From contig JANPLN010000065.1 of the NCBI GenBank assembly GCA_031426555.1, positions 8,535 to 72,534 of the forward strand: a stretch of DNA of 64,000 bases. Direction: 5' to 3'. The stretch comes from Bdellovibrionales bacterium. GTDB taxonomy: Bacteria; Bdellovibrionota; Bdellovibrionia; Bdellovibrionales; JAGQZY01. Shown here piece by piece: positions 1 through 64,000 of the stretch. The position numbers and the translations under genes were made by a program. The notes beneath the pieces were generated by a model. That model made no database searches and was not told the DNA's origin. It was given only the letters and a program-made list of their open reading frames with translations. The first letter of the stretch is position 1. Every line of letters begins with the position of its first letter.

Positions 1-558
1 GTGGTCACAACCACCGACGATCCCCATGGTCGTAGAACCGTGATGGACTTTTTTCCAAAAGCCAAGCTGCGCTTGTTTCCAGTGGGACGTTTGGATTTTG
101 ATTCTGAAGGTCTATTAATTATTACCAATGATGGCGAGTTTGCACAAAAAGTGATTCACCCTGATGAGCACGTGACAAAAACCTACCACGTTAAGCTCAA
201 CGGCATTCCCACAGATCCACAGCTGGATAAACTTCGCAGAGGGGTGTCCATCGTCGGTGGAAAAGTTTCGGCGTTGCACGTAAAGCGGTTGTTAAAAGCC
301 ACAGATAAAAAGTCCTGGGTCGAAGTGATGATCGACGAAGGTAAAAACCATCAGGTGAAGCAGATGTTCACCAAGATTGGTTTTGATGTGGAAAAATTGC
401 GTCGAGTTTCCATCGGCGAATTTCGCATAGGCAGTCTTAAACCGGGCGAACATCGCGAGCTGACTTTTGAACAAATTCACAAAATCTTTAAAAAGCGCAG
501 CAAAGCCAAAAAAGACGACAAAGAGCCTAAAGATAAAAATGCCGTAAAATTCGTCTAA
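1..558 (+). CDS. rRNA pseudouridine synthase (RsuA/RluB/RluF family), 5'-truncated by window edge
   Basis: GRLDFDSEGLL catalytic motif, KTYHV, EGKNHQVK and LRRVSIG motifs. Confidence 0.9.
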   Translation: MVTTTDDPHGRRTVMDFFPKAKLRLFPVGRLDFDSEGLLIITNDGEFAQKVIHPDEHVTKTYHVKLNGIPTDPQLDKLRRGVSIVGGKVSALHVKRLLKATDKKSWVEVMIDEGKNHQVKQMFTKIGFDVEKLRRVSIGEFRIGSLKPGEHRELTFEQIHKIFKKRSKAKKDDKEPKDKNAVKFV

Positions 559-672
559 TAGGTTTGTCTAGCAATTCACCGACCAATGTCCGGGAGGCCT
601 GAAACGGTGGCCTGATATTGCCGCTTTATTCCCATAGTTGTAGAATAAGATCCACCCGGGGGATTTTATTTT

Positions 673-1614
673 ATGAAAACGATCAGCATTTTACTTATTG
701 GTTTTTTTATTCCTCTCTTGGCCACAGCCAAAGCACCCAAGACGTTTCGTCCAGTCACCAAACAAGAATTAAAAATTCTCAACGAAAAGATTAAGAAGCC
801 AGACTTTGTTGTCGAAATGATGAATTCTGTTAAGAGCCGAGGTTCGCAAATCAACATCTTACGTCGACATGTTTCTGCCACTGATTTGCGAGCGCTAAAA
901 CAACAAGGTGATCTGTTAAGAGTAAATTTGCGGAGTCGTTTCAAAATAAATTTGCATGATGCAAATAGTTTTTCTTTTGATGATAAAACTAAAGTTTTTC
1001 GATTCTCACAAGACGGAAAAGCAGTGCTACTGGGAACTACCGTTTTTAAAGTCGATCGCACGCAAAGCTTGCTAACTAACTATAAACTTATCAGCTCTCA
1101 GTTAAAGTCCATGGGACGCCTTTCAGCAGGCTGCCAGATTTTTTCGTGCGCCCATGCTGGCTCGAGTGAAAACTCCATGGCTTACAATCTCACAACTCTT
1201 CTTTATTACATGGATATTCACACGGCCGGTGACGGCAGCATTATGTGGGATTATTTTTTAGAAGAACCAGCGATTCAAAAAGCTCTCGATGGAGTGACAA
1301 AAGCCGGAAAAGCGATTCGCAGTATGACCTGTGAAGGCGAAGACGGTATGACCATCGAATACACCGACGGAACGAAATCCTATCTTACGACTAACGGAAA
1401 GCGCGGGTCTGAATTCGAAATGACCATTAGCGAAACCCAACAGGCTGGTGGCGCTGAACAAATGGTGGAAGGTGTCGATTCAGCAACTGCTGGCAGCGGA
1501 TGGTTTTATTACTGTGGAAAGCTGGACGACAACCAGCGCGAAAGCACAGTCAATTTTTTAAACGGAAACCTATTAGCACCAAGTCCAATTCTCGACGGCA
1601 CCGTTGAAAAATAA
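673..1614 (+). CDS. secreted hypothetical protein
   Basis: 313-aa ORF, GGGGA SD, Sec-type signal peptide (MKTISILLIGFFIPLLATA). Confidence 0.75.
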   Translation: MKTISILLIGFFIPLLATAKAPKTFRPVTKQELKILNEKIKKPDFVVEMMNSVKSRGSQINILRRHVSATDLRALKQQGDLLRVNLRSRFKINLHDANSFSFDDKTKVFRFSQDGKAVLLGTTVFKVDRTQSLLTNYKLISSQLKSMGRLSAGCQIFSCAHAGSSENSMAYNLTTLLYYMDIHTAGDGSIMWDYFLEEPAIQKALDGVTKAGKAIRSMTCEGEDGMTIEYTDGTKSYLTTNGKRGSEFEMTISETQQAGGAEQMVEGVDSATAGSGWFYYCGKLDDNQRESTVNFLNGNLLAPSPILDGTVEK

Positions 1615-1636
1615 TTTTGAAAAACGTGGAGGTTTT

Positions 1637-2506
1637 ATGAAGTATATATTCTCTTTACTCGCCTTATTTGCCTTGGTGTCCTGCGCGGAGGAAGAAGACG
1701 CTGTAGATATTCAGGAGACCGCCCAACAGATCGGCGACGTTATGGCTTCCGTGGATGAATCCGGCGGCACCACCAACGGAACCATGGTCATGATGGAAAG
1801 TCACAAGCGAATGATGGCAGCTCGCGAAAAAGCAGCCAGATCCTTTTCATTTTTGAACTCGTTTGGATTGTTACCCACGGCACAAGCCGTGGCTTGCAAG
1901 GACACAACGTTTACGGGCTGTGCCTCTTCGCAAAAGGTTCGCGATCTTGGTGGATGCACCATCGGTGCTGCAACATTTACCGGCGACATCACCTTGCAGT
2001 TTAGCGATAACATGTGCGTGATAGATTCCGACGGCGATTCGGTAGAAAGAAATCCTGATTTTACCGTCAGCGGCATTCGTGGAGCCAATCTGACTGTGAC
2101 GAAAACTGGAACTTACGGACAGCGTATCACCCGCGTCTCCAGCGGCAACTTTACGTTTGCCAACGACGGGATTCGTCGTCTTTTTACGCTTGCTGGAGAA
2201 ACACTCTTTGATTATACAACTCGCACCACATCAGCCATAAGCATAACAGGGACCACGCGTAGCGACCGTGTTATGACGGGTGGCCAATTGCGAGTCACAA
2301 ATAATATTTCTGGCGTTAATTGCAACTATGTTCCAAGCAATGTCACCTGGGCATCGAATTGTAATTGTGCCACCTCCGGCACATGGACAGGAACTTGCTC
2401 CGACGGCAAAGAAACTACTATTACCGTCACTGGCTGCGGAGCCGGAACCATTATTGTGGGTGAAGAGTCTGAAGGACTTTCTTTTGATCGCTGTTACAGC
2501 TTATAA
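1637..2506 (+). CDS. Cys/Thr/Gly-rich hypothetical lipoprotein
   Basis: GGAGG SD before ATG 1637; lipobox LVSC; many Cys and a beta-rich composition. Confidence 0.8.
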   Translation: MKYIFSLLALFALVSCAEEEDAVDIQETAQQIGDVMASVDESGGTTNGTMVMMESHKRMMAAREKAARSFSFLNSFGLLPTAQAVACKDTTFTGCASSQKVRDLGGCTIGAATFTGDITLQFSDNMCVIDSDGDSVERNPDFTVSGIRGANLTVTKTGTYGQRITRVSSGNFTFANDGIRRLFTLAGETLFDYTTRTTSAISITGTTRSDRVMTGGQLRVTNNISGVNCNYVPSNVTWASNCNCATSGTWTGTCSDGKETTITVTGCGAGTIIVGEESEGLSFDRCYSL

Positions 2507-2662
2507 AAAACCATCAAAGCGTTTCACGCTGAGGCAGATTTTGTCTCGTGTCGAGATAGTAGACGTTTTTTTCTAAATGCCCTCAAGTCCTTGGTCGAGG
2601 ACGCCGAAAGTCTAAATGGAGAGTGTTTAAAGACTCTCTCCTTAATTTTCCGGGGGGAAAAA

Positions 2663-3109
2663 ATGAGAGCACAGTCTTTGTGGCATGGAGCCATTCTTTC
2701 TAGCAGTTTAGTTGGAATCTTTCTGGCCGGCGCTTTAATTTTTAAAGTTTACAACGCCAAGCCCAGAGCGCGCCTTCATTCACAGCATGTAAAGCTAGAT
2801 CCTTCAAAAGTGAACCTCATCAAAATCATCAAACCTAACCGCAGCAAGGCTACGGGATCCGTAACGGCCAAGCGTGGACGTCGGGTAGCAAGTGCTGCAC
2901 CTGCCGCCGTGAACGACTTATTCAGTCCTTTTGGACCTTTAAAAGGCCTAACAGCCCGCGAGCGCTTTCACTTTAAAAAAGAAGTGCTCGGCTACGTCGA
3001 CACCAAAATTCGCCGCGGCTCCATCGACCCCCGCAATCGCTACCGCTTCATCGAGATGAAAGTGCTAGATAAGTCACTTGAGATGCTCGAAGCACGAGCT
3101 TCTAACTAA
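2663..3109 (+). CDS. hypothetical protein with N-terminal membrane anchor, basic
   Basis: GGGGGG SD before ATG 2663; one hydrophobic segment. Confidence 0.6.
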   Translation: MRAQSLWHGAILSSSLVGIFLAGALIFKVYNAKPRARLHSQHVKLDPSKVNLIKIIKPNRSKATGSVTAKRGRRVASAAPAAVNDLFSPFGPLKGLTARERFHFKKEVLGYVDTKIRRGSIDPRNRYRFIEMKVLDKSLEMLEARASN

Positions 3110-3141
3110 CAGAGATGCTCGAAGCACGAGCTTCTAACTAA
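3080..3141. repeat. perfect 30-bp tandem direct repeat duplicating the 3' end of the upstream ORF
   Basis: GAGATGCTCGAAGCACGAGCTTCTAACTAA at 3080-3109 and 3112-3141. Confidence 0.95.
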
Positions 3142-3198
3142 AAGCCTTGCTTGTAGCCTGCCATACTCCTAACTTGGGGTTTTCCTTAGGGAGTACCA

Positions 3199-5304
3199 AT
3201 GCGTCAGGCGTTATGTCTATTCAGCACAGTGATTTTTTTGTTATCTTGTCAGTCCATGAAAACAAAACCCCAAGGTCCGCCCAAAGCCCAAAAAATAACT
3301 CACGAAATGAATCTCCATGGCGATGTTCGTACCGATCCCTATTTTTGGATGCGCGAGCGCGACACTGAACCCGTCCTCAGCCATTTAACGACCGAAAACG
3401 ATTACGCCAAAACAAATCTGCAAGCGAGCAAGCCCACAGCGGATGTTTTGTTCGGCGAGATGAAAGCGCGAATCAAAGAAGACGATTCCTCGGCACCAAG
3501 CCGCAAGGGTGAGTATTTTTATTATACGCGCTACGAAAAGGGAAAAGAGTACGCTATCTACTGTCGTAAAAAAGGTGCGCTGACGGCATCCGAAGAGATT
3601 CTCTTAGATATTAATGTTCTTGCGAAAGGCAAAAAGTACTATTCAGCTGGCGTTGTGGATATTTCCACCAATCACGAGCTTCTCGCTTTTGTCGTTGATG
3701 ATGTTGGGCGACGATTTTACTCAATCCATTTTAAAAATTTAAAAACCGGCGAAATTCTTAAACAAAAAATCGCCAACACCACAGGGAGTTGGACCTGGGC
3801 CAGCGACAACAACACTGGTTTTTATAGCCAGCAAAATCCCGAAACTCTGCGCTCCGAAAAAGTTTTTCGCTATAATCTCAGCGCTAATAAAGCCACCGAG
3901 GTCTATTACGAAAAAGACGATATGTTTAATGTGGGAGTTGGAAAATCTCTCAATGGAAAAACCATTTTTATCGAAACTAACAGCGTGAATAGCTCGGAGT
4001 ACCTTTATACCTCTGCCGACCGCCCCGAAGAGAGTTTTAAAATATTTTTGAAACGTGAAAAAAACCATGAGTATGATCTCGAAGACGGCGGCGATGGTTT
4101 TTACATCCGCACAAATTGGAAGGCCGTGAACTTTCGGTTGATGAAAGCCGCTTACACTGCGACAAGTAAAAATCAATGGCGCGATGTTGTGGCTCATCGC
4201 AAGACAGTCTACTTGCAATCCGTGGCAGTGTTCGAATCCTTTATAGCCACCGAAGTGCGCGAAAAGGGTTTAGCACAAATCGAAATCCGTCATCGCAAGG
4301 ATAAAAAGAAATCGCTGATTGGTTTTAAAGATCCCGTTTACTTGGCTGGCAATGGCCTCAACGAAGAGTACGCTACAAATACCTTACGCTATTCCTACAG
4401 CTCGTTAGTGCAGCCCGACGCCGTGTTTGATTACAATTTAAAAACGAAAAAATCAGTTTTGGTAAAACAAAAAGAAATTCCAACCTACGAAGCAAAAAAA
4501 TATGCTTCTGAGAGAGTTTGGGCGAAGGCCAAAGATGGCTCGCGCATCCCGATTTCCATCGTTTACCGCAAAGACCTTTTCAAAAAATCGCAAAATCCAC
4601 TCTTTGTTTACGGTTATGGCTCCTACGGACTTTCCATGGAAGCTCAATTTCGCCCCAACGTGGTGAGTTTGCTAGACCGTGGCTTTGTTTACGCCATTGC
4701 CCATATTCGCGGAGGGCAGGAGTTGGGTCGCGACTGGTTCGAAAAAGGTCGGCTGATGAATAAGAAAAACACGTTCACAGATTTTATCGAGAGCACGGAG
4801 TATTTGCTAAAATCGGGCTATGGCAAACCAGGCCACGTTTACATGCAAGGCGGCAGCGCCGGTGGATTGCTGATGGGAGCGGTGATGAACCTGCGCCCCG
4901 ATCTGTACCATGGCGTGCACGCCGCTGTGCCCTTTGTGGATGTGCTCACCACGATGCTGGATGCATCGATTCCGCTCACCACGGGTGAGTATGAGCAGTG
5001 GGGCAACCCCAACGAGAAGAAAGCCTACAACTACATCAAGAGCTACTCGCCCTACGACAATGTGAAGTCGCAGAAGTATCCCCATTTGCTGATCACCACC
5101 GGCTATCACGACTCGCAGGTGCAATACTGGGAGCCATTAAAGTGGGCGGCAAAACTTCGCGAAAATAATTTAGCTGACACGTTGATTTTGATGAAAACCG
5201 AAATGGGCGCTGGCCACAGCGGCGTCACCGGTCGCTTTTCGCGCACCCGCGAAATCGCCGAAGAGTACGCCTTTTTAGTTTGGCTGGAGAGTGTTAATAA
5301 TTGA
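3199..5304 (+). CDS. ptrB: oligopeptidase B (peptidase S9A) with lipoprotein-like signal
   Basis: DPYFWMR N-terminus, YGYGSYG, GGSAGG catalytic Ser, HDSQV, GAGH; lipobox LLSC. Confidence 0.92.
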   Translation: MRQALCLFSTVIFLLSCQSMKTKPQGPPKAQKITHEMNLHGDVRTDPYFWMRERDTEPVLSHLTTENDYAKTNLQASKPTADVLFGEMKARIKEDDSSAPSRKGEYFYYTRYEKGKEYAIYCRKKGALTASEEILLDINVLAKGKKYYSAGVVDISTNHELLAFVVDDVGRRFYSIHFKNLKTGEILKQKIANTTGSWTWASDNNTGFYSQQNPETLRSEKVFRYNLSANKATEVYYEKDDMFNVGVGKSLNGKTIFIETNSVNSSEYLYTSADRPEESFKIFLKREKNHEYDLEDGGDGFYIRTNWKAVNFRLMKAAYTATSKNQWRDVVAHRKTVYLQSVAVFESFIATEVREKGLAQIEIRHRKDKKKSLIGFKDPVYLAGNGLNEEYATNTLRYSYSSLVQPDAVFDYNLKTKKSVLVKQKEIPTYEAKKYASERVWAKAKDGSRIPISIVYRKDLFKKSQNPLFVYGYGSYGLSMEAQFRPNVVSLLDRGFVYAIAHIRGGQELGRDWFEKGRLMNKKNTFTDFIESTEYLLKSGYGKPGHVYMQGGSAGGLLMGAVMNLRPDLYHGVHAAVPFVDVLTTMLDASIPLTTGEYEQWGNPNEKKAYNYIKSYSPYDNVKSQKYPHLLITTGYHDSQVQYWEPLKWAAKLRENNLADTLILMKTEMGAGHSGVTGRFSRTREIAEEYAFLVWLESVNN

Positions 5305-5358
5305 TTCCAAGGCCCCAGCAAATAGGCTTTCAGATAATACTTCAAGTCTTCTAAACAT

Positions 5359-6177
5359 TTAAATTTTCGTCACGTCGCCAAGCTTACTAATATAAAAGCG
5401 CTTGGCGATGGGGCTGTCGTCGTAGGCCACAAAAAAATCGCCATCGGGAGAGCGCACAAGGCCGATGGGCTCGATGAGGCGCTCGCGACCGGGGGAGCCA
5501 CCGTTTTTGTAGGTCATGCGCACTCGGGTGCGTTGGTACATGGCATCGATCAAAAGTCCTAAACTCTTCGATTTAAATTTTAATTCATCCATGGAGTAGT
5601 CTTTCCAATAAAGCTCTCCATCTTGCATTTGAAAAATATCTTCCAATGATTTGAGCTGCGCGCGTTCAATACAGTGGAGCGCCACTTGCAGGCAAGCGAT
5701 GGCGTCGTCCAAGGCGCGATGGGCTGCACCCTGAGTAATGCCCAAGTGGGGGATGAGAGTTTGTAGCTTGTGATTTTTGGAATCCTTAATCACATTGCGC
5801 GAAAGGCGGCTGCTGCAGATCACAGGTTTTGAAGGCAGCTCAAGGCCCAGGGCTTCAAAGCCCACAGAGATAAAACCCATATCAAAAGACGCGTGGTGAG
5901 CAATCAGTGTCCCATCTTGAATAAATTTGTGGAACCCAGGGAGAACATCCTTCAGTGCCGGTGCATCTTGCACCATTTCGTTGGTGATTCCATGGATTTT
6001 AATCACTTCCTCACCCATTGGTCGAATGGGCTTGATGAGTGACTGAAAGGTATCGATGATTTCGCCGTTAAGATATTTAGCAGCGGCGATTTCGCAAATC
6101 TCGGATTCGATGGGGTATTTGCCTGTGGTCTCTGTGTCAAAGCCGATAAAAGTAGAATTTAAACTGGTCGTGATCAT
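5359..6177 (-). CDS. DEDDh 3'-5' exonuclease (DnaQ/epsilon-like) fused to a C-terminal WYL-like domain
   Basis: FDTETTG, AHHASFD and HRALDD motifs; C-terminal 'VRMTY...RERLIEPIGL...FFVAYD...KRFYISKL' resembles WYL. Confidence 0.85.
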   Translation of the reverse strand: MITTSLNSTFIGFDTETTGKYPIESEICEIAAAKYLNGEIIDTFQSLIKPIRPMGEEVIKIHGITNEMVQDAPALKDVLPGFHKFIQDGTLIAHHASFDMGFISVGFEALGLELPSKPVICSSRLSRNVIKDSKNHKLQTLIPHLGITQGAAHRALDDAIACLQVALHCIERAQLKSLEDIFQMQDGELYWKDYSMDELKFKSKSLGLLIDAMYQRTRVRMTYKNGGSPGRERLIEPIGLVRSPDGDFFVAYDDSPIAKRFYISKLGDVTKI

Positions 6178-6191
6178 GGGGATCTTGTATC

Positions 6192-7925
6192 ATGGAGCAC
6201 ATGACGAAAGCACTTGTAATTTTTCTGTTAGTTATTGTTGGCAATGCAGCGCAGGCCCTGGATATTTCGCCTGCAAACGACAAGCAACCGGTGCAGGTAA
6301 AATCCGCGCGAGTGTCCCCGCTCGAGGTAAAGCCGGGCAGTCGAATCAGCGTTTCCATTGATGTGGATATCACGCAAGGTTTTTCGGTTTATGAAGACAA
6401 ACTCAAATTGTTCCCGCTGGAGCCCGATGGAATGACTTTGGGTGGTTTGCAAATGACACCGGTGGTGGAGTTTGTGGATTTTTCAGGAAAACAGCATCGC
6501 GGATTACTGAAAACCGCCCGCCTCGATTTTTTTGCCGAAATTCCCAAGGATGCAGACGCCCCTTTAAAAACCTTCGCCATGGATTTGGAATACATTGCGT
6601 GCACCACCAAGTACTGTTCACCGCCCACCAAGCTCGAAGTAAAGCTTCCGATAAATATCCAGTCGCGAGATCTGGTGCCCAATTCCTCCATGATCGAACA
6701 GCAGATTTCTAAAAATTTATTTTGGGCGTTCGTCCTCGTTTTTGTTTTCGGGTTTTTAACGTCTCTCACGCCGTGCGTGTATCCGCTGATTCCCATCACT
6801 CTCGCGGTGATTGGAGCTCGCGCTTCACAACTCTCTAGGGCACAGGCATTTGGTTTAAGTTTTGTCTATGTGCTTGGGATCTCGGCCACTTATTCTTTAC
6901 TTGGTGTTGTAGCGGCAAAAACGGGGGCTTTGTTCGGACAGGCGTTGAGTTATCAGCCTGTCGTTATGGCCTTTGTGATTCTTTTTGTATTAATGGCCTT
7001 AAGCATTTACGGGTATTTCGAAATTGGAATTCCACATTTTATTAGCAAGCGTCTCGAAAAATCAGGGGACAATCGCGGCTACATGGGCGCCTTCTCGTCG
7101 GGGCTCATCGCCGGAATCGTCGCCAGTCCCTGCGTGGGCCCGGTGCTGGTGGGAGTGCTTGCGTACATCGCAAAAACGCAAAACATCGTACTTGGATTCT
7201 GGTTGTTATTTACCTTCGCCATGGGCATGGGTGTTTTATTTTTATTTATTGGAACTTTTAGCTCGTCGTTTAAAAAACTACCGCGCTCGGGGCCCTGGAT
7301 GGACGTGGTCAAATTTGTGCTTGGCACAACCATGTTGGGTGTGGCGCTGTATTATTTAAAACCGCTGCTGCCCGATGCATGGTTTACCATCTGCTTAGCA
7401 TTGATGATTGCCGCAGCTCTCTTTATTTTTATCGCCAAGGTTTACCCAAAGGTGGATCATAAATTTTGGCACTACATGCCGTTTATCTTTTGCGCGCTGA
7501 TTGTTATTAGCCCCTTAGTCATAAAAATTCCAACGTCGTCACGCAGTACAGAGCAAACGCAAAAAGCGGCCCTTAAAAACGGTTGGACCTACTATTCCGA
7601 AGACGCCTTAAGCAAAGCCAAAGAGCAGGGAAAGCCCGTCATTATCGATTTTTTTGCCGACTGGTGCGCAGCCTGCCTCGAGCTCGATGAAAAAACTTTC
7701 GCGAAGCCTGAATTTATCGAAGCGACAAAAAATTACACGTTGCTAAAAGTGGACGCTAGCGAAAACTTTCCAGAGCTTGCAGATTTACAAAAGAAGTACG
7801 AAGTCTATGGCTTGCCAACGATTGTATTTATCGACAAAACCGGCAACGTGGTCAAAGAGCTTACGCTCACCGGCTTCGAAGAGATCGAGCCCATGATGGC
7901 TCGATTGAAGACATTGAATCCTTAA
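6192..7925 (+). CDS. dsbD: thiol:disulfide interchange protein DsbD
   Basis: N-terminal CTTKYC, TM domain with LTPCVYP and ASPCVGP, C-terminal thioredoxin WCAAC. Confidence 0.93.
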   Translation: MEHMTKALVIFLLVIVGNAAQALDISPANDKQPVQVKSARVSPLEVKPGSRISVSIDVDITQGFSVYEDKLKLFPLEPDGMTLGGLQMTPVVEFVDFSGKQHRGLLKTARLDFFAEIPKDADAPLKTFAMDLEYIACTTKYCSPPTKLEVKLPINIQSRDLVPNSSMIEQQISKNLFWAFVLVFVFGFLTSLTPCVYPLIPITLAVIGARASQLSRAQAFGLSFVYVLGISATYSLLGVVAAKTGALFGQALSYQPVVMAFVILFVLMALSIYGYFEIGIPHFISKRLEKSGDNRGYMGAFSSGLIAGIVASPCVGPVLVGVLAYIAKTQNIVLGFWLLFTFAMGMGVLFLFIGTFSSSFKKLPRSGPWMDVVKFVLGTTMLGVALYYLKPLLPDAWFTICLALMIAAALFIFIAKVYPKVDHKFWHYMPFIFCALIVISPLVIKIPTSSRSTEQTQKAALKNGWTYYSEDALSKAKEQGKPVIIDFFADWCAACLELDEKTFAKPEFIEATKNYTLLKVDASENFPELADLQKKYEVYGLPTIVFIDKTGNVVKELTLTGFEEIEPMMARLKTLNP

Positions 7926-10900
7926 AACAAGTCTACGCAGCGCAATCCGGTTTGCGCAGGTGCGGCCGGCCGAGTTACTTGAAGTGTCATCCCCGTTCGC
8001 GATCGTTCCACCACGGACTTGAGTTCCGAGGAAATAAGGCTGTCCACGAGTACGTCCCAGGGGCCCATGCTTTTTGGATCTCTCTTTGAAGGTTCACCTC
8101 TCCGTTGAAAGAACAATCGCATTATGATTCTTCTTAAAATCACGGATTCGAAAACAGCTCGATCTAAAATGATGGCTCGTTCCTTGGTTTTAACACTCAA
8201 CGTTGAGTTGATATGATCAATTTTTGTTACCCCTCCAATCAAAGTTTCGATTTTCTTGGCGGAGGCGATGTCATCTGCGTGGCCAGAGATTGGTTTTACA
8301 AGATGCGCGTAGAGAGTTCGGTAAAGTTTCGCAGACTCGATGCTTTGATTGAGCTGCATTTGATACAGAATTTCCATGACCTCGGGGGAAGGATAAAATA
8401 GACGTTCTAAATTCAATTGCTGAAGTTCTTGTTGATATCTCTGCCCAAATTGCTGGGACCAAAGCACTATTTCTTTCGATCTCACATCGCCAAGGCCGTC
8501 AACATCTTCGAGATGTCCTCCGTATTTGGCTAAAAAATAAAATGGGAGGGCGGTAAAAATTCGCGTGCCAAAAACCATTCCATTTGCATTATCGAGACTG
8601 ATTCTGCTGAGGTCCATGGGAAGTTCGTCGTGACTCAACGGTTTCAGTAACCAGTCTTTCATGGTCAGTGCCCACGGCGCAGCAGCTTTATTTACATAAT
8701 TTAGCTTCTCTGCAAGTACGGAAACTATATCAAGTGTTTTCTCTCTTTGCGCAATGCTGAGGGTTTCTAATTGGGGATTGTAGACAATGCGGCGGTAGTA
8801 TTCCAGCCACCAAACAGCATTTACAGTTTTAGGTAGCGTCACATTGTGGGATTTGTCTACTAGATAGTCTTCGCCGTGGTCTTGCATAGCCCGATAGCGG
8901 AAGTCCATGAGATCATCTCCGGTCATCGTGTATTTGGAGAGCTTGAGTTGGGCTTGAAGAGCTTGCCGGTGAGATTCATCGATATGATCGATCATTCGTT
9001 GGGCAAAGGGCGCTTGGTCTAGAAGATCTTGAAGAAGAAGCGGCGGCAGTGGTTGTAGAGTGGTGGCTATTTTAGAAAACCAGTTTAATTTCTCATCTGG
9101 AAGAACAACACCAAAGGCTTTCACGGCTTCGACAGCCAATGCTTGCTTCATCATGTAGAGCTCGATGTTGCTGACCTGTGAGCCAATGTAAGCATCGACT
9201 TGGTAGGCTCTGTGAAGAGTAAAGATGCCATCTTGAGGAGTCAGGCGGTGGGGAGAAGCATTACCGCCCAGTGTGATGTCTGCGTCCAAAAGGGGTTGAG
9301 CAAACTGAGCAATAAATTGCTTTTGTCCTGGATTTTGCAACGACAGCTGACGAGCCAAAGCGGCCAATCTAAACAACGGAATTTTTCCATTGCGTGCATG
9401 GATCCCATCGAAGGGAAGTCCCACGGAAAGACTTTGCATACGAAGTTTAGCAACATCCGATGAAAGGCGTGTGAGTTTTAGTAAATCCTCTGTTCCTTCA
9501 AAGGATTCCGCCCACCTGTAATCATAGTGCCAAGGATTTGTGATCCCCAACCTTTGAAAATTGGTAACCACTTTGTGTCTGTAAGTTGGGAGCGCATAGG
9601 GTGTGCGTGTACTAGTCTCTGTTTGTAGAATCATTTTTAAAAGAGACGGAGCGTTTGGAGCTGCTAAGACAAGACGTCGCCCTTCGCTGGAGTTCAAAAG
9701 AGAAAGTATATTCACAATGGCCACAATTTGCTTTTTTTCAAAATCGGTTAAAGACTTTATGGTGTCGGCCCAGCTTTCCGGAAAGAGTTCTGTTTTCCCT
9801 TGAACAAAGGCCTCATAGACTCTGTGGATACCGCTTTCAGGGCCTAAACGAACACTAGGGTCATTCATCATGGCTTCGTAAGTTCGCTGCATGGGGTGTT
9901 CTAGCCCGTCATAAAAAAGGCGTTCGATTTGAACATCCTGCAGGAAATATTGCCAAGGTAAGCTGAGCATTTTCCAGTTGGTAAAAATAAATTCGGAAAG
10001 CTGTCTTGAAATCTTGGGCCCAGCACTTTTTTCAGTATTCATCGACCATCTTCCATCAAGATGCAGATCTGCTCTTTCTAGGATGGTCTGCACCCAATCA
10101 TTGATTTGGGTTGAGGTGGGTGGATCAACTTTTACACTCCAACCAAACTGAATTGCAATTTTAGAGGATTGGCTGAGAATATCGCGCTCTGCATTTTTTA
10201 ACTTTTGCAGTTCTGAATCATTGATAAGGTCCTTGTCTGATTGAGCTCTTTCCATAATTTCGAGCATTGGACTGTCAACTTGCAAGCTGACTAAAGAGTC
10301 GATGCTGACCTTTTGGTCATCGAGGGTGATGCCAGACCCCTTTTTTTCTGTGTATTTGCGAAAGGGCTCATTGCTTTTAGGATCAAATTGGAAAACGGGA
10401 AACAGCGTGCTTAAAAGATGGCCAGGAATTTCCTGAAAAAAACGTATAAAAGAACCACCGAAATCTGTGAGACGAATTCCGGTTTTTAGCTGACTCAAAC
10501 GCGTTCCTCGACCGAATGCTTGCAAAAGAACTTTAATATTAGAGGATGTGTTCACGTAGACGATTCGATTTGCTGACGGTAAGTCCACTCCTTCTCCAAG
10601 CAGGTCCACACTGATTAGATATCGATGTCTGTGGGAGCTTTGCGTACTATTAAACCAATCTATATTCTGAGCGACCACGTCCACTGAATTACTTTGTTTT
10701 TGTCCTGAGTGAACGACACGAAACTCCATGTTTTCGCTTTTTGCCATTTCGTTGAGGAATATTTTGTAAATTTCGGCGTGCACGATCGAGGGTACAAAAA
10801 TGATACCGCGGTCGTACTCAGCCACACGGTCGTTGCGGTCGCGCTGAAATTGCGCTCGCAGGTCGTTGAAAACTTTTTCGATAATCGCTGTGTGCACAAA

Positions 10901-12310
10901 ACGGATTTCTTCTCGCAGTGTTTTTAAAATTTCTTCAGGAATCTCGTCCACGTCGGCTCGGATAAAGGCGTCCTGGTGAGCGCCTAGTTTTTCACTGAGG
11001 GCTTGCTGCTCGCGCAGCAATTTTTTCCTAAAACTTAAACCCTCAAAATTATCGTTCATGCCAGTGATAAAAGTGAGTTCTTGAAGTGGTGACAGCCAGC
11101 CTTCAGTGATGGCACGAACCAGTTGGATGCGAGCAATGCGGTCCGCCTCAACACCCTCGATCAGGTTTTTGTATTCTTCCACCGAAATAAAAGCCGTCGC
11201 AACACGTCCGTCATAATTTGCAATAAGGTCAGGCTGAGTCTCATGCCAAGGTGTGGCAGACATATCAACCACCACCGTGTTAGCAGAAAGGCGAGACATC
11301 ATCTGTTCATGAACGACCGCAAACTGTCCCCCCACTTTCCCGGCATGGTGGGCTTCGTCGCGGTAAATGACTTTAGGGCCGCTGTATCTTTCGAGAAGGG
11401 TGAGTATCTCTTGGCTTCGTTTAAAAAATGTAGAGCGGGTGGCAAGGATAAATCGTGTGTTGCTGCCAATCGCAGAGGTGGTGCCAGTATCAAATAAGCG
11501 CGCCGTTTCTATACCAGGAAAGATTTCCTGTAGTTTTTCTGCTACGTCCGAGAGGATCAATTTGTTCTCAACCACAAAAACCATCATGGGCATTTGCTGC
11601 TGATGAATCGCTTTGACCATCTCAAGAAATTTTAATGCCACAATCGTTTTGCCAACGCCGGTTGGGAGCATGAGGAGCATGTGCAGCGGATGTGCGATCC
11701 CTTGCTTTAAGTGATCTTGGTACATTGTGACCAGTCCTGGGCGAGAATAGTCCCCCTCCTTCTTTCCCGTCAAAGTTTCTAGTTGTGGAGGAGTAAGTTT
11801 TTTATTTTTTTGAGCGGGGAGAAGAGGGTTTTTAAACAAAGGATGCAGAGTCTGATCAGCGCGAAAGAGAGATCTTGTGAATCCCTTGAGATCTTCGACG
11901 TTCAGCAATTCCTTTTGTGAATTGTACATCGCAACGAGATTGCCCTCAATGGCTGGCCCTAAATATTCTCCCTTGTTGGATTGAAAACGGTGAACACGCA
12001 CATCTGGTGGACCTGCGATGTAGGATTCGCCTTCGACAAAGTGGATATTATATGTCGAATAGATGTTCCATTCGCTGCGCCTTTTTTTGGGTTCGGGAAT
12101 CAGAACTTCCAGTGTGATGACAGCTCCCTGTTCGGTTTGAGACGTCTTCATACGAAAGGGGTGCTGCTGGGGGTCGGCTTCGATCCGCGGAAGTAGAGGG
12201 GAGAGAACCTCCTTCACATACTGGGCGACATAAGATTCAGGGGTCTGAGCAAAGGCGACAGGGCTTGAGCTTAGAAGCATCAGAGACAGGAAAAATTGTA
12301 TTAAACGCAT
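7922..12310 (-). CDS. large superfamily-2 (ResIII/DEAH-like) helicase with N-terminal signal peptide and long unknown C-terminal region
   Basis: Walker A LPTGVGKT, DEAHH, SATP, GIIFV, LGEGVDLP, QAFGRGTR; from ATG 12310 MRLIQFFLSLMLLSSSPVAFA|Q. Confidence 0.85.
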   Translation of the reverse strand: MRLIQFFLSLMLLSSSPVAFAQTPESYVAQYVKEVLSPLLPRIEADPQQHPFRMKTSQTEQGAVITLEVLIPEPKKRRSEWNIYSTYNIHFVEGESYIAGPPDVRVHRFQSNKGEYLGPAIEGNLVAMYNSQKELLNVEDLKGFTRSLFRADQTLHPLFKNPLLPAQKNKKLTPPQLETLTGKKEGDYSRPGLVTMYQDHLKQGIAHPLHMLLMLPTGVGKTIVALKFLEMVKAIHQQQMPMMVFVVENKLILSDVAEKLQEIFPGIETARLFDTGTTSAIGSNTRFILATRSTFFKRSQEILTLLERYSGPKVIYRDEAHHAGKVGGQFAVVHEQMMSRLSANTVVVDMSATPWHETQPDLIANYDGRVATAFISVEEYKNLIEGVEADRIARIQLVRAITEGWLSPLQELTFITGMNDNFEGLSFRKKLLREQQALSEKLGAHQDAFIRADVDEIPEEILKTLREEIRFVHTAIIEKVFNDLRAQFQRDRNDRVAEYDRGIIFVPSIVHAEIYKIFLNEMAKSENMEFRVVHSGQKQSNSVDVVAQNIDWFNSTQSSHRHRYLISVDLLGEGVDLPSANRIVYVNTSSNIKVLLQAFGRGTRLSQLKTGIRLTDFGGSFIRFFQEIPGHLLSTLFPVFQFDPKSNEPFRKYTEKKGSGITLDDQKVSIDSLVSLQVDSPMLEIMERAQSDKDLINDSELQKLKNAERDILSQSSKIAIQFGWSVKVDPPTSTQINDWVQTILERADLHLDGRWSMNTEKSAGPKISRQLSEFIFTNWKMLSLPWQYFLQDVQIERLFYDGLEHPMQRTYEAMMNDPSVRLGPESGIHRVYEAFVQGKTELFPESWADTIKSLTDFEKKQIVAIVNILSLLNSSEGRRLVLAAPNAPSLLKMILQTETSTRTPYALPTYRHKVVTNFQRLGITNPWHYDYRWAESFEGTEDLLKLTRLSSDVAKLRMQSLSVGLPFDGIHARNGKIPLFRLAALARQLSLQNPGQKQFIAQFAQPLLDADITLGGNASPHRLTPQDGIFTLHRAYQVDAYIGSQVSNIELYMMKQALAVEAVKAFGVVLPDEKLNWFSKIATTLQPLPPLLLQDLLDQAPFAQRMIDHIDESHRQALQAQLKLSKYTMTGDDLMDFRYRAMQDHGEDYLVDKSHNVTLPKTVNAVWWLEYYRRIVYNPQLETLSIAQREKTLDIVSVLAEKLNYVNKAAAPWALTMKDWLLKPLSHDELPMDLSRISLDNANGMVFGTRIFTALPFYFLAKYGGHLEDVDGLGDVRSKEIVLWSQQFGQRYQQELQQLNLERLFYPSPEVMEILYQMQLNQSIESAKLYRTLYAHLVKPISGHADDIASAKKIETLIGGVTKIDHINSTLSVKTKERAIILDRAVFESVILRRIIMRLFFQRRGEPSKRDPKSMGPWDVLVDSLISSELKSVVERSRTGMTLQVTRPAAPAQTGLRCVDLF

Positions 12311-12424
12311 GCGGGCAATATAGGTCACTTCCCAGTGACCTGATATGACGTTGTCTTCGCGTTGTAAAAGTTTTAGATGTGATTAACTTTTATCCACTCT
12401 TTAGCTGACAGTTTTGCTGGCAGT

Positions 12425-13399
12425 TTAGCTGACCTGAGCGGCTGGGTGGTGGGCGGGGATGCCTGTATTGGCCACGCCTTGCGGTAGGATGGGAACGATT
12501 TCAGTTTCCATTTTTTCCGTCACGATAAGATTTTCCAGCATCATTTGTGACAAAGCTTCTAGGTGGTTAAATTCATCGCTTTTACGAAGTTTTAATTTTT
12601 GCGGTTTGCCAGCCACGAAGTTTTTTACAAAACGTTCGAAGGCGTAAACCGGTCCAGCCACACGGTGGGAAAGGGAGCGGCCAATCATAAACAAGAAAGC
12701 ACCAAACGCCAAGGTGAAAGCTGTGTAAGTCTGAATGAAGGGAATTAAAAATTGATCGAGCAGCTTTTGGTTATTACCAATCAAGTCCACCACCATAAAG
12801 CGCAAAAAGGTATAACTAAACACGCCGGCGATGAGACCAAATCCCAAACCAATACCCATCAACGTAAAGCAGTAACGCAATTGAAACGCGGGATTTACCC
12901 AGTAGTATTTACGAATATTATTTTGTGGCCACAGCAATTCGCCATCTTTTAAAAGCGCCGTCACTAAACAAATATAACCCACCCACTGGAGAGCATCTGC
13001 AACGTTGAGCACCGGGGAGTGCCAGCCACCCACTTCGAAATAAATAAAATCGATCACATAACCTTGAATCGTGCGATCGATCACATTGCCGATAATTCCA
13101 CCCATGAGGGTCGACATTCCAACGCGCAACAAAAGGGATTTGATCGGAAGAAGATACTGAATGATCACAAACGTAAATAGTAAAAATGCTCCACCCGTAG
13201 AAAGAGAAACAATTCTTAAAATCGGAGGAAGACTAGAAAACAACCCAAGCATAGCGCCTTTATTGAAATGCAGTGCAAATCCAAGGGGGCCATATTTAAG
13301 AGTGCCAGCAAGTCCCAGGGCCCACCATTTGGTTGCTTGATCAATTGCGATCGTAAAGAACATCGGGGCGAGGACATAAAACCATTCGTGCTTTTTCAT
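12425..13399 (-). CDS. lspA: lipoprotein signal peptidase II with C-terminal 2-TM + HAMP-like extension
   Basis: DQATK, NKGAMLG, GNVIDR, VIDFI, NVAD motifs; extra ~170 aa ending SHRVAGPV...LRKSDEF. Confidence 0.85.
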   Translation of the reverse strand: MKKHEWFYVLAPMFFTIAIDQATKWWALGLAGTLKYGPLGFALHFNKGAMLGLFSSLPPILRIVSLSTGGAFLLFTFVIIQYLLPIKSLLLRVGMSTLMGGIIGNVIDRTIQGYVIDFIYFEVGGWHSPVLNVADALQWVGYICLVTALLKDGELLWPQNNIRKYYWVNPAFQLRYCFTLMGIGLGFGLIAGVFSYTFLRFMVVDLIGNNQKLLDQFLIPFIQTYTAFTLAFGAFLFMIGRSLSHRVAGPVYAFERFVKNFVAGKPQKLKLRKSDEFNHLEALSQMMLENLIVTEKMETEIVPILPQGVANTGIPAHHPAAQVS

Positions 13400-13470
13400 T
13401 CACTTAGAATAAAAGATTCAGTAAAAACCGCAAAACATAAAAAGGTCCTACTAGACAGAGCTCTAGTGCA

Positions 13471-13607
13471 TGTTTTCGATTCTAAGAAAATATGGAAAGG
13501 CATTCTTTTTAAACGCGTCCATCCTGGACTCGCTCGCAGGGCGAAACGTCCTGTTTGCGAGAGGTTTAAAAAGAATACCTTTCCACATTTTCTTAAAATC
13601 GAAAACA
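13471..13607 (+). repeat. long palindromic element copy E1 (44-bp arms, 49-nt conserved core)
   Basis: arms 13471-13514 / 13564-13607 (3 mismatches); core GCGTCCATCCTGGACTCGCTCGCAGGGCGAAACGTCCTGTTTGCGAGAG. Confidence 0.92.
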
Positions 13608-13650
13608 AGACAAAAACACCCCTGTTAACCAACCTGCGCATTCACTTTCA

Positions 13651-13808
13651 ACTTTCTCCTATTTTTTGGAATTCTTGGAGATTCGAAACAGTTCTTTTTC
13701 AAACCTCTCGCAAACACGAAGTTTCGTCCTGCGAGCGAGTCCAAGGATGGACGCGTTTGAAAAAGGACTGTTTCGAATCTCCAAGAATTCCAAAAAATAG
13801 GAGAAAGT
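13651..13808 (-). repeat. long palindromic element copy E2 (54-bp arms, core in reverse orientation)
   Basis: arms 13651-13704 / 13755-13808 (1 mismatch); reverse-complement core GCGTCCATCCTTGGACTCGCTCGCAGGACGAAACTTCGTGTTTGCGAGAG. Confidence 0.92.
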
Positions 13809-13827
13809 GCCGAGTCATTGCTCGAGG

Positions 13828-14715
13828 TTAGGCGATGTCTTGTCCAATGACGGTCATGTTGCGGCCTTGTTTTTTGGCAAGGTAAAGTGCCTGGTCCGCC
13901 ACTGCCACGATTTCGTCGGCATCGAGTCCATGCTCGGGGTAGCTGGCCACGCCTAAGCTAATGCTAAGGCGAAATTGCAGAGAGGGGATGTGGCTGACTG
14001 AGGCGCGCAGGGTTTCGGCAAAGGCGAAGGCAAAATCAGACGGAGTTTTGGGTAAAATCGCCGCGAACTCTTCGCCACCGTAGCGGGAGAGGGAGTAGTG
14101 CGGCTTCATTTCGCTGGATAGCTTTTGCGCAAGCAAAGACAGGATCTGATCTCCGCGCGGGTGGCCAAATTGATCGTTAAGAATTTTAAAATGATCCACA
14201 TCGATCATTATCAGCGAAACAGCGGTTTTTGTTTGTTTGGCTTTTTGGATTTCGATACGTAATTTTTCTTGGAAAAAGCGATGATTGGTAAGCTCGGTGA
14301 CCGGATCGGTGATGGAGAGCTCTTTAAATTTATCGCGCTCGTTCAACAGACGCAACGTGCTTTCGGCCTCGCGCATGTGCAGTCGCAATAGATCGGGCTC
14401 CCAAGGCTTTAAGATAAACTTGTGGATTAAATTGGACTCCATGGCATTTGAAATATCGGAGAGTCCCACTTCTCCAGTGAGGAGCACTCGCAAGGTTTGT
14501 GGGTGATTGTCTTTGACCCAATTTAAAATTTCAAGACCATTAATAGTTTTAAGATTGTAGTCGCAAATCACAATGGACACTTTTTGCGAAAAAGCCTTTT
14601 GCGCGTCCGAAAAATTTGTCGCCAAAGCTATGTCAAAGGACTGCCGGAGATCTCTTTGCAGAGCTTCGAGGATATGAATGTCGTCGTCGATGCACAGGAT
14701 GAGAGGTCTATTCAT
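13828..14715 (-). CDS. response-regulator diguanylate cyclase (REC + GGDEF)
   Basis: CIDDD...ICD...LTG...KPW receiver; TDPVT, DVDHFK, ND.FGH..GD, RYGGEEF; start taken at ATG 14715. Confidence 0.92.
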   Translation of the reverse strand: MNRPLILCIDDDIHILEALQRDLRQSFDIALATNFSDAQKAFSQKVSIVICDYNLKTINGLEILNWVKDNHPQTLRVLLTGEVGLSDISNAMESNLIHKFILKPWEPDLLRLHMREAESTLRLLNERDKFKELSITDPVTELTNHRFFQEKLRIEIQKAKQTKTAVSLIMIDVDHFKILNDQFGHPRGDQILSLLAQKLSSEMKPHYSLSRYGGEEFAAILPKTPSDFAFAFAETLRASVSHIPSLQFRLSISLGVASYPEHGLDADEIVAVADQALYLAKKQGRNMTVIGQDIA

Positions 14716-16276
14716 TTTTTTCGATTTCCTTCTCGATGTTAAAAACAAACTGAAATCCGCCCAAAGGCGATGGCACAAAATTTTGAATTCGCTTGTTCAC
14801 CACCGCCACATATTGGTCATACCAAAGGGGTAATACGGGCATGTCTTCAATCACTATTTTTTGAATCTGCTTGTAAAGCTGCACCCGTTGGTCGAGATTT
14901 TCGAGCTGTTGCCCTTGCTCTAAAAGCTTATCAAGCTGGGGGTTGATATAGAAGGCACGGTTCGCGCCTTTGGGAGGAACTTGTTCAGAGTGAAACGCGA
15001 GACGATACTGATCGGGATCCCAAATGCCCACAAAGCGCATTGTTGCGAGCTGAAAATTGCCCTTCGAAACGTCCTCGTAGTACGTTCCCCATTCAAAACT
15101 TTTCATGCGCACCGAAATACCGAGTTTTTCGATTTGATGAGCAAGAATACGACCGTTTTCGATGGCCATTTTTTGATTGGAGGTTTTAAGTTCGAGTTCC
15201 AATGGTTTTGGCAAATTCTTTAAAAGCTCCATGCCCTTTTGCACATCCGTGCTCGGAAGTTGAAGTGCGGCATCGTAGTACGGCGTGCTGGGAATTACAA
15301 ATGCACTGGCCGGTGTGGCGTAGCCTTCGAGCTTGTATTTGATAATTTCAGAGCGGTCGATCGCGTAGTTAATCGCCGCGCGCACGTTTTTGTTTTTAAG
15401 TAAGGGATCACGCAGGTTCAATAACATGTAAGTCACATTGGCGCCAGGCATGTCATACACGCTAAATCGGGGAGAGCTTTTAAAAACCGACATTTTTGAA
15501 AGTGGAATGTCGGTCTGTACTAAATCCACAGAACCTTTGTAAAGTTTTTGAAAGCGCGTGTTGTCGTCGCGAATCACTTTGAGTTGAAGTTTAGAAATTT
15601 TGGGTGCGCGGTAATGGTTTGCTCGTGCCTTTAATAAAAGTTCATTGTCGTTCGCAGTGACCAATTCAAAGGCTCCAGAGCCCACGATGTGTTCGTAAAA
15701 ATCTTTATCGTGGGCTTGCACAATTTTTTTAGGAAGCATTTGAACGATTGCCAAATCGAGATAAAACGTACTCTCAAAACGATCTACCGTGATGTCTACC
15801 GAGTGATTAACGCCGTCGTAAACCGCCACTACTTTCTTAATTTTTTTAAACGCCGGAGAAAACAGACAAGAGTCTTTTTGAAACTCGGCAAACGAAAATT
15901 CAATGTCTTCGGCTGTGAGGGGAGCGCCGTCGGAAAAGGTGACTCCGGGTTTTAGATTAAAGTGATAGACAAAATTTTTATAAGTCCAGGAGTCGGCAAG
16001 ATCTCCTTGAATGGTGATGGGCGAGGTGGGTGTTTCGGTGGTCACGCGCACAAGTGAGGAGAATATCAGACTGCGCACATTGCTGCCGATGGAGTCGCGT
16101 GCGATACGCGGATCCAGGGTGGGCGGTGCTGCGGGGATTCCGATGACCACGGTGTCGGGTGGCGTTTGCGAACGTTTTTTGCAATTCGTCAGAAGAATTA
16201 ACGACAGGATTGTCATTGGAATGACAAAAACATAAAAAGTGAAAATACGAAGCAGCTGACGTCCAGAAAGTATCAC
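14708..16276 (-). CDS. ABC transporter substrate-binding protein, family 5 (DppA/OppA-like)
   Basis: TLDP, GVTFSDGAPLTAEDI, VGSGAF, VRAAINYAIDR; start uncertain. Confidence 0.9.
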   Translation of the reverse strand: MILSGRQLLRIFTFYVFVIPMTILSLILLTNCKKRSQTPPDTVVIGIPAAPPTLDPRIARDSIGSNVRSLIFSSLVRVTTETPTSPITIQGDLADSWTYKNFVYHFNLKPGVTFSDGAPLTAEDIEFSFAEFQKDSCLFSPAFKKIKKVVAVYDGVNHSVDITVDRFESTFYLDLAIVQMLPKKIVQAHDKDFYEHIVGSGAFELVTANDNELLLKARANHYRAPKISKLQLKVIRDDNTRFQKLYKGSVDLVQTDIPLSKMSVFKSSPRFSVYDMPGANVTYMLLNLRDPLLKNKNVRAAINYAIDRSEIIKYKLEGYATPASAFVIPSTPYYDAALQLPSTDVQKGMELLKNLPKPLELELKTSNQKMAIENGRILAHQIEKLGISVRMKSFEWGTYYEDVSKGNFQLATMRFVGIWDPDQYRLAFHSEQVPPKGANRAFYINPQLDKLLEQGQQLENLDQRVQLYKQIQKIVIEDMPVLPLWYDQYVAVVNKRIQNFVPSPLGGFQFVFNIEKEIEKNE

Positions 16277-16336
16277 TTCGAAAGCTTAGCTAATAATTGT
16301 TGTAATGCCAAGAGGGGATCGGGCATAATTATTTGC

Positions 16337-17695
16337 ATGGGAAAATACTCAACTCTCCTTCTGGCTCTGGTTTTTCAATGGAACGCCTTGGCCGAACCAA
16401 TTGATGGAATCTTGCGACGGAGCCAAATTCCCACAAAGCACTTTGGTATTTGGATGGAGGGCGAAAAAACCGCATGGACCCATAACGCTGATGTGCTTAT
16501 GACCCCGGCATCTCTGAGTAAAATTCCAACTGCTGCAGCAGTGTTGGGCGTACTAGGTTTGGGTCACTCCTTCGAAACTCGTGTGTGGTCGTCAGAGCCA
16601 ATAACGGGTGGAGAATTTAAGGGCGATCTCTATCTTCAAGGGGGCGGCGACCCTTCCCTGGTTTCGGAAAACTACTGGGCCATTGTCAACGAGCTCAAGC
16701 GCTCCGGTATAAAATCCCTTAAAGGGCAGTTGTATGTGGATAGCTCTCTGTTTGACGAAGAGTACTTCTCGGACTCTCGCCAAAGTGTACGGGTGGATCG
16801 CGCGTACGATGCGCCAGTTGCGGCACTGTCGTTTAACTGGAATTCGGTAAACATTTTTGTTCGACCGGGTAAAAGAGGCGAAGCTGCCTCTGTTTTTGCG
16901 GATCCACAAAACGATTATATCGAATTAAAAAATCAGGTCAGAACCGGAGCGAAAACCGAATTGCGGGTAGAGCGCCGTTCGAAAAAGCAACACGACGAAG
17001 TCATCGTGAGTGGAACCATCGCTCTGGGATCTGTGGAACAAGCGATTTATAAAAGCATTAGCCATCCTGATTTTTGGGCGGGCAAAAATTTTAAAACATT
17101 TTTAAATCAACAGGGCATTGAATACAGCGGCACTGTGGAAAAAAAGGCTCCTCCGGCATCGGCGCAACTTTTAGTGACGTTTAAGAGTAAACCTTTGCGC
17201 GACATCGTTACCGACATGGCTAAGTTTTCAAACAACTACGTGGCCGAGATGCTCACCAAGGCTCTTTCGCAGCAAAAACCCGCAACTCTTAAAAAAGGCG
17301 TGGAACGAATTCATCAGTGGTTGATCGAGAACGGTTGGAAGCATAAAAATTTCGTTTTCGAAAATCCATCGGGGTTTTCCCATGATAATAAATTTCGCGC
17401 CCAGGATTTAGGACAGCTGTTAGTAGATCTTCGTTCAAAGCACGCCATCTTTCCAGAGTTTATTGTATCGTTGCCGATTGCTGGAGTGGATGGGACACTG
17501 AAAAAACGTTTGAAAGACAAAACCACAGAGGTGCGAGCCAAAACCGGCTATTTGGATGGAATTATAGGGCTTGCGGGCTACTACCAAAAAAACGGTGAGC
17601 AAAAGGCTTTTGTGTTTATGTACAACGGCCCCACTAAATACGACAGCCAAGTGCGCGATGTCTTCGACAACATCCTCCGCCACGGCAGCTTTTAG
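16337..17695 (+). CDS. dacB: D-alanyl-D-alanine carboxypeptidase/endopeptidase (PBP4, peptidase S13)
   Basis: ASLSK (SxxK), GGGDP, SNN, KTG; signal peptide. Confidence 0.92.
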   Translation: MGKYSTLLLALVFQWNALAEPIDGILRRSQIPTKHFGIWMEGEKTAWTHNADVLMTPASLSKIPTAAAVLGVLGLGHSFETRVWSSEPITGGEFKGDLYLQGGGDPSLVSENYWAIVNELKRSGIKSLKGQLYVDSSLFDEEYFSDSRQSVRVDRAYDAPVAALSFNWNSVNIFVRPGKRGEAASVFADPQNDYIELKNQVRTGAKTELRVERRSKKQHDEVIVSGTIALGSVEQAIYKSISHPDFWAGKNFKTFLNQQGIEYSGTVEKKAPPASAQLLVTFKSKPLRDIVTDMAKFSNNYVAEMLTKALSQQKPATLKKGVERIHQWLIENGWKHKNFVFENPSGFSHDNKFRAQDLGQLLVDLRSKHAIFPEFIVSLPIAGVDGTLKKRLKDKTTEVRAKTGYLDGIIGLAGYYQKNGEQKAFVFMYNGPTKYDSQVRDVFDNILRHGSF

Positions 17696-17710
17696 GTACC
17701 AAGTACCTTT
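17694..17710. terminator. short hairpin between convergent genes
   Basis: AGGTAC-caa-GTACCT followed by a short T run right after the dacB stop. Confidence 0.35.
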
Positions 17711-17732
17711 ACCGGCGGCGTAGCGTCGAGGG

Positions 17733-18230
17733 TTACTGCGTTTTAGCGTAAGCGATTTCTTTTTCGGCTTTTGTCTTAAGTTCTTCGCAGAGATCTTTTA
17801 AGGCAGCGGGACATTCCTTTTGAGCTTTAACAACAACATTGGCGAGCTGTTTTTCGGTGGCCGAAACATAACAGCCCATACTTTTAAAAAAGAAACTTTT
17901 AAACTCTTTATCAGCATCGAATAACTTTGCGAGATCAGGAAGGCGCTTCCAGAAGACGTCCAAGCTTAAGCTGATGGCACCTTCGATTCCTTGGGAGTAA
18001 GCGCCGTCCATGCAGTTGCTGTGATTTTTGTAAAAGTCGTACAGCGCCTGAAAATTTCCATTGGTATCGAGTTCAGAAATTGTCTTCTGAAATGCATTCA
18101 TGCAAACATTTTCAGTGTCGTTTGTTTTTTCCACTGGAGTCGCCACCTGCACCGGCGGCGCCACGGGTTCTTTATTAAACCAGGAGCAGGATGTAATTAA
18201 ACAAAATGAAATAGCTAGAAAAATTCTCAT
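17733..18230 (-). CDS. hypothetical lipoprotein, Cys-containing helical protein
   Basis: lipobox ITSC; GGAG SD. Confidence 0.75.
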   Translation of the reverse strand: MRIFLAISFCLITSCSWFNKEPVAPPVQVATPVEKTNDTENVCMNAFQKTISELDTNGNFQALYDFYKNHSNCMDGAYSQGIEGAISLSLDVFWKRLPDLAKLFDADKEFKSFFFKSMGCYVSATEKQLANVVVKAQKECPAALKDLCEELKTKAEKEIAYAKTQ

Positions 18231-18245
18231 TTGGACTCCTCTGAG

Positions 18246-18776
18246 CTAATTCAAATTATCCGCTTTAGCAATGTAAGGAAGATTGCGATACAGTTCCTGA
18301 TAATCAAGACCGTAGCCCACCACGAATTCGTTTTTAATTTCGAAGCCAAAATAATCCAACTGCACATCGGCTTTCATGGCATCGGGTTTGACAAGCAGGG
18401 AAACTGTTTTGAGGCTTTTTGGCTGGCGGGCTTGCAAGCAAGTTTTGAGGTACGTCATGGTAAGACCAGAATCCACGATGTCTTCCACCAACAAAACATT
18501 TTTACCTTCGAGGGGATTGGTGAGATCTAACGTCACCTTCACTTCGCCCGACGATTGCGTGTCGCCATGATAGCTGGAAACTCCAAAAAATTCGCAAATC
18601 ACGTTGGCGTCGATTTCGCGAATCAGATCGGAATAAAACATGTACGAGCCCTTCAAAATACAAATGGCCACCACATCCTCGCCTTTAAAATCCTTGGTGA
18701 TCTGTGCTCCCAATTGCTTTACCCGCTCTTGCAGCGTTTTTTCGTCGATCAATTTTGAAAGTTTTAATGGCACCAT
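18246..18776 (-). CDS. hpt: hypoxanthine phosphoribosyltransferase
   Basis: ILKGS, VLLVEDIVDSGLT PRPP motif, FVVGYGLD. Confidence 0.95.
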   Translation of the reverse strand: MVPLKLSKLIDEKTLQERVKQLGAQITKDFKGEDVVAICILKGSYMFYSDLIREIDANVICEFFGVSSYHGDTQSSGEVKVTLDLTNPLEGKNVLLVEDIVDSGLTMTYLKTCLQARQPKSLKTVSLLVKPDAMKADVQLDYFGFEIKNEFVVGYGLDYQELYRNLPYIAKADNLN

Positions 18777-18791
18777 GGTTCCCCCTGTTTA

Positions 18792-19583
18792 TTACACAAA
18801 TGAGTTGCTAATTAATTCACCGACGCCACCAGCGCCGGGGACAATATATTGTTGGTCGTTGAGGCCACGCTCGTCGGCCCAGCGCTCGCCTGGAATCGTT
18901 TTTAAAACCGATTCGCTGGAAAGTCCACGGTCTACGCGGGCAGTGTAAATTATCACGTCGGGGTGAGCCTGAGTGATTTGCCGAATGTATTCGGGCGTGA
19001 CGATTAGATGCACGGCAATCCATTTTTTTGCAGGACCTTTTACATTTTTTTTATAAAAATCCAACACGGTCGATAGCGATTGACCGGTGGCGCCCATGGG
19101 ATCTGGCAAAATGACGATGGAGTTCGTAACGTCGCCGCCGATTTTTGAACCAGCAAGGTCCGTCCCAGTGACAGTGTTTTGCGCGTTGACAATACGAGAG
19201 GCGAAAATATGATCCTGTCGCACCAAATGCGGATTCACCGTGTGGCACAAAAGATCAAAACCCACTTGGCTGGGCAACATGCCCGCGCGAGCAATATCCA
19301 CAATAACGGCCTTTTGTTTATCATCGAGAATTTCACCGGTGTACAAAGATTCAGGATGGGACGCCGTCATGCGCGTCGCCTTTTTTACCGTGATTTTTGG
19401 CCATTCGTTGTTGATCGCCTCGATAAATAAAGTGCTGTAAATAGTCGCCACTAAGCGATTGAACTCAGGTTGGAGTGTTTCGGGGGCGCAAAGTTTTGTC
19501 AGCAATGAGTTCATCGTCGGATGATGCAGAATGTGCACATTGGCTGGATAACGGTGCTCAATTTCGTAAGACTTGTACCCCAT
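18792..19583 (-). CDS. upp: uracil phosphoribosyltransferase
   Basis: IARAGM, PDPMGATGQS, LNDQQYIVPGAG. Confidence 0.85.
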   Translation of the reverse strand: MGYKSYEIEHRYPANVHILHHPTMNSLLTKLCAPETLQPEFNRLVATIYSTLFIEAINNEWPKITVKKATRMTASHPESLYTGEILDDKQKAVIVDIARAGMLPSQVGFDLLCHTVNPHLVRQDHIFASRIVNAQNTVTGTDLAGSKIGGDVTNSIVILPDPMGATGQSLSTVLDFYKKNVKGPAKKWIAVHLIVTPEYIRQITQAHPDVIIYTARVDRGLSSESVLKTIPGERWADERGLNDQQYIVPGAGGVGELISNSFV

Positions 19584-19601
19584 TTGGGATTTATAGCGTG
19601 C

Positions 19602-20558
19602 TCAATCGGGAAGTTCAACAAACATGATCAAATCAATATCACCGTCCCAAAAGCCCTCTGAATTATAGATTTTAAGGGCACGGTCAGTTTCGAAAATGGA
19701 TTTTTCCTCATCCCCAAATACTTTGTCCTTGGGAAGAAAGCCTGCGATCATGGCCACCGATTGAGAGTTGAGCGTCATTTCACTGGTGAAGAGGTTTTCG
19801 TCGTTCTCCTGAAGCTTTAGGCTTCCCCAACTTTTAACTTCGATGTGGAAGGACGTCGCATCATTCTTGAGGGGGTTTACCTGAAAATACAGGCCGATGC
19901 TTTTTGCAGACTCGCCACTTTTTTGACCTTTAAAAATACTTATCGGCAGACCATCAAGTTTATAGCGATTGGTAGATATGGATTTGAGTTCGGGACTTTT
20001 GCGTAAAACAGCCAGTCGCTTTTTTGAAACAATGCCCCCAAAACCATCCCCGTTGAAGGGACTGGCATTGGTTTCTCGCTGAATTTCGCTCAGTAAGGCT
20101 CGGGAGACCTGATAAAAGGAAATTTGCAGGGAGGATTTGGCCACTGTCGCCCCTTGCGCAGGTGGATCGTTAGCAACGCGAGCCGGGCGAGGCGCTTCCA
20201 CAGCCACTTTCTCGGTTGAGGCCGCCTCGATCGGCTGAGCCTGTGGAGATTCTATGCCAGGCTCGATAGCCGGCTTGTACGAAGACGGCGTCTGGGAGTC
20301 CTGGACATCCATTTGTTCGCTGGTTTGTTTAGTAATCGCAGCAACGACGTTGGTTCTTGGTTTTTTAGAAAGGGCGTAGTCGTACAAGACAAAAATAATA
20401 ATGCCCACAAACAAAATTCCCAAAATGGGGTTTTGATTGGATAGCAACAAAGCAACAATGGACTTTCGCGGAGGAACAAAATTTTTCATATTGACGCCGC
20501 ATTGGGCGCAATAAATATCCTCGGGCTGTTCGAAGTCGCATTTTGGACACTTTATCAT
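19602..20558 (-). CDS. zinc-ribbon + TM protein with periplasmic beta-domain
   Basis: CPKC-x10-CAQC, single TM helix, low-complexity linker. Confidence 0.75.
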   Translation of the reverse strand: MIKCPKCDFEQPEDIYCAQCGVNMKNFVPPRKSIVALLLSNQNPILGILFVGIIIFVLYDYALSKKPRTNVVAAITKQTSEQMDVQDSQTPSSYKPAIEPGIESPQAQPIEAASTEKVAVEAPRPARVANDPPAQGATVAKSSLQISFYQVSRALLSEIQRETNASPFNGDGFGGIVSKKRLAVLRKSPELKSISTNRYKLDGLPISIFKGQKSGESAKSIGLYFQVNPLKNDATSFHIEVKSWGSLKLQENDENLFTSEMTLNSQSVAMIAGFLPKDKVFGDEEKSIFETDRALKIYNSEGFWDGDIDLIMFVELPD

Positions 20559-20673
20559 GAAAAATCCTTCTCAAAACAGACTAACATAGTGTTTTGTGAT
20601 GAGCTAAAGAGAGTTGACGCTCCTCGCCTATGGTCTAACTGACTTCGACCCGTAGCGAGCGTAAAATCACCGG

Positions 20674-21570
20674 ATGTCAGAATCAAATCTCCATGTCCCG
20701 GTCATGCTCAATGAAATCATCGAACTCTTCAATGCGGGCTCTCCTGAGCCGCGCAAACTGCTGGATGGAACCTTCGGTCGCGGTGGGCATTCGTCGGCTT
20801 TGATGCAGCGATATCCCACTCTGCATGTTGTGGGCGTGGATCAGGATTTAACGGCCATCGACCACGGTCAAAAAGTGATCGAACCGCAGTTCCCCGGGCG
20901 CCTCACCATGTACCATGGAACTTTCGCCAAATTTACGGAACAGAATACCGATGAGTTTGATCTGATATTATTGGATTTAGGAGTGAGCTCGCCTCAACTG
21001 GATAACCCCGAACGGGGATTTAGTTTTTACCATAACGGTCCTTTGGATATGCGGATGAATCAAAACCAAAAAATCTCGGCTGCCACCATGATCAATGAAT
21101 GGGATGAAGAAGACCTGATTGATATTTTTAAAAATTACGGCGAGGTTCGCAGCCCTTACCGTGTGATTCGCGCCATATTGTTTGATCGACAAACCAAGCC
21201 GTTTACCACAACTCATCAGCTGGCGGGATTGATCGAGCGCATCGAGGGCTGGCAAAAAAAAGGCAAGCACCCAGCGACGCAGTATTTTTTAGGCCTTCGC
21301 CTGCGAGTGAATCAGGAATTGGAGAGTGTACAGGACAGTTTGCCTCGCATGATCAGGTCTTTGGTCCCGGGTGGAGTGCTCGTCGTTATGACCTTTCACT
21401 CCTTAGAGGATCGAATTGCGAAAAATATCTTTAAGGATCACGAAGAATTCGGGTATCGTATTAATAAGAAGGTCATAGTGGCAAGTGACGAGGAGCAAAA
21501 GCTGAATCCTCGATCGCGAAGTGCGAAGCTGCGTGGATTTTTGCGGAGGCCGGATGAAAAACATGAATGA
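20674..21570 (+). CDS. rsmH: 16S rRNA m4C1402 methyltransferase
   Basis: HVPVM, DGTFGRGGHS, DLGVSSPQLD, FHSLEDR, NPRSRSAKLR. Confidence 0.97.
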   Translation: MSESNLHVPVMLNEIIELFNAGSPEPRKLLDGTFGRGGHSSALMQRYPTLHVVGVDQDLTAIDHGQKVIEPQFPGRLTMYHGTFAKFTEQNTDEFDLILLDLGVSSPQLDNPERGFSFYHNGPLDMRMNQNQKISAATMINEWDEEDLIDIFKNYGEVRSPYRVIRAILFDRQTKPFTTTHQLAGLIERIEGWQKKGKHPATQYFLGLRLRVNQELESVQDSLPRMIRSLVPGGVLVVMTFHSLEDRIAKNIFKDHEEFGYRINKKVIVASDEEQKLNPRSRSAKLRGFLRRPDEKHE

Positions 21571-21850
21571 AAATATAAAGCCATTCTTGAGCGTATTTAT
21601 TTTGCTTTTATCTTTATTCGCCATTGTTTACGTTAAAATGGAAAACCGCCGAATGGGCTATGCTTTGCTGGAGCTTGCCGAAAAAGAAAAACGCGCCACT
21701 CAAAGACAACAATTGAGCATGGTGAGCCTGGCGCGCATGACAAGCCCCGAGCGTGTGCGAAAGATCGCGACTACTCAACTCACATTTCAAAACGCAAAAC
21801 AAGGACAAGTGATTCGGGTGGCTGGGCAAGGCACCGTCGCTGTAAAGTAA
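21554..21850 (+). CDS. ftsL: cell division protein FtsL
   Basis: position between rsmH and ftsI; TM + coiled coil + SPERV motif; start 21554 or 21563. Confidence 0.75.
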   Translation: MKNMNENIKPFLSVFILLLSLFAIVYVKMENRRMGYALLELAEKEKRATQRQQLSMVSLARMTSPERVRKIATTQLTFQNAKQGQVIRVAGQGTVAVK

Positions 21851-21857
21851 GTAAACT

Positions 21858-23774
21858 ATGAAGCATCGTTTATCCATACTGCTCATTTGGTTTTTTGCGA
21901 TCTGGTCGCTTCTGGTTTTTCGCGGTTTACAAATTCAACTGTACCCCAGTCACAATTTAGATCTCGCAAGCCAAAAGCAGTATCAACGGATTGTGAAACT
22001 CTATTCCAAACGCGGAGATATTTTTGATCGCAATGGCCAGGAACTTGCGATCTCTGTGCCAGCTTTTTCGCTTTTTGCCGATCCATTGTTAATCAAAACG
22101 CCGCGCCGGTTGGCAAAAAAAATGTCGCAAATTTTACCGCTGTCACAAAAAAACATTTACAAAAAATTGACTAAAAAGAATTCGCGCTTTGTGTGGATTC
22201 AGCGCTTGCTCGACGAAAACAGCAAAAAGAAAATCCTCGCGCTCAACGAAAAAGGTTTGGGATTTAAAGACGAGTTCAAACGAGTATATCCCAATAAAAA
22301 TTTAATGGCCCACACCATTGGGTTTGTGGGTGCCGATGGTCACGGGCTTGAGGGCATCGAGGCTCGCTACGATGCCCGCCTGAGTGCTGAGGATAAAGTT
22401 ATGAATCTTCCGAAAGATGCCCGCGGGCGATTTTTGGTGGAAGACGGTTGGCTTTTTATGCAAAATCGCGATGGTGAGGACGTGTACCTTACGATCGATG
22501 CAGACCTTCAGTACTTTACCGAGCAGGAACTTAAAAAAGCCCTGGTGCACCATAATGCCGAAGCCGCGTGGGCCATAGTGATGAGTCCGAAAACTGGCGA
22601 GATCCTCACCATGGCGTCACTTCCCGACTTTGATATCAACAATGCCGGTGGCGCAAGTAAAGAATCTCGCCGCAATCGCATGACCACTGATATCTACGAG
22701 CCCGGTAGTACCATGAAAACTATGTTCTTAGCGGCGGCGCTTAAAAATGGAATCATTCAAGGCAACTCAGTGATTGATACCTCCACGGGCCAAATCGAAA
22801 TCGACAAACGAGTGATTCGCGAATCTGATGCCCATCATACCTACGAAAAACTTTCCACCACCGAAGTCCTAGCCAATTCATCCAACGTGGGAGTTTCTAA
22901 AATCGCGCTGAAGATGAAAGATAAGCAGATTTACGAAGAGTATAAAAAGTTTGGCTTTGGCGAAAAAACGGGAATCGATATTCTGGGAGAATCCAAAGGA
23001 ATTTTTTTAACCCCTCCATGGCGCGATCATCACAAAGCCAATATTTCGTTTGGCCATGGGATCGCCGTGACAGCTTTGCAAATGGCCAACGCCTACGCCG
23101 CGATCGCCAACAAAGGCGTTTTGCAGAGGCCCATTCTTGTAAAATCGCAAAAAGAAATTCTCGACGCTAAAACAGTGCAAGAGCGCAACATGGGCCGAGT
23201 GCTCTCCGACAAAGAAGCCGGGAGAATCAAAATGATGCTCGTAGCAGCCACGGCCGAAACCGCAACGGGAAAATCGGCCCGCGTGCGAGGATTTCCGGTC
23301 GCAGGCAAAACCGGCACGGCACAAAAGGTTGATCCCAATGGTCGCGGGTACTTAAAGGGACAATACATCTCGAGCTTCATCGGCTTTTTGCCAGCGAACG
23401 ATCCAGAGTTTTTAATTTATGTGGTGGTAGATAATCCTCGCAACAATGGGTATTACGGTTCCGAAACGGCAGCTCCCATTTTTGCAAGAATTGCCCACTA
23501 CGCGATTAATAAACGCGGACTGGCGCCGGTGCAAATTGCCGAAGAGGATTTGATTAAGCCGCGCACCGAAATTCACGAGGTTCTGCTTGGTACGGAGGGT
23601 GAGGCTTTTGTTCCCGATATGAAGGGCTGGGCTCTCCGCGATGTGCTCCGATATGTGCAAAAAGAAAAAGTCGACTTAAACCTGGTGGGTCGCAAGGGGC
23701 GCGTTGTCAAAACAGCTCCCGCTGTTGGCGAAATTTGGACGGATGACAAGAAACTCAAAGTCTACCTCGAGTAG
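21858..23774 (+). CDS. ftsI: peptidoglycan transpeptidase PBP3 with C-terminal PASTA-like domain
   Basis: RGDIFDRNG, EPGSTMK, SSN, KTGTAQK. Confidence 0.93.
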   Translation: MKHRLSILLIWFFAIWSLLVFRGLQIQLYPSHNLDLASQKQYQRIVKLYSKRGDIFDRNGQELAISVPAFSLFADPLLIKTPRRLAKKMSQILPLSQKNIYKKLTKKNSRFVWIQRLLDENSKKKILALNEKGLGFKDEFKRVYPNKNLMAHTIGFVGADGHGLEGIEARYDARLSAEDKVMNLPKDARGRFLVEDGWLFMQNRDGEDVYLTIDADLQYFTEQELKKALVHHNAEAAWAIVMSPKTGEILTMASLPDFDINNAGGASKESRRNRMTTDIYEPGSTMKTMFLAAALKNGIIQGNSVIDTSTGQIEIDKRVIRESDAHHTYEKLSTTEVLANSSNVGVSKIALKMKDKQIYEEYKKFGFGEKTGIDILGESKGIFLTPPWRDHHKANISFGHGIAVTALQMANAYAAIANKGVLQRPILVKSQKEILDAKTVQERNMGRVLSDKEAGRIKMMLVAATAETATGKSARVRGFPVAGKTGTAQKVDPNGRGYLKGQYISSFIGFLPANDPEFLIYVVVDNPRNNGYYGSETAAPIFARIAHYAINKRGLAPVQIAEEDLIKPRTEIHEVLLGTEGEAFVPDMKGWALRDVLRYVQKEKVDLNLVGRKGRVVKTAPAVGEIWTDDKKLKVYLE

Positions 23775-23782
23775 GTACGGCG

Positions 23783-23951
23783 TTTTGGGATTCATTGCGT
23801 AAAAATAATCTCCCATTTTTTTAAAAGGGTTCTTTTTAAGACGCGTCCATCCCTGGACTCGCTCGCAGGACGAAACGTCCTGTTTGCGAGAGGTCTTAAA
23901 AAGAACCCTTTAAAAAAATAGGAGATTATTTTTACGCAATAAATCCCAAAA
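23783..23951 (+). repeat. long palindromic element copy E3 (~60-bp arms)
   Basis: arms 23783-23842 / 23893-23951 (2 mismatches, 1 bulge); core GCGTCCATCCCTGGACTCGCTCGCAGGACGAAACGTCCTGTTTGCGAGAG. Confidence 0.93.
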
Positions 23952-23966
23952 GTGTGCGGGTCGCAG

Positions 23967-24773
23967 CTAATGGGCTTTGATAAATTCGATGCCTTGATCG
24001 ATTGATGAATAGCTAAATAAATAAACGGCGATGTGGCCCAAGAATGCTGCTCTGTAGGTTTTTACTTCGCGATTCTTTTTTTGCAGAGCTGCGGCCATCA
24101 TATCCATTTGCTCGGGTTCGACAAGGCTGTCCCAGGAGCCGTGGTATAAAAATACGGGTGGGGAGTTTTCGCTCACTTGAAAAACTGGGGAGGCTTTTTC
24201 CCAGAGTTGTTGGTTTTCCGCGTAGGAGACGCCCAGAAATGTTTTTACAAGTGGAGAGTTGGGCCAAGCTGTAAGGTTAGCCGGCGTGCCGCCAGCAACA
24301 ACAGCTTTTACGCCAAGGGTTCCGTCGAGGCTTGCGAGCAAGGCCAAGTGGGCACCTGAGGAGTAACCCCATACGTAAAGTTTTTCGGGATCAACATTCA
24401 ACGGAGCGGCGCTATGTTTGAGCCACGAAATAGCATCGCGTACATCGTCGACAGCCTTGGGATATAAATGTTCGGGAGCCAAGCGATAGGTAACGTTCAT
24501 AACAACGAATCCCTCAGCGACCAGGTCTTTGCACAGACTTTCCATATCGCCACTGCGTTTTGCCCACGATCCGCCGTGGACCACCACGACCGCTGGACGC
24601 CCGTTGCCGTTTTTAGGAACAAACAAATCGGCCTTTAACGAGACATTCCCTACGGTTTTAAAAACAATTTCCTTTTGCACGTCGTAAGCTTGGGATGAAA
24701 ATAAAGTGGCGCAACCAAAAAAAATGCCGGCAGTAAAAATAGCTGTTACTATAAAAATTCTTCTTTTCATCAT
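23967..24773 (-). CDS. alpha/beta hydrolase (HSL/BD-FAE-like esterase), lipoprotein
   Basis: HGGSW oxyanion motif, YRLAP, GYSSG nucleophile elbow, HGSWD, GH. Confidence 0.88.
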   Translation of the reverse strand: MMKRRIFIVTAIFTAGIFFGCATLFSSQAYDVQKEIVFKTVGNVSLKADLFVPKNGNGRPAVVVVHGGSWAKRSGDMESLCKDLVAEGFVVMNVTYRLAPEHLYPKAVDDVRDAISWLKHSAAPLNVDPEKLYVWGYSSGAHLALLASLDGTLGVKAVVAGGTPANLTAWPNSPLVKTFLGVSYAENQQLWEKASPVFQVSENSPPVFLYHGSWDSLVEPEQMDMMAAALQKKNREVKTYRAAFLGHIAVYLFSYSSIDQGIEFIKAH

Positions 24774-25393
24774 GCATCGTCCTCACAGTTATCTAAAAGT
24801 GATTGTACGGCCCAGCCCACGGCATCGCTCATAGCTTCGCCGGAGTAGCCAAAATCCTCGCGGAGATCGTACCATATTTTGGCATTCACCAAACACGTCA
24901 CCAGTGCGAGTCGCTTCTGCATCTGCGACGTGACGTGCAATTTTTTTTCCGCAGCAATGCGAGCAATCATCAGTTGTGTTAATTTTTTACGAAACAAAAC
25001 ACGTGTCTCTTGCCCAAAGGGTGATAAGACATAGGCCATGGTCAATGATTCGTGTTGGTCAAAAAGTTTAAATGCGTTGATGGCAAAGCCCACAAAATGC
25101 AAGGTTTCCATTTGCTGAGTGCTGGATTGCAAAAACCCAAGCAGGTAGTTATCCATGGCATCGTGCAAAGTTTTTTTGTCTTTAAAAAAACGAAAGATAG
25201 TTCGCTGCGCAATGCCAATTTTTTTGGCCACATCCTGCAATTGGACCTCGCCGCCTCTTCTTTCCACAAGAAGTGATATAAATGCCTCGATAATCGCTTT
25301 TTGCGTTTGGGCGGATTTCTCACTGCGTGAAGTATTGTTGTATTTCCGTTTAGATACGGGTGTTTTTTTTACTTTTTTCCTGATCTGAGCCAT
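24770..25393 (-). CDS. TetR/AcrR family transcriptional regulator
   Basis: HTH 'LQDVAKKIGIAQRTIFRFFKDK'. Confidence 0.9.
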   Translation of the reverse strand: MAQIRKKVKKTPVSKRKYNNTSRSEKSAQTQKAIIEAFISLLVERRGGEVQLQDVAKKIGIAQRTIFRFFKDKKTLHDAMDNYLLGFLQSSTQQMETLHFVGFAINAFKLFDQHESLTMAYVLSPFGQETRVLFRKKLTQLMIARIAAEKKLHVTSQMQKRLALVTCLVNAKIWYDLREDFGYSGEAMSDAVGWAVQSLLDNCEDDA

Positions 25394-25431
25394 AAGTTAT
25401 TTTGCACTTCCCAATTTAAAAAATCAATGAT

Positions 25432-25456
25432 TTAATGTCATACTGTGTGACATTAA
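25432..25456. promoter_or_regulatory. probable TetR operator palindrome in the divergent promoter
   Basis: TTAATGTCA-tactgtg-TGACATTAA between tetR and the divergent operon. Confidence 0.7.
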
Positions 25457-25474
25457 TACAAAAAGGATTTAGCC

Positions 25475-26746
25475 ATGAAAATCGCAGTTGTTGGCTCGGG
25501 AATCAGTGGAATAGGCGCGGCTTGGCTCTTGTCGAAACAGCATGAAGTGCATCTTTTTGAGGCGGAATCGCGCTTGGGCGGACACGCGCACACGGTTGTT
25601 GTGAACGAAGCGCAAAATAGTATTCCCATGGATACAGGCTTTTTAGTTTACAACGAACTCACGTACCCCCATCTGACCCAGTTTTTTAAACATCTTAATG
25701 TGGAGACCATGGACTCCAGCATGTCGCTTTCCGTTCAGGTGCCGCAAAAAAACTTAGAGTGGAGCGGTGGAAACTTAAATACCATTTTTGGACAACGACG
25801 GAATCTTTTTAAACTCAGTTTTTACAAAATGCTTTTAGAGATCCTGCGCTTTGGGCGAGAAGCCGAGTCCAACCGGCAGGCAGCACTTCGTCACGCGTGG
25901 ACCCTGGGCGATATGCTACAAGCGAGAAAGTATTCTGAAGCTTTTAAATCCGACTATCTGCTGCCCATTGGAGCGGCGATCTGGTCCACGCCTGAACAAA
26001 AGATGTTGGAGTTCCCAGCGTCCACATTTTTAACTTTTTTTATCAATCATAAGCTTTTACAAGTTAACGGTCGTCCGATTTGGCGTACAGTCAAGAACGG
26101 CAGCGTGGAGTATGTTAAAAAAGCGGCCGCAGCAATTCAACACATCCATTTATCATCAGCGGTTGTAGAAGTGCGACGCGCACAAAATAAAGTTTTTTTA
26201 AAAACTTCGAAAGAGGCCTTCGAGTTTGATGCCGTTGTGCTCGCAACCCACGCGCCGATCACAGCGAAAATCCTCAAGGACCAATCGCCAGAGGAACAGA
26301 GTGTACTAAAGGCGATTTCCTACGAGGGCAATAAAGCGTTCCTCCACAACCAAGAGGAAGCCATGCCCAAGGCCAAGCGCTGCTGGTCCGCCTGGAACGT
26401 GTATGGCGAAATGAACGCGGATGCTCAGACTGCAAATCAGAAAGTATCGTTAACGTACCACTTAAACGAGTTGCAAAAGCTTCCCACGAAAACAAATTAC
26501 TTTTTAACTCTGAACCCCACAAAAAAAATAAATAATTCGCAGGGTGAAATCGAATACGCCCATCCGCAGTTTAATCAAACCGCCATTCGCGCACAACGGG
26601 CACTGCCTTCGATACAAGGTCAGGGCGGAGTGTACTTTGCAGGGGCATGGACGCGCTACGGGTTTCATGAGGACGGCTTACTGAGCGCGGTCAATGTGGC
26701 AGAGCTCCTTGGTGCTACCATTCCCTGGGCGGTGAAAAATGAATAA
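25475..26746 (+). CDS. FAD-dependent oxidoreductase (amine-oxidase family, UfaD-like)
   Basis: GSGISG Rossmann motif, RLGGHAHT, DTGFLVYN, GAWTRYGFHEDG. Confidence 0.88.
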   Translation: MKIAVVGSGISGIGAAWLLSKQHEVHLFEAESRLGGHAHTVVVNEAQNSIPMDTGFLVYNELTYPHLTQFFKHLNVETMDSSMSLSVQVPQKNLEWSGGNLNTIFGQRRNLFKLSFYKMLLEILRFGREAESNRQAALRHAWTLGDMLQARKYSEAFKSDYLLPIGAAIWSTPEQKMLEFPASTFLTFFINHKLLQVNGRPIWRTVKNGSVEYVKKAAAAIQHIHLSSAVVEVRRAQNKVFLKTSKEAFEFDAVVLATHAPITAKILKDQSPEEQSVLKAISYEGNKAFLHNQEEAMPKAKRCWSAWNVYGEMNADAQTANQKVSLTYHLNELQKLPTKTNYFLTLNPTKKINNSQGEIEYAHPQFNQTAIRAQRALPSIQGQGGVYFAGAWTRYGFHEDGLLSAVNVAELLGATIPWAVKNE

Positions 26747-27488
26747 TCTGCAATTGAGCCAAGGATTTGTCTATCACAGCCGGCGCGAAGGTGCGAAGAC
26801 AGCCTTTCGTTATCCTACGTTTTTTGCTTTTTTCAATTGCGATAACGAACAGGGATTTTTAAAAGTCTTGCGCCAAAATTTTTATGGTTTGCTGTCGTTT
26901 AAAAGCAAAGACTATTTACAACAAAAATCCGCTCCGGTGAGCGCCACCGTAAAAGATTTTTTAAAAGAAAAATGTAACTACCAGCCAGAGCAGGTTTGGC
27001 TCTACTCTATGCCACGAATGTTTGGTTATGCGTTTAACCCTGTGAGTTTTTGGTGTTGTTATAAAAATTCACGGTTAGATGCGATCCTTGTCGAGGTTCA
27101 TAATACGTTTGGAGAGCGCCACTTTTATTGGATTCACCCCGAAAAAGGCATACAGGCTACCGAGTGGTACAGATCGGAAAAGAATTTCCATGTTTCGCCA
27201 TTTTTCCCTGTGGACGGGTTTTATAAATTTCGCTTTGATTTTTTGTCCAACAGGATAAAAATCTACATTAACTATTACAATCCCGACGGATCTGTTCGCT
27301 TGGTAACTTGGGTTGATGGAGAATTAACTTCTTTAGAAAGCCATTCTTTTTTCCCTCTGTTATTTAAATATGGCTGGATCACGCCGCTGGTTGTTTTGCG
27401 TATTCATTATCAAGCTTTCAAATTATGGCTTCGTAAAAGCCGCTTTTATTCTAAACCGCTACCACCTCAAAAGGAGATTACAAAATGA
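26739..27488 (+). CDS. DUF1365 family protein (UfaO-like)
   Basis: PRMFGYAFNPVSFW, EVHNTFGERH, KNFHVSPFF, IHYQAFKLW. Confidence 0.88.
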   Translation: MNNLQLSQGFVYHSRREGAKTAFRYPTFFAFFNCDNEQGFLKVLRQNFYGLLSFKSKDYLQQKSAPVSATVKDFLKEKCNYQPEQVWLYSMPRMFGYAFNPVSFWCCYKNSRLDAILVEVHNTFGERHFYWIHPEKGIQATEWYRSEKNFHVSPFFPVDGFYKFRFDFLSNRIKIYINYYNPDGSVRLVTWVDGELTSLESHSFFPLLFKYGWITPLVVLRIHYQAFKLWLRKSRFYSKPLPPQKEITK

Positions 27489-28660
27489 AGACACCGTCAT
27501 TCCGCGGACAAATGTTTCTGAAGGTTTTAAAAAATGCCAAACACGGAACCCTCGAATTGATTCTACCTGACGGCACCCGCGATCGATACGGCGAGGGAGC
27601 CCCACAGATTCAGGTGCATTTAAAAAACTGGAAAGCGCTGGATTTGCTTTTTAGCAAAGGCGATATTGGTTTAGCCGAGGCCATTGTGGACGACCTCATG
27701 GTGGTTGATGATGTGGCGGCGCTTGTTGAGTGGGCGTGTCGCAATGATCAGGATCTTGCCAAGGTGATTTATGGCTCGTGGTATGGAACCATCGCTTCAA
27801 AGATTCATCACTTTCTCAATCGCAACAACCGCAAAGGGGCGCAAAAAAATATCATGGCCCATTACGACCTCGGCAACGAATTTTATAGTTTGTGGCTCGA
27901 TGAATCCATGACTTACTCGTCGGCGATATTTAAAACCCCAACACAGAGTTTAGCCGATGCACAAAACCAAAAGTACGATCACATTATCGATTCCTTAGAA
28001 ATAAAATCTGGAGACCATCTCCTCGAAATCGGCTGTGGCTGGGGCGGTTTTTTTAGTCGCGCCATCGAACGCACGGGCTGCAAGGTGACAGCGGTTGCAA
28101 ATTCGCCTGAGCAAATTCGCTACAATCAGGCAAAAATCGAAAAACAAAACATGAAAGATCATGTGCAAGTTTTGCAGCAGGATTATCGCGACATATCGGG
28201 GCGCTTTGACAAAGTGATCTCCATCGAAATGATCGAAGCGGTGGGAGAACAATATTGGAATGCGTTTTTCTCAAAAATGCGAGCGTCGTTGAAAGAAAAA
28301 GGCAAAGCCGCCATTCAGGGCATTACCATTCGCGAAGATCTGTTTTACTCCTACAAAAAAGGAACGGACTTTATTCAACAATCGGTATTTCCAGGAGGTA
28401 TGCTGTTGACGGACAAAGCTGTATCTCAGGCCAGTGAGCAAAATGGCTTGGTGGTTTACGGCTCCCATGAGTTCGGTTTGGATTACGCGCGAACCCTCAA
28501 GCTGTGGCGGGAGAATTTTAACAAAGCGCTCCCGCATGTTCGCGCCATGGGCTTTGACGATCGCTTTATTCGCCTGTGGAATTTGTACTTGGCATATTGC
28601 GAAGGCGCCTTTCGCGCGCAACGAATTAGCGTCAGCCAATACTGGCTCGTCCCCGTTTAA
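27485..28660 (+). CDS. cfa: cyclopropane-fatty-acyl-phospholipid synthase family SAM methyltransferase
   Basis: HYDLGNEFY, MTYSSA, LEIGCGWGG, SIEMIEAVG, YLAYCE. Confidence 0.9.
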   Translation: MKTPSFRGQMFLKVLKNAKHGTLELILPDGTRDRYGEGAPQIQVHLKNWKALDLLFSKGDIGLAEAIVDDLMVVDDVAALVEWACRNDQDLAKVIYGSWYGTIASKIHHFLNRNNRKGAQKNIMAHYDLGNEFYSLWLDESMTYSSAIFKTPTQSLADAQNQKYDHIIDSLEIKSGDHLLEIGCGWGGFFSRAIERTGCKVTAVANSPEQIRYNQAKIEKQNMKDHVQVLQQDYRDISGRFDKVISIEMIEAVGEQYWNAFFSKMRASLKEKGKAAIQGITIREDLFYSYKKGTDFIQQSVFPGGMLLTDKAVSQASEQNGLVVYGSHEFGLDYARTLKLWRENFNKALPHVRAMGFDDRFIRLWNLYLAYCEGAFRAQRISVSQYWLVPV

Positions 28661-28692
28661 TTGCCGACACTGTATTAGATAAAGTACGGACA

Positions 28693-28864
28693 CACTTTTG
28701 GGACTCATTGCATAAAAATAATCGCCCATTTTTTAAAGGGTTCTTTTTAAGACGCGTCCATCCCTGGACTCGCTCGCAGGACGAAACATTCTGTTTGCGA
28801 GAGGTCTTAAAAAGAACCCTTTAAAAAATGGGCGATTATTTTTATGCAATGAGTCCCAAAAGTG
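28693..28864 (+). repeat. long palindromic element copy E4 (61-bp perfect arms)
   Basis: arms 28693-28753 / 28804-28864 perfectly complementary; core GCGTCCATCCCTGGACTCGCTCGCAGGACGAAACATTCTGTTTGCGAGAG. Confidence 0.95.
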
Positions 28865-29080
28865 GAAGGCGCCTTGTCCCGTGTCGTACTTTGTTTTTCC
28901 TCGGAAATAGCTCGGCAACGTGCCAAAAAATCTCTATTAAATAATGACTTATTATTTAATCTAGGAGTTTAAGTGGGCTACCGGAATTCTTTCTGGGAAC
29001 GTCCAGTGTAGTATGCCTGTGCAATTTAAACTGCGCCCCTCCGGTTAGACAGTGCTCCAAATAGTTTTTGTACAGTGAAA

Positions 29081-30367
29081 TTATATGCCCGTAGAGTATT
29101 TTTTAAAATAGATTATGTCCGATGTTCGACAGAGGTTACCAGCTATTTTAATAATCCCGTTTTCCATCCACTTAAAATTCTCTTCACCCAAGCCATTTAA
29201 TAAACTAGAGCATGTATCGAATGCTTTCTGTGTTTTCTTTCCCAAATAGGATTCAACTGTATCGGTAAAGCTTTGAAACTTGCAAGGGATCTCTCTTTCG
29301 CAGAACGATGCTGAATGTGTTCCATTTTCAGTGAGCATCCAAACTATCAAAATATCATTCTTAAAAGAGTCATTTAGAAATGAGCCTAAAGATTTCCAGT
29401 TGGGGACCTCTATTTTTTTTCCATTTACCTCTAACACTCTGCTATATTCACTTTCAAATCTTGATAAATGAGCGTTGTGACCGAGTAGAATGACTTTATT
29501 CTCTTTTCTCTCAAGCAACTTAAGTGCATTTCTTAACATTGTTTGTTCGCGCTTTTTATAAGCAATCAATAGTTGTTCCTGAGAGGGATTGTTGAGCGCT
29601 ACAGCTAGAAAAGAAATGCTCTCATAGGACTGTTGCAGCACTTCAGAAAACTCTAGATGTTCACTTGGTGTAAAAATTTTCTTAGTAGGACATCTGCTTA
29701 TCAGTTTATTAAATTTCTTTAGATTCGTGAGCTCATAGTCTAGGCGCCCCTCGCTAGTGCGTTGAAGCAGGTGGGCGATAGAGCTACATTCTCTTACTGA
29801 CGATGCAGCTAGTTTCGGAATAAATAACTGTAGCCTATCAAAAACAATATCTGGAATTTTATCAACGTCATAGCCAGAATAAAAAAAATTGTTTTTTAAG
29901 TAGACCTCTCTCAGGCTAGAGTAGAACCTGTAGTCGTTTTTTTTCATGCGCTTGCGGTACTCTGACTGGAGATCGTCTTTCGGTAACAACATACCTTTGG
30001 GAGTTCTTATGGGCCAATTTGGATTTTTATAGCCGTTTTCGCCAATTAACGAGAGCAAACGCTCATCACCTGTCGCTAAATAGTTTTGTACATTTTGCGA
30101 ATCGAATAAACTTCGCTCATTGGCGACTATGTTGAAACCTTTTTTAGCTAAGTAATCAATTATTTCTATCTGGTAGGCCCCTTTTTCATTGATCCAGTGG
30201 TCAGGCTCCCCCAGTAACACAATGCGCTTTCCCTGTATTTGTTTATCGATTAAAGATTTGTCAGCTGCACGTAGAGTCGAATTATCCACCACAGGTTTTA
30301 TAGATTTGCTGGCACAAGAAAGAAGTAAAAGAGAAAAAGCGCAATAAAAAAACACACGTTTTATCAT
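29081..30367 (-). CDS. erythromycin esterase (EreA/B)-like lipoprotein
   Basis: IVLLGEPDH, IVANER, GYD, RE..M, GHNAH; lipobox LLSC; AT-rich. Confidence 0.72.
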   Translation of the reverse strand: MIKRVFFYCAFSLLLLSCASKSIKPVVDNSTLRAADKSLIDKQIQGKRIVLLGEPDHWINEKGAYQIEIIDYLAKKGFNIVANERSLFDSQNVQNYLATGDERLLSLIGENGYKNPNWPIRTPKGMLLPKDDLQSEYRKRMKKNDYRFYSSLREVYLKNNFFYSGYDVDKIPDIVFDRLQLFIPKLAASSVRECSSIAHLLQRTSEGRLDYELTNLKKFNKLISRCPTKKIFTPSEHLEFSEVLQQSYESISFLAVALNNPSQEQLLIAYKKREQTMLRNALKLLERKENKVILLGHNAHLSRFESEYSRVLEVNGKKIEVPNWKSLGSFLNDSFKNDILIVWMLTENGTHSASFCEREIPCKFQSFTDTVESYLGKKTQKAFDTCSSLLNGLGEENFKWMENGIIKIAGNLCRTSDIIYFKKYSTGI

Positions 30368-30555
30368 GTTTAACAGTTAGCACCTTCTGATGAATTTACA
30401 AAGCTCGTTGTATCAAAACTAAATCTTTTAGAACACCTTGGCGGCAACTAGAACACTGGAAACCTATCCAGACTCAATACGAAATAAGCCCACGCCGTCA
30501 GACCTCGCCCGTCTAAGAAATAAGTGCCACTCCCTACTAACTCCGGCGATGCGTA

Positions 30556-31749
30556 CTACTTCTCAAAATGATCGAGGACGATGGCGAGGGTCATGTCGCT
30601 GAGGACGTTGACGCAGGAGCGGAGGCGCGCCATCACCCAGTCTACGGCAAGTAATAACGGCAGTGCTTCCATGGGGAGTCCAAGGCTTGTAACCACCACC
30701 GTGAGGGAAATGAAGCCTGCTTCGGGCACGCCAGTGATTCCGACGGCGGCAACCACACAGGCTAGGGCTGCCGTGATCATCTGCCACATGTCCCAATGTA
30801 GGCCATGCAAGTGGGCAATAAAAAACACGGCCGAGGCTTCATACAAAACAATGCCGTCGTTATTTAGATTGGTGGCCACGCCAGCGCCGAGGGAGGCCGA
30901 GCTATCAGACACGCGCAGCTGTTTGAGAGCTTTCAGCGTTAGGGGCAGTGTTGCAAGGCTGGAATTAATTCCGAGAGCGTAAACCAGCGGGCGTTTGGCT
31001 TCTTGCCAAAAACGGCGAACAGGAATTTTCACTATCGCCACAATCCAAGTTCCGTAGACAAGAACGCATTGTAAGGCAAGAGCGCTCACAACCACCGCCA
31101 CGTACATGGCGAGCTGTGAAAACACTTCGAAGCCGTATTGGGACACCGAACCTGCAATCACCAAAAATACAGCCAGGGGAATAATTTTTAAGATCCACAT
31201 AAGCATTTGTTCTAAAATGCTGCGCACGGCTTCGAAGCCAAAGGCAATTTTTTTAAGTGTTTCTGGCTGTTCACGAAAGGCTTGGCGGGCGGCTAGGCCA
31301 ATTAACAAAGAGAGCAACGCTATCAACAGAATTTCATTTTTTACCAGTGGAGAAAACAAACTTTCGGGGCTGAGGGTTTGCACCCAGCCATCCGCGCTTA
31401 AAGTGGCAGCGGGTTTTTCGGAACGGCTCTCCACAGGAATAGGGATAGAGACGTCAGTTAAAAACACCTTGGTCATGGTGATTCCGATAAGGAGTGCGAA
31501 ACTGGTATTCAATAGAGCGATGCCGACGAGTTTTAGACCTGACGACCATTTAGCTTGAATATGTAGCAGCGAAAGCACCACCGAAAAAAACAAAAAAGGC
31601 CCAGCTATTAAACGAACCCAGTGCAAAATCATTTTTGCAAGCTTGGTAAATATCGCCATGTGTTCGCCCGGAGCTAACACGCCCACCACTATACCCAAAA
31701 GGACGGCCAAAAAAATTTGCAAGGCAATGGAGTTTTTAAGTGTTTTCAT
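30556..31749 (-). CDS. dicarboxylate/amino acid:cation symporter (DAACS, GltP-like)
   Basis: NSSLATLP, TNLNNDG, GVPEAG, VNVLSD. Confidence 0.9.
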   Translation of the reverse strand: MKTLKNSIALQIFLAVLLGIVVGVLAPGEHMAIFTKLAKMILHWVRLIAGPFLFFSVVLSLLHIQAKWSSGLKLVGIALLNTSFALLIGITMTKVFLTDVSIPIPVESRSEKPAATLSADGWVQTLSPESLFSPLVKNEILLIALLSLLIGLAARQAFREQPETLKKIAFGFEAVRSILEQMLMWILKIIPLAVFLVIAGSVSQYGFEVFSQLAMYVAVVVSALALQCVLVYGTWIVAIVKIPVRRFWQEAKRPLVYALGINSSLATLPLTLKALKQLRVSDSSASLGAGVATNLNNDGIVLYEASAVFFIAHLHGLHWDMWQMITAALACVVAAVGITGVPEAGFISLTVVVTSLGLPMEALPLLLAVDWVMARLRSCVNVLSDMTLAIVLDHFEK

Positions 31750-31887
31750 ACATGAGAAGATAGCAGTAAAGCCACAAACTTCCTAATTGAAATTTGCTAG
31801 TGACTATGACGGCTGTCATGGTTTTTAAAGAAATTGTGTGTTTTTATAGATAATAAGGAGTAGCGTATACAAAATCGTCTTCGAGAG

Positions 31888-33042
31888 GTGTTTATGCATA
31901 AATGTTTTTACTTTGTTGCCGTATTAATTTTAGCGTCCTGCCAAAATGCAAAAAAAACCGAGGGCGATACCTCTTGGCCTTTAGAGATGCAACATTTGGC
32001 TCAGTCCTTCGAAGAGCTCATTCCCTATGTCTACAGCGAAAATAAATTTCAAAATCCCATCAACAAACAAGAAATTCAAAAAAAGATCGAAAACTTTCGT
32101 GCGAACATTCATCAAATTTCTCCCGAGAAAGCCAAACAGTTGTACGGCGCCGACCCTCTGATGATTAAAGGCCTCGAAAATCTAAAGGAGATTTCATCGC
32201 GCTCCCTGTCCTACTTTGAATTGGGAAAAACAACCTACGCGCAAAACCTTTTAAAACAATCTGCCAAATACTGCTTTCAGTGCCACACACGAATTCCGGC
32301 GGGGCCCCAGCACATGTTTTGGAATAAATTTAGCATCGAAAATTATCAACTTGAGCCCTATGAGAAAGCGCAAATTTACGTGGCCATGCGCCAATACGAT
32401 AAAGCAAAGACCGCATTGGCTCAGTTCGTGAACGATTCTGGCAAGCAAGACAACCTGACGCTTCTTCGCGAACAAGATATTAAGTACTATTTGCTCATTT
32501 CGATTCGTGGCCAATCGCAATTCGAGGAGGCCAACCTGTTTATTTCGCAACAAGCAAAAAACCAAAACCTGTCCAAGTATTTTAAGGAAAATCTGCAAAC
32601 CTGGAAAAAGGATCTTACTTACTGGGCAAAAAACTTTACTTCGGTTCCGCACAACCTCCAAGGTGCTAAAAAAGCCTTGGGCATCAAAAAGAATTCCTTC
32701 GAGATCAACGAACCGCAGTTTGTAAAAGCCATCGTGGCAGCGCTTATGATTCACGAAGGTCTCTCGCAGGAAACAGATGTCGCCGTCATTGCCGAAAGTT
32801 ATTATGTGCTAGGACGCATTTACGAATATTTCACTGTAGGTGGATTCTGGGATCTATCGGATTTTTATTACGAGATCTGTGTGGACACCCTTCCGCACTC
32901 CGAAGTGGCCTTGCGCTGTGTGAACCGTTTGAACGAAAGCTTGATTATCAAAAACAGCGGATCGCACGGATTAATTTTGCCTGAAGTGGAAGTTCAAAGA
33001 CTCAACGACTTAAAAAAACGCGCAAAGCCCACTAAAAAGTAG
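31888..33042 (+). CDS. lipoprotein with a single CxxCH heme-c motif and helical repeats
   Basis: lipobox LASC; CFQCH. Confidence 0.7.
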   Translation: MFMHKCFYFVAVLILASCQNAKKTEGDTSWPLEMQHLAQSFEELIPYVYSENKFQNPINKQEIQKKIENFRANIHQISPEKAKQLYGADPLMIKGLENLKEISSRSLSYFELGKTTYAQNLLKQSAKYCFQCHTRIPAGPQHMFWNKFSIENYQLEPYEKAQIYVAMRQYDKAKTALAQFVNDSGKQDNLTLLREQDIKYYLLISIRGQSQFEEANLFISQQAKNQNLSKYFKENLQTWKKDLTYWAKNFTSVPHNLQGAKKALGIKKNSFEINEPQFVKAIVAALMIHEGLSQETDVAVIAESYYVLGRIYEYFTVGGFWDLSDFYYEICVDTLPHSEVALRCVNRLNESLIIKNSGSHGLILPEVEVQRLNDLKKRAKPTKK

Positions 33043-33060
33043 TGCTGCCATTAAAGAGTA

Positions 33061-33798
33061 TTAGTTCAGTTCGACATAGCGGGCGATGCCGATTTCGTTG
33101 TTGTTAACCAGCGGGTGGTACGACGACACAACGCCGACCACTTCGCCCTTGGCGTTCACTACGGGAGCGCCGCTAAAGGCCTGACTAACGATGATGGTCG
33201 TTGTTGTAACTGGCTCGTCTGTGGGTCTCTCTCCCGAAGCGCGAAGTTGTGAAGCACCATGAGAAAAGGTGAGAGCTTGAGAGTCTTGATAAAATCCAAC
33301 GGCAGTAATTGGTTCTGCTTTTGACTGCGACGACTTCTGTAACGGAACAACTCCCGACAAAACCGCTTCGTCTTTGATTTCTAAAAACAAAAGGTCAGAA
33401 GTGGGATCACGAAGTGCGATTTTTGCTGTGACGGTAATTTCTTTCAGTTTGGTGGCGTCCTCGACCAAGCCGATGGTGATTTCGCAAGTACCGGTTTGAA
33501 CACAGGCATTTTGATCCAAAGTATGGAGAGCTGTAACGAGAAGGTTGCGATTTTTGAAAAAGAATCCTGTACCATAAGAATCCTGGCCTGCTAGATTTTT
33601 TACTCGCAAGCGCACAAGGCTTTGTTTTAGATGTTTTTGCGTGCGCGAGGCTTGGTTGAGATTTTGGATTTGCGAAGTTTGTACCGTCACAGACTGCACG
33701 CCGCTTGAGGAGTTACCCGCAACCTTAGGTGCATGGTTGCACGAAGTGATCCCCGCGCAATAAATTGCGAAAAATAATGGCCATAATTGGCGGAGCAT
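33061..33798 (-). CDS. trypsin-like serine protease, lipoprotein
   Basis: GTGFF, TALH, DL, FSGAPVVNAKGEVVGV. Confidence 0.8.
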   Translation of the reverse strand: MLRQLWPLFFAIYCAGITSCNHAPKVAGNSSSGVQSVTVQTSQIQNLNQASRTQKHLKQSLVRLRVKNLAGQDSYGTGFFFKNRNLLVTALHTLDQNACVQTGTCEITIGLVEDATKLKEITVTAKIALRDPTSDLLFLEIKDEAVLSGVVPLQKSSQSKAEPITAVGFYQDSQALTFSHGASQLRASGERPTDEPVTTTTIIVSQAFSGAPVVNAKGEVVGVVSSYHPLVNNNEIGIARYVELN

Positions 33799-33972
33799 AC
33801 GTACAACCTCTCATTAAGGGTCCCACGCCTGATTTGCAAGATCAGCTCCACAAGTGTGATTCCTTGGTAAAATGTAAACCCTTGAATTCACATCGATATT
33901 TAGCACACCTCGTCGTAATCTTTGATCGGCGGTGACTCATTGGGGCTTTATTCAGTAGGATAAAGCTGAAAA

Positions 33973-35481
33973 ATGACACTTAAAAACCTTCTCACATTCT
34001 TTGGTAAAATCGATTGGCAACAAATGTCTCCTGATTTTGTGGTGCAAGGGGTGACTTCAGACTCGCGCAAGTCAGGTGTGGGATTTATTTTTGTAGCCGT
34101 GAAAGGCGTTAACAGCGATGGCCATGATTATTTGCAAAAGGCCATCGACCAAGGAGCCTGCGCTGTGGTTGTGGAGTCCACGCAAAACATTCCAGCAAGC
34201 TACAAAGGAGCCGTAGTACAGGTGCTCGATTCAGCACTGGCATACGCCTCGGTGCTGTCTGAGTTTTACTCCCATCCCGAGGACAAATTAATTTCTGTGG
34301 GTATCACCGGTACCAATGGAAAAACGAGCTCGAGTTATTTGATCGAGCAGATTCTAAATTTCGCGCACGTTCCTTGCGGTGTGATGGGAACCATCGATCA
34401 TCATTTACAAAAAAACGTTTGGAAAAGCTCCCTCACCACGCCGGATGCTGCTACATTTTATCAGCGACTTCAGGATTTTATTGCGTTGGGTGCAAAAGCG
34501 TATGTTATGGAAGTGTCCAGTCACAGCCTCAAACAAAAACGCGTCCCCACACGTTTTGATGTGACCCTTTTTACTAACTTTACTCGCGATCATTTGGATT
34601 ACCATGCGACCATGGACGATTATTTTGAGAGCAAACAAAAACTGTTCACCGAGCATCTCAAACATGAGGGCGACGTGTTTGCCATTTTAAATGCCGATGA
34701 TGACAAGGTTAAAAACGTGCGCGTGGATCGTCGCGCGCAAATCTTCACCTTTGGACAAGCCGCAGATTGTGATTTCCATTACCGAATAACCGAAACTACA
34801 GTGGATGGAATGGAATTTGAGGTCGTCGAAAAAAGATCGGCCGAAAAAATGTTGACCTATAAGTACCAAACTTCCATGATCGGCGCGCACAATGTGGCCA
34901 ACTGTGTAGGGGCCATCGCTGTGGCCCGTTGCCTGGGAGTGAGCCACGAAATTTGCCAACTCGCTATTAAGCAATTCACGGGTGTGCCTGGGCGTTTACA
35001 GCGTGTTCCAAATAAACACCGCCGACATGTGTTTGTGGATTACGCCCATACTCCCGATGCGCTGGAAAAGGTTTTGCAAGCGGTTCTAAAAATCAAATCT
35101 CCCAACGCTCAGCTCATTTCTATTTTTGGTTGCGGAGGGGATCGCGATCAAGGCAAACGCCCCCTGATGATGCAAATGGCGCAAAAATATTCTTCGCACA
35201 CTGTGGTCACTTCGGACAATCCGCGATCGGAAGACCCGCAACACATCATCGATCAAATCTTAGCTGGCGGAGTTGTTGGTAAAAATTCAAACGCAAAATA
35301 TATGACTACAGAAATAGACCGCGAAGAGGCTTTTCGCAAAGCCTTGGCACTGAGCAAGCCCGAAGATGTCATCGTGGTGGCGGGCAAGGGTCACGAAAAC
35401 TATCAAATTATTGGAGCGACAACTTTGCCATTTAGTGATTTCGAAAAAATGCAGGCGTTGTTACAGAAGGATACATTATGA
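33973..35481 (+). CDS. murE: UDP-MurNAc-dipeptide--diaminopimelate ligase
   Basis: GITGTNGKT, LTTP, DYAHTPDAL, GCGGDRD, DNPR (mDAP-type), AGKGHE. Confidence 0.97.
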   Translation: MTLKNLLTFFGKIDWQQMSPDFVVQGVTSDSRKSGVGFIFVAVKGVNSDGHDYLQKAIDQGACAVVVESTQNIPASYKGAVVQVLDSALAYASVLSEFYSHPEDKLISVGITGTNGKTSSSYLIEQILNFAHVPCGVMGTIDHHLQKNVWKSSLTTPDAATFYQRLQDFIALGAKAYVMEVSSHSLKQKRVPTRFDVTLFTNFTRDHLDYHATMDDYFESKQKLFTEHLKHEGDVFAILNADDDKVKNVRVDRRAQIFTFGQAADCDFHYRITETTVDGMEFEVVEKRSAEKMLTYKYQTSMIGAHNVANCVGAIAVARCLGVSHEICQLAIKQFTGVPGRLQRVPNKHRRHVFVDYAHTPDALEKVLQAVLKIKSPNAQLISIFGCGGDRDQGKRPLMMQMAQKYSSHTVVTSDNPRSEDPQHIIDQILAGGVVGKNSNAKYMTTEIDREEAFRKALALSKPEDVIVVAGKGHENYQIIGATTLPFSDFEKMQALLQKDTL

Positions 35482-36896
35482 GTTTCAGTTTAGACGATCT
35501 GGTACGTGGAACCGGCGGAAAACTTCGCAGTCAGCACGGCACGGAGTATTCCGAAGTGGTTACAGACTCGCGCAAAGATGTGCGCGGAAAAATTTTTATC
35601 GCACTGAAAGGCGAAACCCACGACGGACACCAGTTTGTGCGAATGGCCGTTGAAAACGGCGCCAGCGCCATTATCTCTCACGAGTGGATGGCGGACTATG
35701 CGCCACTTCTCACAAAAACAACGTGGATCCATGTGGACGACACCTTAAAGGCTTTGCAAAATCTGGCGAACCACTGGCGCCAGACGTGGGGTGATCAGAG
35801 GGACAAGACGGTGGTCGCGGTCACCGGTAGCAACGGAAAAACCACGGTCAAAGATTTTACCACCACACTTCTCGAGGGACAGTTTCGCACTCTAAAAAAT
35901 GAGGGAAGCTTTAACAACCACTGGGGCCTGCCGTTGACACTTCTAAAGTTAAAACCCGACCACGAAGTTGCAATGCTTGAGATGGGAATGAATCACGCGG
36001 GAGAAATTGCCGAACTCTGCCGTATTGCCCAACCCAACATTGTCGCGGTGAACAACGTGGGTCGCGCGCACATCGAACACTTCGGCAGCATTGACGGTAT
36101 CGCCAAAGCCAAAGAGGAAATCTATCAGGATCTGCCATCCACAACCAAAGCGGCCTTCAATTTGGCAGACCCGCGCACAGCTGACATGCACGCGCGTCTT
36201 AAAGAAAATTTCGCCCGCACCATCACCTTTGGGACTCCCCAGGCGGATGTGCACTTTCAACTCGTCTCCAGCGAAACCGGTGGTTTAAAAATCCATTGCC
36301 GACTTTTTAAATATGAACAAACAGTCATGGTGCCGTTGTTTGGCGAACAAAACGTCAGCAACCTCATGACTGCCAGCAGTTTGGCTTTGCTTGCCGACGT
36401 AAAAGTAGAAGTGATCTTTGCGCAGCTGGAAAAATGTCAAACCGGTTGGGGCCGCAACCAGTGGGTGATGTTGCAGTCGGGCGCTCAAGCACTGTTCGAC
36501 GGCTACAATGCTAACCCCGATAGTTTTGCGGCGCTGATAAAAAATCTTCCCTCGGTGGTGAAGCCCGAGCAAAAAGTCATCGGCGTATTTAGCGAAATGC
36601 GCGAGCTCGGAGAGCAGGCGCCGGCGGAGCATTTTGAGCTTGGAAAACAGGTGGCCCTATCGCCAGTGAGCGACTGTTACTTTATGGGCGCCTCTCAGGC
36701 CCATTTTAAGGCCGGTTTCGAATCCGCAAAAACTGGAAAAACTCTCAATATTACAGATACTTACGAAGAAACTCTTGCATTAAAAATAAAAAGTATGCTA
36801 AATAATAAAACTTTGGTGGTTATAAAGGGATCGCGAGGCGGCGCACTCGAACGAGTGCTGGTTGGTCTTGAACCCAAAAATTTTACAACAAAGTAA
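35478..36896 (+). CDS. murF: UDP-MurNAc-tripeptide--D-Ala-D-Ala ligase
   Basis: [33 protein letters not shown]. Confidence 0.96.
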
Positions 36897-36904
36897 GACA
36901 AAAC

Positions 36905-37981
36905 ATGCTTTATCAGTGGTTATATTCTTTTTCGGATCAGGTTTCTTTTTTCAACATTTTTCGCTACATCACCTTCCGTGCGTTTGTAGCGTTTTTCTCC
37001 TCCTTCTTTTTGTGTTTGCTGTGGGGACCTTATTTTATTCAGAGCATGCAGCGTTTGCAAATGGGTCAAGCCATCCGCAACGATGGTCCCCAGTCCCACC
37101 ACAAAAAAGCGGGAACACCCACCATGGGCGGTGGACTGATTCTTTTAAGTCTGCTGATTCCTTCGATGATGTGGCTCGATCTTACTAATCCGTTAGTTAT
37201 TGGCACTTTGGTAGTCACTTTGGGATTTGGTCTTGTGGGCTACGCTGATGATTACTTAAAAGTGAGCAAAAAAAATAGCAAAGGCCTTTCTGGAAAACTT
37301 CGATTGGCATTGGAATATGCGTTGGCGGGCTTAGTGCTTGCCGTTTTGATCGGGTACTTTCAATTTTCAACAGTTGTTCCCATACCGTTTTTTAAAGGCC
37401 TACAGATTGATCTCGGGTGGTACTATATTTTATTCGGTTCCACGGTCATCGTTGGAGCTGCCAATGCCGTAAATCTCACGGACGGTTTGGATGGACTTGC
37501 CATTGTGCCGGTGATCATCGCCTCGGGCACGCTGGCCATTTTTGCCTATGTTTCTGGCCACTCTCAGATTGCGCACTACTTGCAAATTCCATTTATCCAT
37601 CAAGCTGCAGAGCTCACACCCATCGCCACGATGATGATGGCCGCGGGGCTTGGCTTTTTGTGGTTTAACGCTTACCCGGCGCAAGTCTTTATGGGCGACG
37701 TGGGAAGTTTAAGTATCGGCGGATTTTTAGGAGTGATGGCTGTCTTTACACACAACGAACTTTTGCTGGCTATTTTAGGCGGTGTGTTTGTTGTCGAAGC
37801 GGTGTCGGTGATTATGCAGGTGGCTTCGTTTAAGCTCACAGGCAAGCGCGTGTTTCGTATGGCCCCCATTCATCATCATTTTGAATTAAAGGGGCTCGAT
37901 GAAACTAAGATCATCGCCCGGTTTTGGATTGTTGCGATTCTATTGGCAGTTTTGTGTTTAAGTACTTTAAAGTTGAGGTAA
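36905..37981 (+). CDS. mraY: phospho-N-acetylmuramoyl-pentapeptide transferase
   Basis: [33 protein letters not shown]. Confidence 0.98.
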
Positions 37982-37985
37982 AACG

Positions 37986-39374
37986 ATGTTTAGTGAAGTT
38001 TCAGAGTTAAAAGATAAAAAAATCATGGTGATCGGTCTCGCAAAGTCAGGCGTTTCTCTGGTGCGCTTCCTTGTGGAAAAAGGCGCCAAAGTGACCGTGT
38101 CGGATCACAAATCAAAAGCTGAGCTTTCAAATTCCCTAGAGCAAATTGAAAGTCTGCAATTGGAATACGATCTCGGTGGACACACGCCGAAAAAATTTAT
38201 CGAACAGGATTTAATCATCTTAAGTCCCGGAGTTTCTCCGCAGCTCAAAATCTTTGATTACGCTCGCCACAACGGTGTAAAAGTGACCGGAGAGTTCGAA
38301 TTCGCCAACTGGTTTATCAAAGAGCCCGTCATTGCCATCACAGGAACCAACGGCAAGACCACAACCACGTACCTGATGCACAAAATGCTTAAGGAGTCGG
38401 GTGTGGATGCCTGGATCGGTGGTAACTACGGCGCCCCGGTCATCGAGTACGTGGCCTCTGGCAAAAAAGCTCAGGTGCTGGTGCTTGAAGTGTCGAGCTT
38501 TCAGCTCGAGCATTGCGAAAAATTTAATCCTAAAAACGTGGTGTTTACAAACTTGGCCGAAAACCATTTGGATCGCTATAAATCCATGGAAGATTACATC
38601 AACGCTAAACGACGCATATTTGCCAACACCAATCCAACCACAACCAGCATTCTCAATGCCGATGACAACGCAGTGATCGAGCTTGCGCGGGATCCAGCGG
38701 TTCAGCGCGGTCGTATTTTTTACTTCTCACGCAAGGCCGCCCTCGAGCCACAAATTATGAACATCGGTGGGATTGTAAATATTAAAGACGAACTCCGAGT
38801 TCGCACCGGACCCGACATTGAATCTCTTAGTATTAAGGGCATGCGCGCTCGCGGGAAACATTCCATCGAAAATATGATGGCTGCTATTCTTGCGGCCCGC
38901 GAGCACGGAGCTACCAGCGAAGCCATCATTAGCGTGATCAACAGCTTTAAGGGTATTCCTCACCGGCTCGAATACGTTCGACGCGTGGGCGGCGTGGAGT
39001 TATTTAACGACTCTAAGGCCACGAACGTTCACTCGGTAAAGCGAGCTCTCGATGCTTTTGAAGAAAACGTGATTTTAATCATGGGCGGAAAAGATACCAA
39101 CCTCAGCTACGAATCTCTGCGTGATATGGTTCGCAAAAAAGTAAAGTCGTTGATTCTTGTGGGCGAGGCCAAAGAGCGCATCAACCGCGATATTGGCGAC
39201 TTTTGCGAAACCTATTTGATCGGAACCTTCGAAGAAGCGGTGCTGATCGCGTATCAAAAGTCGCGAATCGGTGACACTGTACTTCTCTCTCCCGGCTGCT
39301 CAAGCTTTGATATGTTTGATAGCTACGTGGAGCGCGGAAATTACTACAAAGACATCGTAACGAGTTTTAAGTAA
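37986..39374 (+). CDS. murD: UDP-MurNAc-L-Ala--D-Glu ligase
   Basis: GLAKSG, SPG, TGTNGKTT, EVSSFQLE, NDSKATN, SPGCSSFD. Confidence 0.97.
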   Translation: MFSEVSELKDKKIMVIGLAKSGVSLVRFLVEKGAKVTVSDHKSKAELSNSLEQIESLQLEYDLGGHTPKKFIEQDLIILSPGVSPQLKIFDYARHNGVKVTGEFEFANWFIKEPVIAITGTNGKTTTTYLMHKMLKESGVDAWIGGNYGAPVIEYVASGKKAQVLVLEVSSFQLEHCEKFNPKNVVFTNLAENHLDRYKSMEDYINAKRRIFANTNPTTTSILNADDNAVIELARDPAVQRGRIFYFSRKAALEPQIMNIGGIVNIKDELRVRTGPDIESLSIKGMRARGKHSIENMMAAILAAREHGATSEAIISVINSFKGIPHRLEYVRRVGGVELFNDSKATNVHSVKRALDAFEENVILIMGGKDTNLSYESLRDMVRKKVKSLILVGEAKERINRDIGDFCETYLIGTFEEAVLIAYQKSRIGDTVLLSPGCSSFDMFDSYVERGNYYKDIVTSFK

Positions 39375-39395
39375 TAAACTTTAAGTTATCAGGGA

Positions 39396-40139
39396 GTGGG
39401 CATGTTTAAATCATTGGTCTTTTTATTGGGTTTATTAGGCTTATTTTTTACAGTGGCTTGCGCCTCAACTCACCCGGGCACAATCTCTGAGTCGAAAGAA
39501 AAAACAGTGACTGTGAGTGTTTTAAAAAACTTGGATCTTTCCGATAAGTATTACTATTTTTATGAGTACACCATCGAAAACATGACCGCTGAGTGGAAAG
39601 ACATTCAAATTAAGAATACTTACTTTGAAGGGCAAGAAACCGAGATTTTAACCGACGACAAACTGGCTTCTTGGATAGAGGGCGCTGAGCTCAAACTAAA
39701 AACAGCCAATTACAACCGAGATTTATTGTTGGGTTCCATCGTGGCAGTGGGCGGGGTTGCCGCCATGACTTCGAGTAATTCCAATGTACAGGTCGCCGGT
39801 GCCGGTGCCGCTGTTGGCGCCGTGGTGGCGTCGGGGGCCATCGACCTTTCGCGGGCAAAGCAACAAGCCGTGACGGGGACAAAGGGACTTAACCAAACGG
39901 TGAACGTTTCGCAAAGCCATGTTCTGGTGCCATCAAAGATTGCCCCGGAATCCTATATCAAGCGGTGGGTTGTTGTCCGCGCTCCAGCGGGTAAGGTTCA
40001 GGGCAAGGATCAAGGGGCCATAAAATTTAGTTCCAGTTACTTTAACAGCCAAAAGTTGATCACCACGGCTATCTTGGATAGCACTAAAGAGGTGAGTTTT
40101 AACACCCAGGTGCAAACCAGCGCCTTTTACGAAAACTAA
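39396..40139 (+). CDS. hypothetical lipoprotein with Gly/Ala-rich (glycine-zipper-like) segment
   Basis: lipobox TVAC; AVGGVAA...AGAGAAVGAVVASG. Confidence 0.7.
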   Translation: MGMFKSLVFLLGLLGLFFTVACASTHPGTISESKEKTVTVSVLKNLDLSDKYYYFYEYTIENMTAEWKDIQIKNTYFEGQETEILTDDKLASWIEGAELKLKTANYNRDLLLGSIVAVGGVAAMTSSNSNVQVAGAGAAVGAVVASGAIDLSRAKQQAVTGTKGLNQTVNVSQSHVLVPSKIAPESYIKRWVVVRAPAGKVQGKDQGAIKFSSSYFNSQKLITTAILDSTKEVSFNTQVQTSAFYEN

Positions 40140-40221
40140 ATTTTTTTCACACTCCTTCATTTGCGTGGAAGTTTTTAAGCCTCTGTGAGACTTATGACGC
40201 CACACAACATAAGGAGTGTTT

Positions 40222-40572
40222 ATGAAAGCAGTTTTAGGTCTATTGATGGTTTTTGGTGTTAATGCGGCAAATGCCGATGCCGTTCTTTGTGATAACGAAG
40301 TGGTCATTCAAGCCGTGCAAAAAGTGATGGAAAGTATCGATGCAGAGAGCAAAGCTCTTGCTGGAATCAGCGTTGTAGCTGATCAGCCGGTGCGCGCTTT
40401 AGCGGGCTTGGCAGATGGTTCGGGCATGAGTGTTGATACATTTACAGTTGGCGTAAAGGCCACCAACGGAAGCGAAACCGTTTCTTACAAAGTTCAATTG
40501 AGCGTTGAGTTTAACAATGCAGATGGAACTTGCGATTACATCAAAAAAACAACTCAAATCGCCGTTCAGTAA
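40222..40572 (+). CDS. small secreted hypothetical protein
   Basis: AAGGAG SD; signal peptide ending ANA; two Cys. Confidence 0.75.
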   Translation: MKAVLGLLMVFGVNAANADAVLCDNEVVIQAVQKVMESIDAESKALAGISVVADQPVRALAGLADGSGMSVDTFTVGVKATNGSETVSYKVQLSVEFNNADGTCDYIKKTTQIAVQ

Positions 40573-40590
40573 CTATTTGGAAAACTTGTA

Positions 40591-40615
40591 GCCTCTAAAT
40601 TAATTATTTAGAGGC
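40591..40615. terminator. hairpin between convergent genes
   Basis: GCCTCTAAAT-taatt-ATTTAGAGGC. Confidence 0.55.
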
Positions 40616-40637
40616 GCACGCCCTCAGAAGCCCTGTT

Positions 40638-40880
40638 CTAGGACCCGCTCAGTTTTAAGACGGTTACGGCAACTGCCACGACCGCTGTCACTAAAGCACC
40701 CAACTTAATAATAAGTCTGTACTCAAGCTTTTGCATTTCGTCTTTAATCTCTTTTACATCTTGTTTTGTAGCCAATTCGCCCTCAATGATTTCTGCGATT
40801 ATAGTTACGTGCGCCTCGGCGTGCTCGCGAGATATCCCAACCGCTTCTAAGATCTTACTATAGCGTAATGTATTGAACAT
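40638..40880 (-). CDS. DUF1640/CCDC90-like small coiled-coil membrane protein
   Basis: AGGAGG SD; MFNTLRYSKILEAVG...LATKQD; C-terminal TM. Confidence 0.75.
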   Translation of the reverse strand: MFNTLRYSKILEAVGISREHAEAHVTIIAEIIEGELATKQDVKEIKDEMQKLEYRLIIKLGALVTAVVAVAVTVLKLSGS

Positions 40881-41061
40881 AAATAGCCTCCTTTTTAATT
40901 TCGTAGATGCAAAAAAGTGCAGCCAGCCGCTGGCTGTTTTAAAGACAAATGCGTCAGATGATGCGGTTGCCGGAGCTAATTTAGGATTTGCTGCATAAAG
41001 TCTTTTAAATAGGAAGCTCACTGCTATGCTTTCCCCTTAATGTTCTTTTAAGGGGAGAATT

Positions 41062-41709
41062 ATGAAGTCTTTATTTTATTCATTTTTATTTATTTTGTGT
41101 GTGACCGCGTGTTCGAGCTCCAGTGACGGTGGCGGCGCAGCTGGTCCTAAAATTACCAATTCAAAACCTGGTGCAGGTCGCATTTTTGTGATGGGTGACA
41201 GTCTCGCCTATGGAACTGGATCCACAGTTGATGCGTACACGCCTCAAGGCTGTTTCGCACAAGCATTCTTAGGAGATAAAATTTATAACGTCGCGATACC
41301 AGGATTAACAAGTGATGGTCTTGTGGACAACGTTCCCTACTATCTTGGTCAATCTCCAAAATTGGCGTTTATCAGCACCGGTGGAAACGACGCACTTTCT
41401 GAATATTCCCAACCCGGTTCGTACCCGGCAGATAAAAGTGTTCGTGAACTCAAGCGAATCATTCTGCAATTACAAAATGTAGGAGCGGTGGTTGTGTATT
41501 TAGCCATCAACCCACCGTTTGATCCAGCGGCTTCCAAGCGATTGCAAGATATGGCAAAAGTAGCTCGCGAAAACGGCGCAGTTATCGTTGACGGAATGGC
41601 TGGCCTTTGGAATTCAGCAAAAATGCATGATCAATTCCATCCCAACGACGAAGGGTACGAAGTGATGTGCGATCGCATTATCAACGCAGTGTCTGCGCAT
41701 TATCCTTAG
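41062..41709 (+). CDS. SGNH/GDSL hydrolase lipoprotein
   Basis: GDSL, GGND, DQFHPN; lipobox VTAC. Confidence 0.9.
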   Translation: MKSLFYSFLFILCVTACSSSSDGGGAAGPKITNSKPGAGRIFVMGDSLAYGTGSTVDAYTPQGCFAQAFLGDKIYNVAIPGLTSDGLVDNVPYYLGQSPKLAFISTGGNDALSEYSQPGSYPADKSVRELKRIILQLQNVGAVVVYLAINPPFDPAASKRLQDMAKVARENGAVIVDGMAGLWNSAKMHDQFHPNDEGYEVMCDRIINAVSAHYP

Positions 41710-41797
41710 AGTGTTGAGGGAAGCGCATTGCTCGGTCTTTGGTCTAGGGAGAGTCTCTCTCTAGACAGCTTCCCAGTGTCCGTGGGACAATCAAAAA

Positions 41798-42886
41798 ATG
41801 TTGAAAGACAAATCTCAAGAAGTGTTGCTGGTTGTGTTTGCGCTGATCGTTTTTGGTTTGATCCAGGTGTATTCCTCGAGCTTTATTTTTGCCCACGAAA
41901 AATTTGGCGACGGTCTCTATTTTTTTAGACGGCAGTTGGTTTTTGCAGCGGTTGGTTTTATTTCCATGATCGCTCTTTGGCGCGCTCCCTCTCGGTGGAT
42001 CGAAGTGCTGGGAATTTACTTAGCACCACTGGCTATCATCGCATTGTTTTTAACCATCGTTCCCGGAATTGGCATCAGAGTGGGTGGCTCCACGCGGTGG
42101 TTGCCAGGCTTAATGGGTGTGCGCATTGAGCCCTGCGAAATTTACAAAGTGGCGTTGCCATTTTTGCTGGCGATCTTTTTTGCTTATGATCAGGAGCGAT
42201 TGGGCCGGTGGAAGTGGGTCGTTCGCAGCCTCACAATCATTCTTCCTCTGGTTATTTTTATGCGCCAACCCGATTTTGGCTCGTTTACCATGTGCATTCT
42301 GGTGATTGCCACCGTGATTTTTGTTTTTGGCTTTCCGTGGAAATATTTAGCCGCATCAGCCGTGCTTGCAATGCCGCTATTTTATTTTTTGGTGATGAGT
42401 GTTCCTTACCGCAAAGCGCGTTTGATGACTTTTATCGACCCGTGGCAAGATCCCAATGGCAAAGGGTTCCAAGTGATTCAAAGCATGCTCACGTTTAACT
42501 CGGGCGGCTTGTTTGGTGCGGGCTTGGGCGACGGGCAGGGCAAATTATTCTTTTTACCAGAGGCGCACACCGATTTTACTTTAGCTGTTTTGGGAGAAGA
42601 GTTGGGCTTTTTGGGATTTTTTACTTTGATGCTCGCTTACGGCTATTTAGTGATTCGCGGTTTACAAGTGGCCCACCGAGTGGAATCGTTGTTTTTTAAA
42701 GTTCTTTCTTTGGGGCTTGTGGTTTGTTTTGCCTACTCCGTGATGATTAACACGGGCGTGGTTTTAGGGTTGCTGCCAACAAAGGGACTCACTCTCCCGT
42801 TTTTGAGTTACGGTGGGGCGTCTTTAGTAATGTCGTGTGTCCTTTTTGGAATCTTATTGAACATCCAACGCCAGTGTCGTACTTAA
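41798..42886 (+). CDS. ftsW: SEDS peptidoglycan glycosyltransferase FtsW
   Basis: QPDFG, LPEAHTDF, GEELG, PFLSYGG. Confidence 0.95.
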   Translation: MLKDKSQEVLLVVFALIVFGLIQVYSSSFIFAHEKFGDGLYFFRRQLVFAAVGFISMIALWRAPSRWIEVLGIYLAPLAIIALFLTIVPGIGIRVGGSTRWLPGLMGVRIEPCEIYKVALPFLLAIFFAYDQERLGRWKWVVRSLTIILPLVIFMRQPDFGSFTMCILVIATVIFVFGFPWKYLAASAVLAMPLFYFLVMSVPYRKARLMTFIDPWQDPNGKGFQVIQSMLTFNSGGLFGAGLGDGQGKLFFLPEAHTDFTLAVLGEELGFLGFFTLMLAYGYLVIRGLQVAHRVESLFFKVLSLGLVVCFAYSVMINTGVVLGLLPTKGLTLPFLSYGGASLVMSCVLFGILLNIQRQCRT

Positions 42887-42891
42887 ATCCT

Positions 42892-43980
42892 ATGTCTACC
42901 ATCGTGATCACAGGTGGCGGTACAGGTGGTCATATTTATCCTGGACTCGCTATCGCTCAAGCCCTGCAAAAAAATAATCCCGCCTTAAAAATTCATTTTG
43001 TGGGAGCGCAAGGTGGCCTGGAAGAAAAAATCTGGGCACAGTATGCGTATCCTTATCATTTGATTCAGGTGGGTCGCTTGCACTCGTCGGTGGGTCGCTT
43101 ACAACAACTTAAGACGATGCTGCAGATGCCATTTTCGCTGATGCATGCAGCTTGGATCTTTTTTAAAATTCGGCCGCAGCTTGTGTTGGGAGTGGGCGGT
43201 TTTGCATCGGGACCGTTTATTGCCATTGCCAAAATCTTTGGCGCAAAAACCGCGCTCTGGGAAGCCAATGCCTACCCGGGCCTCACCAATCGATTGCTGG
43301 CGCGCTGGGTGGATACAAACTTTATTGTTTTTGCCGAGGCAAAAAAATATTTAACGTCCGCTAATATCATCGAAGCCGGTATGCCTGTGCGCTCCGAGTT
43401 TTTTATAGAGAGCGAAAAAAGTGTGACTTCGCAAGGAGCCAGACCCCGTCTTCTAATTTTTGGCGGAAGCCAAGGAGCACGGGCTATTAACGACGGCGTT
43501 TTACAATTTTTAAAAACCTATCCAGATATTCTCGATCAGCTGTCCATCAAACATCAAACCGGTGCGCGCGATTTTGAGCGCATGAAAACCGAGTATGGTG
43601 TGCTTTCGGATAAAATCGAACTCGTCGAGTACATTCACAATATGCCGCAGGAGTTACAGCGCGCCGATATGGTCATCTGCCGATCCGGCGCGAGCACCGT
43701 GGCCGAAGTGATCTCGTGTCGCAAACCCGCCATTTTTATACCGCTGCCCACCGCCGCCGACAATCACCAGTACAAAAATGCCAAGGTGATTGTGGATCAG
43801 CACGGGGCTTTTTTACTGGAGCAAAAAAACCTCACGCCGCAAAGCTTGCACGCCATCCTGCAAGAGTTTTTGCAAAATCCGCAAAAGCTGCAAACGATGA
43901 AGCAAAATTTAGAAAAATTTGATTTTTCAAATTCAACGCAGGTGATCGCGCAGTCGCTACTCAAGGAAATCAACATATGA
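42892..43980 (+). CDS. murG: undecaprenyl-PP-MurNAc-pentapeptide GlcNAc transferase
   Basis: GGGTGGHIYP, GGFAS, GGSQGA, RSGAST, HQYKNA. Confidence 0.97.
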   Translation: MSTIVITGGGTGGHIYPGLAIAQALQKNNPALKIHFVGAQGGLEEKIWAQYAYPYHLIQVGRLHSSVGRLQQLKTMLQMPFSLMHAAWIFFKIRPQLVLGVGGFASGPFIAIAKIFGAKTALWEANAYPGLTNRLLARWVDTNFIVFAEAKKYLTSANIIEAGMPVRSEFFIESEKSVTSQGARPRLLIFGGSQGARAINDGVLQFLKTYPDILDQLSIKHQTGARDFERMKTEYGVLSDKIELVEYIHNMPQELQRADMVICRSGASTVAEVISCRKPAIFIPLPTAADNHQYKNAKVIVDQHGAFLLEQKNLTPQSLHAILQEFLQNPQKLQTMKQNLEKFDFSNSTQVIAQSLLKEINI

Positions 43981-45311
43981 AGTTTGCAAACTCGCAAGTG
44001 CATTTTTTAGGTATTGGCGGAATTGGAATGTCTGGAATCGCCGAGCTGTTGCACAAAATGGGCGCCACCGTGTCGGGCACAGACATGAAAGAGAACGAGC
44101 AAACCAAACGTTTGCAGGCCATGGGTGTGAAAATTTACTTTGGCCATAAAGCCGAAAATATTCAGAATTGCGATGTGGTGGTTTATTCCAGCGCCGTTAA
44201 ACAGGACAACCCCGAGATGCTCGAAGCCAAACGCCGTTCCATTCCTCGCATTCCGCGCGCCGAGGCCCTCGCCGAGATCATGAACCTCAAACGTGGTTTA
44301 GCCATTGCCGGCACCCATGGAAAAACAACCACCACAAGTTTTGTTTCGTCGGTGTTTGTGCATTCCAAGCTCGAACCCACCATCGCAGTGGGCGGCCGCT
44401 TGGATTTAATAAAATCCACGGCGCTTTTAGGTAAAGGTGATTGGATGATTGTGGAAGCCGACGAAAGCGACGGAAGCTTCTCGCGTTTTAACCATGAAAT
44501 CTGCATTGTGACCAATATCGACAACGATCATTTGGATTATTACAAATCCATGGAGACGTTAAAAAAAGCGTTTTATGATTTTGCCCTAAAGGTTCCTTTT
44601 TATGGAGCCGCTGTAGTTTGCGGCGACGATCCAATCATTCGCGAAATCTACCAGGATTTTCCGAAAAAAATCATTTACTACGGCCTAAATAAAAATAACG
44701 ACTACTACATCGAGGGCAAAAACGGCGAGTATATGGTTTACGATAAACAGGGCAAAAATCTGGGCGCCATGAATTTGCAAGTGTCGGGCAGGCACAACGC
44801 TTTGAATGCGTTGGCTGCTGCCATCGCAAGTCATCTTGCCGACGTCCCGTGGAGTGAGTGCCTGCGCGGTGTGGGTTTATTTAAGGGCGTGGATCGCCGG
44901 TTCCAATTGCGCGGCGAAAAACACGGTGTACTGATTTACGACGATTACGGCCACCATCCCACAGAGGTCAAAGCGACCCTTCAGGCCTTTCGCGAAAAAT
45001 ACCCTACGCAAAAAATTTATGTTTTGTTTCAACCCCACAGATACTCGCGCACACAGTTGTGCTGGAAAGACTTCACACAGTCCTTCGCTGTGGCCGAAAA
45101 AGTATGGGTGCTGGACATTTACGCTGCTGGCGAAAAACCCATGGAGGGAATCACCGCACAACGATTGGCCACAGAGATCGATGGTAATCGCGGCGATTGG
45201 GTCGGTGTGTTTGCCACCGCAAAGGAAATGCTCACCAAAGAATGTAAACCGGGCGACGTGGTGGTTTGTTTTGGCGCCGGCGACGTAAACAAGTTCTACG
45301 ACTTTATTTAG
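43977..45311 (+). CDS. murC: UDP-MurNAc--L-alanine ligase
   Basis: GIGGIGMSG, GTHGKTTT, EADESDG, DDYGHHP, FQPHRYSR. Confidence 0.97.
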   Translation: MKFANSQVHFLGIGGIGMSGIAELLHKMGATVSGTDMKENEQTKRLQAMGVKIYFGHKAENIQNCDVVVYSSAVKQDNPEMLEAKRRSIPRIPRAEALAEIMNLKRGLAIAGTHGKTTTTSFVSSVFVHSKLEPTIAVGGRLDLIKSTALLGKGDWMIVEADESDGSFSRFNHEICIVTNIDNDHLDYYKSMETLKKAFYDFALKVPFYGAAVVCGDDPIIREIYQDFPKKIIYYGLNKNNDYYIEGKNGEYMVYDKQGKNLGAMNLQVSGRHNALNALAAAIASHLADVPWSECLRGVGLFKGVDRRFQLRGEKHGVLIYDDYGHHPTEVKATLQAFREKYPTQKIYVLFQPHRYSRTQLCWKDFTQSFAVAEKVWVLDIYAAGEKPMEGITAQRLATEIDGNRGDWVGVFATAKEMLTKECKPGDVVVCFGAGDVNKFYDFI

Positions 45312-45360
45312 CCAGGTCCTTTTTGAACCATAACCTGGCACCGGATCCGAGGAGAACCAA

Positions 45361-46254
45361 TTGGATTTTAAACAAAATTACAAGTTGGCAGAGCACACGT
45401 GGTGGAAAGTGGGGGGCAGTGCCGACTGGGCCGTCTTTCCACATTCAGTGGAAGATATTTTAGATGCCTGTCGATGGGCGCGCGAAAAAAAGCTTCCCAT
45501 CACAGTGTTGAGCGGCGGCAGCAACGTTCTCGTGAGTGACGAGGGTGTTGTGGGTTTGGTGATTGTGCTTACGCAATTTTCAAAAATGGAAAGTGTGACT
45601 GTCGCGGGTCACAAAACCAGCGCGGTTTGCCAAGCAGGTTTGCCTAAATCTGAATTGTTGAAAGTCTTTATTAAACAACGACAAAGCGCCGCCATCTTTT
45701 TAGCCGGCCTCCCCGGCGACGTGGGCGGCGGTGTGGTGATGAATGCAGGTGTAGGTCACGAGATCCATCCCAAAGAATTCTGCGAGATCGTAGAGTGGGT
45801 AGAATGGATTGATCTCGCGTCGTCAGATTTTGAAATCCTTCGAAAAAATAAATCAGAGCTAGAGTGGTCCTATCGAAAAACTAAGGGCTGGCAGCCAGGT
45901 ATTATCACGCGCGTAGGGGTTGCGTGGGAAGAACCACCAGACGACACAGTGTTAAAGCGCCTCCAAGAGAGCAACAAACGACGGATAGCAACGCAACCGT
46001 TAAACTTGCCAAGTTGTGGTTCAGTTTTTAAAAATCCTCCGGGCAATAAATCAGGTCGCCTCATCGAAGAGTGTGGCCTCAAAGGCTACCAAGTGGGCGG
46101 CGCGCAGGTTTCTGAAAAGCATGCAAACTTTATCGTAAACATCGGCGGAGCCACGGCTAAGGATATCGAAAGCGTGCGACAGCATGTTCAGTCCACCGTG
46201 AAATCACTTAAAGGCGTCGAGCTCGAGACCGAGTATATTTATTTAGGTCGCTGA
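45361..46254 (+). CDS. murB: UDP-N-acetylenolpyruvoylglucosamine reductase
   Basis: GGSNVL, MNAG, PSCGSVFKNP, VSEKHANF; TTG start after GAGGAG. Confidence 0.95.
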   Translation: MDFKQNYKLAEHTWWKVGGSADWAVFPHSVEDILDACRWAREKKLPITVLSGGSNVLVSDEGVVGLVIVLTQFSKMESVTVAGHKTSAVCQAGLPKSELLKVFIKQRQSAAIFLAGLPGDVGGGVVMNAGVGHEIHPKEFCEIVEWVEWIDLASSDFEILRKNKSELEWSYRKTKGWQPGIITRVGVAWEEPPDDTVLKRLQESNKRRIATQPLNLPSCGSVFKNPPGNKSGRLIEECGLKGYQVGGAQVSEKHANFIVNIGGATAKDIESVRQHVQSTVKSLKGVELETEYIYLGR

Positions 46255-46902
46255 TCAGGCTGATATAGCCAATAGGGCCCTAGAAAAAATCTCCCACTGA
46301 CTTTTGATTTTGTCGACTAACTCAGGGTAAGCTGCACGCTCAGCAGCATCTTTAAGGATCTCGAGGCACCGCAGTTGCGGCGAGCTTCCATTTAATGAAT
46401 GAGCTTCCGCCCATTCGGAAAACGATATGGTTTCATCGCTTTGTTGAAAGAATTCAACTTTCCAATTTGGGTTTTGAGATAGCGAAAATAGATAAACCAT
46501 TGCAGGATGATCCGGCTGAAATACTCCGAAAATCTCACGGGCGAGCTTGAGGTCGATAGATTCAAGGGGATTTAAAACAATTTGTTTTTTAAGAACGTAG
46601 GCGAACCCACATGATTTCCAGAACGTATCTACCATCGAAGTGCTCGCAGCGACTTCGGTGAACCAACGCCATAGTAAATATTCAGAATCGTTTTTTTCAA
46701 GAGCAATAAAAGGTCCGATCATTTTAAACGGATATGGTGAGCTGGATGAGTCCCAATCCATTTTGAGGTCCGCAAATAGGCATTTGATTTCATTGTCATC
46801 GCCGTAGGCTTGATCGATGTGGTCATACATTTCTCGCACCGGTATTCCAGCTTCAAACAAAAGGGCGCCTTCAAAAAGAGCTAAGCAAACATTATTCATC
46901 AA
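46255..46902 (-). CDS. hypothetical protein
   Basis: 215-aa ORF, no recognised motif. Confidence 0.55.
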   Translation of the reverse strand: MMNNVCLALFEGALLFEAGIPVREMYDHIDQAYGDDNEIKCLFADLKMDWDSSSSPYPFKMIGPFIALEKNDSEYLLWRWFTEVAASTSMVDTFWKSCGFAYVLKKQIVLNPLESIDLKLAREIFGVFQPDHPAMVYLFSLSQNPNWKVEFFQQSDETISFSEWAEAHSLNGSSPQLRCLEILKDAAERAAYPELVDKIKSQWEIFSRALLAISA

Positions 46903-46995
46903 TCTAGGGTATGAAATGTATAAAAGGTGGTCAATAGAATATGTGCTATGTTTTTTGATGCGAGCTTACTACCGCTACGGAAGTGAAATTGAGAT

Positions 46996-47667
46996 TTACC
47001 CCATTCTTAGTACCAGTAAATTAGCTATTTTGTTCAGTTGGAGATAGGGGCTTTCCACGAAAATAGCAGTCGTCTTGTTGTGAAATGAAAAATAAGAACA
47101 ACCTCCCAAAGACTCTTTTAAACCGAACAGGAAGACTTCAACTGGTAATTTGTTGGTGGCTACGCCGTTTGCAGTAAAATATAAGCCCAAGGCACTAGCG
47201 CCTAGCCCTAACGCAATCAAAGCGAGTGATCCAATGAAGACAGAGTTGGTGTCTAACGAGAGATTTTTTGAAGAATGATCTTTTACAATGACTGTTTTAA
47301 AAAAAAGCATAAGCTCTCGATACAGGAGTATCCCCCCTAGCAATAGAATTGGGTACATTGGTGCACCGCCCTCAAAGATAAAATTGATCATAAAATCCTC
47401 CTTGGTTATGTAAAGAATTAACCCCGTGATTGGAGCTAATAAAATTAAATGTTCTATTGTTGTGCGTGCTTTTTGATTCAATCGTTTCGTGGCGTTATAA
47501 AAACTCGTGTTGTGTATAGACGAAAATTCTTCGATCTCACTTTCGGTAAGCAGCATATCTCCTCTATCATCGCAAACTGATAAATGATCTTCCAGTTCAA
47601 CTTGTAAAAATAGCTTTTGGGGATAAGGAATATTTAGATCTTGAAGCTGTCTGAATATTTTGCTCAT
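46996..47667 (-). CDS. PadR-associated membrane protein, possibly frameshifted near its C-terminus
   Basis: N-terminal 'ELEDHL' segment, 3 TM helices, 4-nt overlap with padR; better-looking TM end in an alternative frame. Confidence 0.55.
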   Translation of the reverse strand: MSKIFRQLQDLNIPYPQKLFLQVELEDHLSVCDDRGDMLLTESEIEEFSSIHNTSFYNATKRLNQKARTTIEHLILLAPITGLILYITKEDFMINFIFEGGAPMYPILLLGGILLYRELMLFFKTVIVKDHSSKNLSLDTNSVFIGSLALIALGLGASALGLYFTANGVATNKLPVEVFLFGLKESLGGCSYFSFHNKTTAIFVESPYLQLNKIANLLVLRMG

Positions 47668-47979
47668 GACGGCACCAGCTTCGTCGTTGCCTTATAAAAT
47701 AGTACGAAGTCAGCGGTCTCTTGTGTTGCTTGCTGTTTCCCTAACTTGGTTAATCTATAGACTTTTCTTGGTCGAGCACTGTCTTCGTTTTCAATTTCAA
47801 CAGTGACCAGATTATTCTTTTCTAATTTGTGAAGTATTGGATATAGAGAACCGAAAGCCATTTTGAAGAACCCATGTGATTTGTCTTCAATGTATTTTGC
47901 GACTTCGTAGCCATGCTTAGGTCCATCACTTAGGGCCATAAGAATTAAGAACTCGCCGTGCTTTCTTTTTTTTCTCCAA
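47664..47979 (-). pseudogene. PadR family regulator with apparent one-base frameshift in an A8 run
   Basis: HGYEV, GSLYPILHKLE, RKVYRLT..G; AGGAGG SD + TTG (47979) lies 40 nt from ATG 47939, out of frame; removing one A gives LEKKRKHGEFLILMAL. Confidence 0.65.
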
Positions 47980-48058
47980 TCTTCCTCCTATCAAGAACCT
48001 ATATATCTAGTAACTATATATATGTCAACGATATATAAGGAGTGTTTCAAAATGAGTG

Positions 48059-48979
48059 TTACTTCCTACAGTCAGGTAAATTCCAAGCAATCGACTTTTC
48101 GATATACGTCATTAAGTAACGCATTCCATTTGGAATTGGTTTTGCCGCATCACGCGAATTTGTTTTGGAGGGGCTATTATACAAATGAACTCCATCTTGT
48201 CGAAACTCATTGTACTCATAATTTTGACCTTCAAAAAAGATGCCCGATTGGTCACGGGGCCCAAGATTACCTTTTAGGTTTTCGACCATCCGGTGCATAT
48301 CAATGATGTAACACTGGTGTTCAAGGCGACACTTTTTAATTAAAAATGAATTCACTTTTTGAGCGCATTTAATTTTAGGTGGCTCCCAGCCAGCTTTTAT
48401 AACAGCTGCCACTTTACTTTCGTCTTCGTAGGAAACGTTGCCAAGAAGAAGAGGGATTTTATTATTTTTCGCAAACAAGATAACATCCTCTGTTCGTTCC
48501 ATTGCGTACTCTGCCCACGAACAATCATCGCCGTAAATTGTTGGCCAATACAAACCATCGATGCTGGCCAGTACAGTGGAATCTACAGCAGTCTGTTTCT
48601 GCGCAGGATCTTGAATGTAAGTTAAAAATTGGTCTGCTCCTACCGACGAGTGCTCCATAGTATTAAGAATTTCTGAGATATTTGTAACCTGAGGGTTAGA
48701 AACATATTGATGGGCTAACCGCGTGATGGGATCTGGATTGTTCCCCAAATGTTGCGAGCTTCTTCCTAACAACTGACTCATTTGTAGTTTTGTAAAGGCG
48801 GTCGTCGCATCAGATAAGTCTTGATAGCCGGCGCTGATACTCGCACCAAAAATAAAGGGTTTTCCTAATAAGCAGGCCATTTTTTCTTTTTGCGAAGCGA
48901 GATTAAAATCGGGATTGGATTGACCAAAAACGGCCCCAGAGTAGACGTAAATAAGCATCATAAATGCGTGAAATCTCAT
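48059..48979 (-). CDS. secreted SGNH-like protein
   Basis: signal peptide; FGASIS (block I-like) and DGVH (block V-like). Confidence 0.6.
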   Translation of the reverse strand: MRFHAFMMLIYVYSGAVFGQSNPDFNLASQKEKMACLLGKPFIFGASISAGYQDLSDATTAFTKLQMSQLLGRSSQHLGNNPDPITRLAHQYVSNPQVTNISEILNTMEHSSVGADQFLTYIQDPAQKQTAVDSTVLASIDGLYWPTIYGDDCSWAEYAMERTEDVILFAKNNKIPLLLGNVSYEDESKVAAVIKAGWEPPKIKCAQKVNSFLIKKCRLEHQCYIIDMHRMVENLKGNLGPRDQSGIFFEGQNYEYNEFRQDGVHLYNSPSKTNSRDAAKPIPNGMRYLMTYIEKSIAWNLPDCRK

Positions 48980-49063
48980 AAAAGCTCCAAAAACGATTTC
49001 TAGTTTCTATAGAGCACTTTGTTTGCAAATGACAAACCATATCCGCGTTTTAGCAGTAACTAG

Positions 49064-50203
49064 CTAAAAACTCGTTTCTAAGTTACCTAACGCTTCTGAC
49101 AGAGCTTGCTCGCCTTGGTTAAGGACAGCTTTTTGCCAGGCTTCGTCCTGCGGATTGAACAAGGTCTCGAAAAGTCTGCGAGTGTTTTGTTTATCCGCTT
49201 CGTTTGCGTAACCGTAGTGAAACCCTTGATTTTCGAGGACTGCGATCCACAAGGATTCCATGCCTCCCAAGAGGGTTTGGCTGTCCATAATGCCAAATTC
49301 AAAAACCATGGGGATGACGGTTTTTTGCGGGAGAGCTTTCCATGTCCAATCGATAAAATCGCCGTGGGTGGGATAAAAATCGGCGTCGTCTGCGGTGTCC
49401 ACTTTAATATTGGGAAATATCTTTTTGAGGGAAGCGCGCTGTTGGGGACTTCGAAACTCTTCGCTTCCGTAAAAGTGCAATTTGCCGCGTTCGCCAAAGC
49501 CGGTGTGCAGATCTATGTGCAAAACTGTGGAAAAGTTTTGCGCAATATCTAGAATCCAGTTTTGCACAATGCGGGTTTCGGCTTGAGGCTCTAAGCCCGA
49601 AAAGTAAAGACCTTTGGGGGAATCACTTTGCCCAGCGAGCGTGTTGAGGATCGCTCTCTTTCCATTTATTAAATAGTACCAACTGACTTTTAGAAAAAAG
49701 CCCCATTTGCTTAGTGGCGACGTGGAAGCGGGGGTTTGCGGTTCTAGCAAAGACTGCATATTTTGATAGGCTTGATTTTTTGGTAACCCTTCAATAGAAA
49801 AGTTTCGGTTCAGATCCACATTTTGTGCATTGGTTCTGCGGAAATGCGAAAATCCGTGGGGATTTAAAATATGAATAAGCAGTAGACCGGCTTTTTGTGA
49901 GTCGCCTTGCCATTTTTGCAGAAAAATTCGTTGCAGGGCACTGCCCGTAAAGGCCTCGGCACCATGAATTCCCGAAGATAATATAAAGAGTGGCGCCGAG
50001 GGAGACGGGGCCGGCACAAAAACCGCCTGCAAAGAGTCTTTGACGAGTAGCTGAGCTTTAGGATTCTTCGAAAGAAAGGCATCCACTGTTTTTTGCCAGA
50101 GAAGAGTTTCCTCCTCTGCGCTCACAGAAAACCGAACGGGCGCCAATTCGCTGCTAAGACTCAACTGGGTGTATAAAACAATGATAAAAAATAAAGGGCT
50201 CAT
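49064..50203 (-). CDS. M14-like zinc carboxypeptidase (DUF2817-like)
   Basis: SGIHGAE, NPHG, RRTN..NVDLNRNF, IDLHTG, EFG. Confidence 0.82.
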   Translation of the reverse strand: MSPLFFIIVLYTQLSLSSELAPVRFSVSAEEETLLWQKTVDAFLSKNPKAQLLVKDSLQAVFVPAPSPSAPLFILSSGIHGAEAFTGSALQRIFLQKWQGDSQKAGLLLIHILNPHGFSHFRRTNAQNVDLNRNFSIEGLPKNQAYQNMQSLLEPQTPASTSPLSKWGFFLKVSWYYLINGKRAILNTLAGQSDSPKGLYFSGLEPQAETRIVQNWILDIAQNFSTVLHIDLHTGFGERGKLHFYGSEEFRSPQQRASLKKIFPNIKVDTADDADFYPTHGDFIDWTWKALPQKTVIPMVFEFGIMDSQTLLGGMESLWIAVLENQGFHYGYANEADKQNTRRLFETLFNPQDEAWQKAVLNQGEQALSEALGNLETSF

Positions 50204-50290
50204 TGTTACTTCTCCTCGCGCTAGCATTGAACTCGAGCTTAAGGGCTAGCCTGGATTGTTTTTTTTCGATTTCAAAATTATTCTATTACT

Positions 50291-51034
50291 ATGTTAAGGC
50301 CTGTAAAGTTATTTATCGCTGCATCTGTGCTTGGGCTTATAAGCTTGGCGGCTTATATTTTTTATTTCGATCAGACCGTCTTTGTGTTCCGCGATGTTCA
50401 GGTCACCGTGGTGGGCGAGCAGTGGCACGCAGAAATGCTTCGGCAAACGCAAACCAAATGGCTTGTACGCTTTTTAACGCATAAAAATAAAAATCTTTGG
50501 CAAGTTCCCCTCGAAGAGATCAATCGCAGTATTCTGCAAGACCCCAGCGTGCAATCGGCCATCGTCGAAAGAGAGTGGCCAAACCGCGTGCAAGTGCGAC
50601 TGCAGCTAAAGCCCGTGGTTCTGGTTTATTTTGAGGGTAAAAAGAGAGTGCGTGCCGTGACCGAGGATGGATCCATTCTGCCTCCCATGGATTTAGTTTA
50701 CGCGCCAGATGTGCCTTTTGTGCGAAATTCACTTTTCGTAAAAAACGAAGACGCGCGAAAAAAGATAATTCAGCTTTATCTATTGGTGCCAAATGAAGGT
50801 GTGATTTCTAAACCCGAGGTTGCGGAGATCGACTGGAGCGTGTCGAGGGGTTTGGTTTTAGAAATGAGTCGCGGCGTGGAAGGCGAAATTGTTTTGGGTC
50901 ACGGTGATGTTCATTTAAAAGCAAAACGTGTTGCAAACGTATTAAAATATTTAGAAAGTCAAAATCAAAAATGGCGCGTCATCGACGCGAGCTTTGCAAA
51001 AAAAGTTCTTGTCAGGCTGCGTAAGCATTCGTAG
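50291..51034 (+). CDS. ftsQ: cell division protein FtsQ/DivIB
   Basis: N-terminal TM, POTRA-like 'VERE WPNRVQV', position before ftsA. Confidence 0.8.
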   Translation: MLRPVKLFIAASVLGLISLAAYIFYFDQTVFVFRDVQVTVVGEQWHAEMLRQTQTKWLVRFLTHKNKNLWQVPLEEINRSILQDPSVQSAIVEREWPNRVQVRLQLKPVVLVYFEGKKRVRAVTEDGSILPPMDLVYAPDVPFVRNSLFVKNEDARKKIIQLYLLVPNEGVISKPEVAEIDWSVSRGLVLEMSRGVEGEIVLGHGDVHLKAKRVANVLKYLESQNQKWRVIDASFAKKVLVRLRKHS

Positions 51035-51102
51035 GCTAAGGTATAGATGCCCTACTAACGGACAGTGTTGCCGTAATAGTGAGCATAAATCCAAGGATGC
51101 GG

Positions 51103-52329
51103 ATGTCGAAAGAGAAAGTACAATATTATACAAGTCTTGAAGTGGGTTCATCCAAAGTCGTAATGGCTTTGGGGCGTGTTTCTGGCGAAAAATTGGAAAT
51201 CGTTTCTGTAGTCCAACTTGCACACAAGGGTATTCATCAGGGGCAAATCATCGATGCCCGAGAAATCACGACAGCCATTCACAAAATTAAAACCGAACTC
51301 GAGATTACTCACGAAATAGTCATCAAAGATGTTTACGCGTCCGTGGCGGATATCACTCTTGAAAGCATGAATGCCAAAGGTGTGTTGTCGATTAAAAAAG
51401 TGGTGACGGCAAAAGACATTGAGCTGGTGAAAAAAGTGGGCGAGGACCTTGTTCCGTTGCGCAGCGATCGCCAAATCCTGCACCATTCTCCGCACTTTTT
51501 TAAGATCGGTAGCCAAAAGCATTTCAAAGCACCGTTGGGTCAAAAAACAACGTCGCTCGAAGTGCATTCGCAGTTGATTGTTGGCGCTAAAAAAATATTA
51601 CAAACCATTCGCGACTGCGCTGCTCATTCCAATATCAATATCATCGAGTTTGTACCGCAGCCCGTGGCCTGCAGCGAAGTGCTATTAACTGCAGAAGATA
51701 AAGAAATGGGAATCGCCGTTATAGATATGGGCGGAGCCATGACCCAGTTGATCGTTTATAAAGAGAGCAAGATGGTTCTTTGCCAAACTTTACCGATTGG
51801 CGGCTCGCATTTTACGAACGATCTCGCTGTGGGACTTCGTACACCGCAAGCGTCTGCCGAAAAAATCAAAAAGAACAACGGCGCAGCCCTTGTGGATTTA
51901 ATCAGCGAAGACGAAAAAGTCGAAGTCGAATCCCTCAAGGGAGACGGGATGCAGGTTGTATCGGCAAAGCTTGTCGCAGAAATCCTAGAGGCCCGCTCAG
52001 AAGAAACTCTAGGTTTGATCTTACGCAAACTCAACGATGAGGGTTTGCTAAGTCATATCAAAGGGGGTCTCGTGCTCACCGGGGGCGGAAGTCAGCTTCC
52101 AGGATTGGCCGAGCTTGGCGAGTTTACCTTTGATATTCCCATCCGTCGTGGCGGGCTCAATAACGTTTTGTCTACAAATCCGCTGGCCCAAGGTCCTGCA
52201 ATGTCTGTCACAGTGGGTCTTCTGCAGCACGCCAGAAATCGACAAAGTTTTGAAACCAGTGAGTTTTTGTCGGACACTTTTAAAGAAACTTTTAATCGAG
52301 TCAAAAATTATTTTGAGAATTTATTATAA
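51103..52329 (+). CDS. ftsA: cell division protein FtsA
   Basis: [32 protein letters not shown]-terminal amphipathic helix. Confidence 0.92.
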
Positions 52330-52346
52330 GCAACAAAGGGGAACCT

Positions 52347-53894
52347 ATGTTTGAGTTAGAAGAGAATGTAAATATTGGGGCGACGATCAAGGTTATTGGC
52401 GTTGGTGGAGGCGGAAACAACGCTGTAACAACAATGATCGAGGGTGGTCTCACAGGGGTGGAGTTCGTTGTTGCGAACACAGATCGTCAAGCTCTCGAGG
52501 CGCATAAAGCGCAAAATAAAATTCAGCTGGGTAAAGAGCTCACAAGAGGCCTCGGTGCCGGTGCCAATCCCGAAGTTGGAAAGCGCGCAGCCATCGAGTC
52601 TTACAACGATATCGTTGAGTCCCTTGAAGGCGCGGACATGGTTTTTGTCACTGCCGGTATGGGCGGTGGAACAGGAACTGGCGGCGCTCCCATCGTAGCA
52701 AAGATCGCTAAAGAATTAGGCGCACTCACTATTGGTGTGGTGACAAAGCCGTTTAGCTTCGAAGGTAAAAAAAGAATGCGTCATGCCTTCGGCGGTTTAA
52801 ATGAACTGCGCGAAAGTGTTGATACACTCATCGTGATTCCAAACCAAAAGCTATTGTCGATCTCTCACGAAAAAACGTCGCTCTTGGATATGTTTCGCAA
52901 AGCCGATGAAGTTTTGCTTCAGGCCGTAAAAGGGATATCAGACCTCATTAACATTCGCGGTTTGATCAACCTTGATTTTGCCGACATTCGTACGGTGATG
53001 TCCACGCAAGGCATGGCCATTATGGGAACAGGCGCAGCCACTGGCGAAAACCGCGCGGTGGAAGCTGCCACTGCAGCCATCTCCTCTCCGCTTCTCGAAA
53101 ACATTTCGATTGATGGCGCCACCGGCATCATTATCAACGTCACTGGCGGAAGAGATTTAAGTTTGCATGAAGTGAATGAAGCTTCGACTCTGATTACCGA
53201 AGCCGCCCATGAAGAAGCTGAAATTATTTTTGGTGCTGTGATCGATGAATCTCTGGGCGACGAAGTTCGCGTAACAGTTATTGCAACGGGTTTTGGCGTC
53301 GACCAAGTGAAGCTCGGCGTTCCTCAGCATTATTCGTATCAAGCGCAGCCGCAGCAGCCTGTATATATGACTCAGTCTCAGCAGCAGCCACCGCCGCAGT
53401 ATTATCAACCGCAATATCAGCCGGTTCCCGCGCAGGCAATACCTCAGCAGCCATTGCCGCCAATTCCTCAACAACCAGTGTATCAGGCCGCAGTTCAGCA
53501 AGCGACAGTTCAGCAAGCGACTGTACAAGCTCCAACAATCGCGCCAGTGGTAGCAGCTCCGATGATGCCGCCAACAGCACCTATGATTGAAGAGTTAGTA
53601 GCTCCAATCATCGACCCCGCACATCCACAGTACAATGCCGAAGCCGCAGCCCACGCGGCGGCTGCCAACTCTCGCGATATGCTGATCGCCAAAGCAAAAG
53701 CGTACCGCGAGCAGGCCCTCAAACAACGGGAGTTACCCACCGAACAGTTGAGCATGGAAATGAGTTTAGATCACAACGCCGCCGCGAAAGCAGCAGCTGC
53801 GGATCTTAGCTCTCCGTTTGATCAGTCCAATCTTGATGTTCCGACCTATCTTCGCCGCAAACAGCGCAATGAGGAGTCGCAGGACGGGATGTAA
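52347..53894 (+). CDS. ftsZ: cell division GTPase FtsZ with long Q/P/A-rich linker
   Basis: GGGTGTG tubulin motif, INLDFAD, C-terminal LDVPTYLRR. Confidence 0.98.
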
Positions 53895-54628
53895 TGAAAA
53901 GTTACTACTTTCTCTCAGATTTACATCTGAGAGATATGAACGACGACCCAGCGCAGACTCTTCTGCGCTTTTTTATTTCCCTCGAGCCCAAAGCCAAAGA
54001 CTCCATCGTTTTTTTAGTGGGTGATATTTTTGATCTGTGGATTGGCAAACATCAGTATTTTATCCAAAAGTTCAAGCCGCTCATCGAAGTGATGCAAAAG
54101 CTCGTAACTCTGGGAGCAGAGATTCATTATTTTGAGGGCAATCACGATCTGCACCTAAAAAAATACTGGCAAGATGATCTCAGTCTCATTGTACATAGCG
54201 ACCCCGAGTACTTTCATCTGGACGACGAGATCGTGCGCATCGAGCACGGGGACCAAATGGATCCCGAGGACAAAGGCTATTTGTTTTTGCGGTGGCTTCT
54301 GCGAACTCCCGTTATGAAAGCTATCGCACTTTATCTTCCCGGTTTTTTTGTGGCCTGGCTTGGCAAGTCGATGAGCAAAACCAGCCGCGCCTACACCAAC
54401 TCCCTGCGCGATCCGCAACGAATTTTAAAAACAATTCACACCCATGCACAAAAAGTTTTTGCTGTTCGACCCTTTCAGACCATCATCACGGGCCATGTGC
54501 ATCTGCGCGACGAAACCACCTTTATCGTCAGCGGCCAAAAGATGACCAGTTACAACCTAGGCAGCTGGGATGACAGCTGTAAAGTTTTATCCAAGCAAGG
54601 CCGGCAGTGGAGCTGGCTGAATCTGTAA
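53894..54628 (+). CDS. lpxH: UDP-2,3-diacylglucosamine hydrolase (metallophosphoesterase)
   Basis: SDLH, GDIFDLW, GNHD, HGD, GHVH, NLGSW. Confidence 0.8.
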   Translation: MKSYYFLSDLHLRDMNDDPAQTLLRFFISLEPKAKDSIVFLVGDIFDLWIGKHQYFIQKFKPLIEVMQKLVTLGAEIHYFEGNHDLHLKKYWQDDLSLIVHSDPEYFHLDDEIVRIEHGDQMDPEDKGYLFLRWLLRTPVMKAIALYLPGFFVAWLGKSMSKTSRAYTNSLRDPQRILKTIHTHAQKVFAVRPFQTIITGHVHLRDETTFIVSGQKMTSYNLGSWDDSCKVLSKQGRQWSWLNL

Positions 54629-54654
54629 AAACAGGAGAAAAATGGGAGGCAATC

Positions 54655-55020
54655 ATGAGTGAATATTCTTTTCAAATCGCTGGGGCGTTGACTGTTTTTT
54701 TTGTGGGTCTTTTGAGTTGGGTTTTGATCATTTATTTAAATTATCGGCTGAGCAAACGAGTGTGGTCGTTGGTGATGGGTAAAACGGCTCTGGTATTTCT
54801 ATTTACTGGTGTGCTTTCCGTTGTTTTTGCGTGCATCCAGCTTTTTGTTTTAAACTTTGTGGCCGATTTATTCACCGGCTTTGGTTTAGGCTATGCTGTG
54901 GGCTTTGGTGCTAGCGCCTGCGCCCTGGGCGCAGTGGGCTCGGCTTTAATTTCCACCTATCTTATTAGGAACGCGCATCGCTCAAAAGTTGCTTCGCATG
55001 GGCAAGGCTCGTCGAGCTGA
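54655..55020 (+). CDS. small membrane protein (3 TM)
   Basis: GGGAGG SD, hydrophobic helices; 3' end overlaps recN by 56 nt. Confidence 0.6.
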   Translation: MSEYSFQIAGALTVFFVGLLSWVLIIYLNYRLSKRVWSLVMGKTALVFLFTGVLSVVFACIQLFVLNFVADLFTGFGLGYAVGFGASACALGAVGSALISTYLIRNAHRSKVASHGQGSSS

Positions 55021-56656
55021 GTTTTTCTCCCGAGATGAGGCGCGCGATTTCTTCCACCCGCTCTTTGCCGGTCAAGGCAACGGCCGTCATGTTCATTTGG
55101 CCTTTGACCGATTTTTTCGAAATAAAATAATGTTGATCGGCAAACGACGCCACTTGCGGCAAATGGGTGATGCAAATCACTTGCTGGCCATGGGCAATTT
55201 CCTTAAGCTTCTTGCCAACTTTTTGCGCCGTCGGGCCACTAACTCCCGTGTCCACTTCGTCAAACAGATATGTGCGAGGGGAATCGATTTCACCCACAGC
55301 TACTTTTAGCGAAAGAAGAATTCGACTGAGCTCTCCACCGCTGGCTGATTTTTGCAGCGGGCGCTGTTCGCCCTTGGGTCCGTTCTGAATGGCAAACATC
55401 ACAGAGTCCAGGCCCGTGGCATTCACCGGCGCCGTTTCGATGCTGATCGAAAACAGAACGCCCTTCATGTTGAGTTCGGCCAGTTCCTGATTCACCAAGT
55501 CTGCAAGTTTGAGGGAACCTTTGGCGCGCTGCTGAGATAGCTTTTGTAGCAGCGGAGAAAGTTCTGTGGTGATGGCCTTTTTTTCAACTTCAAGCTGCGC
55601 GATTTTTTCGTCGCAGTTTTCCAAATTATCTAACTCGCTTTTCATCTCGTCGTAGGCTTTGAGGATGTCTTGCACCAAAGGGCCAAACTTTTTTTGCAGG
55701 CGGCGAATATCAGACAAGCGAGATTCCAGTTTATCAAGCTCGCCTTCGTCTAAGGACTGACCAGCGAGTTGGTTGATATCAAAAGCCGCTTGCGACACTA
55801 GTTGCTTGGCAGTTTGCAAATCTTGAATGGATTTTTCTATACCTTCCGGACGGTGTTTAAGGCCGGTGGCAGCTTTGAGCACTTTATCGAGAAGGGACAG
55901 CACGCTGTCACTGTCGCCTTCGAGGACTTCGATGGAGTTTTGATAAAAAGCAGAAAGGGAATTTTGATTCTTAAGAACTTTCAGGCGATCCTCAAGATCC
56001 GCATCTTGTTCCGCATCCAACTCCAGATTTGAGATTTCGTCGATTTGAAATTTGATAAAATCCACGCGCTGGCTGCGATCGCGCGAGGAGTTTTGTAAAT
56101 CGAGAATGGCGTCTTCGATGCCTTGAATGCGCGAAAACAGAATCTGCACTTTTTTACGAAGCTCCCAGGTTTTACAAAACTGATCCAGCATATCTAGGTG
56201 ATATTGCGAAGAGAGAAGATTTTTATTTTCATTTTGGCTTGTGACTTCGATGAGCGGTGTGGCGCGGCCCGTGACTTCCACCATGGGCGCCACAATGTTT
56301 TTAAGATCTGCAAGAGTGGAAAGATGGCCGTTGATGTAAACACGGTTTTTTCCATCGCGGCTGATGATTCGACGAACTAAAAGTTCTTGTTCGGACGAAG
56401 TGATGCCAAATTCTTTAAGGGAACTTAAAATATCTTTTCGCGACGTGAGATCGAAGTGACCTTCCACGACGGACTGTTCAAGGCCTTCGCGCACATCCTC
56501 ACTGTGGGATTTTGCGCCCATCAACAGGCCCAGTGCCCGCACAATCACCGACTTGCCGGCTCCGGTTTCACCGCTAATGATGTTGAGGTTGGCGCCAAAC
56601 TCCAATTGAATTTGGTCGATGATCGCAAAATTTGAAACTTTAAGTTCTACAAGCAT
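54965..56656 (-). CDS. recN: DNA repair protein RecN
   Basis: GETGAGKS, coiled coil, SGGELSR, FDEVDTG, ITHLPQVA. Confidence 0.97.
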   Translation of the reverse strand: MLVELKVSNFAIIDQIQLEFGANLNIISGETGAGKSVIVRALGLLMGAKSHSEDVREGLEQSVVEGHFDLTSRKDILSSLKEFGITSSEQELLVRRIISRDGKNRVYINGHLSTLADLKNIVAPMVEVTGRATPLIEVTSQNENKNLLSSQYHLDMLDQFCKTWELRKKVQILFSRIQGIEDAILDLQNSSRDRSQRVDFIKFQIDEISNLELDAEQDADLEDRLKVLKNQNSLSAFYQNSIEVLEGDSDSVLSLLDKVLKAATGLKHRPEGIEKSIQDLQTAKQLVSQAAFDINQLAGQSLDEGELDKLESRLSDIRRLQKKFGPLVQDILKAYDEMKSELDNLENCDEKIAQLEVEKKAITTELSPLLQKLSQQRAKGSLKLADLVNQELAELNMKGVLFSISIETAPVNATGLDSVMFAIQNGPKGEQRPLQKSASGGELSRILLSLKVAVGEIDSPRTYLFDEVDTGVSGPTAQKVGKKLKEIAHGQQVICITHLPQVASFADQHYFISKKSVKGQMNMTAVALTGKERVEEIARLISGEKLSSTSLAHAKQLLSDARS

Positions 56657-56705
56657 CTGTCTCCTAGTTTAGCTCTGTGAGTTTCGCTGTTGGCTTGCGC
56701 CTCGG

Positions 56706-57560
56706 CTAATCCCGCTCTCCAAATTTAAGTTTTTCGCGCAAGAGCGAGAAAAAATTGTGTGAAGTTTTTCGCAATACAATGTGTTCGAGCTTGTGGCGTT
56801 GAATTAAAATTTCGCAATCTTCATTAATGTCCGCTCGCCGTTGTCCGTCGATGGAGAGTGTTCCCGCGCGTTTTTGTCCCAAAATCTTCACCGAGAGAAC
56901 TTTATCATCCGGAAAGATAATGGGCCGAGAGGTTAAACTGTGGGGGCAGATGGGCGTGGCCACAATGGCATGCACGTTGGGCTGAAGAATGGGGCCACCG
57001 GCTGCTAAGTTATAGGCCGTAGATCCGGTGGGGGTAGAGATGATCATTCCATCCGCTTTGGTTTCGGTGACTAAATCGCCGTCCCAGTACATTCCGATGT
57101 TGAGGAGGTGCGTGCTTTGCCCGCGCTCGATCACGATGTCATTTAACGCAATAAATTTTTGCACCTGGCCGGTTTTAATCTGCACACTCATCAAAGCCAC
57201 GGGCTCTTTTTTCATTTTGCCGTTGAGCGCGCTTTCCAAAACTTCGTAAACTTCATCCACACGGTTTTCGGTTAAAAAACCAAGGGACCCCAAGTTGATA
57301 CCCAAAACGGGAACTTGCGAGTCGCCCAAAAACCGAACGGCCTCCAAATACGTGCCATCGCCCCCAAGCACTAAAACAAGATGCAAATTTTTAATCTGCG
57401 CCGGAGTTTCGACGGCCTTGGCGTCGCTGTGGGTGGCTTTCCCTTTTTGAAAAAACACATTGATTTTTTTGCTTCGCAGCCACTCGCAAACATCCTTTGC
57501 CAGGGATTTCGCGCGCGGTGTTTTGTCTCGATAAATGATGGCAACATTTTGAATTTTCAT
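56706..57560 (-). CDS. nadK: NAD kinase
   Basis: LGGDGT, GSLGFL, LNDI, TPTGSTAYNLAAGGP. Confidence 0.96.
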   Translation of the reverse strand: MKIQNVAIIYRDKTPRAKSLAKDVCEWLRSKKINVFFQKGKATHSDAKAVETPAQIKNLHLVLVLGGDGTYLEAVRFLGDSQVPVLGINLGSLGFLTENRVDEVYEVLESALNGKMKKEPVALMSVQIKTGQVQKFIALNDIVIERGQSTHLLNIGMYWDGDLVTETKADGMIISTPTGSTAYNLAAGGPILQPNVHAIVATPICPHSLTSRPIIFPDDKVLSVKILGQKRAGTLSIDGQRRADINEDCEILIQRHKLEHIVLRKTSHNFFSLLREKLKFGERD

Positions 57561-57796
57561 ACGTCCTGCCAGAGTAGGCGCGAGGCGGTTATTAGTAAAG
57601 CAGAAGTGCTATTTACAGGCGGCGTTGATGCCTGTTTTTAAGGCAAGTTTCAGTTAAAAGCGGTGCTGAGCCTTGCCCACACTTGTCTCGGCATGCTCAT
57701 GCAAATGATAATCAGAGGTTACGAGTACTAGTTTTCTGTCTTTTTCTTTGTGAGAAACAAAAAGAATCTATCTGGGTATATGAAATTTTTTTGGTT

Positions 57797-58414
57797 TTAG
57801 TGATTAAAATCTTTTAAGGCAAGACATTCGTCTTCAGCAAGAAATATTTGATATTTATTAGGAATTAATCGGGTATGTTTCTTGTCTAGATAAAGGCTAA
57901 TTCTGTGGTCAATCGTAAAAGATTCCGCCGACACAAACGTCAACCTGAATTTACCGTTTACATCCGTAACGACGCTGCCGCTTTTATTGTCTAAGGTCCA
58001 ATAAATTGTTTTTCCTTTAAATCTAGTAGGGAAAGAAACGGGTCCCTTTAATTCACACTGGATTTCAGCTTGCACAAAGTATTTATAGAGGTTTTCGCAA
58101 AGGCTTGGTAAGAGAAGCGGAACTATTTCTTTTCGGTTTACATCCGAACCAGAAAAGAACGTGAGGCAACCTTTTTCTATCTGTTCGACATGTGAGAACA
58201 TCTTGGTGTTCTCTTTTACGTTTTCTTGATACCATTGCTCGTTAAGCAGCCTTTCGTGGTTTGTACTTTTACCTGATTCTAAATTTTCTTCATCTCGAAC
58301 ATGGCGGATTTGAGTTTGCTCATTGCTCTCTGGTCTGTCAGAGATAAGCACACAACCAGAAACAATAATTGTCAAAACAATGTATAAATTGGTCGTAGTA
58401 TTTACTTTTATCAT
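57797..58414 (-). CDS. hypothetical lipoprotein (AT-rich island)
   Basis: lipobox-like VSGC; 4-nt overlap with upstream gene. Confidence 0.65.
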   Translation of the reverse strand: MIKVNTTTNLYIVLTIIVSGCVLISDRPESNEQTQIRHVRDEENLESGKSTNHERLLNEQWYQENVKENTKMFSHVEQIEKGCLTFFSGSDVNRKEIVPLLLPSLCENLYKYFVQAEIQCELKGPVSFPTRFKGKTIYWTLDNKSGSVVTDVNGKFRLTFVSAESFTIDHRISLYLDKKHTRLIPNKYQIFLAEDECLALKDFNH

Positions 58415-60387
58415 GATTTGTCCATTTTTACGGGATGGTTTTTTAGATATTCAAAGAAAACGCAGCTGTCTTTATCTTGTTTTGCAGAACATATTTTTTC
58501 ATAAATCTGCAGAAGTATTTTGTAGTTCTCCTTGTAGCCCTCGTTCCACCTTATCGACCCAAGCGTAATGCAAGAGTCAATTTTGTTACTTTGGAAACAC
58601 GATCTACTTATATCTTCAAAAAACATACTTTTCTGTTGGGGGGTGGCTTCAGGGTTATGAAATATTCCCAAGCACGCCACTGAGTCTCCTCCTTTGCAGC
58701 CTATATTTAGTAGCTTTAAAGACTGAGATTCATTTTTATTCATAGAGTATAAATAGGAGGCCAATCTACAATTGTAATCCTGTAAACTGGCACACTTGTT
58801 CTCCCAGTCTTGAAATTGCTTGTCTTGAATTTCACCTTTTTCTTTAAAATACTTTACATGTGCGAAACGAAGCTCGCTCTCGGATTTTAAATAAAGGAGT
58901 AGACTTGCAAGAGACTTCATTTTTACAAGGGAGGCACTTGATACCCATGGAATGTTAAAAAATCCTGAGCGTATTCCCACAATTGCCTCGTCACCTTCTT
59001 TGAGTATGCCGTATTCATTTTCGCAAAATCGTACGCTACTAATTGATAGCTTGGTTTCCGGAATCTTTAAGTGATAGCAGTATTCACATTTTTGTTCTTG
59101 CAAACAGATTTTGAATTTTTCAGACAAGTAAAGGGCTTGATTTTTTGTTACAGACTCATCGAGCTTTATATTTATGAGCATTGAAAAAAGCATGATGTTT
59201 AACGAAAAAAATAGGCTTGTAATAATGATGGGAATAAACTTACTAATAGATCCTTTTTTTTGCATCTGGATGTTTGAAAACGTAAGATCTATCTCTGGAT
59301 ACTTTGCTGACAAATAATAGAGTACAGAGGCCGTCAGTGCCATTGAGCAGGTTAGCAGTGCCAGCCAGGGTTTATTTGAAACATAACTGTCGAGTCCATG
59401 TGGTGATAATTGCGACAAAATATAAAAAAGTACAAATAGTAGAGCTATGCACAGAAAAATGAACGTTCCGATAATTTTTGTTCCTAAAATATGCTTTTTT
59501 GCATTTGAAATATCTTCGGGCGTAACGACTCTTCCCATTTCTAACGAGTTTTTTTGGTTCAACCCAACCATCGTAAATAAAAGGGGATAAAAAAACGATA
59601 AAATATGAAAAGCTATATTTCTCCTGAATGCAGATAGCAGGTCCTGTGCTAGCACGGTAATTGCCAGGTCTAGATTAGTTTTCGTCAAGAAGATCAGCGT
59701 GTTAGTCGAAATTAAAAAAACATAGGATATTGCGAAGATAATAGAAATCAAAAAACGATCTTTCGTTGATATAATTTTTATTATTTTCTGGTAGAGAAAG
59801 ACCACGCCTCCAAATAAAATAATGCCGATAAGTGCAGCTGGAATTTTATCACTTATTTGCGAGATCAGAAAAAGTAGAGTACCAAGAATAATTCCGACTA
59901 CTATAGAACCTATTAGCACTGTTGAAAGGTTAAAAAAGTTGTGGTTGCCAGATGAAATATTTTTTTTCTCGTTTAATGCTAATTCTGCCTCCCTAAGTTC
60001 CATTGGAATGCTATTTAAAATCACGATATTTTTTGAATCGCCAAGGTTTTGGTGTTTTGATAGCAGACCAGTGATTTCGTCTATATATTTTTGGAATAAC
60101 TCTTCTTTGTTGTCTTTGCGCCGTACGTGTATTTGCCAGGAAATTGCTCTGATCTCATGATCTATTTGGTAGGCTCTTAAAAGTGAAGTTTTGTCCTTCC
60201 TAAATTCCTCGAGTTCCCTGACGAATTCTGGATGTACTACGTCAAATTTGGCAATTATATTATAGATCTGAGGACCAGAGCATCCGATTGAGAGCAGTTG
60301 ATTTTTATAGAGACCAAACGCAACAATCTTACCAATCTTAAAATTGTGTTTGTTTGCAAACTCAAGAATGGCTAAATCTAACATCAT
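58411..60387 (-). CDS. multi-pass membrane protein with C-terminal Cys-rich Sel1-like repeats
   Basis: about 7 hydrophobic helices; repeats such as 'KC...DYNCRLA', 'GCKGGDSVAC', 'SC...DSCITLG'. Confidence 0.7.
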   Translation of the reverse strand: MMLDLAILEFANKHNFKIGKIVAFGLYKNQLLSIGCSGPQIYNIIAKFDVVHPEFVRELEEFRKDKTSLLRAYQIDHEIRAISWQIHVRRKDNKEELFQKYIDEITGLLSKHQNLGDSKNIVILNSIPMELREAELALNEKKNISSGNHNFFNLSTVLIGSIVVGIILGTLLFLISQISDKIPAALIGIILFGGVVFLYQKIIKIISTKDRFLISIIFAISYVFLISTNTLIFLTKTNLDLAITVLAQDLLSAFRRNIAFHILSFFYPLLFTMVGLNQKNSLEMGRVVTPEDISNAKKHILGTKIIGTFIFLCIALLFVLFYILSQLSPHGLDSYVSNKPWLALLTCSMALTASVLYYLSAKYPEIDLTFSNIQMQKKGSISKFIPIIITSLFFSLNIMLFSMLINIKLDESVTKNQALYLSEKFKICLQEQKCEYCYHLKIPETKLSISSVRFCENEYGILKEGDEAIVGIRSGFFNIPWVSSASLVKMKSLASLLLYLKSESELRFAHVKYFKEKGEIQDKQFQDWENKCASLQDYNCRLASYLYSMNKNESQSLKLLNIGCKGGDSVACLGIFHNPEATPQQKSMFFEDISRSCFQSNKIDSCITLGSIRWNEGYKENYKILLQIYEKICSAKQDKDSCVFFEYLKNHPVKMDKS

Positions 60388-60400
60388 CTATCCTAACGAA

Positions 60401-61072
60401 TTATTTAAATGCTCCGGTCGTGACAGCGTCGGCAAGTATCGATTTAATGCAATTTCTTTCGAAGTTTTTCATCGCATCAGATGGAACAATCAGTTTTTTC
60501 GAAAAAATGAGCGGCGACCAACTCCATCTGGTAGAGGTGCAATTTTTGTGAAATGAGTAAATTTCATTACCTAAGTTATCGACTATATTTCCAGCCACCT
60601 CTGCAGAATCCCAGAAACCTAAAGGGATCAGACCTAGCGACCCAAGGTGGACTAGCGCCCAAGCCATGTATGGTAACAGTATGTGAGTATGACCAGCATA
60701 GCCTATTGAACGAATGTTAAGCTGTAGTTCGGATTCTTCAAGAAAAGCATTTTCCTTGATGTAATTTTTAAAGACTTCGTTTTTAGTATTTTCCAAAATA
60801 CTCTTAGGAATCGTGTGGATTTGTACCTTCGAAAAATAACCAGAATCATTTAAAATTGTTATAAGATCGTTAGTTTCGTAGTCCTCTTTGCCAGCTAATC
60901 GGGTTCCCGTCCAATACACGTCACTAGTTAGTTCCTCGTAAAAGAGTACCGTAATAGATTTCTTGAATTTGACGGGCGGTAGTTCAACCAGATGGTCGGG
61001 GTCCTTATAGTTTATATGAGTGGCACATGACGCCAATATGATAGGTAAAAAGGTGTAAAAAAAAAGACGCAT
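60401..61072 (-). CDS. hypothetical lipoprotein
   Basis: lipobox LASC; 'SLGLIP' hydrophobic segment. Confidence 0.7.
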   Translation of the reverse strand: MRLFFYTFLPIILASCATHINYKDPDHLVELPPVKFKKSITVLFYEELTSDVYWTGTRLAGKEDYETNDLITILNDSGYFSKVQIHTIPKSILENTKNEVFKNYIKENAFLEESELQLNIRSIGYAGHTHILLPYMAWALVHLGSLGLIPLGFWDSAEVAGNIVDNLGNEIYSFHKNCTSTRWSWSPLIFSKKLIVPSDAMKNFERNCIKSILADAVTTGAFK

Positions 61073-61361
61073 ATCAAATCTTCACTGTAATCCTAGGTTA
61101 AGTAAAGCAAAGTCATCTTTGCCTGGTTCGATTGCCCAGTCCGACCTAAATAAAATTCATAACATTCATTGGATATATCGGATAAATCATTCTGCGTGGG
61201 TAGCGCATGGGATGGTGCAAAAAGCCCGTGTAACATAACAGAACTTAGAAGCATCGAAAAATTGCAACAGTTGATTTTGATAAATCTAATTAGAACTGTC
61301 TCCCTCTAAATGGGAGACATGGTGAAAAGCCAAAGTGCTCTTCATACGGAATTTTTAAAGT

Positions 61362-63395
61362 CTACGAAATCAATTCCGACCGGCGCAGCAAAGCGTTGGG
61401 ATCGGGATCGCGTCCGCGGAAGTTGCGGTAAAGGACATCGGGCTCTTCGGTGCCTCCGCGACTCAAAATGTTGTCGCGGAATTTTTGCGCCACCTCTTTG
61501 TTGTAAACGCCCTTTTCAAGGAACGCCTCGAAAGCATCGGCGTCTAATACTTCCGCCCACTTGTAGCTGTAGTAGCCTGCAGAGTATCCACCCGCGAAGA
61601 TGTGCGAAAAGGTCACAGAGAAGTTCGTTCCCTCGATGCGCGGAAGCACAGCGAGTGGCTTGAGAATGGATTCTTCGAGCTCCGAGGTGTTGAGTGTGAT
61701 CCCCGGAACAATATCGTGCCACGCCAAATCCACAAGGCAAAAACTCAACTGACGAAGACTGCCGAAACCGGCGTTAAAGTTTTTACTCTTTTTAAGCTGG
61801 GTGTAGAGAGTGTCGGGCAGTAGCTCGCCGGTTTTGTGGTGTTTGGCAAAGAGCGACAGAGTTTCTTTTTCCAACGCCCAGTTTTCCATGATTTGCGATG
61901 GCAGTTCTACAAAGTCCCAAAGAACATTGGTGCCAGCAAGGCTAGGGTACGTGCAGTTGGATAAGAGGCTGTGCAATGCATGGCCGAACTCATGAAACAG
62001 CGTCTGCACTTCGCCAAAGGTGAGCAAAGACGATTCTTCCTGGGTGGGTTTTGAAAAATTACACACAATACTTACATGCGGACGATGGCGCTCTTTTCCG
62101 TCAGAGCCTTGGTCCAAAAATGTTGTCATCCAGGCGCCACCGCGTTTGTTCGCTCGCGGAAACATATCAAAATAGAGCAAACCCACAAAACCATTGGCAT
62201 CGTGCACCTCGAAAGGTTTTACGTCGGGATGGTAAACCGGTAGCTGATTGTTGGCGCGAAAGGTGAGGCCGAAAAGTTTTTGCGCGTGTTGAAAAATTCC
62301 TTCCAAGGATTTTTCCAATTGAAAATAAGGGCGCAGATCTTCTTCGCTAAATTGATAGAGTTTTTCTTTGAGCTTTTCGGAGTAGTAAGCAAAATCCCAG
62401 GGCATGATCTCGGAGATTTGGTCGAGCTCCTGCGCCAGCTCGCGAATGGCCGCCACTTCCCTTTTTGTCGCGGCGATGGAGGGCGTGAGCAGTTGGCTGA
62501 TAAAGTTGCGCACGGTGGTGGAGTTTTTAGCCATGCGTCTCGATAGAACAAAGTCCGCGTGGGTTTTATAACCCAAAAGCTGTGCGCGCTCGGCCCGCAA
62601 AACGGCAATGCGCTCACACAGAGCTGCATTACTAAACTCGTCGCGGAACGCCCGTTGATTGGAGGCTGTCCACATTTGTCGGCGCAGTTCGCGATTTTTT
62701 GCATAGGTCATAAAAGGCATCAAGCTTGGAGCATGCAAGGAGAAGTGCCATTCTCCGGTCGCTTTACTTTCCTTGGCGGTCTCCTCGGCAGCTTTGATGG
62801 CACTGTCGGGAAGGCCTTCAAGATCCTTTGCGTCTTTAATTTTTAAAGAAAAAGCATTGGTGGCCTTTAAAAGATTTTGGCCAAAACGCGGAGTGATTTG
62901 CGCAAGCTCTTTGTCAATTTCGCGCAACTTGTCTTTTTGCTCGGCATTTAAAAGCGCTCCATTGCGAGCGAAATCTTCGTAGTATTTTTTCAAAAGCATC
63001 TGTTGCTCAGACGTCAAATTGAGCTGCTCGCGCTGGTCGTACACAGTTTTAATTTTCGAAAATAAAATTTCATCCAGCTGAATGTCGTTGCCGTGTTCGG
63101 CAAGCATGGCCGAAATCTGATCCGCTTGCGCATCGATCTCGGGGCTGGTGCAGCAGTGCATGAGATTAAAAAAAACGCCCGACGCTCGTTCCAACGAGAG
63201 CGAAGCAAATTCCAAGGCTTCAATGGTGTTTGCAAAATCAGGCAAAGCTCTTTGAGTTTTGATTTTTTCAATCGTCAACTTTGCTTGCGCAATGCCGTCC
63301 TTCAGCAGACTTGTAAACTCGCTGTTGTTCAGTTGATCGAAGGGAATTGCACTGTGGGGGAGGCCGTTATTGAGGGAAAAAAGCTGTAAATTCAT
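61362..63395 (-). CDS. M3A metallopeptidase (peptidyl-dipeptidase Dcp / oligopeptidase A)
   Basis: HEFGH, KRGGAW, DFVELPSQ, FSHIFAGGYSAGYYSYKWAE. Confidence 0.93.
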   Translation of the reverse strand: MNLQLFSLNNGLPHSAIPFDQLNNSEFTSLLKDGIAQAKLTIEKIKTQRALPDFANTIEALEFASLSLERASGVFFNLMHCCTSPEIDAQADQISAMLAEHGNDIQLDEILFSKIKTVYDQREQLNLTSEQQMLLKKYYEDFARNGALLNAEQKDKLREIDKELAQITPRFGQNLLKATNAFSLKIKDAKDLEGLPDSAIKAAEETAKESKATGEWHFSLHAPSLMPFMTYAKNRELRRQMWTASNQRAFRDEFSNAALCERIAVLRAERAQLLGYKTHADFVLSRRMAKNSTTVRNFISQLLTPSIAATKREVAAIRELAQELDQISEIMPWDFAYYSEKLKEKLYQFSEEDLRPYFQLEKSLEGIFQHAQKLFGLTFRANNQLPVYHPDVKPFEVHDANGFVGLLYFDMFPRANKRGGAWMTTFLDQGSDGKERHRPHVSIVCNFSKPTQEESSLLTFGEVQTLFHEFGHALHSLLSNCTYPSLAGTNVLWDFVELPSQIMENWALEKETLSLFAKHHKTGELLPDTLYTQLKKSKNFNAGFGSLRQLSFCLVDLAWHDIVPGITLNTSELEESILKPLAVLPRIEGTNFSVTFSHIFAGGYSAGYYSYKWAEVLDADAFEAFLEKGVYNKEVAQKFRDNILSRGGTEEPDVLYRNFRGRDPDPNALLRRSELIS

Positions 63396-63446
63396 GCCTT
63401 GCAGAGTAGCACGTTCTCGAGGTGAGTAAAGGCTTTGATCGCCGCG

Positions 63447-64000
63447 CTATCGAGGAGAAAGTATGACTTCTTTGGTCTCGTTGATGTTGACCATGACGCG
63501 GGTTTCTTTGCTGGTGCCGGAAATGGGGTTGACTGTGGTCAGGACGATTTCCTTGTTGGCATCAACCACCAGTTTTTCGCCATTGCGAAGTTTACGCGTT
63601 CCCAGGAAAGCTTCTCCGCCAACGACGCGGACAACGATGGAGCCGGACGGAATGCTCGTTAACTTAAACGATAAAAAATTGCCTGGGGGGAGACCATTGT
63701 AACGGCGAGATTCATTTTGGTAGCCGCCCAGTGAGAGCGATAACAAGAAGGGTTTGCTGCCATCCACTTCAACCTCGGCCGGCGTCATTTGGTTGGTGGG
63801 CTTGGAATTTATATAAATATGGGCGCCGATGGGATCGCTCGTGACCTTCAGAAGCGGCTGCGTTTTCGAAGCTAACTGCGACTGGCCTGCACCCTCTTGG
63901 AAACACTGCAAGGGCAATCCCATGGATTTTAGTTGTGAACACTGCTTAGCCACAAGGTAAGGACGCATTTCGTTAACCACCCCAAAACCGCCAATGCCAA
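63447..64000 (-). CDS. PEGA-domain protein, 5'-truncated by window edge
   Basis: LKVTSDPIGAHIYIN...TPAEV...LSLGGY. Confidence 0.7.
   Translation of the reverse strand, partial: GIGGFGVVNEMRPYLVAKQCSQLKSMGLPLQCFQEGAGQSQLASKTQPLLKVTSDPIGAHIYINSKPTNQMTPAEVEVDGSKPFLLSLSLGGYQNESRRYNGLPPGNFLSFKLTSIPSGSIVVRVVGGEAFLGTRKLRNGEKLVVDANKEIVLTTVNPISGTSKETRVMVNINETKEVILSPR

Follow-up and report, generated by a model that had tools for sequence, protein, structure and literature searches.

SauUSI type IV restriction enzymes combine a PLD nuclease, an SF2 motor and DUF3427, and their motor (PDB 7CLG) is the closest solved match to that of the predicted exported helicase-like ATPase studied here, P0001 (E 6.7e-6 by single sequence, 4e-20 by profile). 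The P0001 core aligns throughout with a SauUSI-like protein, P0016. In contrast to SauUSI, P0001 lacks both PLD and DUF3427, carries a signal and a cysteine tag, and belongs to a separate clade. It also shares ResIII and Helicase_C with type I HsdR (EcoAI family), type III Res and RadD/YejH, with weak NCBIfam/PADLOC matches, but it scores far below the equivalog cut-offs, has no adjacent Mod, HsdM or HsdS, and no nuclease domain was found in it.

Terminal addresses shared by unrelated cargo are familiar from the T9SS C-terminal domain, PEP-CTERM/MYXO-CTERM and XVIPCD, and in the T9SS and CTERM systems Sec export precedes sorting. In AB toxins, the A subunit is tethered by a disulfide and freed on reduction. 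The C-x-x-[LIV]-F tag described here differs from all of these in spanning five residues, in occurring at either end of the protein, in having no transmembrane helix or folded domain and in having no NCBIfam model; no description of it was found in the literature searched.

Like P0001, the nucleases and hydrolases that B. bacteriovorus exports through Sec bear signals. Bd0934, Bd3507, Bd1244, Bd1934 and the empty-bdelloplast secretome represent signal-bearing enzymes released into prey, according to the available parts of PMC7925074, PMC3593177 and PMC11003981. In the same excerpts, those that have been characterised are of the endonuclease I or staphylococcal-nuclease type. Bd1501, which carries the annotation ATP-dependent exoDNase, appears among the nucleases with a predicted signal, and the excerpts describe neither a sorting tag nor an SF2 helicase that is exported. 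When a counterpart of Bd1501 was sought with a RecD-like search, none of the four loci read, out of 14, showed a signal.

The helicase gene occupies a variable insertion slot

The window is a stretch of 64,000 nucleotides from the genome G000. Its closest named relative is a Bdellovibrionales MAG, and a predator host is therefore plausible. The following features were assigned; no RNA holder is listed.

6192..7925, + strand: dsbD, conserved slot flank (Pfam DsbD_TM)
7922..12310, - strand: SF2 helicase-like ATPase gene, predicted exported (P0001, 1462 aa; ORF and Pfam)
7925..7939, - strand: terminal Cys tag CVDLF (C-x-x-[LIV]-F), sole Cys of P0001 (sequence, family and genome counts)
7940..7990, - strand: Pro/Ala-rich linker ahead of the tag, low-confidence, probably flexible (pLDDT <50, model residues 733-762)
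7991..10435, - strand: variable C-terminal region, residues 626-1440 (AlphaFold model and dN/dS)
10436..11800, - strand: SF2 motor core, residues 171-625 (Pfam and profile match to P0016)
10499-10522, - strand: motif VI
10577-10594, - strand: motif V
11252-11260, - strand: SAT
11348-11359, - strand: DEAH
11645-11668, - strand: Walker A
11780-11797, - strand: Q motif
11801..12247, - strand: family-specific N-terminal domain, residues 22-170, no known family (alignments)
12248..12310, - strand: predicted Sec/SPase I signal peptide, residues 1-21, cleavage between AFA and Q (sequence and family conservation)
12425..13399, - strand: lspA-like gene, other conserved slot flank (Pfam Peptidase_A8)

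The helicase gene is accessory and occupies a variable insertion slot between the lspA-like gene and dsbD. A functional partnership with dsbD or lspA was rejected because both border the slot with or without the helicase. The preliminary description had placed no methyltransferase or specificity gene beside P0001, and this holds, these two genes being its neighbours; nor did the ORFs at the corresponding loci of ten relatives include a recognisable one (14 of their proteins scanned). No adjacent immunity gene was seen within the window. At 8/9 distant helicase loci, a conserved adjoining gene encodes a signal-bearing, Cys-tagged protein of no family, which was not found in G000. A sigma-70-like neighbour at another locus (L037) was considered as an exported sigma factor and dropped, being a singleton in 301 genomes with a Met just ahead of the Cys.

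P0001 has an intact SF2 motor under strong purifying selection

All core helicase motifs are seen in P0001 (LPTGVGKT, DEAHH, SAT, EGVDLP and QAFGRGTR), as first described, and ResIII (3e-13), Helicase_C (2e-11) and DEAD (5e-8) each score above the Pfam cut-off. Two RecA-like domains with motifs Q, I, II, III, V and VI characterise it as SF2 ResIII-like, and profile comparison of its core with P0016 gave a probability of 99.4 (E 9.7e-22). As judged from its sequence, P0001 is a SauUSI/HsdR/RadD-type SF2 motor whose motifs are intact. Against its 93%-identical orthologue (L020), dN/dS was 0.11 overall and 0.028 in the core (residues 171-640), indicating strong purifying selection, compared with 0.08 in the N-terminal domain and 0.22 in the variable C-terminal region.

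The N-terminal domain closes with a nearly invariant R-S-x-x-R-A-D motif and gave no PHROG match and no usable ESM Atlas match. The ~800 C-terminal residues had been called unrecognisable, and indeed no family was found for them in Pfam, NCBIfam, PADLOC or PHROG. Residues 701-1440 are all-helical in a low-confidence AlphaFold model (mean pLDDT 57). For the C-terminal half, Foldseek returned no match at E<=0.001 and VIA a best Z of 7.3 over 67 residues of helical bundle, so the fold search is uninformative and no proof of a new fold; the ESM Atlas gave no usable match. No nuclease domain, including PD-(D/E)xK, was matched among Pfam, NCBIfam and PADLOC families, the C-terminal half being modelled as all-helical at low confidence, and PLD, DUF3427 and HxKxxxxD were absent (the first two by Pfam scan). 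Shorter stand-alone forms numbered 0 among 8000 candidates, in a search of little power that also missed known members of such length.

The predicted signal peptide is conserved throughout the helicase family members examined

The N-terminus of P0001, MRLIQFFLSLMLLSSSPVAFA followed by Q, has the n-h-c layout and AxA site of a Sec signal, as recognised by eye, by heuristic and by conservation in homologues. Defined as a 10-residue stretch of mean Kyte-Doolittle >=2.1, a hydrophobic N-terminus was present in 20/20 family members, compared with 0/6 cytoplasmic SauUSI-like controls (control maximum 1.27), and persists down to ~24% identity. The Sec signal of the preliminary description is thereby upheld, and homologues, in which its loss would count against export, have kept it without exception. 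GK[ST], DExx and QxxGRxxR are likewise kept in 20/20. Every member with a known source comes from Bdellovibrionota. The 19 members placed in a tree form a single clade (100/100) separate from four cytoplasmic SauUSI-like proteins.

A true start downstream of the signal, raised earlier as a possible objection, is unlikely: the first Met past the signal, M54, is not conserved in L020, and the signal itself differs from that orthologue by 0 nonsynonymous and 2 synonymous changes. An in-frame GTG at 12328, upstream of the ATG, would add six residues and retain the signal. No lipobox Cys lies at the cleavage site, the only Cys being residue 1458, so P0001 does not classify as a lipoprotein; no transmembrane helix was called.

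A five-residue cysteine tag marks signal-bearing proteins

The preliminary description gave no strand for P0001 and overlooked its terminal Cys tag. A near-terminal Cys was found in 20/20 helicases; 12 carry it at the C-terminus and 8 just after the signal, and in 3 of these 8 the fit is poor or lipobox-like. In the C-tag clade (1421-2051 aa), the tag Cys is the only Cys outside the signal (10/10).

The tag extends well beyond helicases, with ~35 mostly unrelated signal-bearing proteins of G000 carrying it. Among 767 signal-bearing proteins, the tag follows the cleavage site in 24, where 1.1 would be expected, and stands at the C-terminus in 14, where 0.3 would be expected; the corresponding numbers in non-signal proteins are 9 (10.1 expected) and 4 (1.7 expected). 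These counts use a pattern derived from G000 itself and a heuristic signal call. Replacing C by S, A, G, T, N or D, or reversing the pattern, gave no enrichment in the signal-bearing proteins. The curated set comprises 35 carriers (22 N-tagged, 13 C-tagged), after 6/18 first-pass C-terminal candidates were removed (a MAT fibre ending in an Lcl domain, a signal-less histidine kinase and four uncertain cases). No other Cys occurs in the body of 29/35, and body Cys frequency is 0.20% in tagged compared with 0.91% in untagged signal proteins. None of the 22 N-tags is a lipobox. When C-terminal 40-mers were compared with NCBIfam, 0/12 matched at E up to 10, and no shared promoter motif was apparent by eye in 36 upstream regions. 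A rule pairing N-tagged with C-tagged neighbours was rejected because neighbouring pairs come as C+N, N+N and C+C.

Tagged cargo in G000 includes a Clp-like ATPase, amidoligases, a kinase, nucleases and peptidases. ATP-using types account for 5/13 C-tagged proteins, namely the P0001 helicase, a ClpA/B-like AAA+ protein, two amidoligases (one with an ATP-grasp domain) and a PI3/4-kinase-like protein. Outside G000, 14/16 amidoligase homologues end in the Cys tag; 24 kinase homologues include 7 with a C-terminal tag and 8 with a Cys behind the signal; and another genome (G147) encodes an AAA+/M41 protein, an M3 peptidase and a beta-amylase that all bear the tag. The tag switches ends within both the helicase and kinase families. 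A search for the tag as a DNA pattern in G072 yielded only noise (1400 matches vs 1200 in the control). By its sequence, P0001 is one of a tagged class, no lone oddity, and the same tag on other ATP-dependent enzymes with predicted export strengthens its candidacy as an effector. The delivery into another cell's cytoplasm that the preliminary description had put forward is thus partly supported.

Possible roles of the tagged helicase

On balance, we lean towards an undescribed sorting tag on enzymes that are exported via Sec and then delivered into the prey cytoplasm. P0001 would pass via Sec into the oxidising periplasm, and the short tag helix would bind a carrier or secretion component, probably by a reversible disulfide; candidate machines are type II secretion and type IVa or Tad pili. 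The reducing prey cytoplasm would release the tagged protein. P0001 would there translocate on DNA using prey ATP, with its helical C-terminal region choosing the target, and would act on the prey nucleoid before the nucleases that the predator secretes separately. As no nuclease is recognisable in it, it would most likely strip proteins or stall replication/transcription.

In support of delivery, prey killed without invasion contains predator proteins with secretion signals, according to the part of PMC11003981 available. Against it, prey proton-motive force is lost early (PMC12228718) and prey transcription ceases 20-25 min after invasion (PMC13689555). The ATP window in prey is therefore short. 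We also know of no route that carries a 160-kDa folded Sec substrate across the prey inner membrane. Further evidence against delivery comes from the tagged proteins themselves. Dependence on ATP is not general among them, since 8/13 with a C-tag are unassigned or are ordinary hydrolases, an oxidase or a thioredoxin-like protein, and 16/22 with an N-tag could be placed in no family. No tag reader was found, and tagged genes are scattered without an adjoining machine. Some genome slices have few tags or none, with 0 counted over 200 kb in G206 and 3 over 800 kb in G126. Helicases of the N-tag clade mostly have several further cysteines (2-9 in total; one in L035). In five amidoligase homologues the tag accompanies a lipoprotein-like signal, pointing to an anchor in the membrane.

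This last combination fits an unlikely but credible alternative, in which the tag serves to tether or package exported enzymes, whether on the surface of the predator, at its junction with the prey or in vesicles, and prey contents are attacked after membrane breach with leaked ATP and no translocation step. Digestive hydrolases are indeed numerous among the cargoes. Processive motors and unfoldases require sustained ATP, which counts against tethering, as do the 0/22 lipobox fits among N-tags. For epibiotic B. exovorus, a disrupted prey inner membrane at the junction forms part of the model (in the part of PMC12428579 available), and a reporter was released to the medium by Sec signals alone (10.1101/2025.05.17.654431), both in keeping with tethering, whereas the prey cytoplasmic membrane is described as staying intact with B. 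bacteriovorus (PMC13689555).

It is improbable that the helicase stays in the periplasm of the predator and works there, for instance by binding or handling DNA that enters from prey or phage, with the tag as a retention or folding signal. The motor does derive from restriction-type translocases, and the gene is accessory in a variable slot, as is common for defence genes. Against this, the periplasm has no ATP, the ATPase motifs of P0001 are under the strongest selection, and kinases, ligases and Clp-like ATPases bear the same tag. Still less probable is a processing or degradation signal for a periplasmic protease that limits self-toxicity and is not for targeting. A Bdellovibrio tail-specific protease does recognise a hydrophobic C-terminal motif on flagellins (10.64898/2026.06.08.730854), but that motif has no Cys, the tag occurs equally at the N-terminus and with residues past Phe, and neither the strictness of the Cys nor the disappearance of other cysteines would be explained. 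Finally, it is scarcely credible that P0001 is an orphan restriction-like helicase of the cytoplasm, with a hydrophobic N-terminus that is incidental or goes untranslated, for while the named relatives of the motor are all cytoplasmic and the ATG has no strong ribosome-binding site upstream, the hydrophobic N-terminus is universal in the family, M54 is not conserved and the tag is limited to signal-bearing proteins.

Implications for predation

Extending the delivery reading to the whole phylum, Bdellovibrionota may have an unrecognised delivery pathway, a proposal we put just short of an even chance. Dozens of Sec-exported cytoplasmic-type enzymes, bearing the five-residue Cys tag at either end, would be tethered to a carrier by a disulfide and released into the prey cytoplasm. 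Enzyme types in the proposed pathway are helicases, Clp- and FtsH-like ATPases, kinases, ligases, nucleotidyltransferases and peptidases.

An SF2 motor that is predicted to be exported and is under strong selection is in itself unexpected. A linear tag also allows candidates to be listed across a genome and to be tested by changing one residue (Cys to Ser) in a genetically tractable predator. Prey killing by Bdellovibrio and the route of its enzymes into the prey cytoplasm are presented as open questions in the available parts of PMC11003981 and PMC12428579. If the tag suffices for delivery, it would define a new route for folded proteins into Gram-negative cells; and if the delivery pathway is real, the tag would list each predator's arsenal and would bear on how prey is killed before or without invasion.

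Sequence features of the helicase gene and its product

The gene under study was called as an ORF on the minus strand:

Window 7922-12310, minus strand: SF2 helicase-like ATPase, 1462 aa (P0001)

Every core helicase motif claimed in the preliminary description is present in P0001, and the Pfam families ResIII, DEAD and Helicase_C all match residues 207-605 above their cut-offs. The solved protein nearest to the motor is the SauUSI-type enzyme 7CLG (entry title 'putative helicase'). The P0001 family profile aligns along the entire motor of a PLD-helicase-DUF3427 protein with a probability of 99.4, and NCBIfam and PADLOC matches were weak, lying under cut-offs wherever cut-offs are given. The GC content of the gene equals that of the window.

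A protein search with P0001 returned 14 matches among 7998 scored candidates, nine of them family members (local identity 33-90%) and the other five cytoplasmic proteins of SauUSI-like type. A 20-member set was then made up of P0001, these nine, the 93%-identical orthologue in L020 and nine more distant members from genomes. GK[ST], DExx and QxxGRxxR are retained in all 20, and 19 of them (P0003 left out) form one clade with a support of 100/100 against four cytoplasmic controls. Between P0001 and L020, dN/dS is lowest in the motor (0.028), followed by the N-terminal domain (0.08) and the C-terminal region (0.22).

The N-terminal signal proposed in the preliminary description held up in homologues, with a hydrophobic stretch in 20/20 family members and in 0/6 controls. 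It also survived comparison for a downstream start, as Met54 is lost in L020 and the signal carries zero nonsynonymous changes between the two proteins. Judged from the sequence, the signal is genuine. The motor is a new branch, predicted to be exported, of a known ATPase family, and is probably not a restriction system.

The C-terminal region, said earlier to be unrecognisable, was modelled as all-helical (residues 701-1462, mean pLDDT 57) with a low-confidence linker before the terminal peptide, and fold comparison of this model gave no meaningful match. No nuclease domain was recognised in P0001 by family searches or in the same model. In P0008 and P0009 (2040-2050 aa) the helical region is seemingly duplicated, with the LxLPW motif twice in each; a second BLAST segment accompanies this in P0008.

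The gene occupies a variable slot

The gene is flanked by an lspA-like gene and dsbD. In G274 nothing lies in this slot, G370 and G253 have other genes there, and L020 contains an extra signal-bearing protein in it. Homologues of P0001 were found in 10 of 401 genomes of the phylum, counting the host genome G000, and in none of the nine other genomes of its family; the gene is accessory. Because relatives keep other large signal-bearing orphans there (L020:14587-17493; L041:2242-4221), the slot is a hotspot for accessory genes with predicted export. The lspA-like protein (window 12425-13399, 324 aa) has its SPase II domain at residues 14-150, plus an additional membrane-and-cytoplasmic extension kept in five relatives. 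Adjoining dsbD, and conserved in the family, is a DEDDh exonuclease with a fused C-terminal WYL domain (window 5359-6177).

A cysteine tag on signal-bearing proteins

P0001 ends in CVDLF, which contains its sole cysteine. In P0001-P0010 a near-terminal Cys is the only one outside the signal, and it is the only invariant alignment column beyond residue 1387. Among the distant members, Cys lies just behind the signal in eight of nine (three with a poor tag fit or possible lipoboxes), and L034 has a C-terminal Cys instead. We refer to this C-x-x-[LIV]-F peptide as a C-tag at the C-terminus and an N-tag behind the signal cleavage site.

At eight of the nine distant loci (L031-L033, L035-L039) the helicase is adjoined by a conserved signal-bearing, C-tagged protein of 340-430 aa (for example L036:2095-3258), which has no Pfam family and was not found in G000. 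A small TetR-like gene, backed by Pfam in one case, then comes after it in five loci. Directly behind the helicase gene of G147 lies L037:6741-8849 (702 aa, sigma-70 region 4 and further helix-turn-helix matches), with a possible signal and Cys but an ambiguous start; across 301 genomes this protein was found only once.

From 2785 ORFs called in G000, a heuristic signal call gave 767 signal-bearing proteins without transmembrane helices. Among these, C-x-x-[LIVF]-F was found 24 times near the start of the mature chain against an expectation of 1.1, and 14 times C-terminally against 0.3; these counts are only descriptive because the pattern was drawn from G000 itself, and homologue families form the independent test. 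No enrichment was seen in this set with S, A, G, T, N or D for C, with Leu for Phe, or with the pattern reversed. The W-variant was seen 3 and 1 times (1.0 and 0.3 expected), and counts in non-signal proteins were at or near expectation. Curation left 35 carriers (22 with an N-tag, 13 with a C-tag), and 29 of these lack other body Cys; body Cys is 0.20% in tagged versus 0.91% in untagged signal proteins. When 36 candidates were compared all-against-all by BLAST, the two amidoligases matched each other, one further match covered 30 residues of signal plus tag, and no other links emerged, so the cargoes are, by this comparison, otherwise unrelated.

Table. C-tagged proteins of G000
1: P0001 helicase
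2: ClpA/B-like double AAA+ protein
3-4: two amidoligases, ATP-grasp domain in one
5: PI3/4-kinase-like protein (Pfam under cut-off, NCBIfam 5e-7)
6-9: GH2 glycosidase; 5'-nucleotidase; FAD oxidase; nucleoside hydrolase
10-11: trypsin-like protein; thioredoxin-like protein
12-13: two proteins without family

Family matches, several under cut-off, were obtained for 6 of the 22 N-tagged proteins (transglutaminase-like, DUF559, EEP nuclease/phosphatase, S9 peptidase, ParB-like, glutamine-amidase-like) and none for the other 16. The thioredoxin-like protein (L014, G000:C62:370-1038), with predicted export, could participate in tag redox chemistry. G000 also encodes a mosaic adhesive trimer (MAT) fibre of 2580 aa with a terminal Lcl domain (L002, G000:C45:35367-43109).

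Distribution of the tag in the phylum

Amidoligase homologues occur in 13/301 genomes. Outside G000, 14 of 16 matches carry a terminal Cys tag whose flavour varies by lineage, and of the other two, one is untagged and one cut off; five homologues additionally start with a lipoprotein-like signal. Kinase homologues occur in 32/301 genomes, and the 24 loci examined comprise seven with a C-terminal tag, eight with a post-signal Cys (two exact), five of a longer Cys-rich form, one with none and three cut off. The three Clp-like homologues show one exact tag and one bare terminal Cys, the third being cut off. Slices scanned blind yielded three strict tags in G126 (800 kb, 0.4 expected), two in G084 (397 kb), one in G072 (400 kb) and none in G206 (200 kb). 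With a looser form of the pattern, 198 kb of G147 gave 10 matches against 1.8 expected. Carriers include a polymerase-beta nucleotidyltransferase in G072 and, in G147, a beta-amylase, an M3 peptidase and an AAA+/M41 protein. The tag thus occurs widely but unevenly across the phylum. In G147, the 1123-aa product of L183:5028-8399, signal-bearing and C-tagged, combines two Walker A motifs with an M41-like metallopeptidase match and is a predicted soluble FtsH-like enzyme. One contig of G084 has two phage-sheath-like matches (G084:C13:380323-382476), a candidate prophage or contractile injection system.

A possible route for tagged enzymes

Family models identify four secretins in G000. We read its secretion clusters as one type II secretion, one type IVa pilus and two Tad clusters from gene order and pilin-like leaders, with family models supporting the secretins only; a tail sheath was not found in G000. 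Given these features and the closest named relative, the Bdellovibrionales MAG of L020 (93% identity), a predatory lifestyle is likely.

A literature search over mainly open-access papers turned up neither an account of the tag nor an exported SF2 helicase, and the tail tag has no NCBIfam model; on the searches made, the tag-defined class is undescribed. The nearest hint is Bd1501, which bears the annotation ATP-dependent exoDNase and appears among nucleases with a predicted signal (PMC7925074, PMC3593177).

Sequence comparison establishes a signal-like N-terminus with an intact, selected motor in P0001, and a portable single-Cys peptide restricted to predicted signal-bearing proteins in which other cysteines are depleted. 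The main rival account of these features, which we consider rather unlikely, is that the tag tethers enzymes at the surface or junction and that they work on breached prey. Homologues combining a lipoprotein-like signal with the tag favour tethering, as does the early loss of prey energy in predation (PMC12228718; PMC13689555). On balance we lean towards export and delivery, in which Sec would take tagged enzymes out of the predator cytoplasm and the tag Cys would have a covalent role, since loss of competing cysteines best suits a thiol reacting correctly in an oxidising compartment. The tagged protein would be handed over to a carrier and released where ATP and DNA occur, which for a predator would be the prey cytoplasm.

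Follow-up and report, generated by a model that had tools for sequence, protein, structure and literature searches.

A dispersed family of palindromic repeats with a compact TwoAYGGAY-like head in Bdellovibrionales

What are the long intergenic hairpins that occur four times in one stretch of a Bdellovibrionales genome (here G000), and what keeps their arms matched? The window, that is, the whole stretch of 64,000 nucleotides that was analysed, holds four copies (E1 to E4), all of them located again in the sequence at the positions claimed in a first-pass annotation. Their layout is as follows:

13471..13607, minus strand: E1, a 44-bp stem plus head; left partner of a doublet, without REP-like outer end
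13515..13563, minus strand: head of E1; the GGA-loop strand is the minus strand, with GGA in both loops
13651..13808, plus strand: E2, a 54-bp stem plus head; right partner of the doublet, without REP-like outer end
13705..13754, plus strand: head of E2; the GGA-loop strand is the plus strand, the 5' loop is a CGA variant and the 3' loop is AAGGAT
23773..23956, minus strand: E3, with worn REP-like ends on the outside
23843..23892, minus strand: head of E3, with GGA in both loops
28683..28890, minus strand: E4, a REPIN-like unit with a 61-bp perfect stem, head and worn right end
28683-28705: left REP-like end of E4, near-intact
28754..28803, minus strand: head of E4; 5' loop mutated (AGAAT), 3' loop AGGGAT

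The heads measure 49-50 nt, and the GGA strands of the E1/E2 doublet are directed away from each other. The arms are 44 nt long with 93% complementarity in E1 (13471-13514/13564-13607), 67 nt with 90% in E2 (where 13651-13808, the span first reported, takes in the inner 54 nt), 54 nt with 89% in E3, and 61 nt with 100% in E4, whose fold (z = -17) is equalled by 0 of 200 shuffles. The left end of E3 runs over the stop codon of a PBP gene (21858-23774). Contigs that another assembler produced from a single public run are identical to the window at 12000-13680 and 13663-13796; as the run probably derives from the source sample, this identity verifies the assembly only.

A search with the core finds copies across G000 and its relatives, and the family is dispersed with presence/absence between them, as had been supposed. 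BLAST gives 21 matches in G000, and a model matches 24 of the 34 candidates scored, which sets the number of copies at 24 at least. Each of five congeners has 8-24 copies, and family heads occur in 19 of 150 genomes of the order, spread over five families, with stems of 40-75 bp. With a looser pattern, 119 metagenome and 3 viral loci are found, with arms of at least 12 bp in 11. We found no paper on such a repeat in Bdellovibrionota; the supplements to a 2026 preprint and to the 2010 TwoAYGGAY study may name such genomes. Most of the sites that carry a head in G004 and G005 are empty in G000, including 8 of the 10 syntenic G005 sites (the G004 locus L057 being left out of the comparison with G000). 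When both neighbouring genes are called, 34 of 72 heads lie between converging genes and 5 between diverging ones. Many copies are located at contig ends. Both features would suit ordinary bidirectional terminators or assembly artefacts, but as a full account this reading is largely refuted and very improbable: the 50-nt branched head is conserved across several genomes and assemblies, the stems span 40-75 bp, and the head covaries. A side role in termination or mRNA stability is conceivable.

The strand first read is probably not the one on which the conserved head folds; both the fold and a G.T bias favour the opposite strand. On this strand the head is a pair of hairpins whose loops are of the CA(N)GGAYG type, and a basal stem lies beneath. 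The second hairpin had been drawn as GGACG-AAA-CGTCC, a mis-folding that leaves 47.3% of positions paired, versus 98.7% for AAAC(A/G)-TCC-TGTTT, which also has double-sided changes at three of its five pairs (45 distinct heads). Over the same 45 heads, the helices are 90.7-99.6% paired, again with double-sided changes. In 76 heads, isolated arm mismatches read on the GGA strand are 34 G.T versus 5 A.C. The GGA itself is present in 64 of 76 3' loops versus 30 of 52 5' loops, and in both loops of 28 out of 52; the exact AYGGAY is seen in 24 of 76 3' loops. Copying alone would not predict a G.U bias specific to one strand. The head and this bias still argue for selection acting on a single folded strand, while the long stem is poor evidence of RNA.

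Read on this strand, the head, at first not recognised as a named family, resembles Rfam TwoAYGGAY (RF01731), an RNA motif described by Weinberg et al. 2010 (PMC2864571) and extended in a preprint (10.64898/2026.09.22.753630) that leaves the multiplication of the motif open. The head is a compact relative of TwoAYGGAY and not a formal member, as its best score in G000 is 40.5 bits against a gathering cut-off of 43 bits. Five of 14 small G000 loci give sub-threshold matches (27.8-40.5 bits), all on the GGA strand, and the G001 orthologue of E3 scores 32.4 bits. At Rfam gathering thresholds the 64-kb window has zero matches, TwoAYGGAY emerging in E-value mode only, and at E<=10 there is no match to it in E1/E2. 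The cut-off is reached in none of five genomes of the genus (top score 40.3) and in none of 150 genomes of the order (top score 42.3). In the other direction, a pattern derived from the head pulled out a Lachnospiraceae locus that scores 108 bits on TwoAYGGAY, and the head model missed two Lachnospiraceae loci. Many unrelated miRNA models also match the long stems, which makes the Rfam score partly generic; these miRNA matches were rejected as generic long-stem matches, and the Gut-1 model gave none.

The likeness extends beyond the score. Like TwoAYGGAY, the elements have two hairpins with GGA-type loops above a long, weakly conserved basal stem, many copies, divergent doublets, and REP elements nearby. 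The 2010 seed rows contain the same loop variants, AGGAY and ACGAY among them, and the 3' GCGU found in these heads. In Pseudomonas, 68% of doublets are divergent, the orientation seen in all six doublets here on the GGA strand. Unlike TwoAYGGAY, the hairpins are far shorter (head of ~50 nt), every score is below the cut-off, the stems are near-perfect over 40-75 bp, copies are nested within inverted RAYT-flank ends instead of adjoining REP arrays, and the phylum differs from those named in the descriptions of the motif cited here.

Since TwoAYGGAY has been proposed (PMC4333381) to bind CsrA, the elements might persist chiefly for their RNA, as a CsrA-binding module with two sites (a sponge or 3'-UTR element), its stem selected for pairing only and its mobility incidental. 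We consider this unlikely. The loops do match the design of CsrA sites, csrA adjoins fliW in G000, a Bdellovibrio CsrA is described as active in a heterologous test (PMC13443453), and the G.U bias of the GGA strand and the covarying, conserved head also favour such a module. However, GGA is much less regular in the 5' loops than in the 3' loops, csrA is present in 139 of 150 genomes of the order versus heads in 19, and G004, at 99% completeness, carries 16 heads, with no csrA found in it. Next to genes in tandem, the GGA strand is antisense in 21 cases and sense in 12, a pooled count that uses automatic ORF calls and orthologues that are not independent; a strict orientation with respect to the gene upstream, suggested by 11 versus 2 tandem cases (counted without E1), did not hold in this pool. 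The emptiness of most G004/G005 sites in G000 also speaks against the RNA reading, as do the mirrored transversions and indels described below, which cannot proceed via G.U intermediates. A role as CsrA sponge is possible but finds no support here. The sequencing runs listed as carrying the sequence include no RNA run.

The arms evolve in a way that fits template switching from one arm to the other. At nine orthologous sites (13 comparisons), mirrored differences comprise 42 transitions, 51 transversions and 3 indels, or 96 in all versus 25 unmirrored among 567 arm columns; two G002 pairs are left out of this count, G000 arms are reused across comparisons, and some of the differences scored as mirrored may represent whole-element replacement or T-tract misalignment. 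Site C44:37424 has zero mirrored change. The heads diverge by ~6% at orthologous sites, versus 32-39% at fourfold sites, and they are found flipped or swapped there, with inversion between the same arms at two sites, although flips and deletions in short-read assemblies are possible artefacts. About 20 nt of a host gene end recurs in mirror image in the far arm in both G000 and G001, while in G004/G005 this gene end has no element. The E2 orthologues in G001 and G002 have mirrored arm changes; the E1 site is occupied with decayed arms in G002, partly deleted in G003, holds the remnant of another head in G001, and has no element in G004/G005. Template switching is reported to yield arm homogenisation and spacer inversion (PMC5941160, PMC8604942), and the mirrored changes, flipped or swapped heads and copied gene end fit this. 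Quasi-palindrome correction as covered there shares arm homogenisation, spacer inversion and arm extension, but is known for short inverted repeats with few-base spacers, whereas the arms here are 40-75 bp and the structured spacer 50 nt. Capture of arms from host DNA elsewhere in the genome was rejected, as 36 of 44 arms have no match; of the other eight, seven match mainly other REP-ended copies and one has a single 17-nt match. In the C57 arm-extension comparison, the neighbouring genes differ among relatives.

The arms had been pictured as a sequence-free duplex with unconserved ends. E1 and E2 are without REP-like outer ends, but the young copies do not fit this picture: E3, E4 and 10 of 27 heads scored in G000 have a conserved REP-like outer end in common, missing from the other 17. 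The end reads GGTACGGACACAC and begins GGTAC; it lacks the GT(A/G)G tag that canonical REPs have at the base of their short palindrome. Two such inverted ends enclose a spacer in E4, in worn form in E3, and in neither E1 nor E2. The inverted motif GGTACGGACACACTTTTTGGGACT is found on both sides of a RAYT-type gene in the close relative G001 (L096:1276-1869, minus strand), and upstream of the gene in another, G003, where this left end lies at a contig edge. This gene has the HYH and YIYRNP motifs and scores above the Pfam Y1_Tnp cut-off, with 73.5 bits on NCBIfam REP_Tyr_transpos (below the cut-off of 80). The REPIN/RAYT idea of the first-pass annotation is supported for the E3/E4-type outer end and not supported for the fixed head as RAYT signal, the head model having found 0 heads in 36 Y1-transposase loci. 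The G001/G003 gene was not found in G000, where two RAYT-like genes are flanked by other repeats. G002 has 31 end-motif matches, and no close RAYT was found there. REP-like ends are absent from all 23 heads that were scored in other genera and in G002, G004 and G005. As these ends are missing from most heads, a RAYT of the G001/G003 type cannot explain the whole family. Nine to ten short multi-copy Y1 genes were considered by their flanks only.

Between the RAYT-flank ends lie heads A, B or C, other REPs or plain hairpins, and one and the same site, with the same ends, holds different cargo in different genomes. At the E4 site, the same ends hold different cargo in G002, and half is deleted in G003; the E3 site has an orthologue in G001, is half deleted in G003, and carries a different REP hairpin in G002. 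Comparing orthologous sites for REPIN gain and loss reveals both filled and empty ones, including a site filled in G003 that has a short hairpin only in G000; no excision or insertion event is seen in the contigs of one public run. As in REPINs and RAYT/TnpA-REP systems (PMC3116915, PMC6006769), inverted ends and a variable spacer make one hairpin, a single-copy HUH/Y1 gene is flanked by the same ends, and copies are intergenic, mostly behind stop codons. Unlike REPINs (Bertels and Rainey 2011; Quentin et al. 2018), the end starts GGTAC instead of with a GT(A/G)G tag, the spacer contains a second, separately conserved element, and most heads are without such ends, the cognate gene being missing from G000. 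TIRtrons/TIRYTs (Di Nocera et al. 2013, PMC3733652) also have RAYT-like genes within inverted repeats unrelated to GTAG REPs, and dispersed copies of the repeat; unlike the family here, they are not known to have structured cargo or a TwoAYGGAY link, and Bdellovibrio is not mentioned in the main text of that paper. An IS1182-type MITE was rejected: the conserved outer ends are RAYT ends only, PF05598 is found in one of five genomes and PF13751 in none of five (neither in G000, G001, G003 or G004), and the ends at the single PF05598 match do not match the elements.

We regard as moderately probable a palindromic repeat of three layers: a TwoAYGGAY-like head, arms matched by copying, and ends shared with a RAYT in young copies. 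One arm is probably copied onto the other, which would keep the long arms matched, and template switching during replication would produce the arm symmetry, head inversion and arm extension. In young copies, the whole hairpin is probably REPIN cargo moved by a RAYT-type transposase; copies in G000 may be stranded, because G000 is without that RAYT. Alternatively, head and inner stem could be a mobile unit of their own, recognised as single-stranded DNA by a putative enzyme. This unit would insert into hairpins (REPIN centres, terminators) and make new arms out of the adjoining DNA, so that REPIN nesting would be target and not vehicle. Heads A, B and C do replace one another, or other REPs, in the middle of the same REPIN site; most heads are without REP-like ends, with the patchy occupancy noted at the G005 sites; and one arm copies a host gene end. 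But the Y1 loci and IS1182-type Pfams above yield no candidate enzyme, the arms match nothing else in the genome except other REP-ended copies, and no clean before/after pair was found for a bare head, which makes the proposal quite unlikely as a whole, even if it can be compatible with the three-layer repeat for old copies.

More speculatively, and with a modest chance of being right, TwoAYGGAY-type heads would be portable single-strand modules and not RNA genes. Hairpins would be their landing sites or would capture them, and a head would restore and lengthen its own stem by folding back and copying the adjacent DNA. Heads would also pass from site to site and travel with any RAYT-REPIN system that encloses them. 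If true, they would be parasites nested within REPINs, and the wide swings in copy number of an orphan motif known across phyla would be accounted for; TwoAYGGAY, in the catalogues since 2010, has no assigned function. For the three-layer repeat, a compact relative between transposase-flanking ends offers a named enzyme and a defined substrate for tests. Perfect covariation in long bacterial stems can arise by DNA copying, which calls for caution in RNA motif discovery. Head B may resemble Rickettsia palindromic elements.

The four long hairpin elements claimed by the first-pass annotation are all present in the window, with heads (the conserved tip) of 49-50 nt and stems that are 89-100% complementary:

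13471-13607: E1, stem of 44 bp
13651-13808: E2, stem of 54-67 bp
23783-23951: E3, stem of 54 bp
28693-28864: E4, stem of 61 bp

All are intergenic and surrounded by housekeeping genes, and the E4 fold lies 17 standard deviations below those of shuffles. E1-E4 belong to a genuine repeat family. The core gives 21 BLAST matches in the source genome (G000), where a scan finds 67 long inverted repeats. One of three head types is carried by 43 of these, a count that leaves out E1: 31 are of the E1-E4 type (variants included), 9 of a shorter type B (33-41 nt) and 3 of a longer type C (88-91 nt). Types B and C sit on long stems of this kind too (C2:85131, C8:18321, C30:26219, C57:58420 and others). 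A covariance model built on 45 heads, whose counts are lower bounds, matches at least 24 of the 34 candidates scored in G000, at least 8-24 places in each of five congeners (G001-G005), and heads in at least 19 of 150 Bdellovibrionales genomes, from five families. The distant matches keep the head design and have long matched arms, each its own. With a degenerate head pattern, the genome collection searched yields 34 loci: 31 in Bdellovibrionales, which is thereby indicated as the order of the window's relatives, two in Lachnospiraceae and one in Wenzhouxiangellaceae.

The fold first given for the second head hairpin does not hold: it is 47.3% paired over 45 distinct heads, versus 98.7% for the inner helix AAAC(A/G)/TGTTT, which has double-sided changes at three of its five pairs. 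With this helix, both hairpins have the same kind of loop, CA(N)GGAYG on the opposite (GGA) strand. Isolated arm mismatches on that strand are 34 G.T versus 5 A.C in 76 heads (binomial p 2e-6, the orthologues not being independent). The GGA strand is therefore the one favoured in folding, as RNA or as single-stranded DNA alike.

Although the earlier reading recognised no named family, the heads resemble TwoAYGGAY (RF01731). Rfam gives no match at its cut-offs, but in E-value mode 14 small G000 loci return five TwoAYGGAY matches of 27.8-40.5 bits (cut-off 43), all on the GGA strand. One Lachnospiraceae locus found with the head pattern scores 108 bits, and one type C copy of G001 scores 40.2 bits. 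The loop variants, 3' GCGU and long variable stems seen in the 2010 seed alignment (Weinberg et al., 2010; PMC2864571) are as in our family. A 2026 preprint (10.64898/2026.09.22.753630) describes copy-number swings, 68% divergent doublets and adjoining REP arrays for TwoAYGGAY, and terms its expansion mobile-element-like; the words “RAYT” and “Bdellovibrio” are both absent from its main text. The G000 doublets, including E1/E2, are divergent on the GGA strand in six cases out of six. E1 and E2 have no TwoAYGGAY match, no copy reaches the cut-off in five genomes or in the 150 of the order, and the Lachnospiraceae loci are missed by the head model. The family is TwoAYGGAY-like and likely related without being a member: a compact, sub-threshold relative.

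TwoAYGGAY has been put forward as a sponge for CsrA (PMC4333381), and by analogy the same role may be proposed for these heads. Their loops resemble CsrA sites and csrA adjoins fliW in G000, but only 28 of 52 heads have GGA in both loops, and csrA occurs in 139 of the 150 genomes against 19 for the heads. Furthermore, G004 has 16 heads and csrA was not found there, and head orientation to neighbouring genes lends the idea no support.

The arms were compared between G000 and G001 or G003 (13 comparisons, 9 orthologous sites). No change is seen in 446 columns and 25 columns are unmirrored, while 96 differences appear in both arms as mirror images: 42 transitions, 51 transversions and 3 indels. 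The mirrored fraction of arm columns is 15% with G001 and 19% with G003; divergence from G000 is 4.5% and 14% in ordinary intergenic sequence (354 nt), 32% and 39% at fourfold sites, and about 6% in heads. Mirrored transversions and indels this frequent would be hard to obtain via paired point mutations under RNA selection. At two sites the head is inverted between the same arms, and at one site some 20 nt of a gene end are copied in the far arm; G004 and G005 have this gene end but not the element. Arm homogenisation and spacer inversion have been reported for template switching (PMC5941160, PMC8604942), and the stems of this family likely self-correct. E1 in G002 is decayed, with 1 mirrored versus 24 unmirrored differences. 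One orthologous site has no mirrored change; whole replacement may take the place of arm change at some sites, and assembly can flip or delete such hairpins.

None of the 12 Y1-transposase matches in G000 is flanked by E1-E4-type elements. In G001, a 197-aa gene of the RAYT (REP-associated tyrosine transposase) type is enclosed by inverted copies of GGTACGGACACACTTTTTGGGACT, the REP-like outer end that begins E4 and that E3 has in worn form. A gene 88% identical to it lies behind that end in G003. This end accompanies 10 of 27 heads scored in G000, 5 of 13 in G001 and 9 of 13 in G003, but none of 23 in G002, G004, G005 and other genera; no heads were found in 36 Y1 loci. It also encloses other cargo: other REPs, plain hairpins, and heads B and C. 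Cargo differs between genomes: E4's site in G002 has another REP inside, and one site holds head C in G000, the same inverted in G001 and head A in G003. Shared ends around varying cargo fit the REPIN plan (PMC3116915), and the ends of E3/E4-type copies are atypical, like those of TIRtrons (PMC3733652; also PMC6006769). The RAYT link is partial: young copies likely ride in RAYT-linked REPINs, bare copies, E1 and E2 among them, stand outside, and the head would predate the partnership with this RAYT. In G000 the best matches to the gene reach 36-38% identity; with no close copy there, the elements of this genome are probably stranded. The left neighbours differ between L096 (G001) and L095 (G003), and both matching G000 sites (C12:1192-1309, C42:51639) are without the gene, which suggests that the RAYT gene itself has moved.

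At the E3 and E4 sites of G003 (L022), half-deleted elements break at GTAC of the outer end, leaving a short perfect palindrome centred on GTAC; the E3 form is also present in a contig from another sequencing run (X2). A hairpin module of 50-60 nt is inserted in the REP ends belonging to two RAYT families (C37:15380-15440, C19, C64:75150-75230) and is missing from the G001 orthologue L114. A related form lies in the GGA loop of two heads (L355 in G005, L366 in G004), with GGA repeated at both sides. The genus has at least four RAYT/REP pairs, and the window holds one copy each of two other RAYT-associated REP types (17695-17720 and 45300-45345). Short (~160 aa), multi-copy Y1-transposase-like genes, with a conserved motif ~110 nt upstream, are numerous in G001, G003 and G005 too; in G000 they lie as follows:

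C25:58512, C25:12468, C20:29762, C66:53991, C72, C7, C9, C69: short Y1-transposase-like genes

The elements adjoin places of gene gain and loss. Neither G002 nor G003 has, at this site, the gene beside E4 (29081-30367), a weak erythromycin-esterase-family match; in G001 it is replaced, and an extra gene directly follows E3. Elsewhere in the window, only a ResIII/helicase core is assigned in a 1468-aa protein (7922-12328), whose ~850 C-terminal residues match nothing in Pfam, and a 32-nt direct tandem duplication lies at an ORF end (3080-3143).
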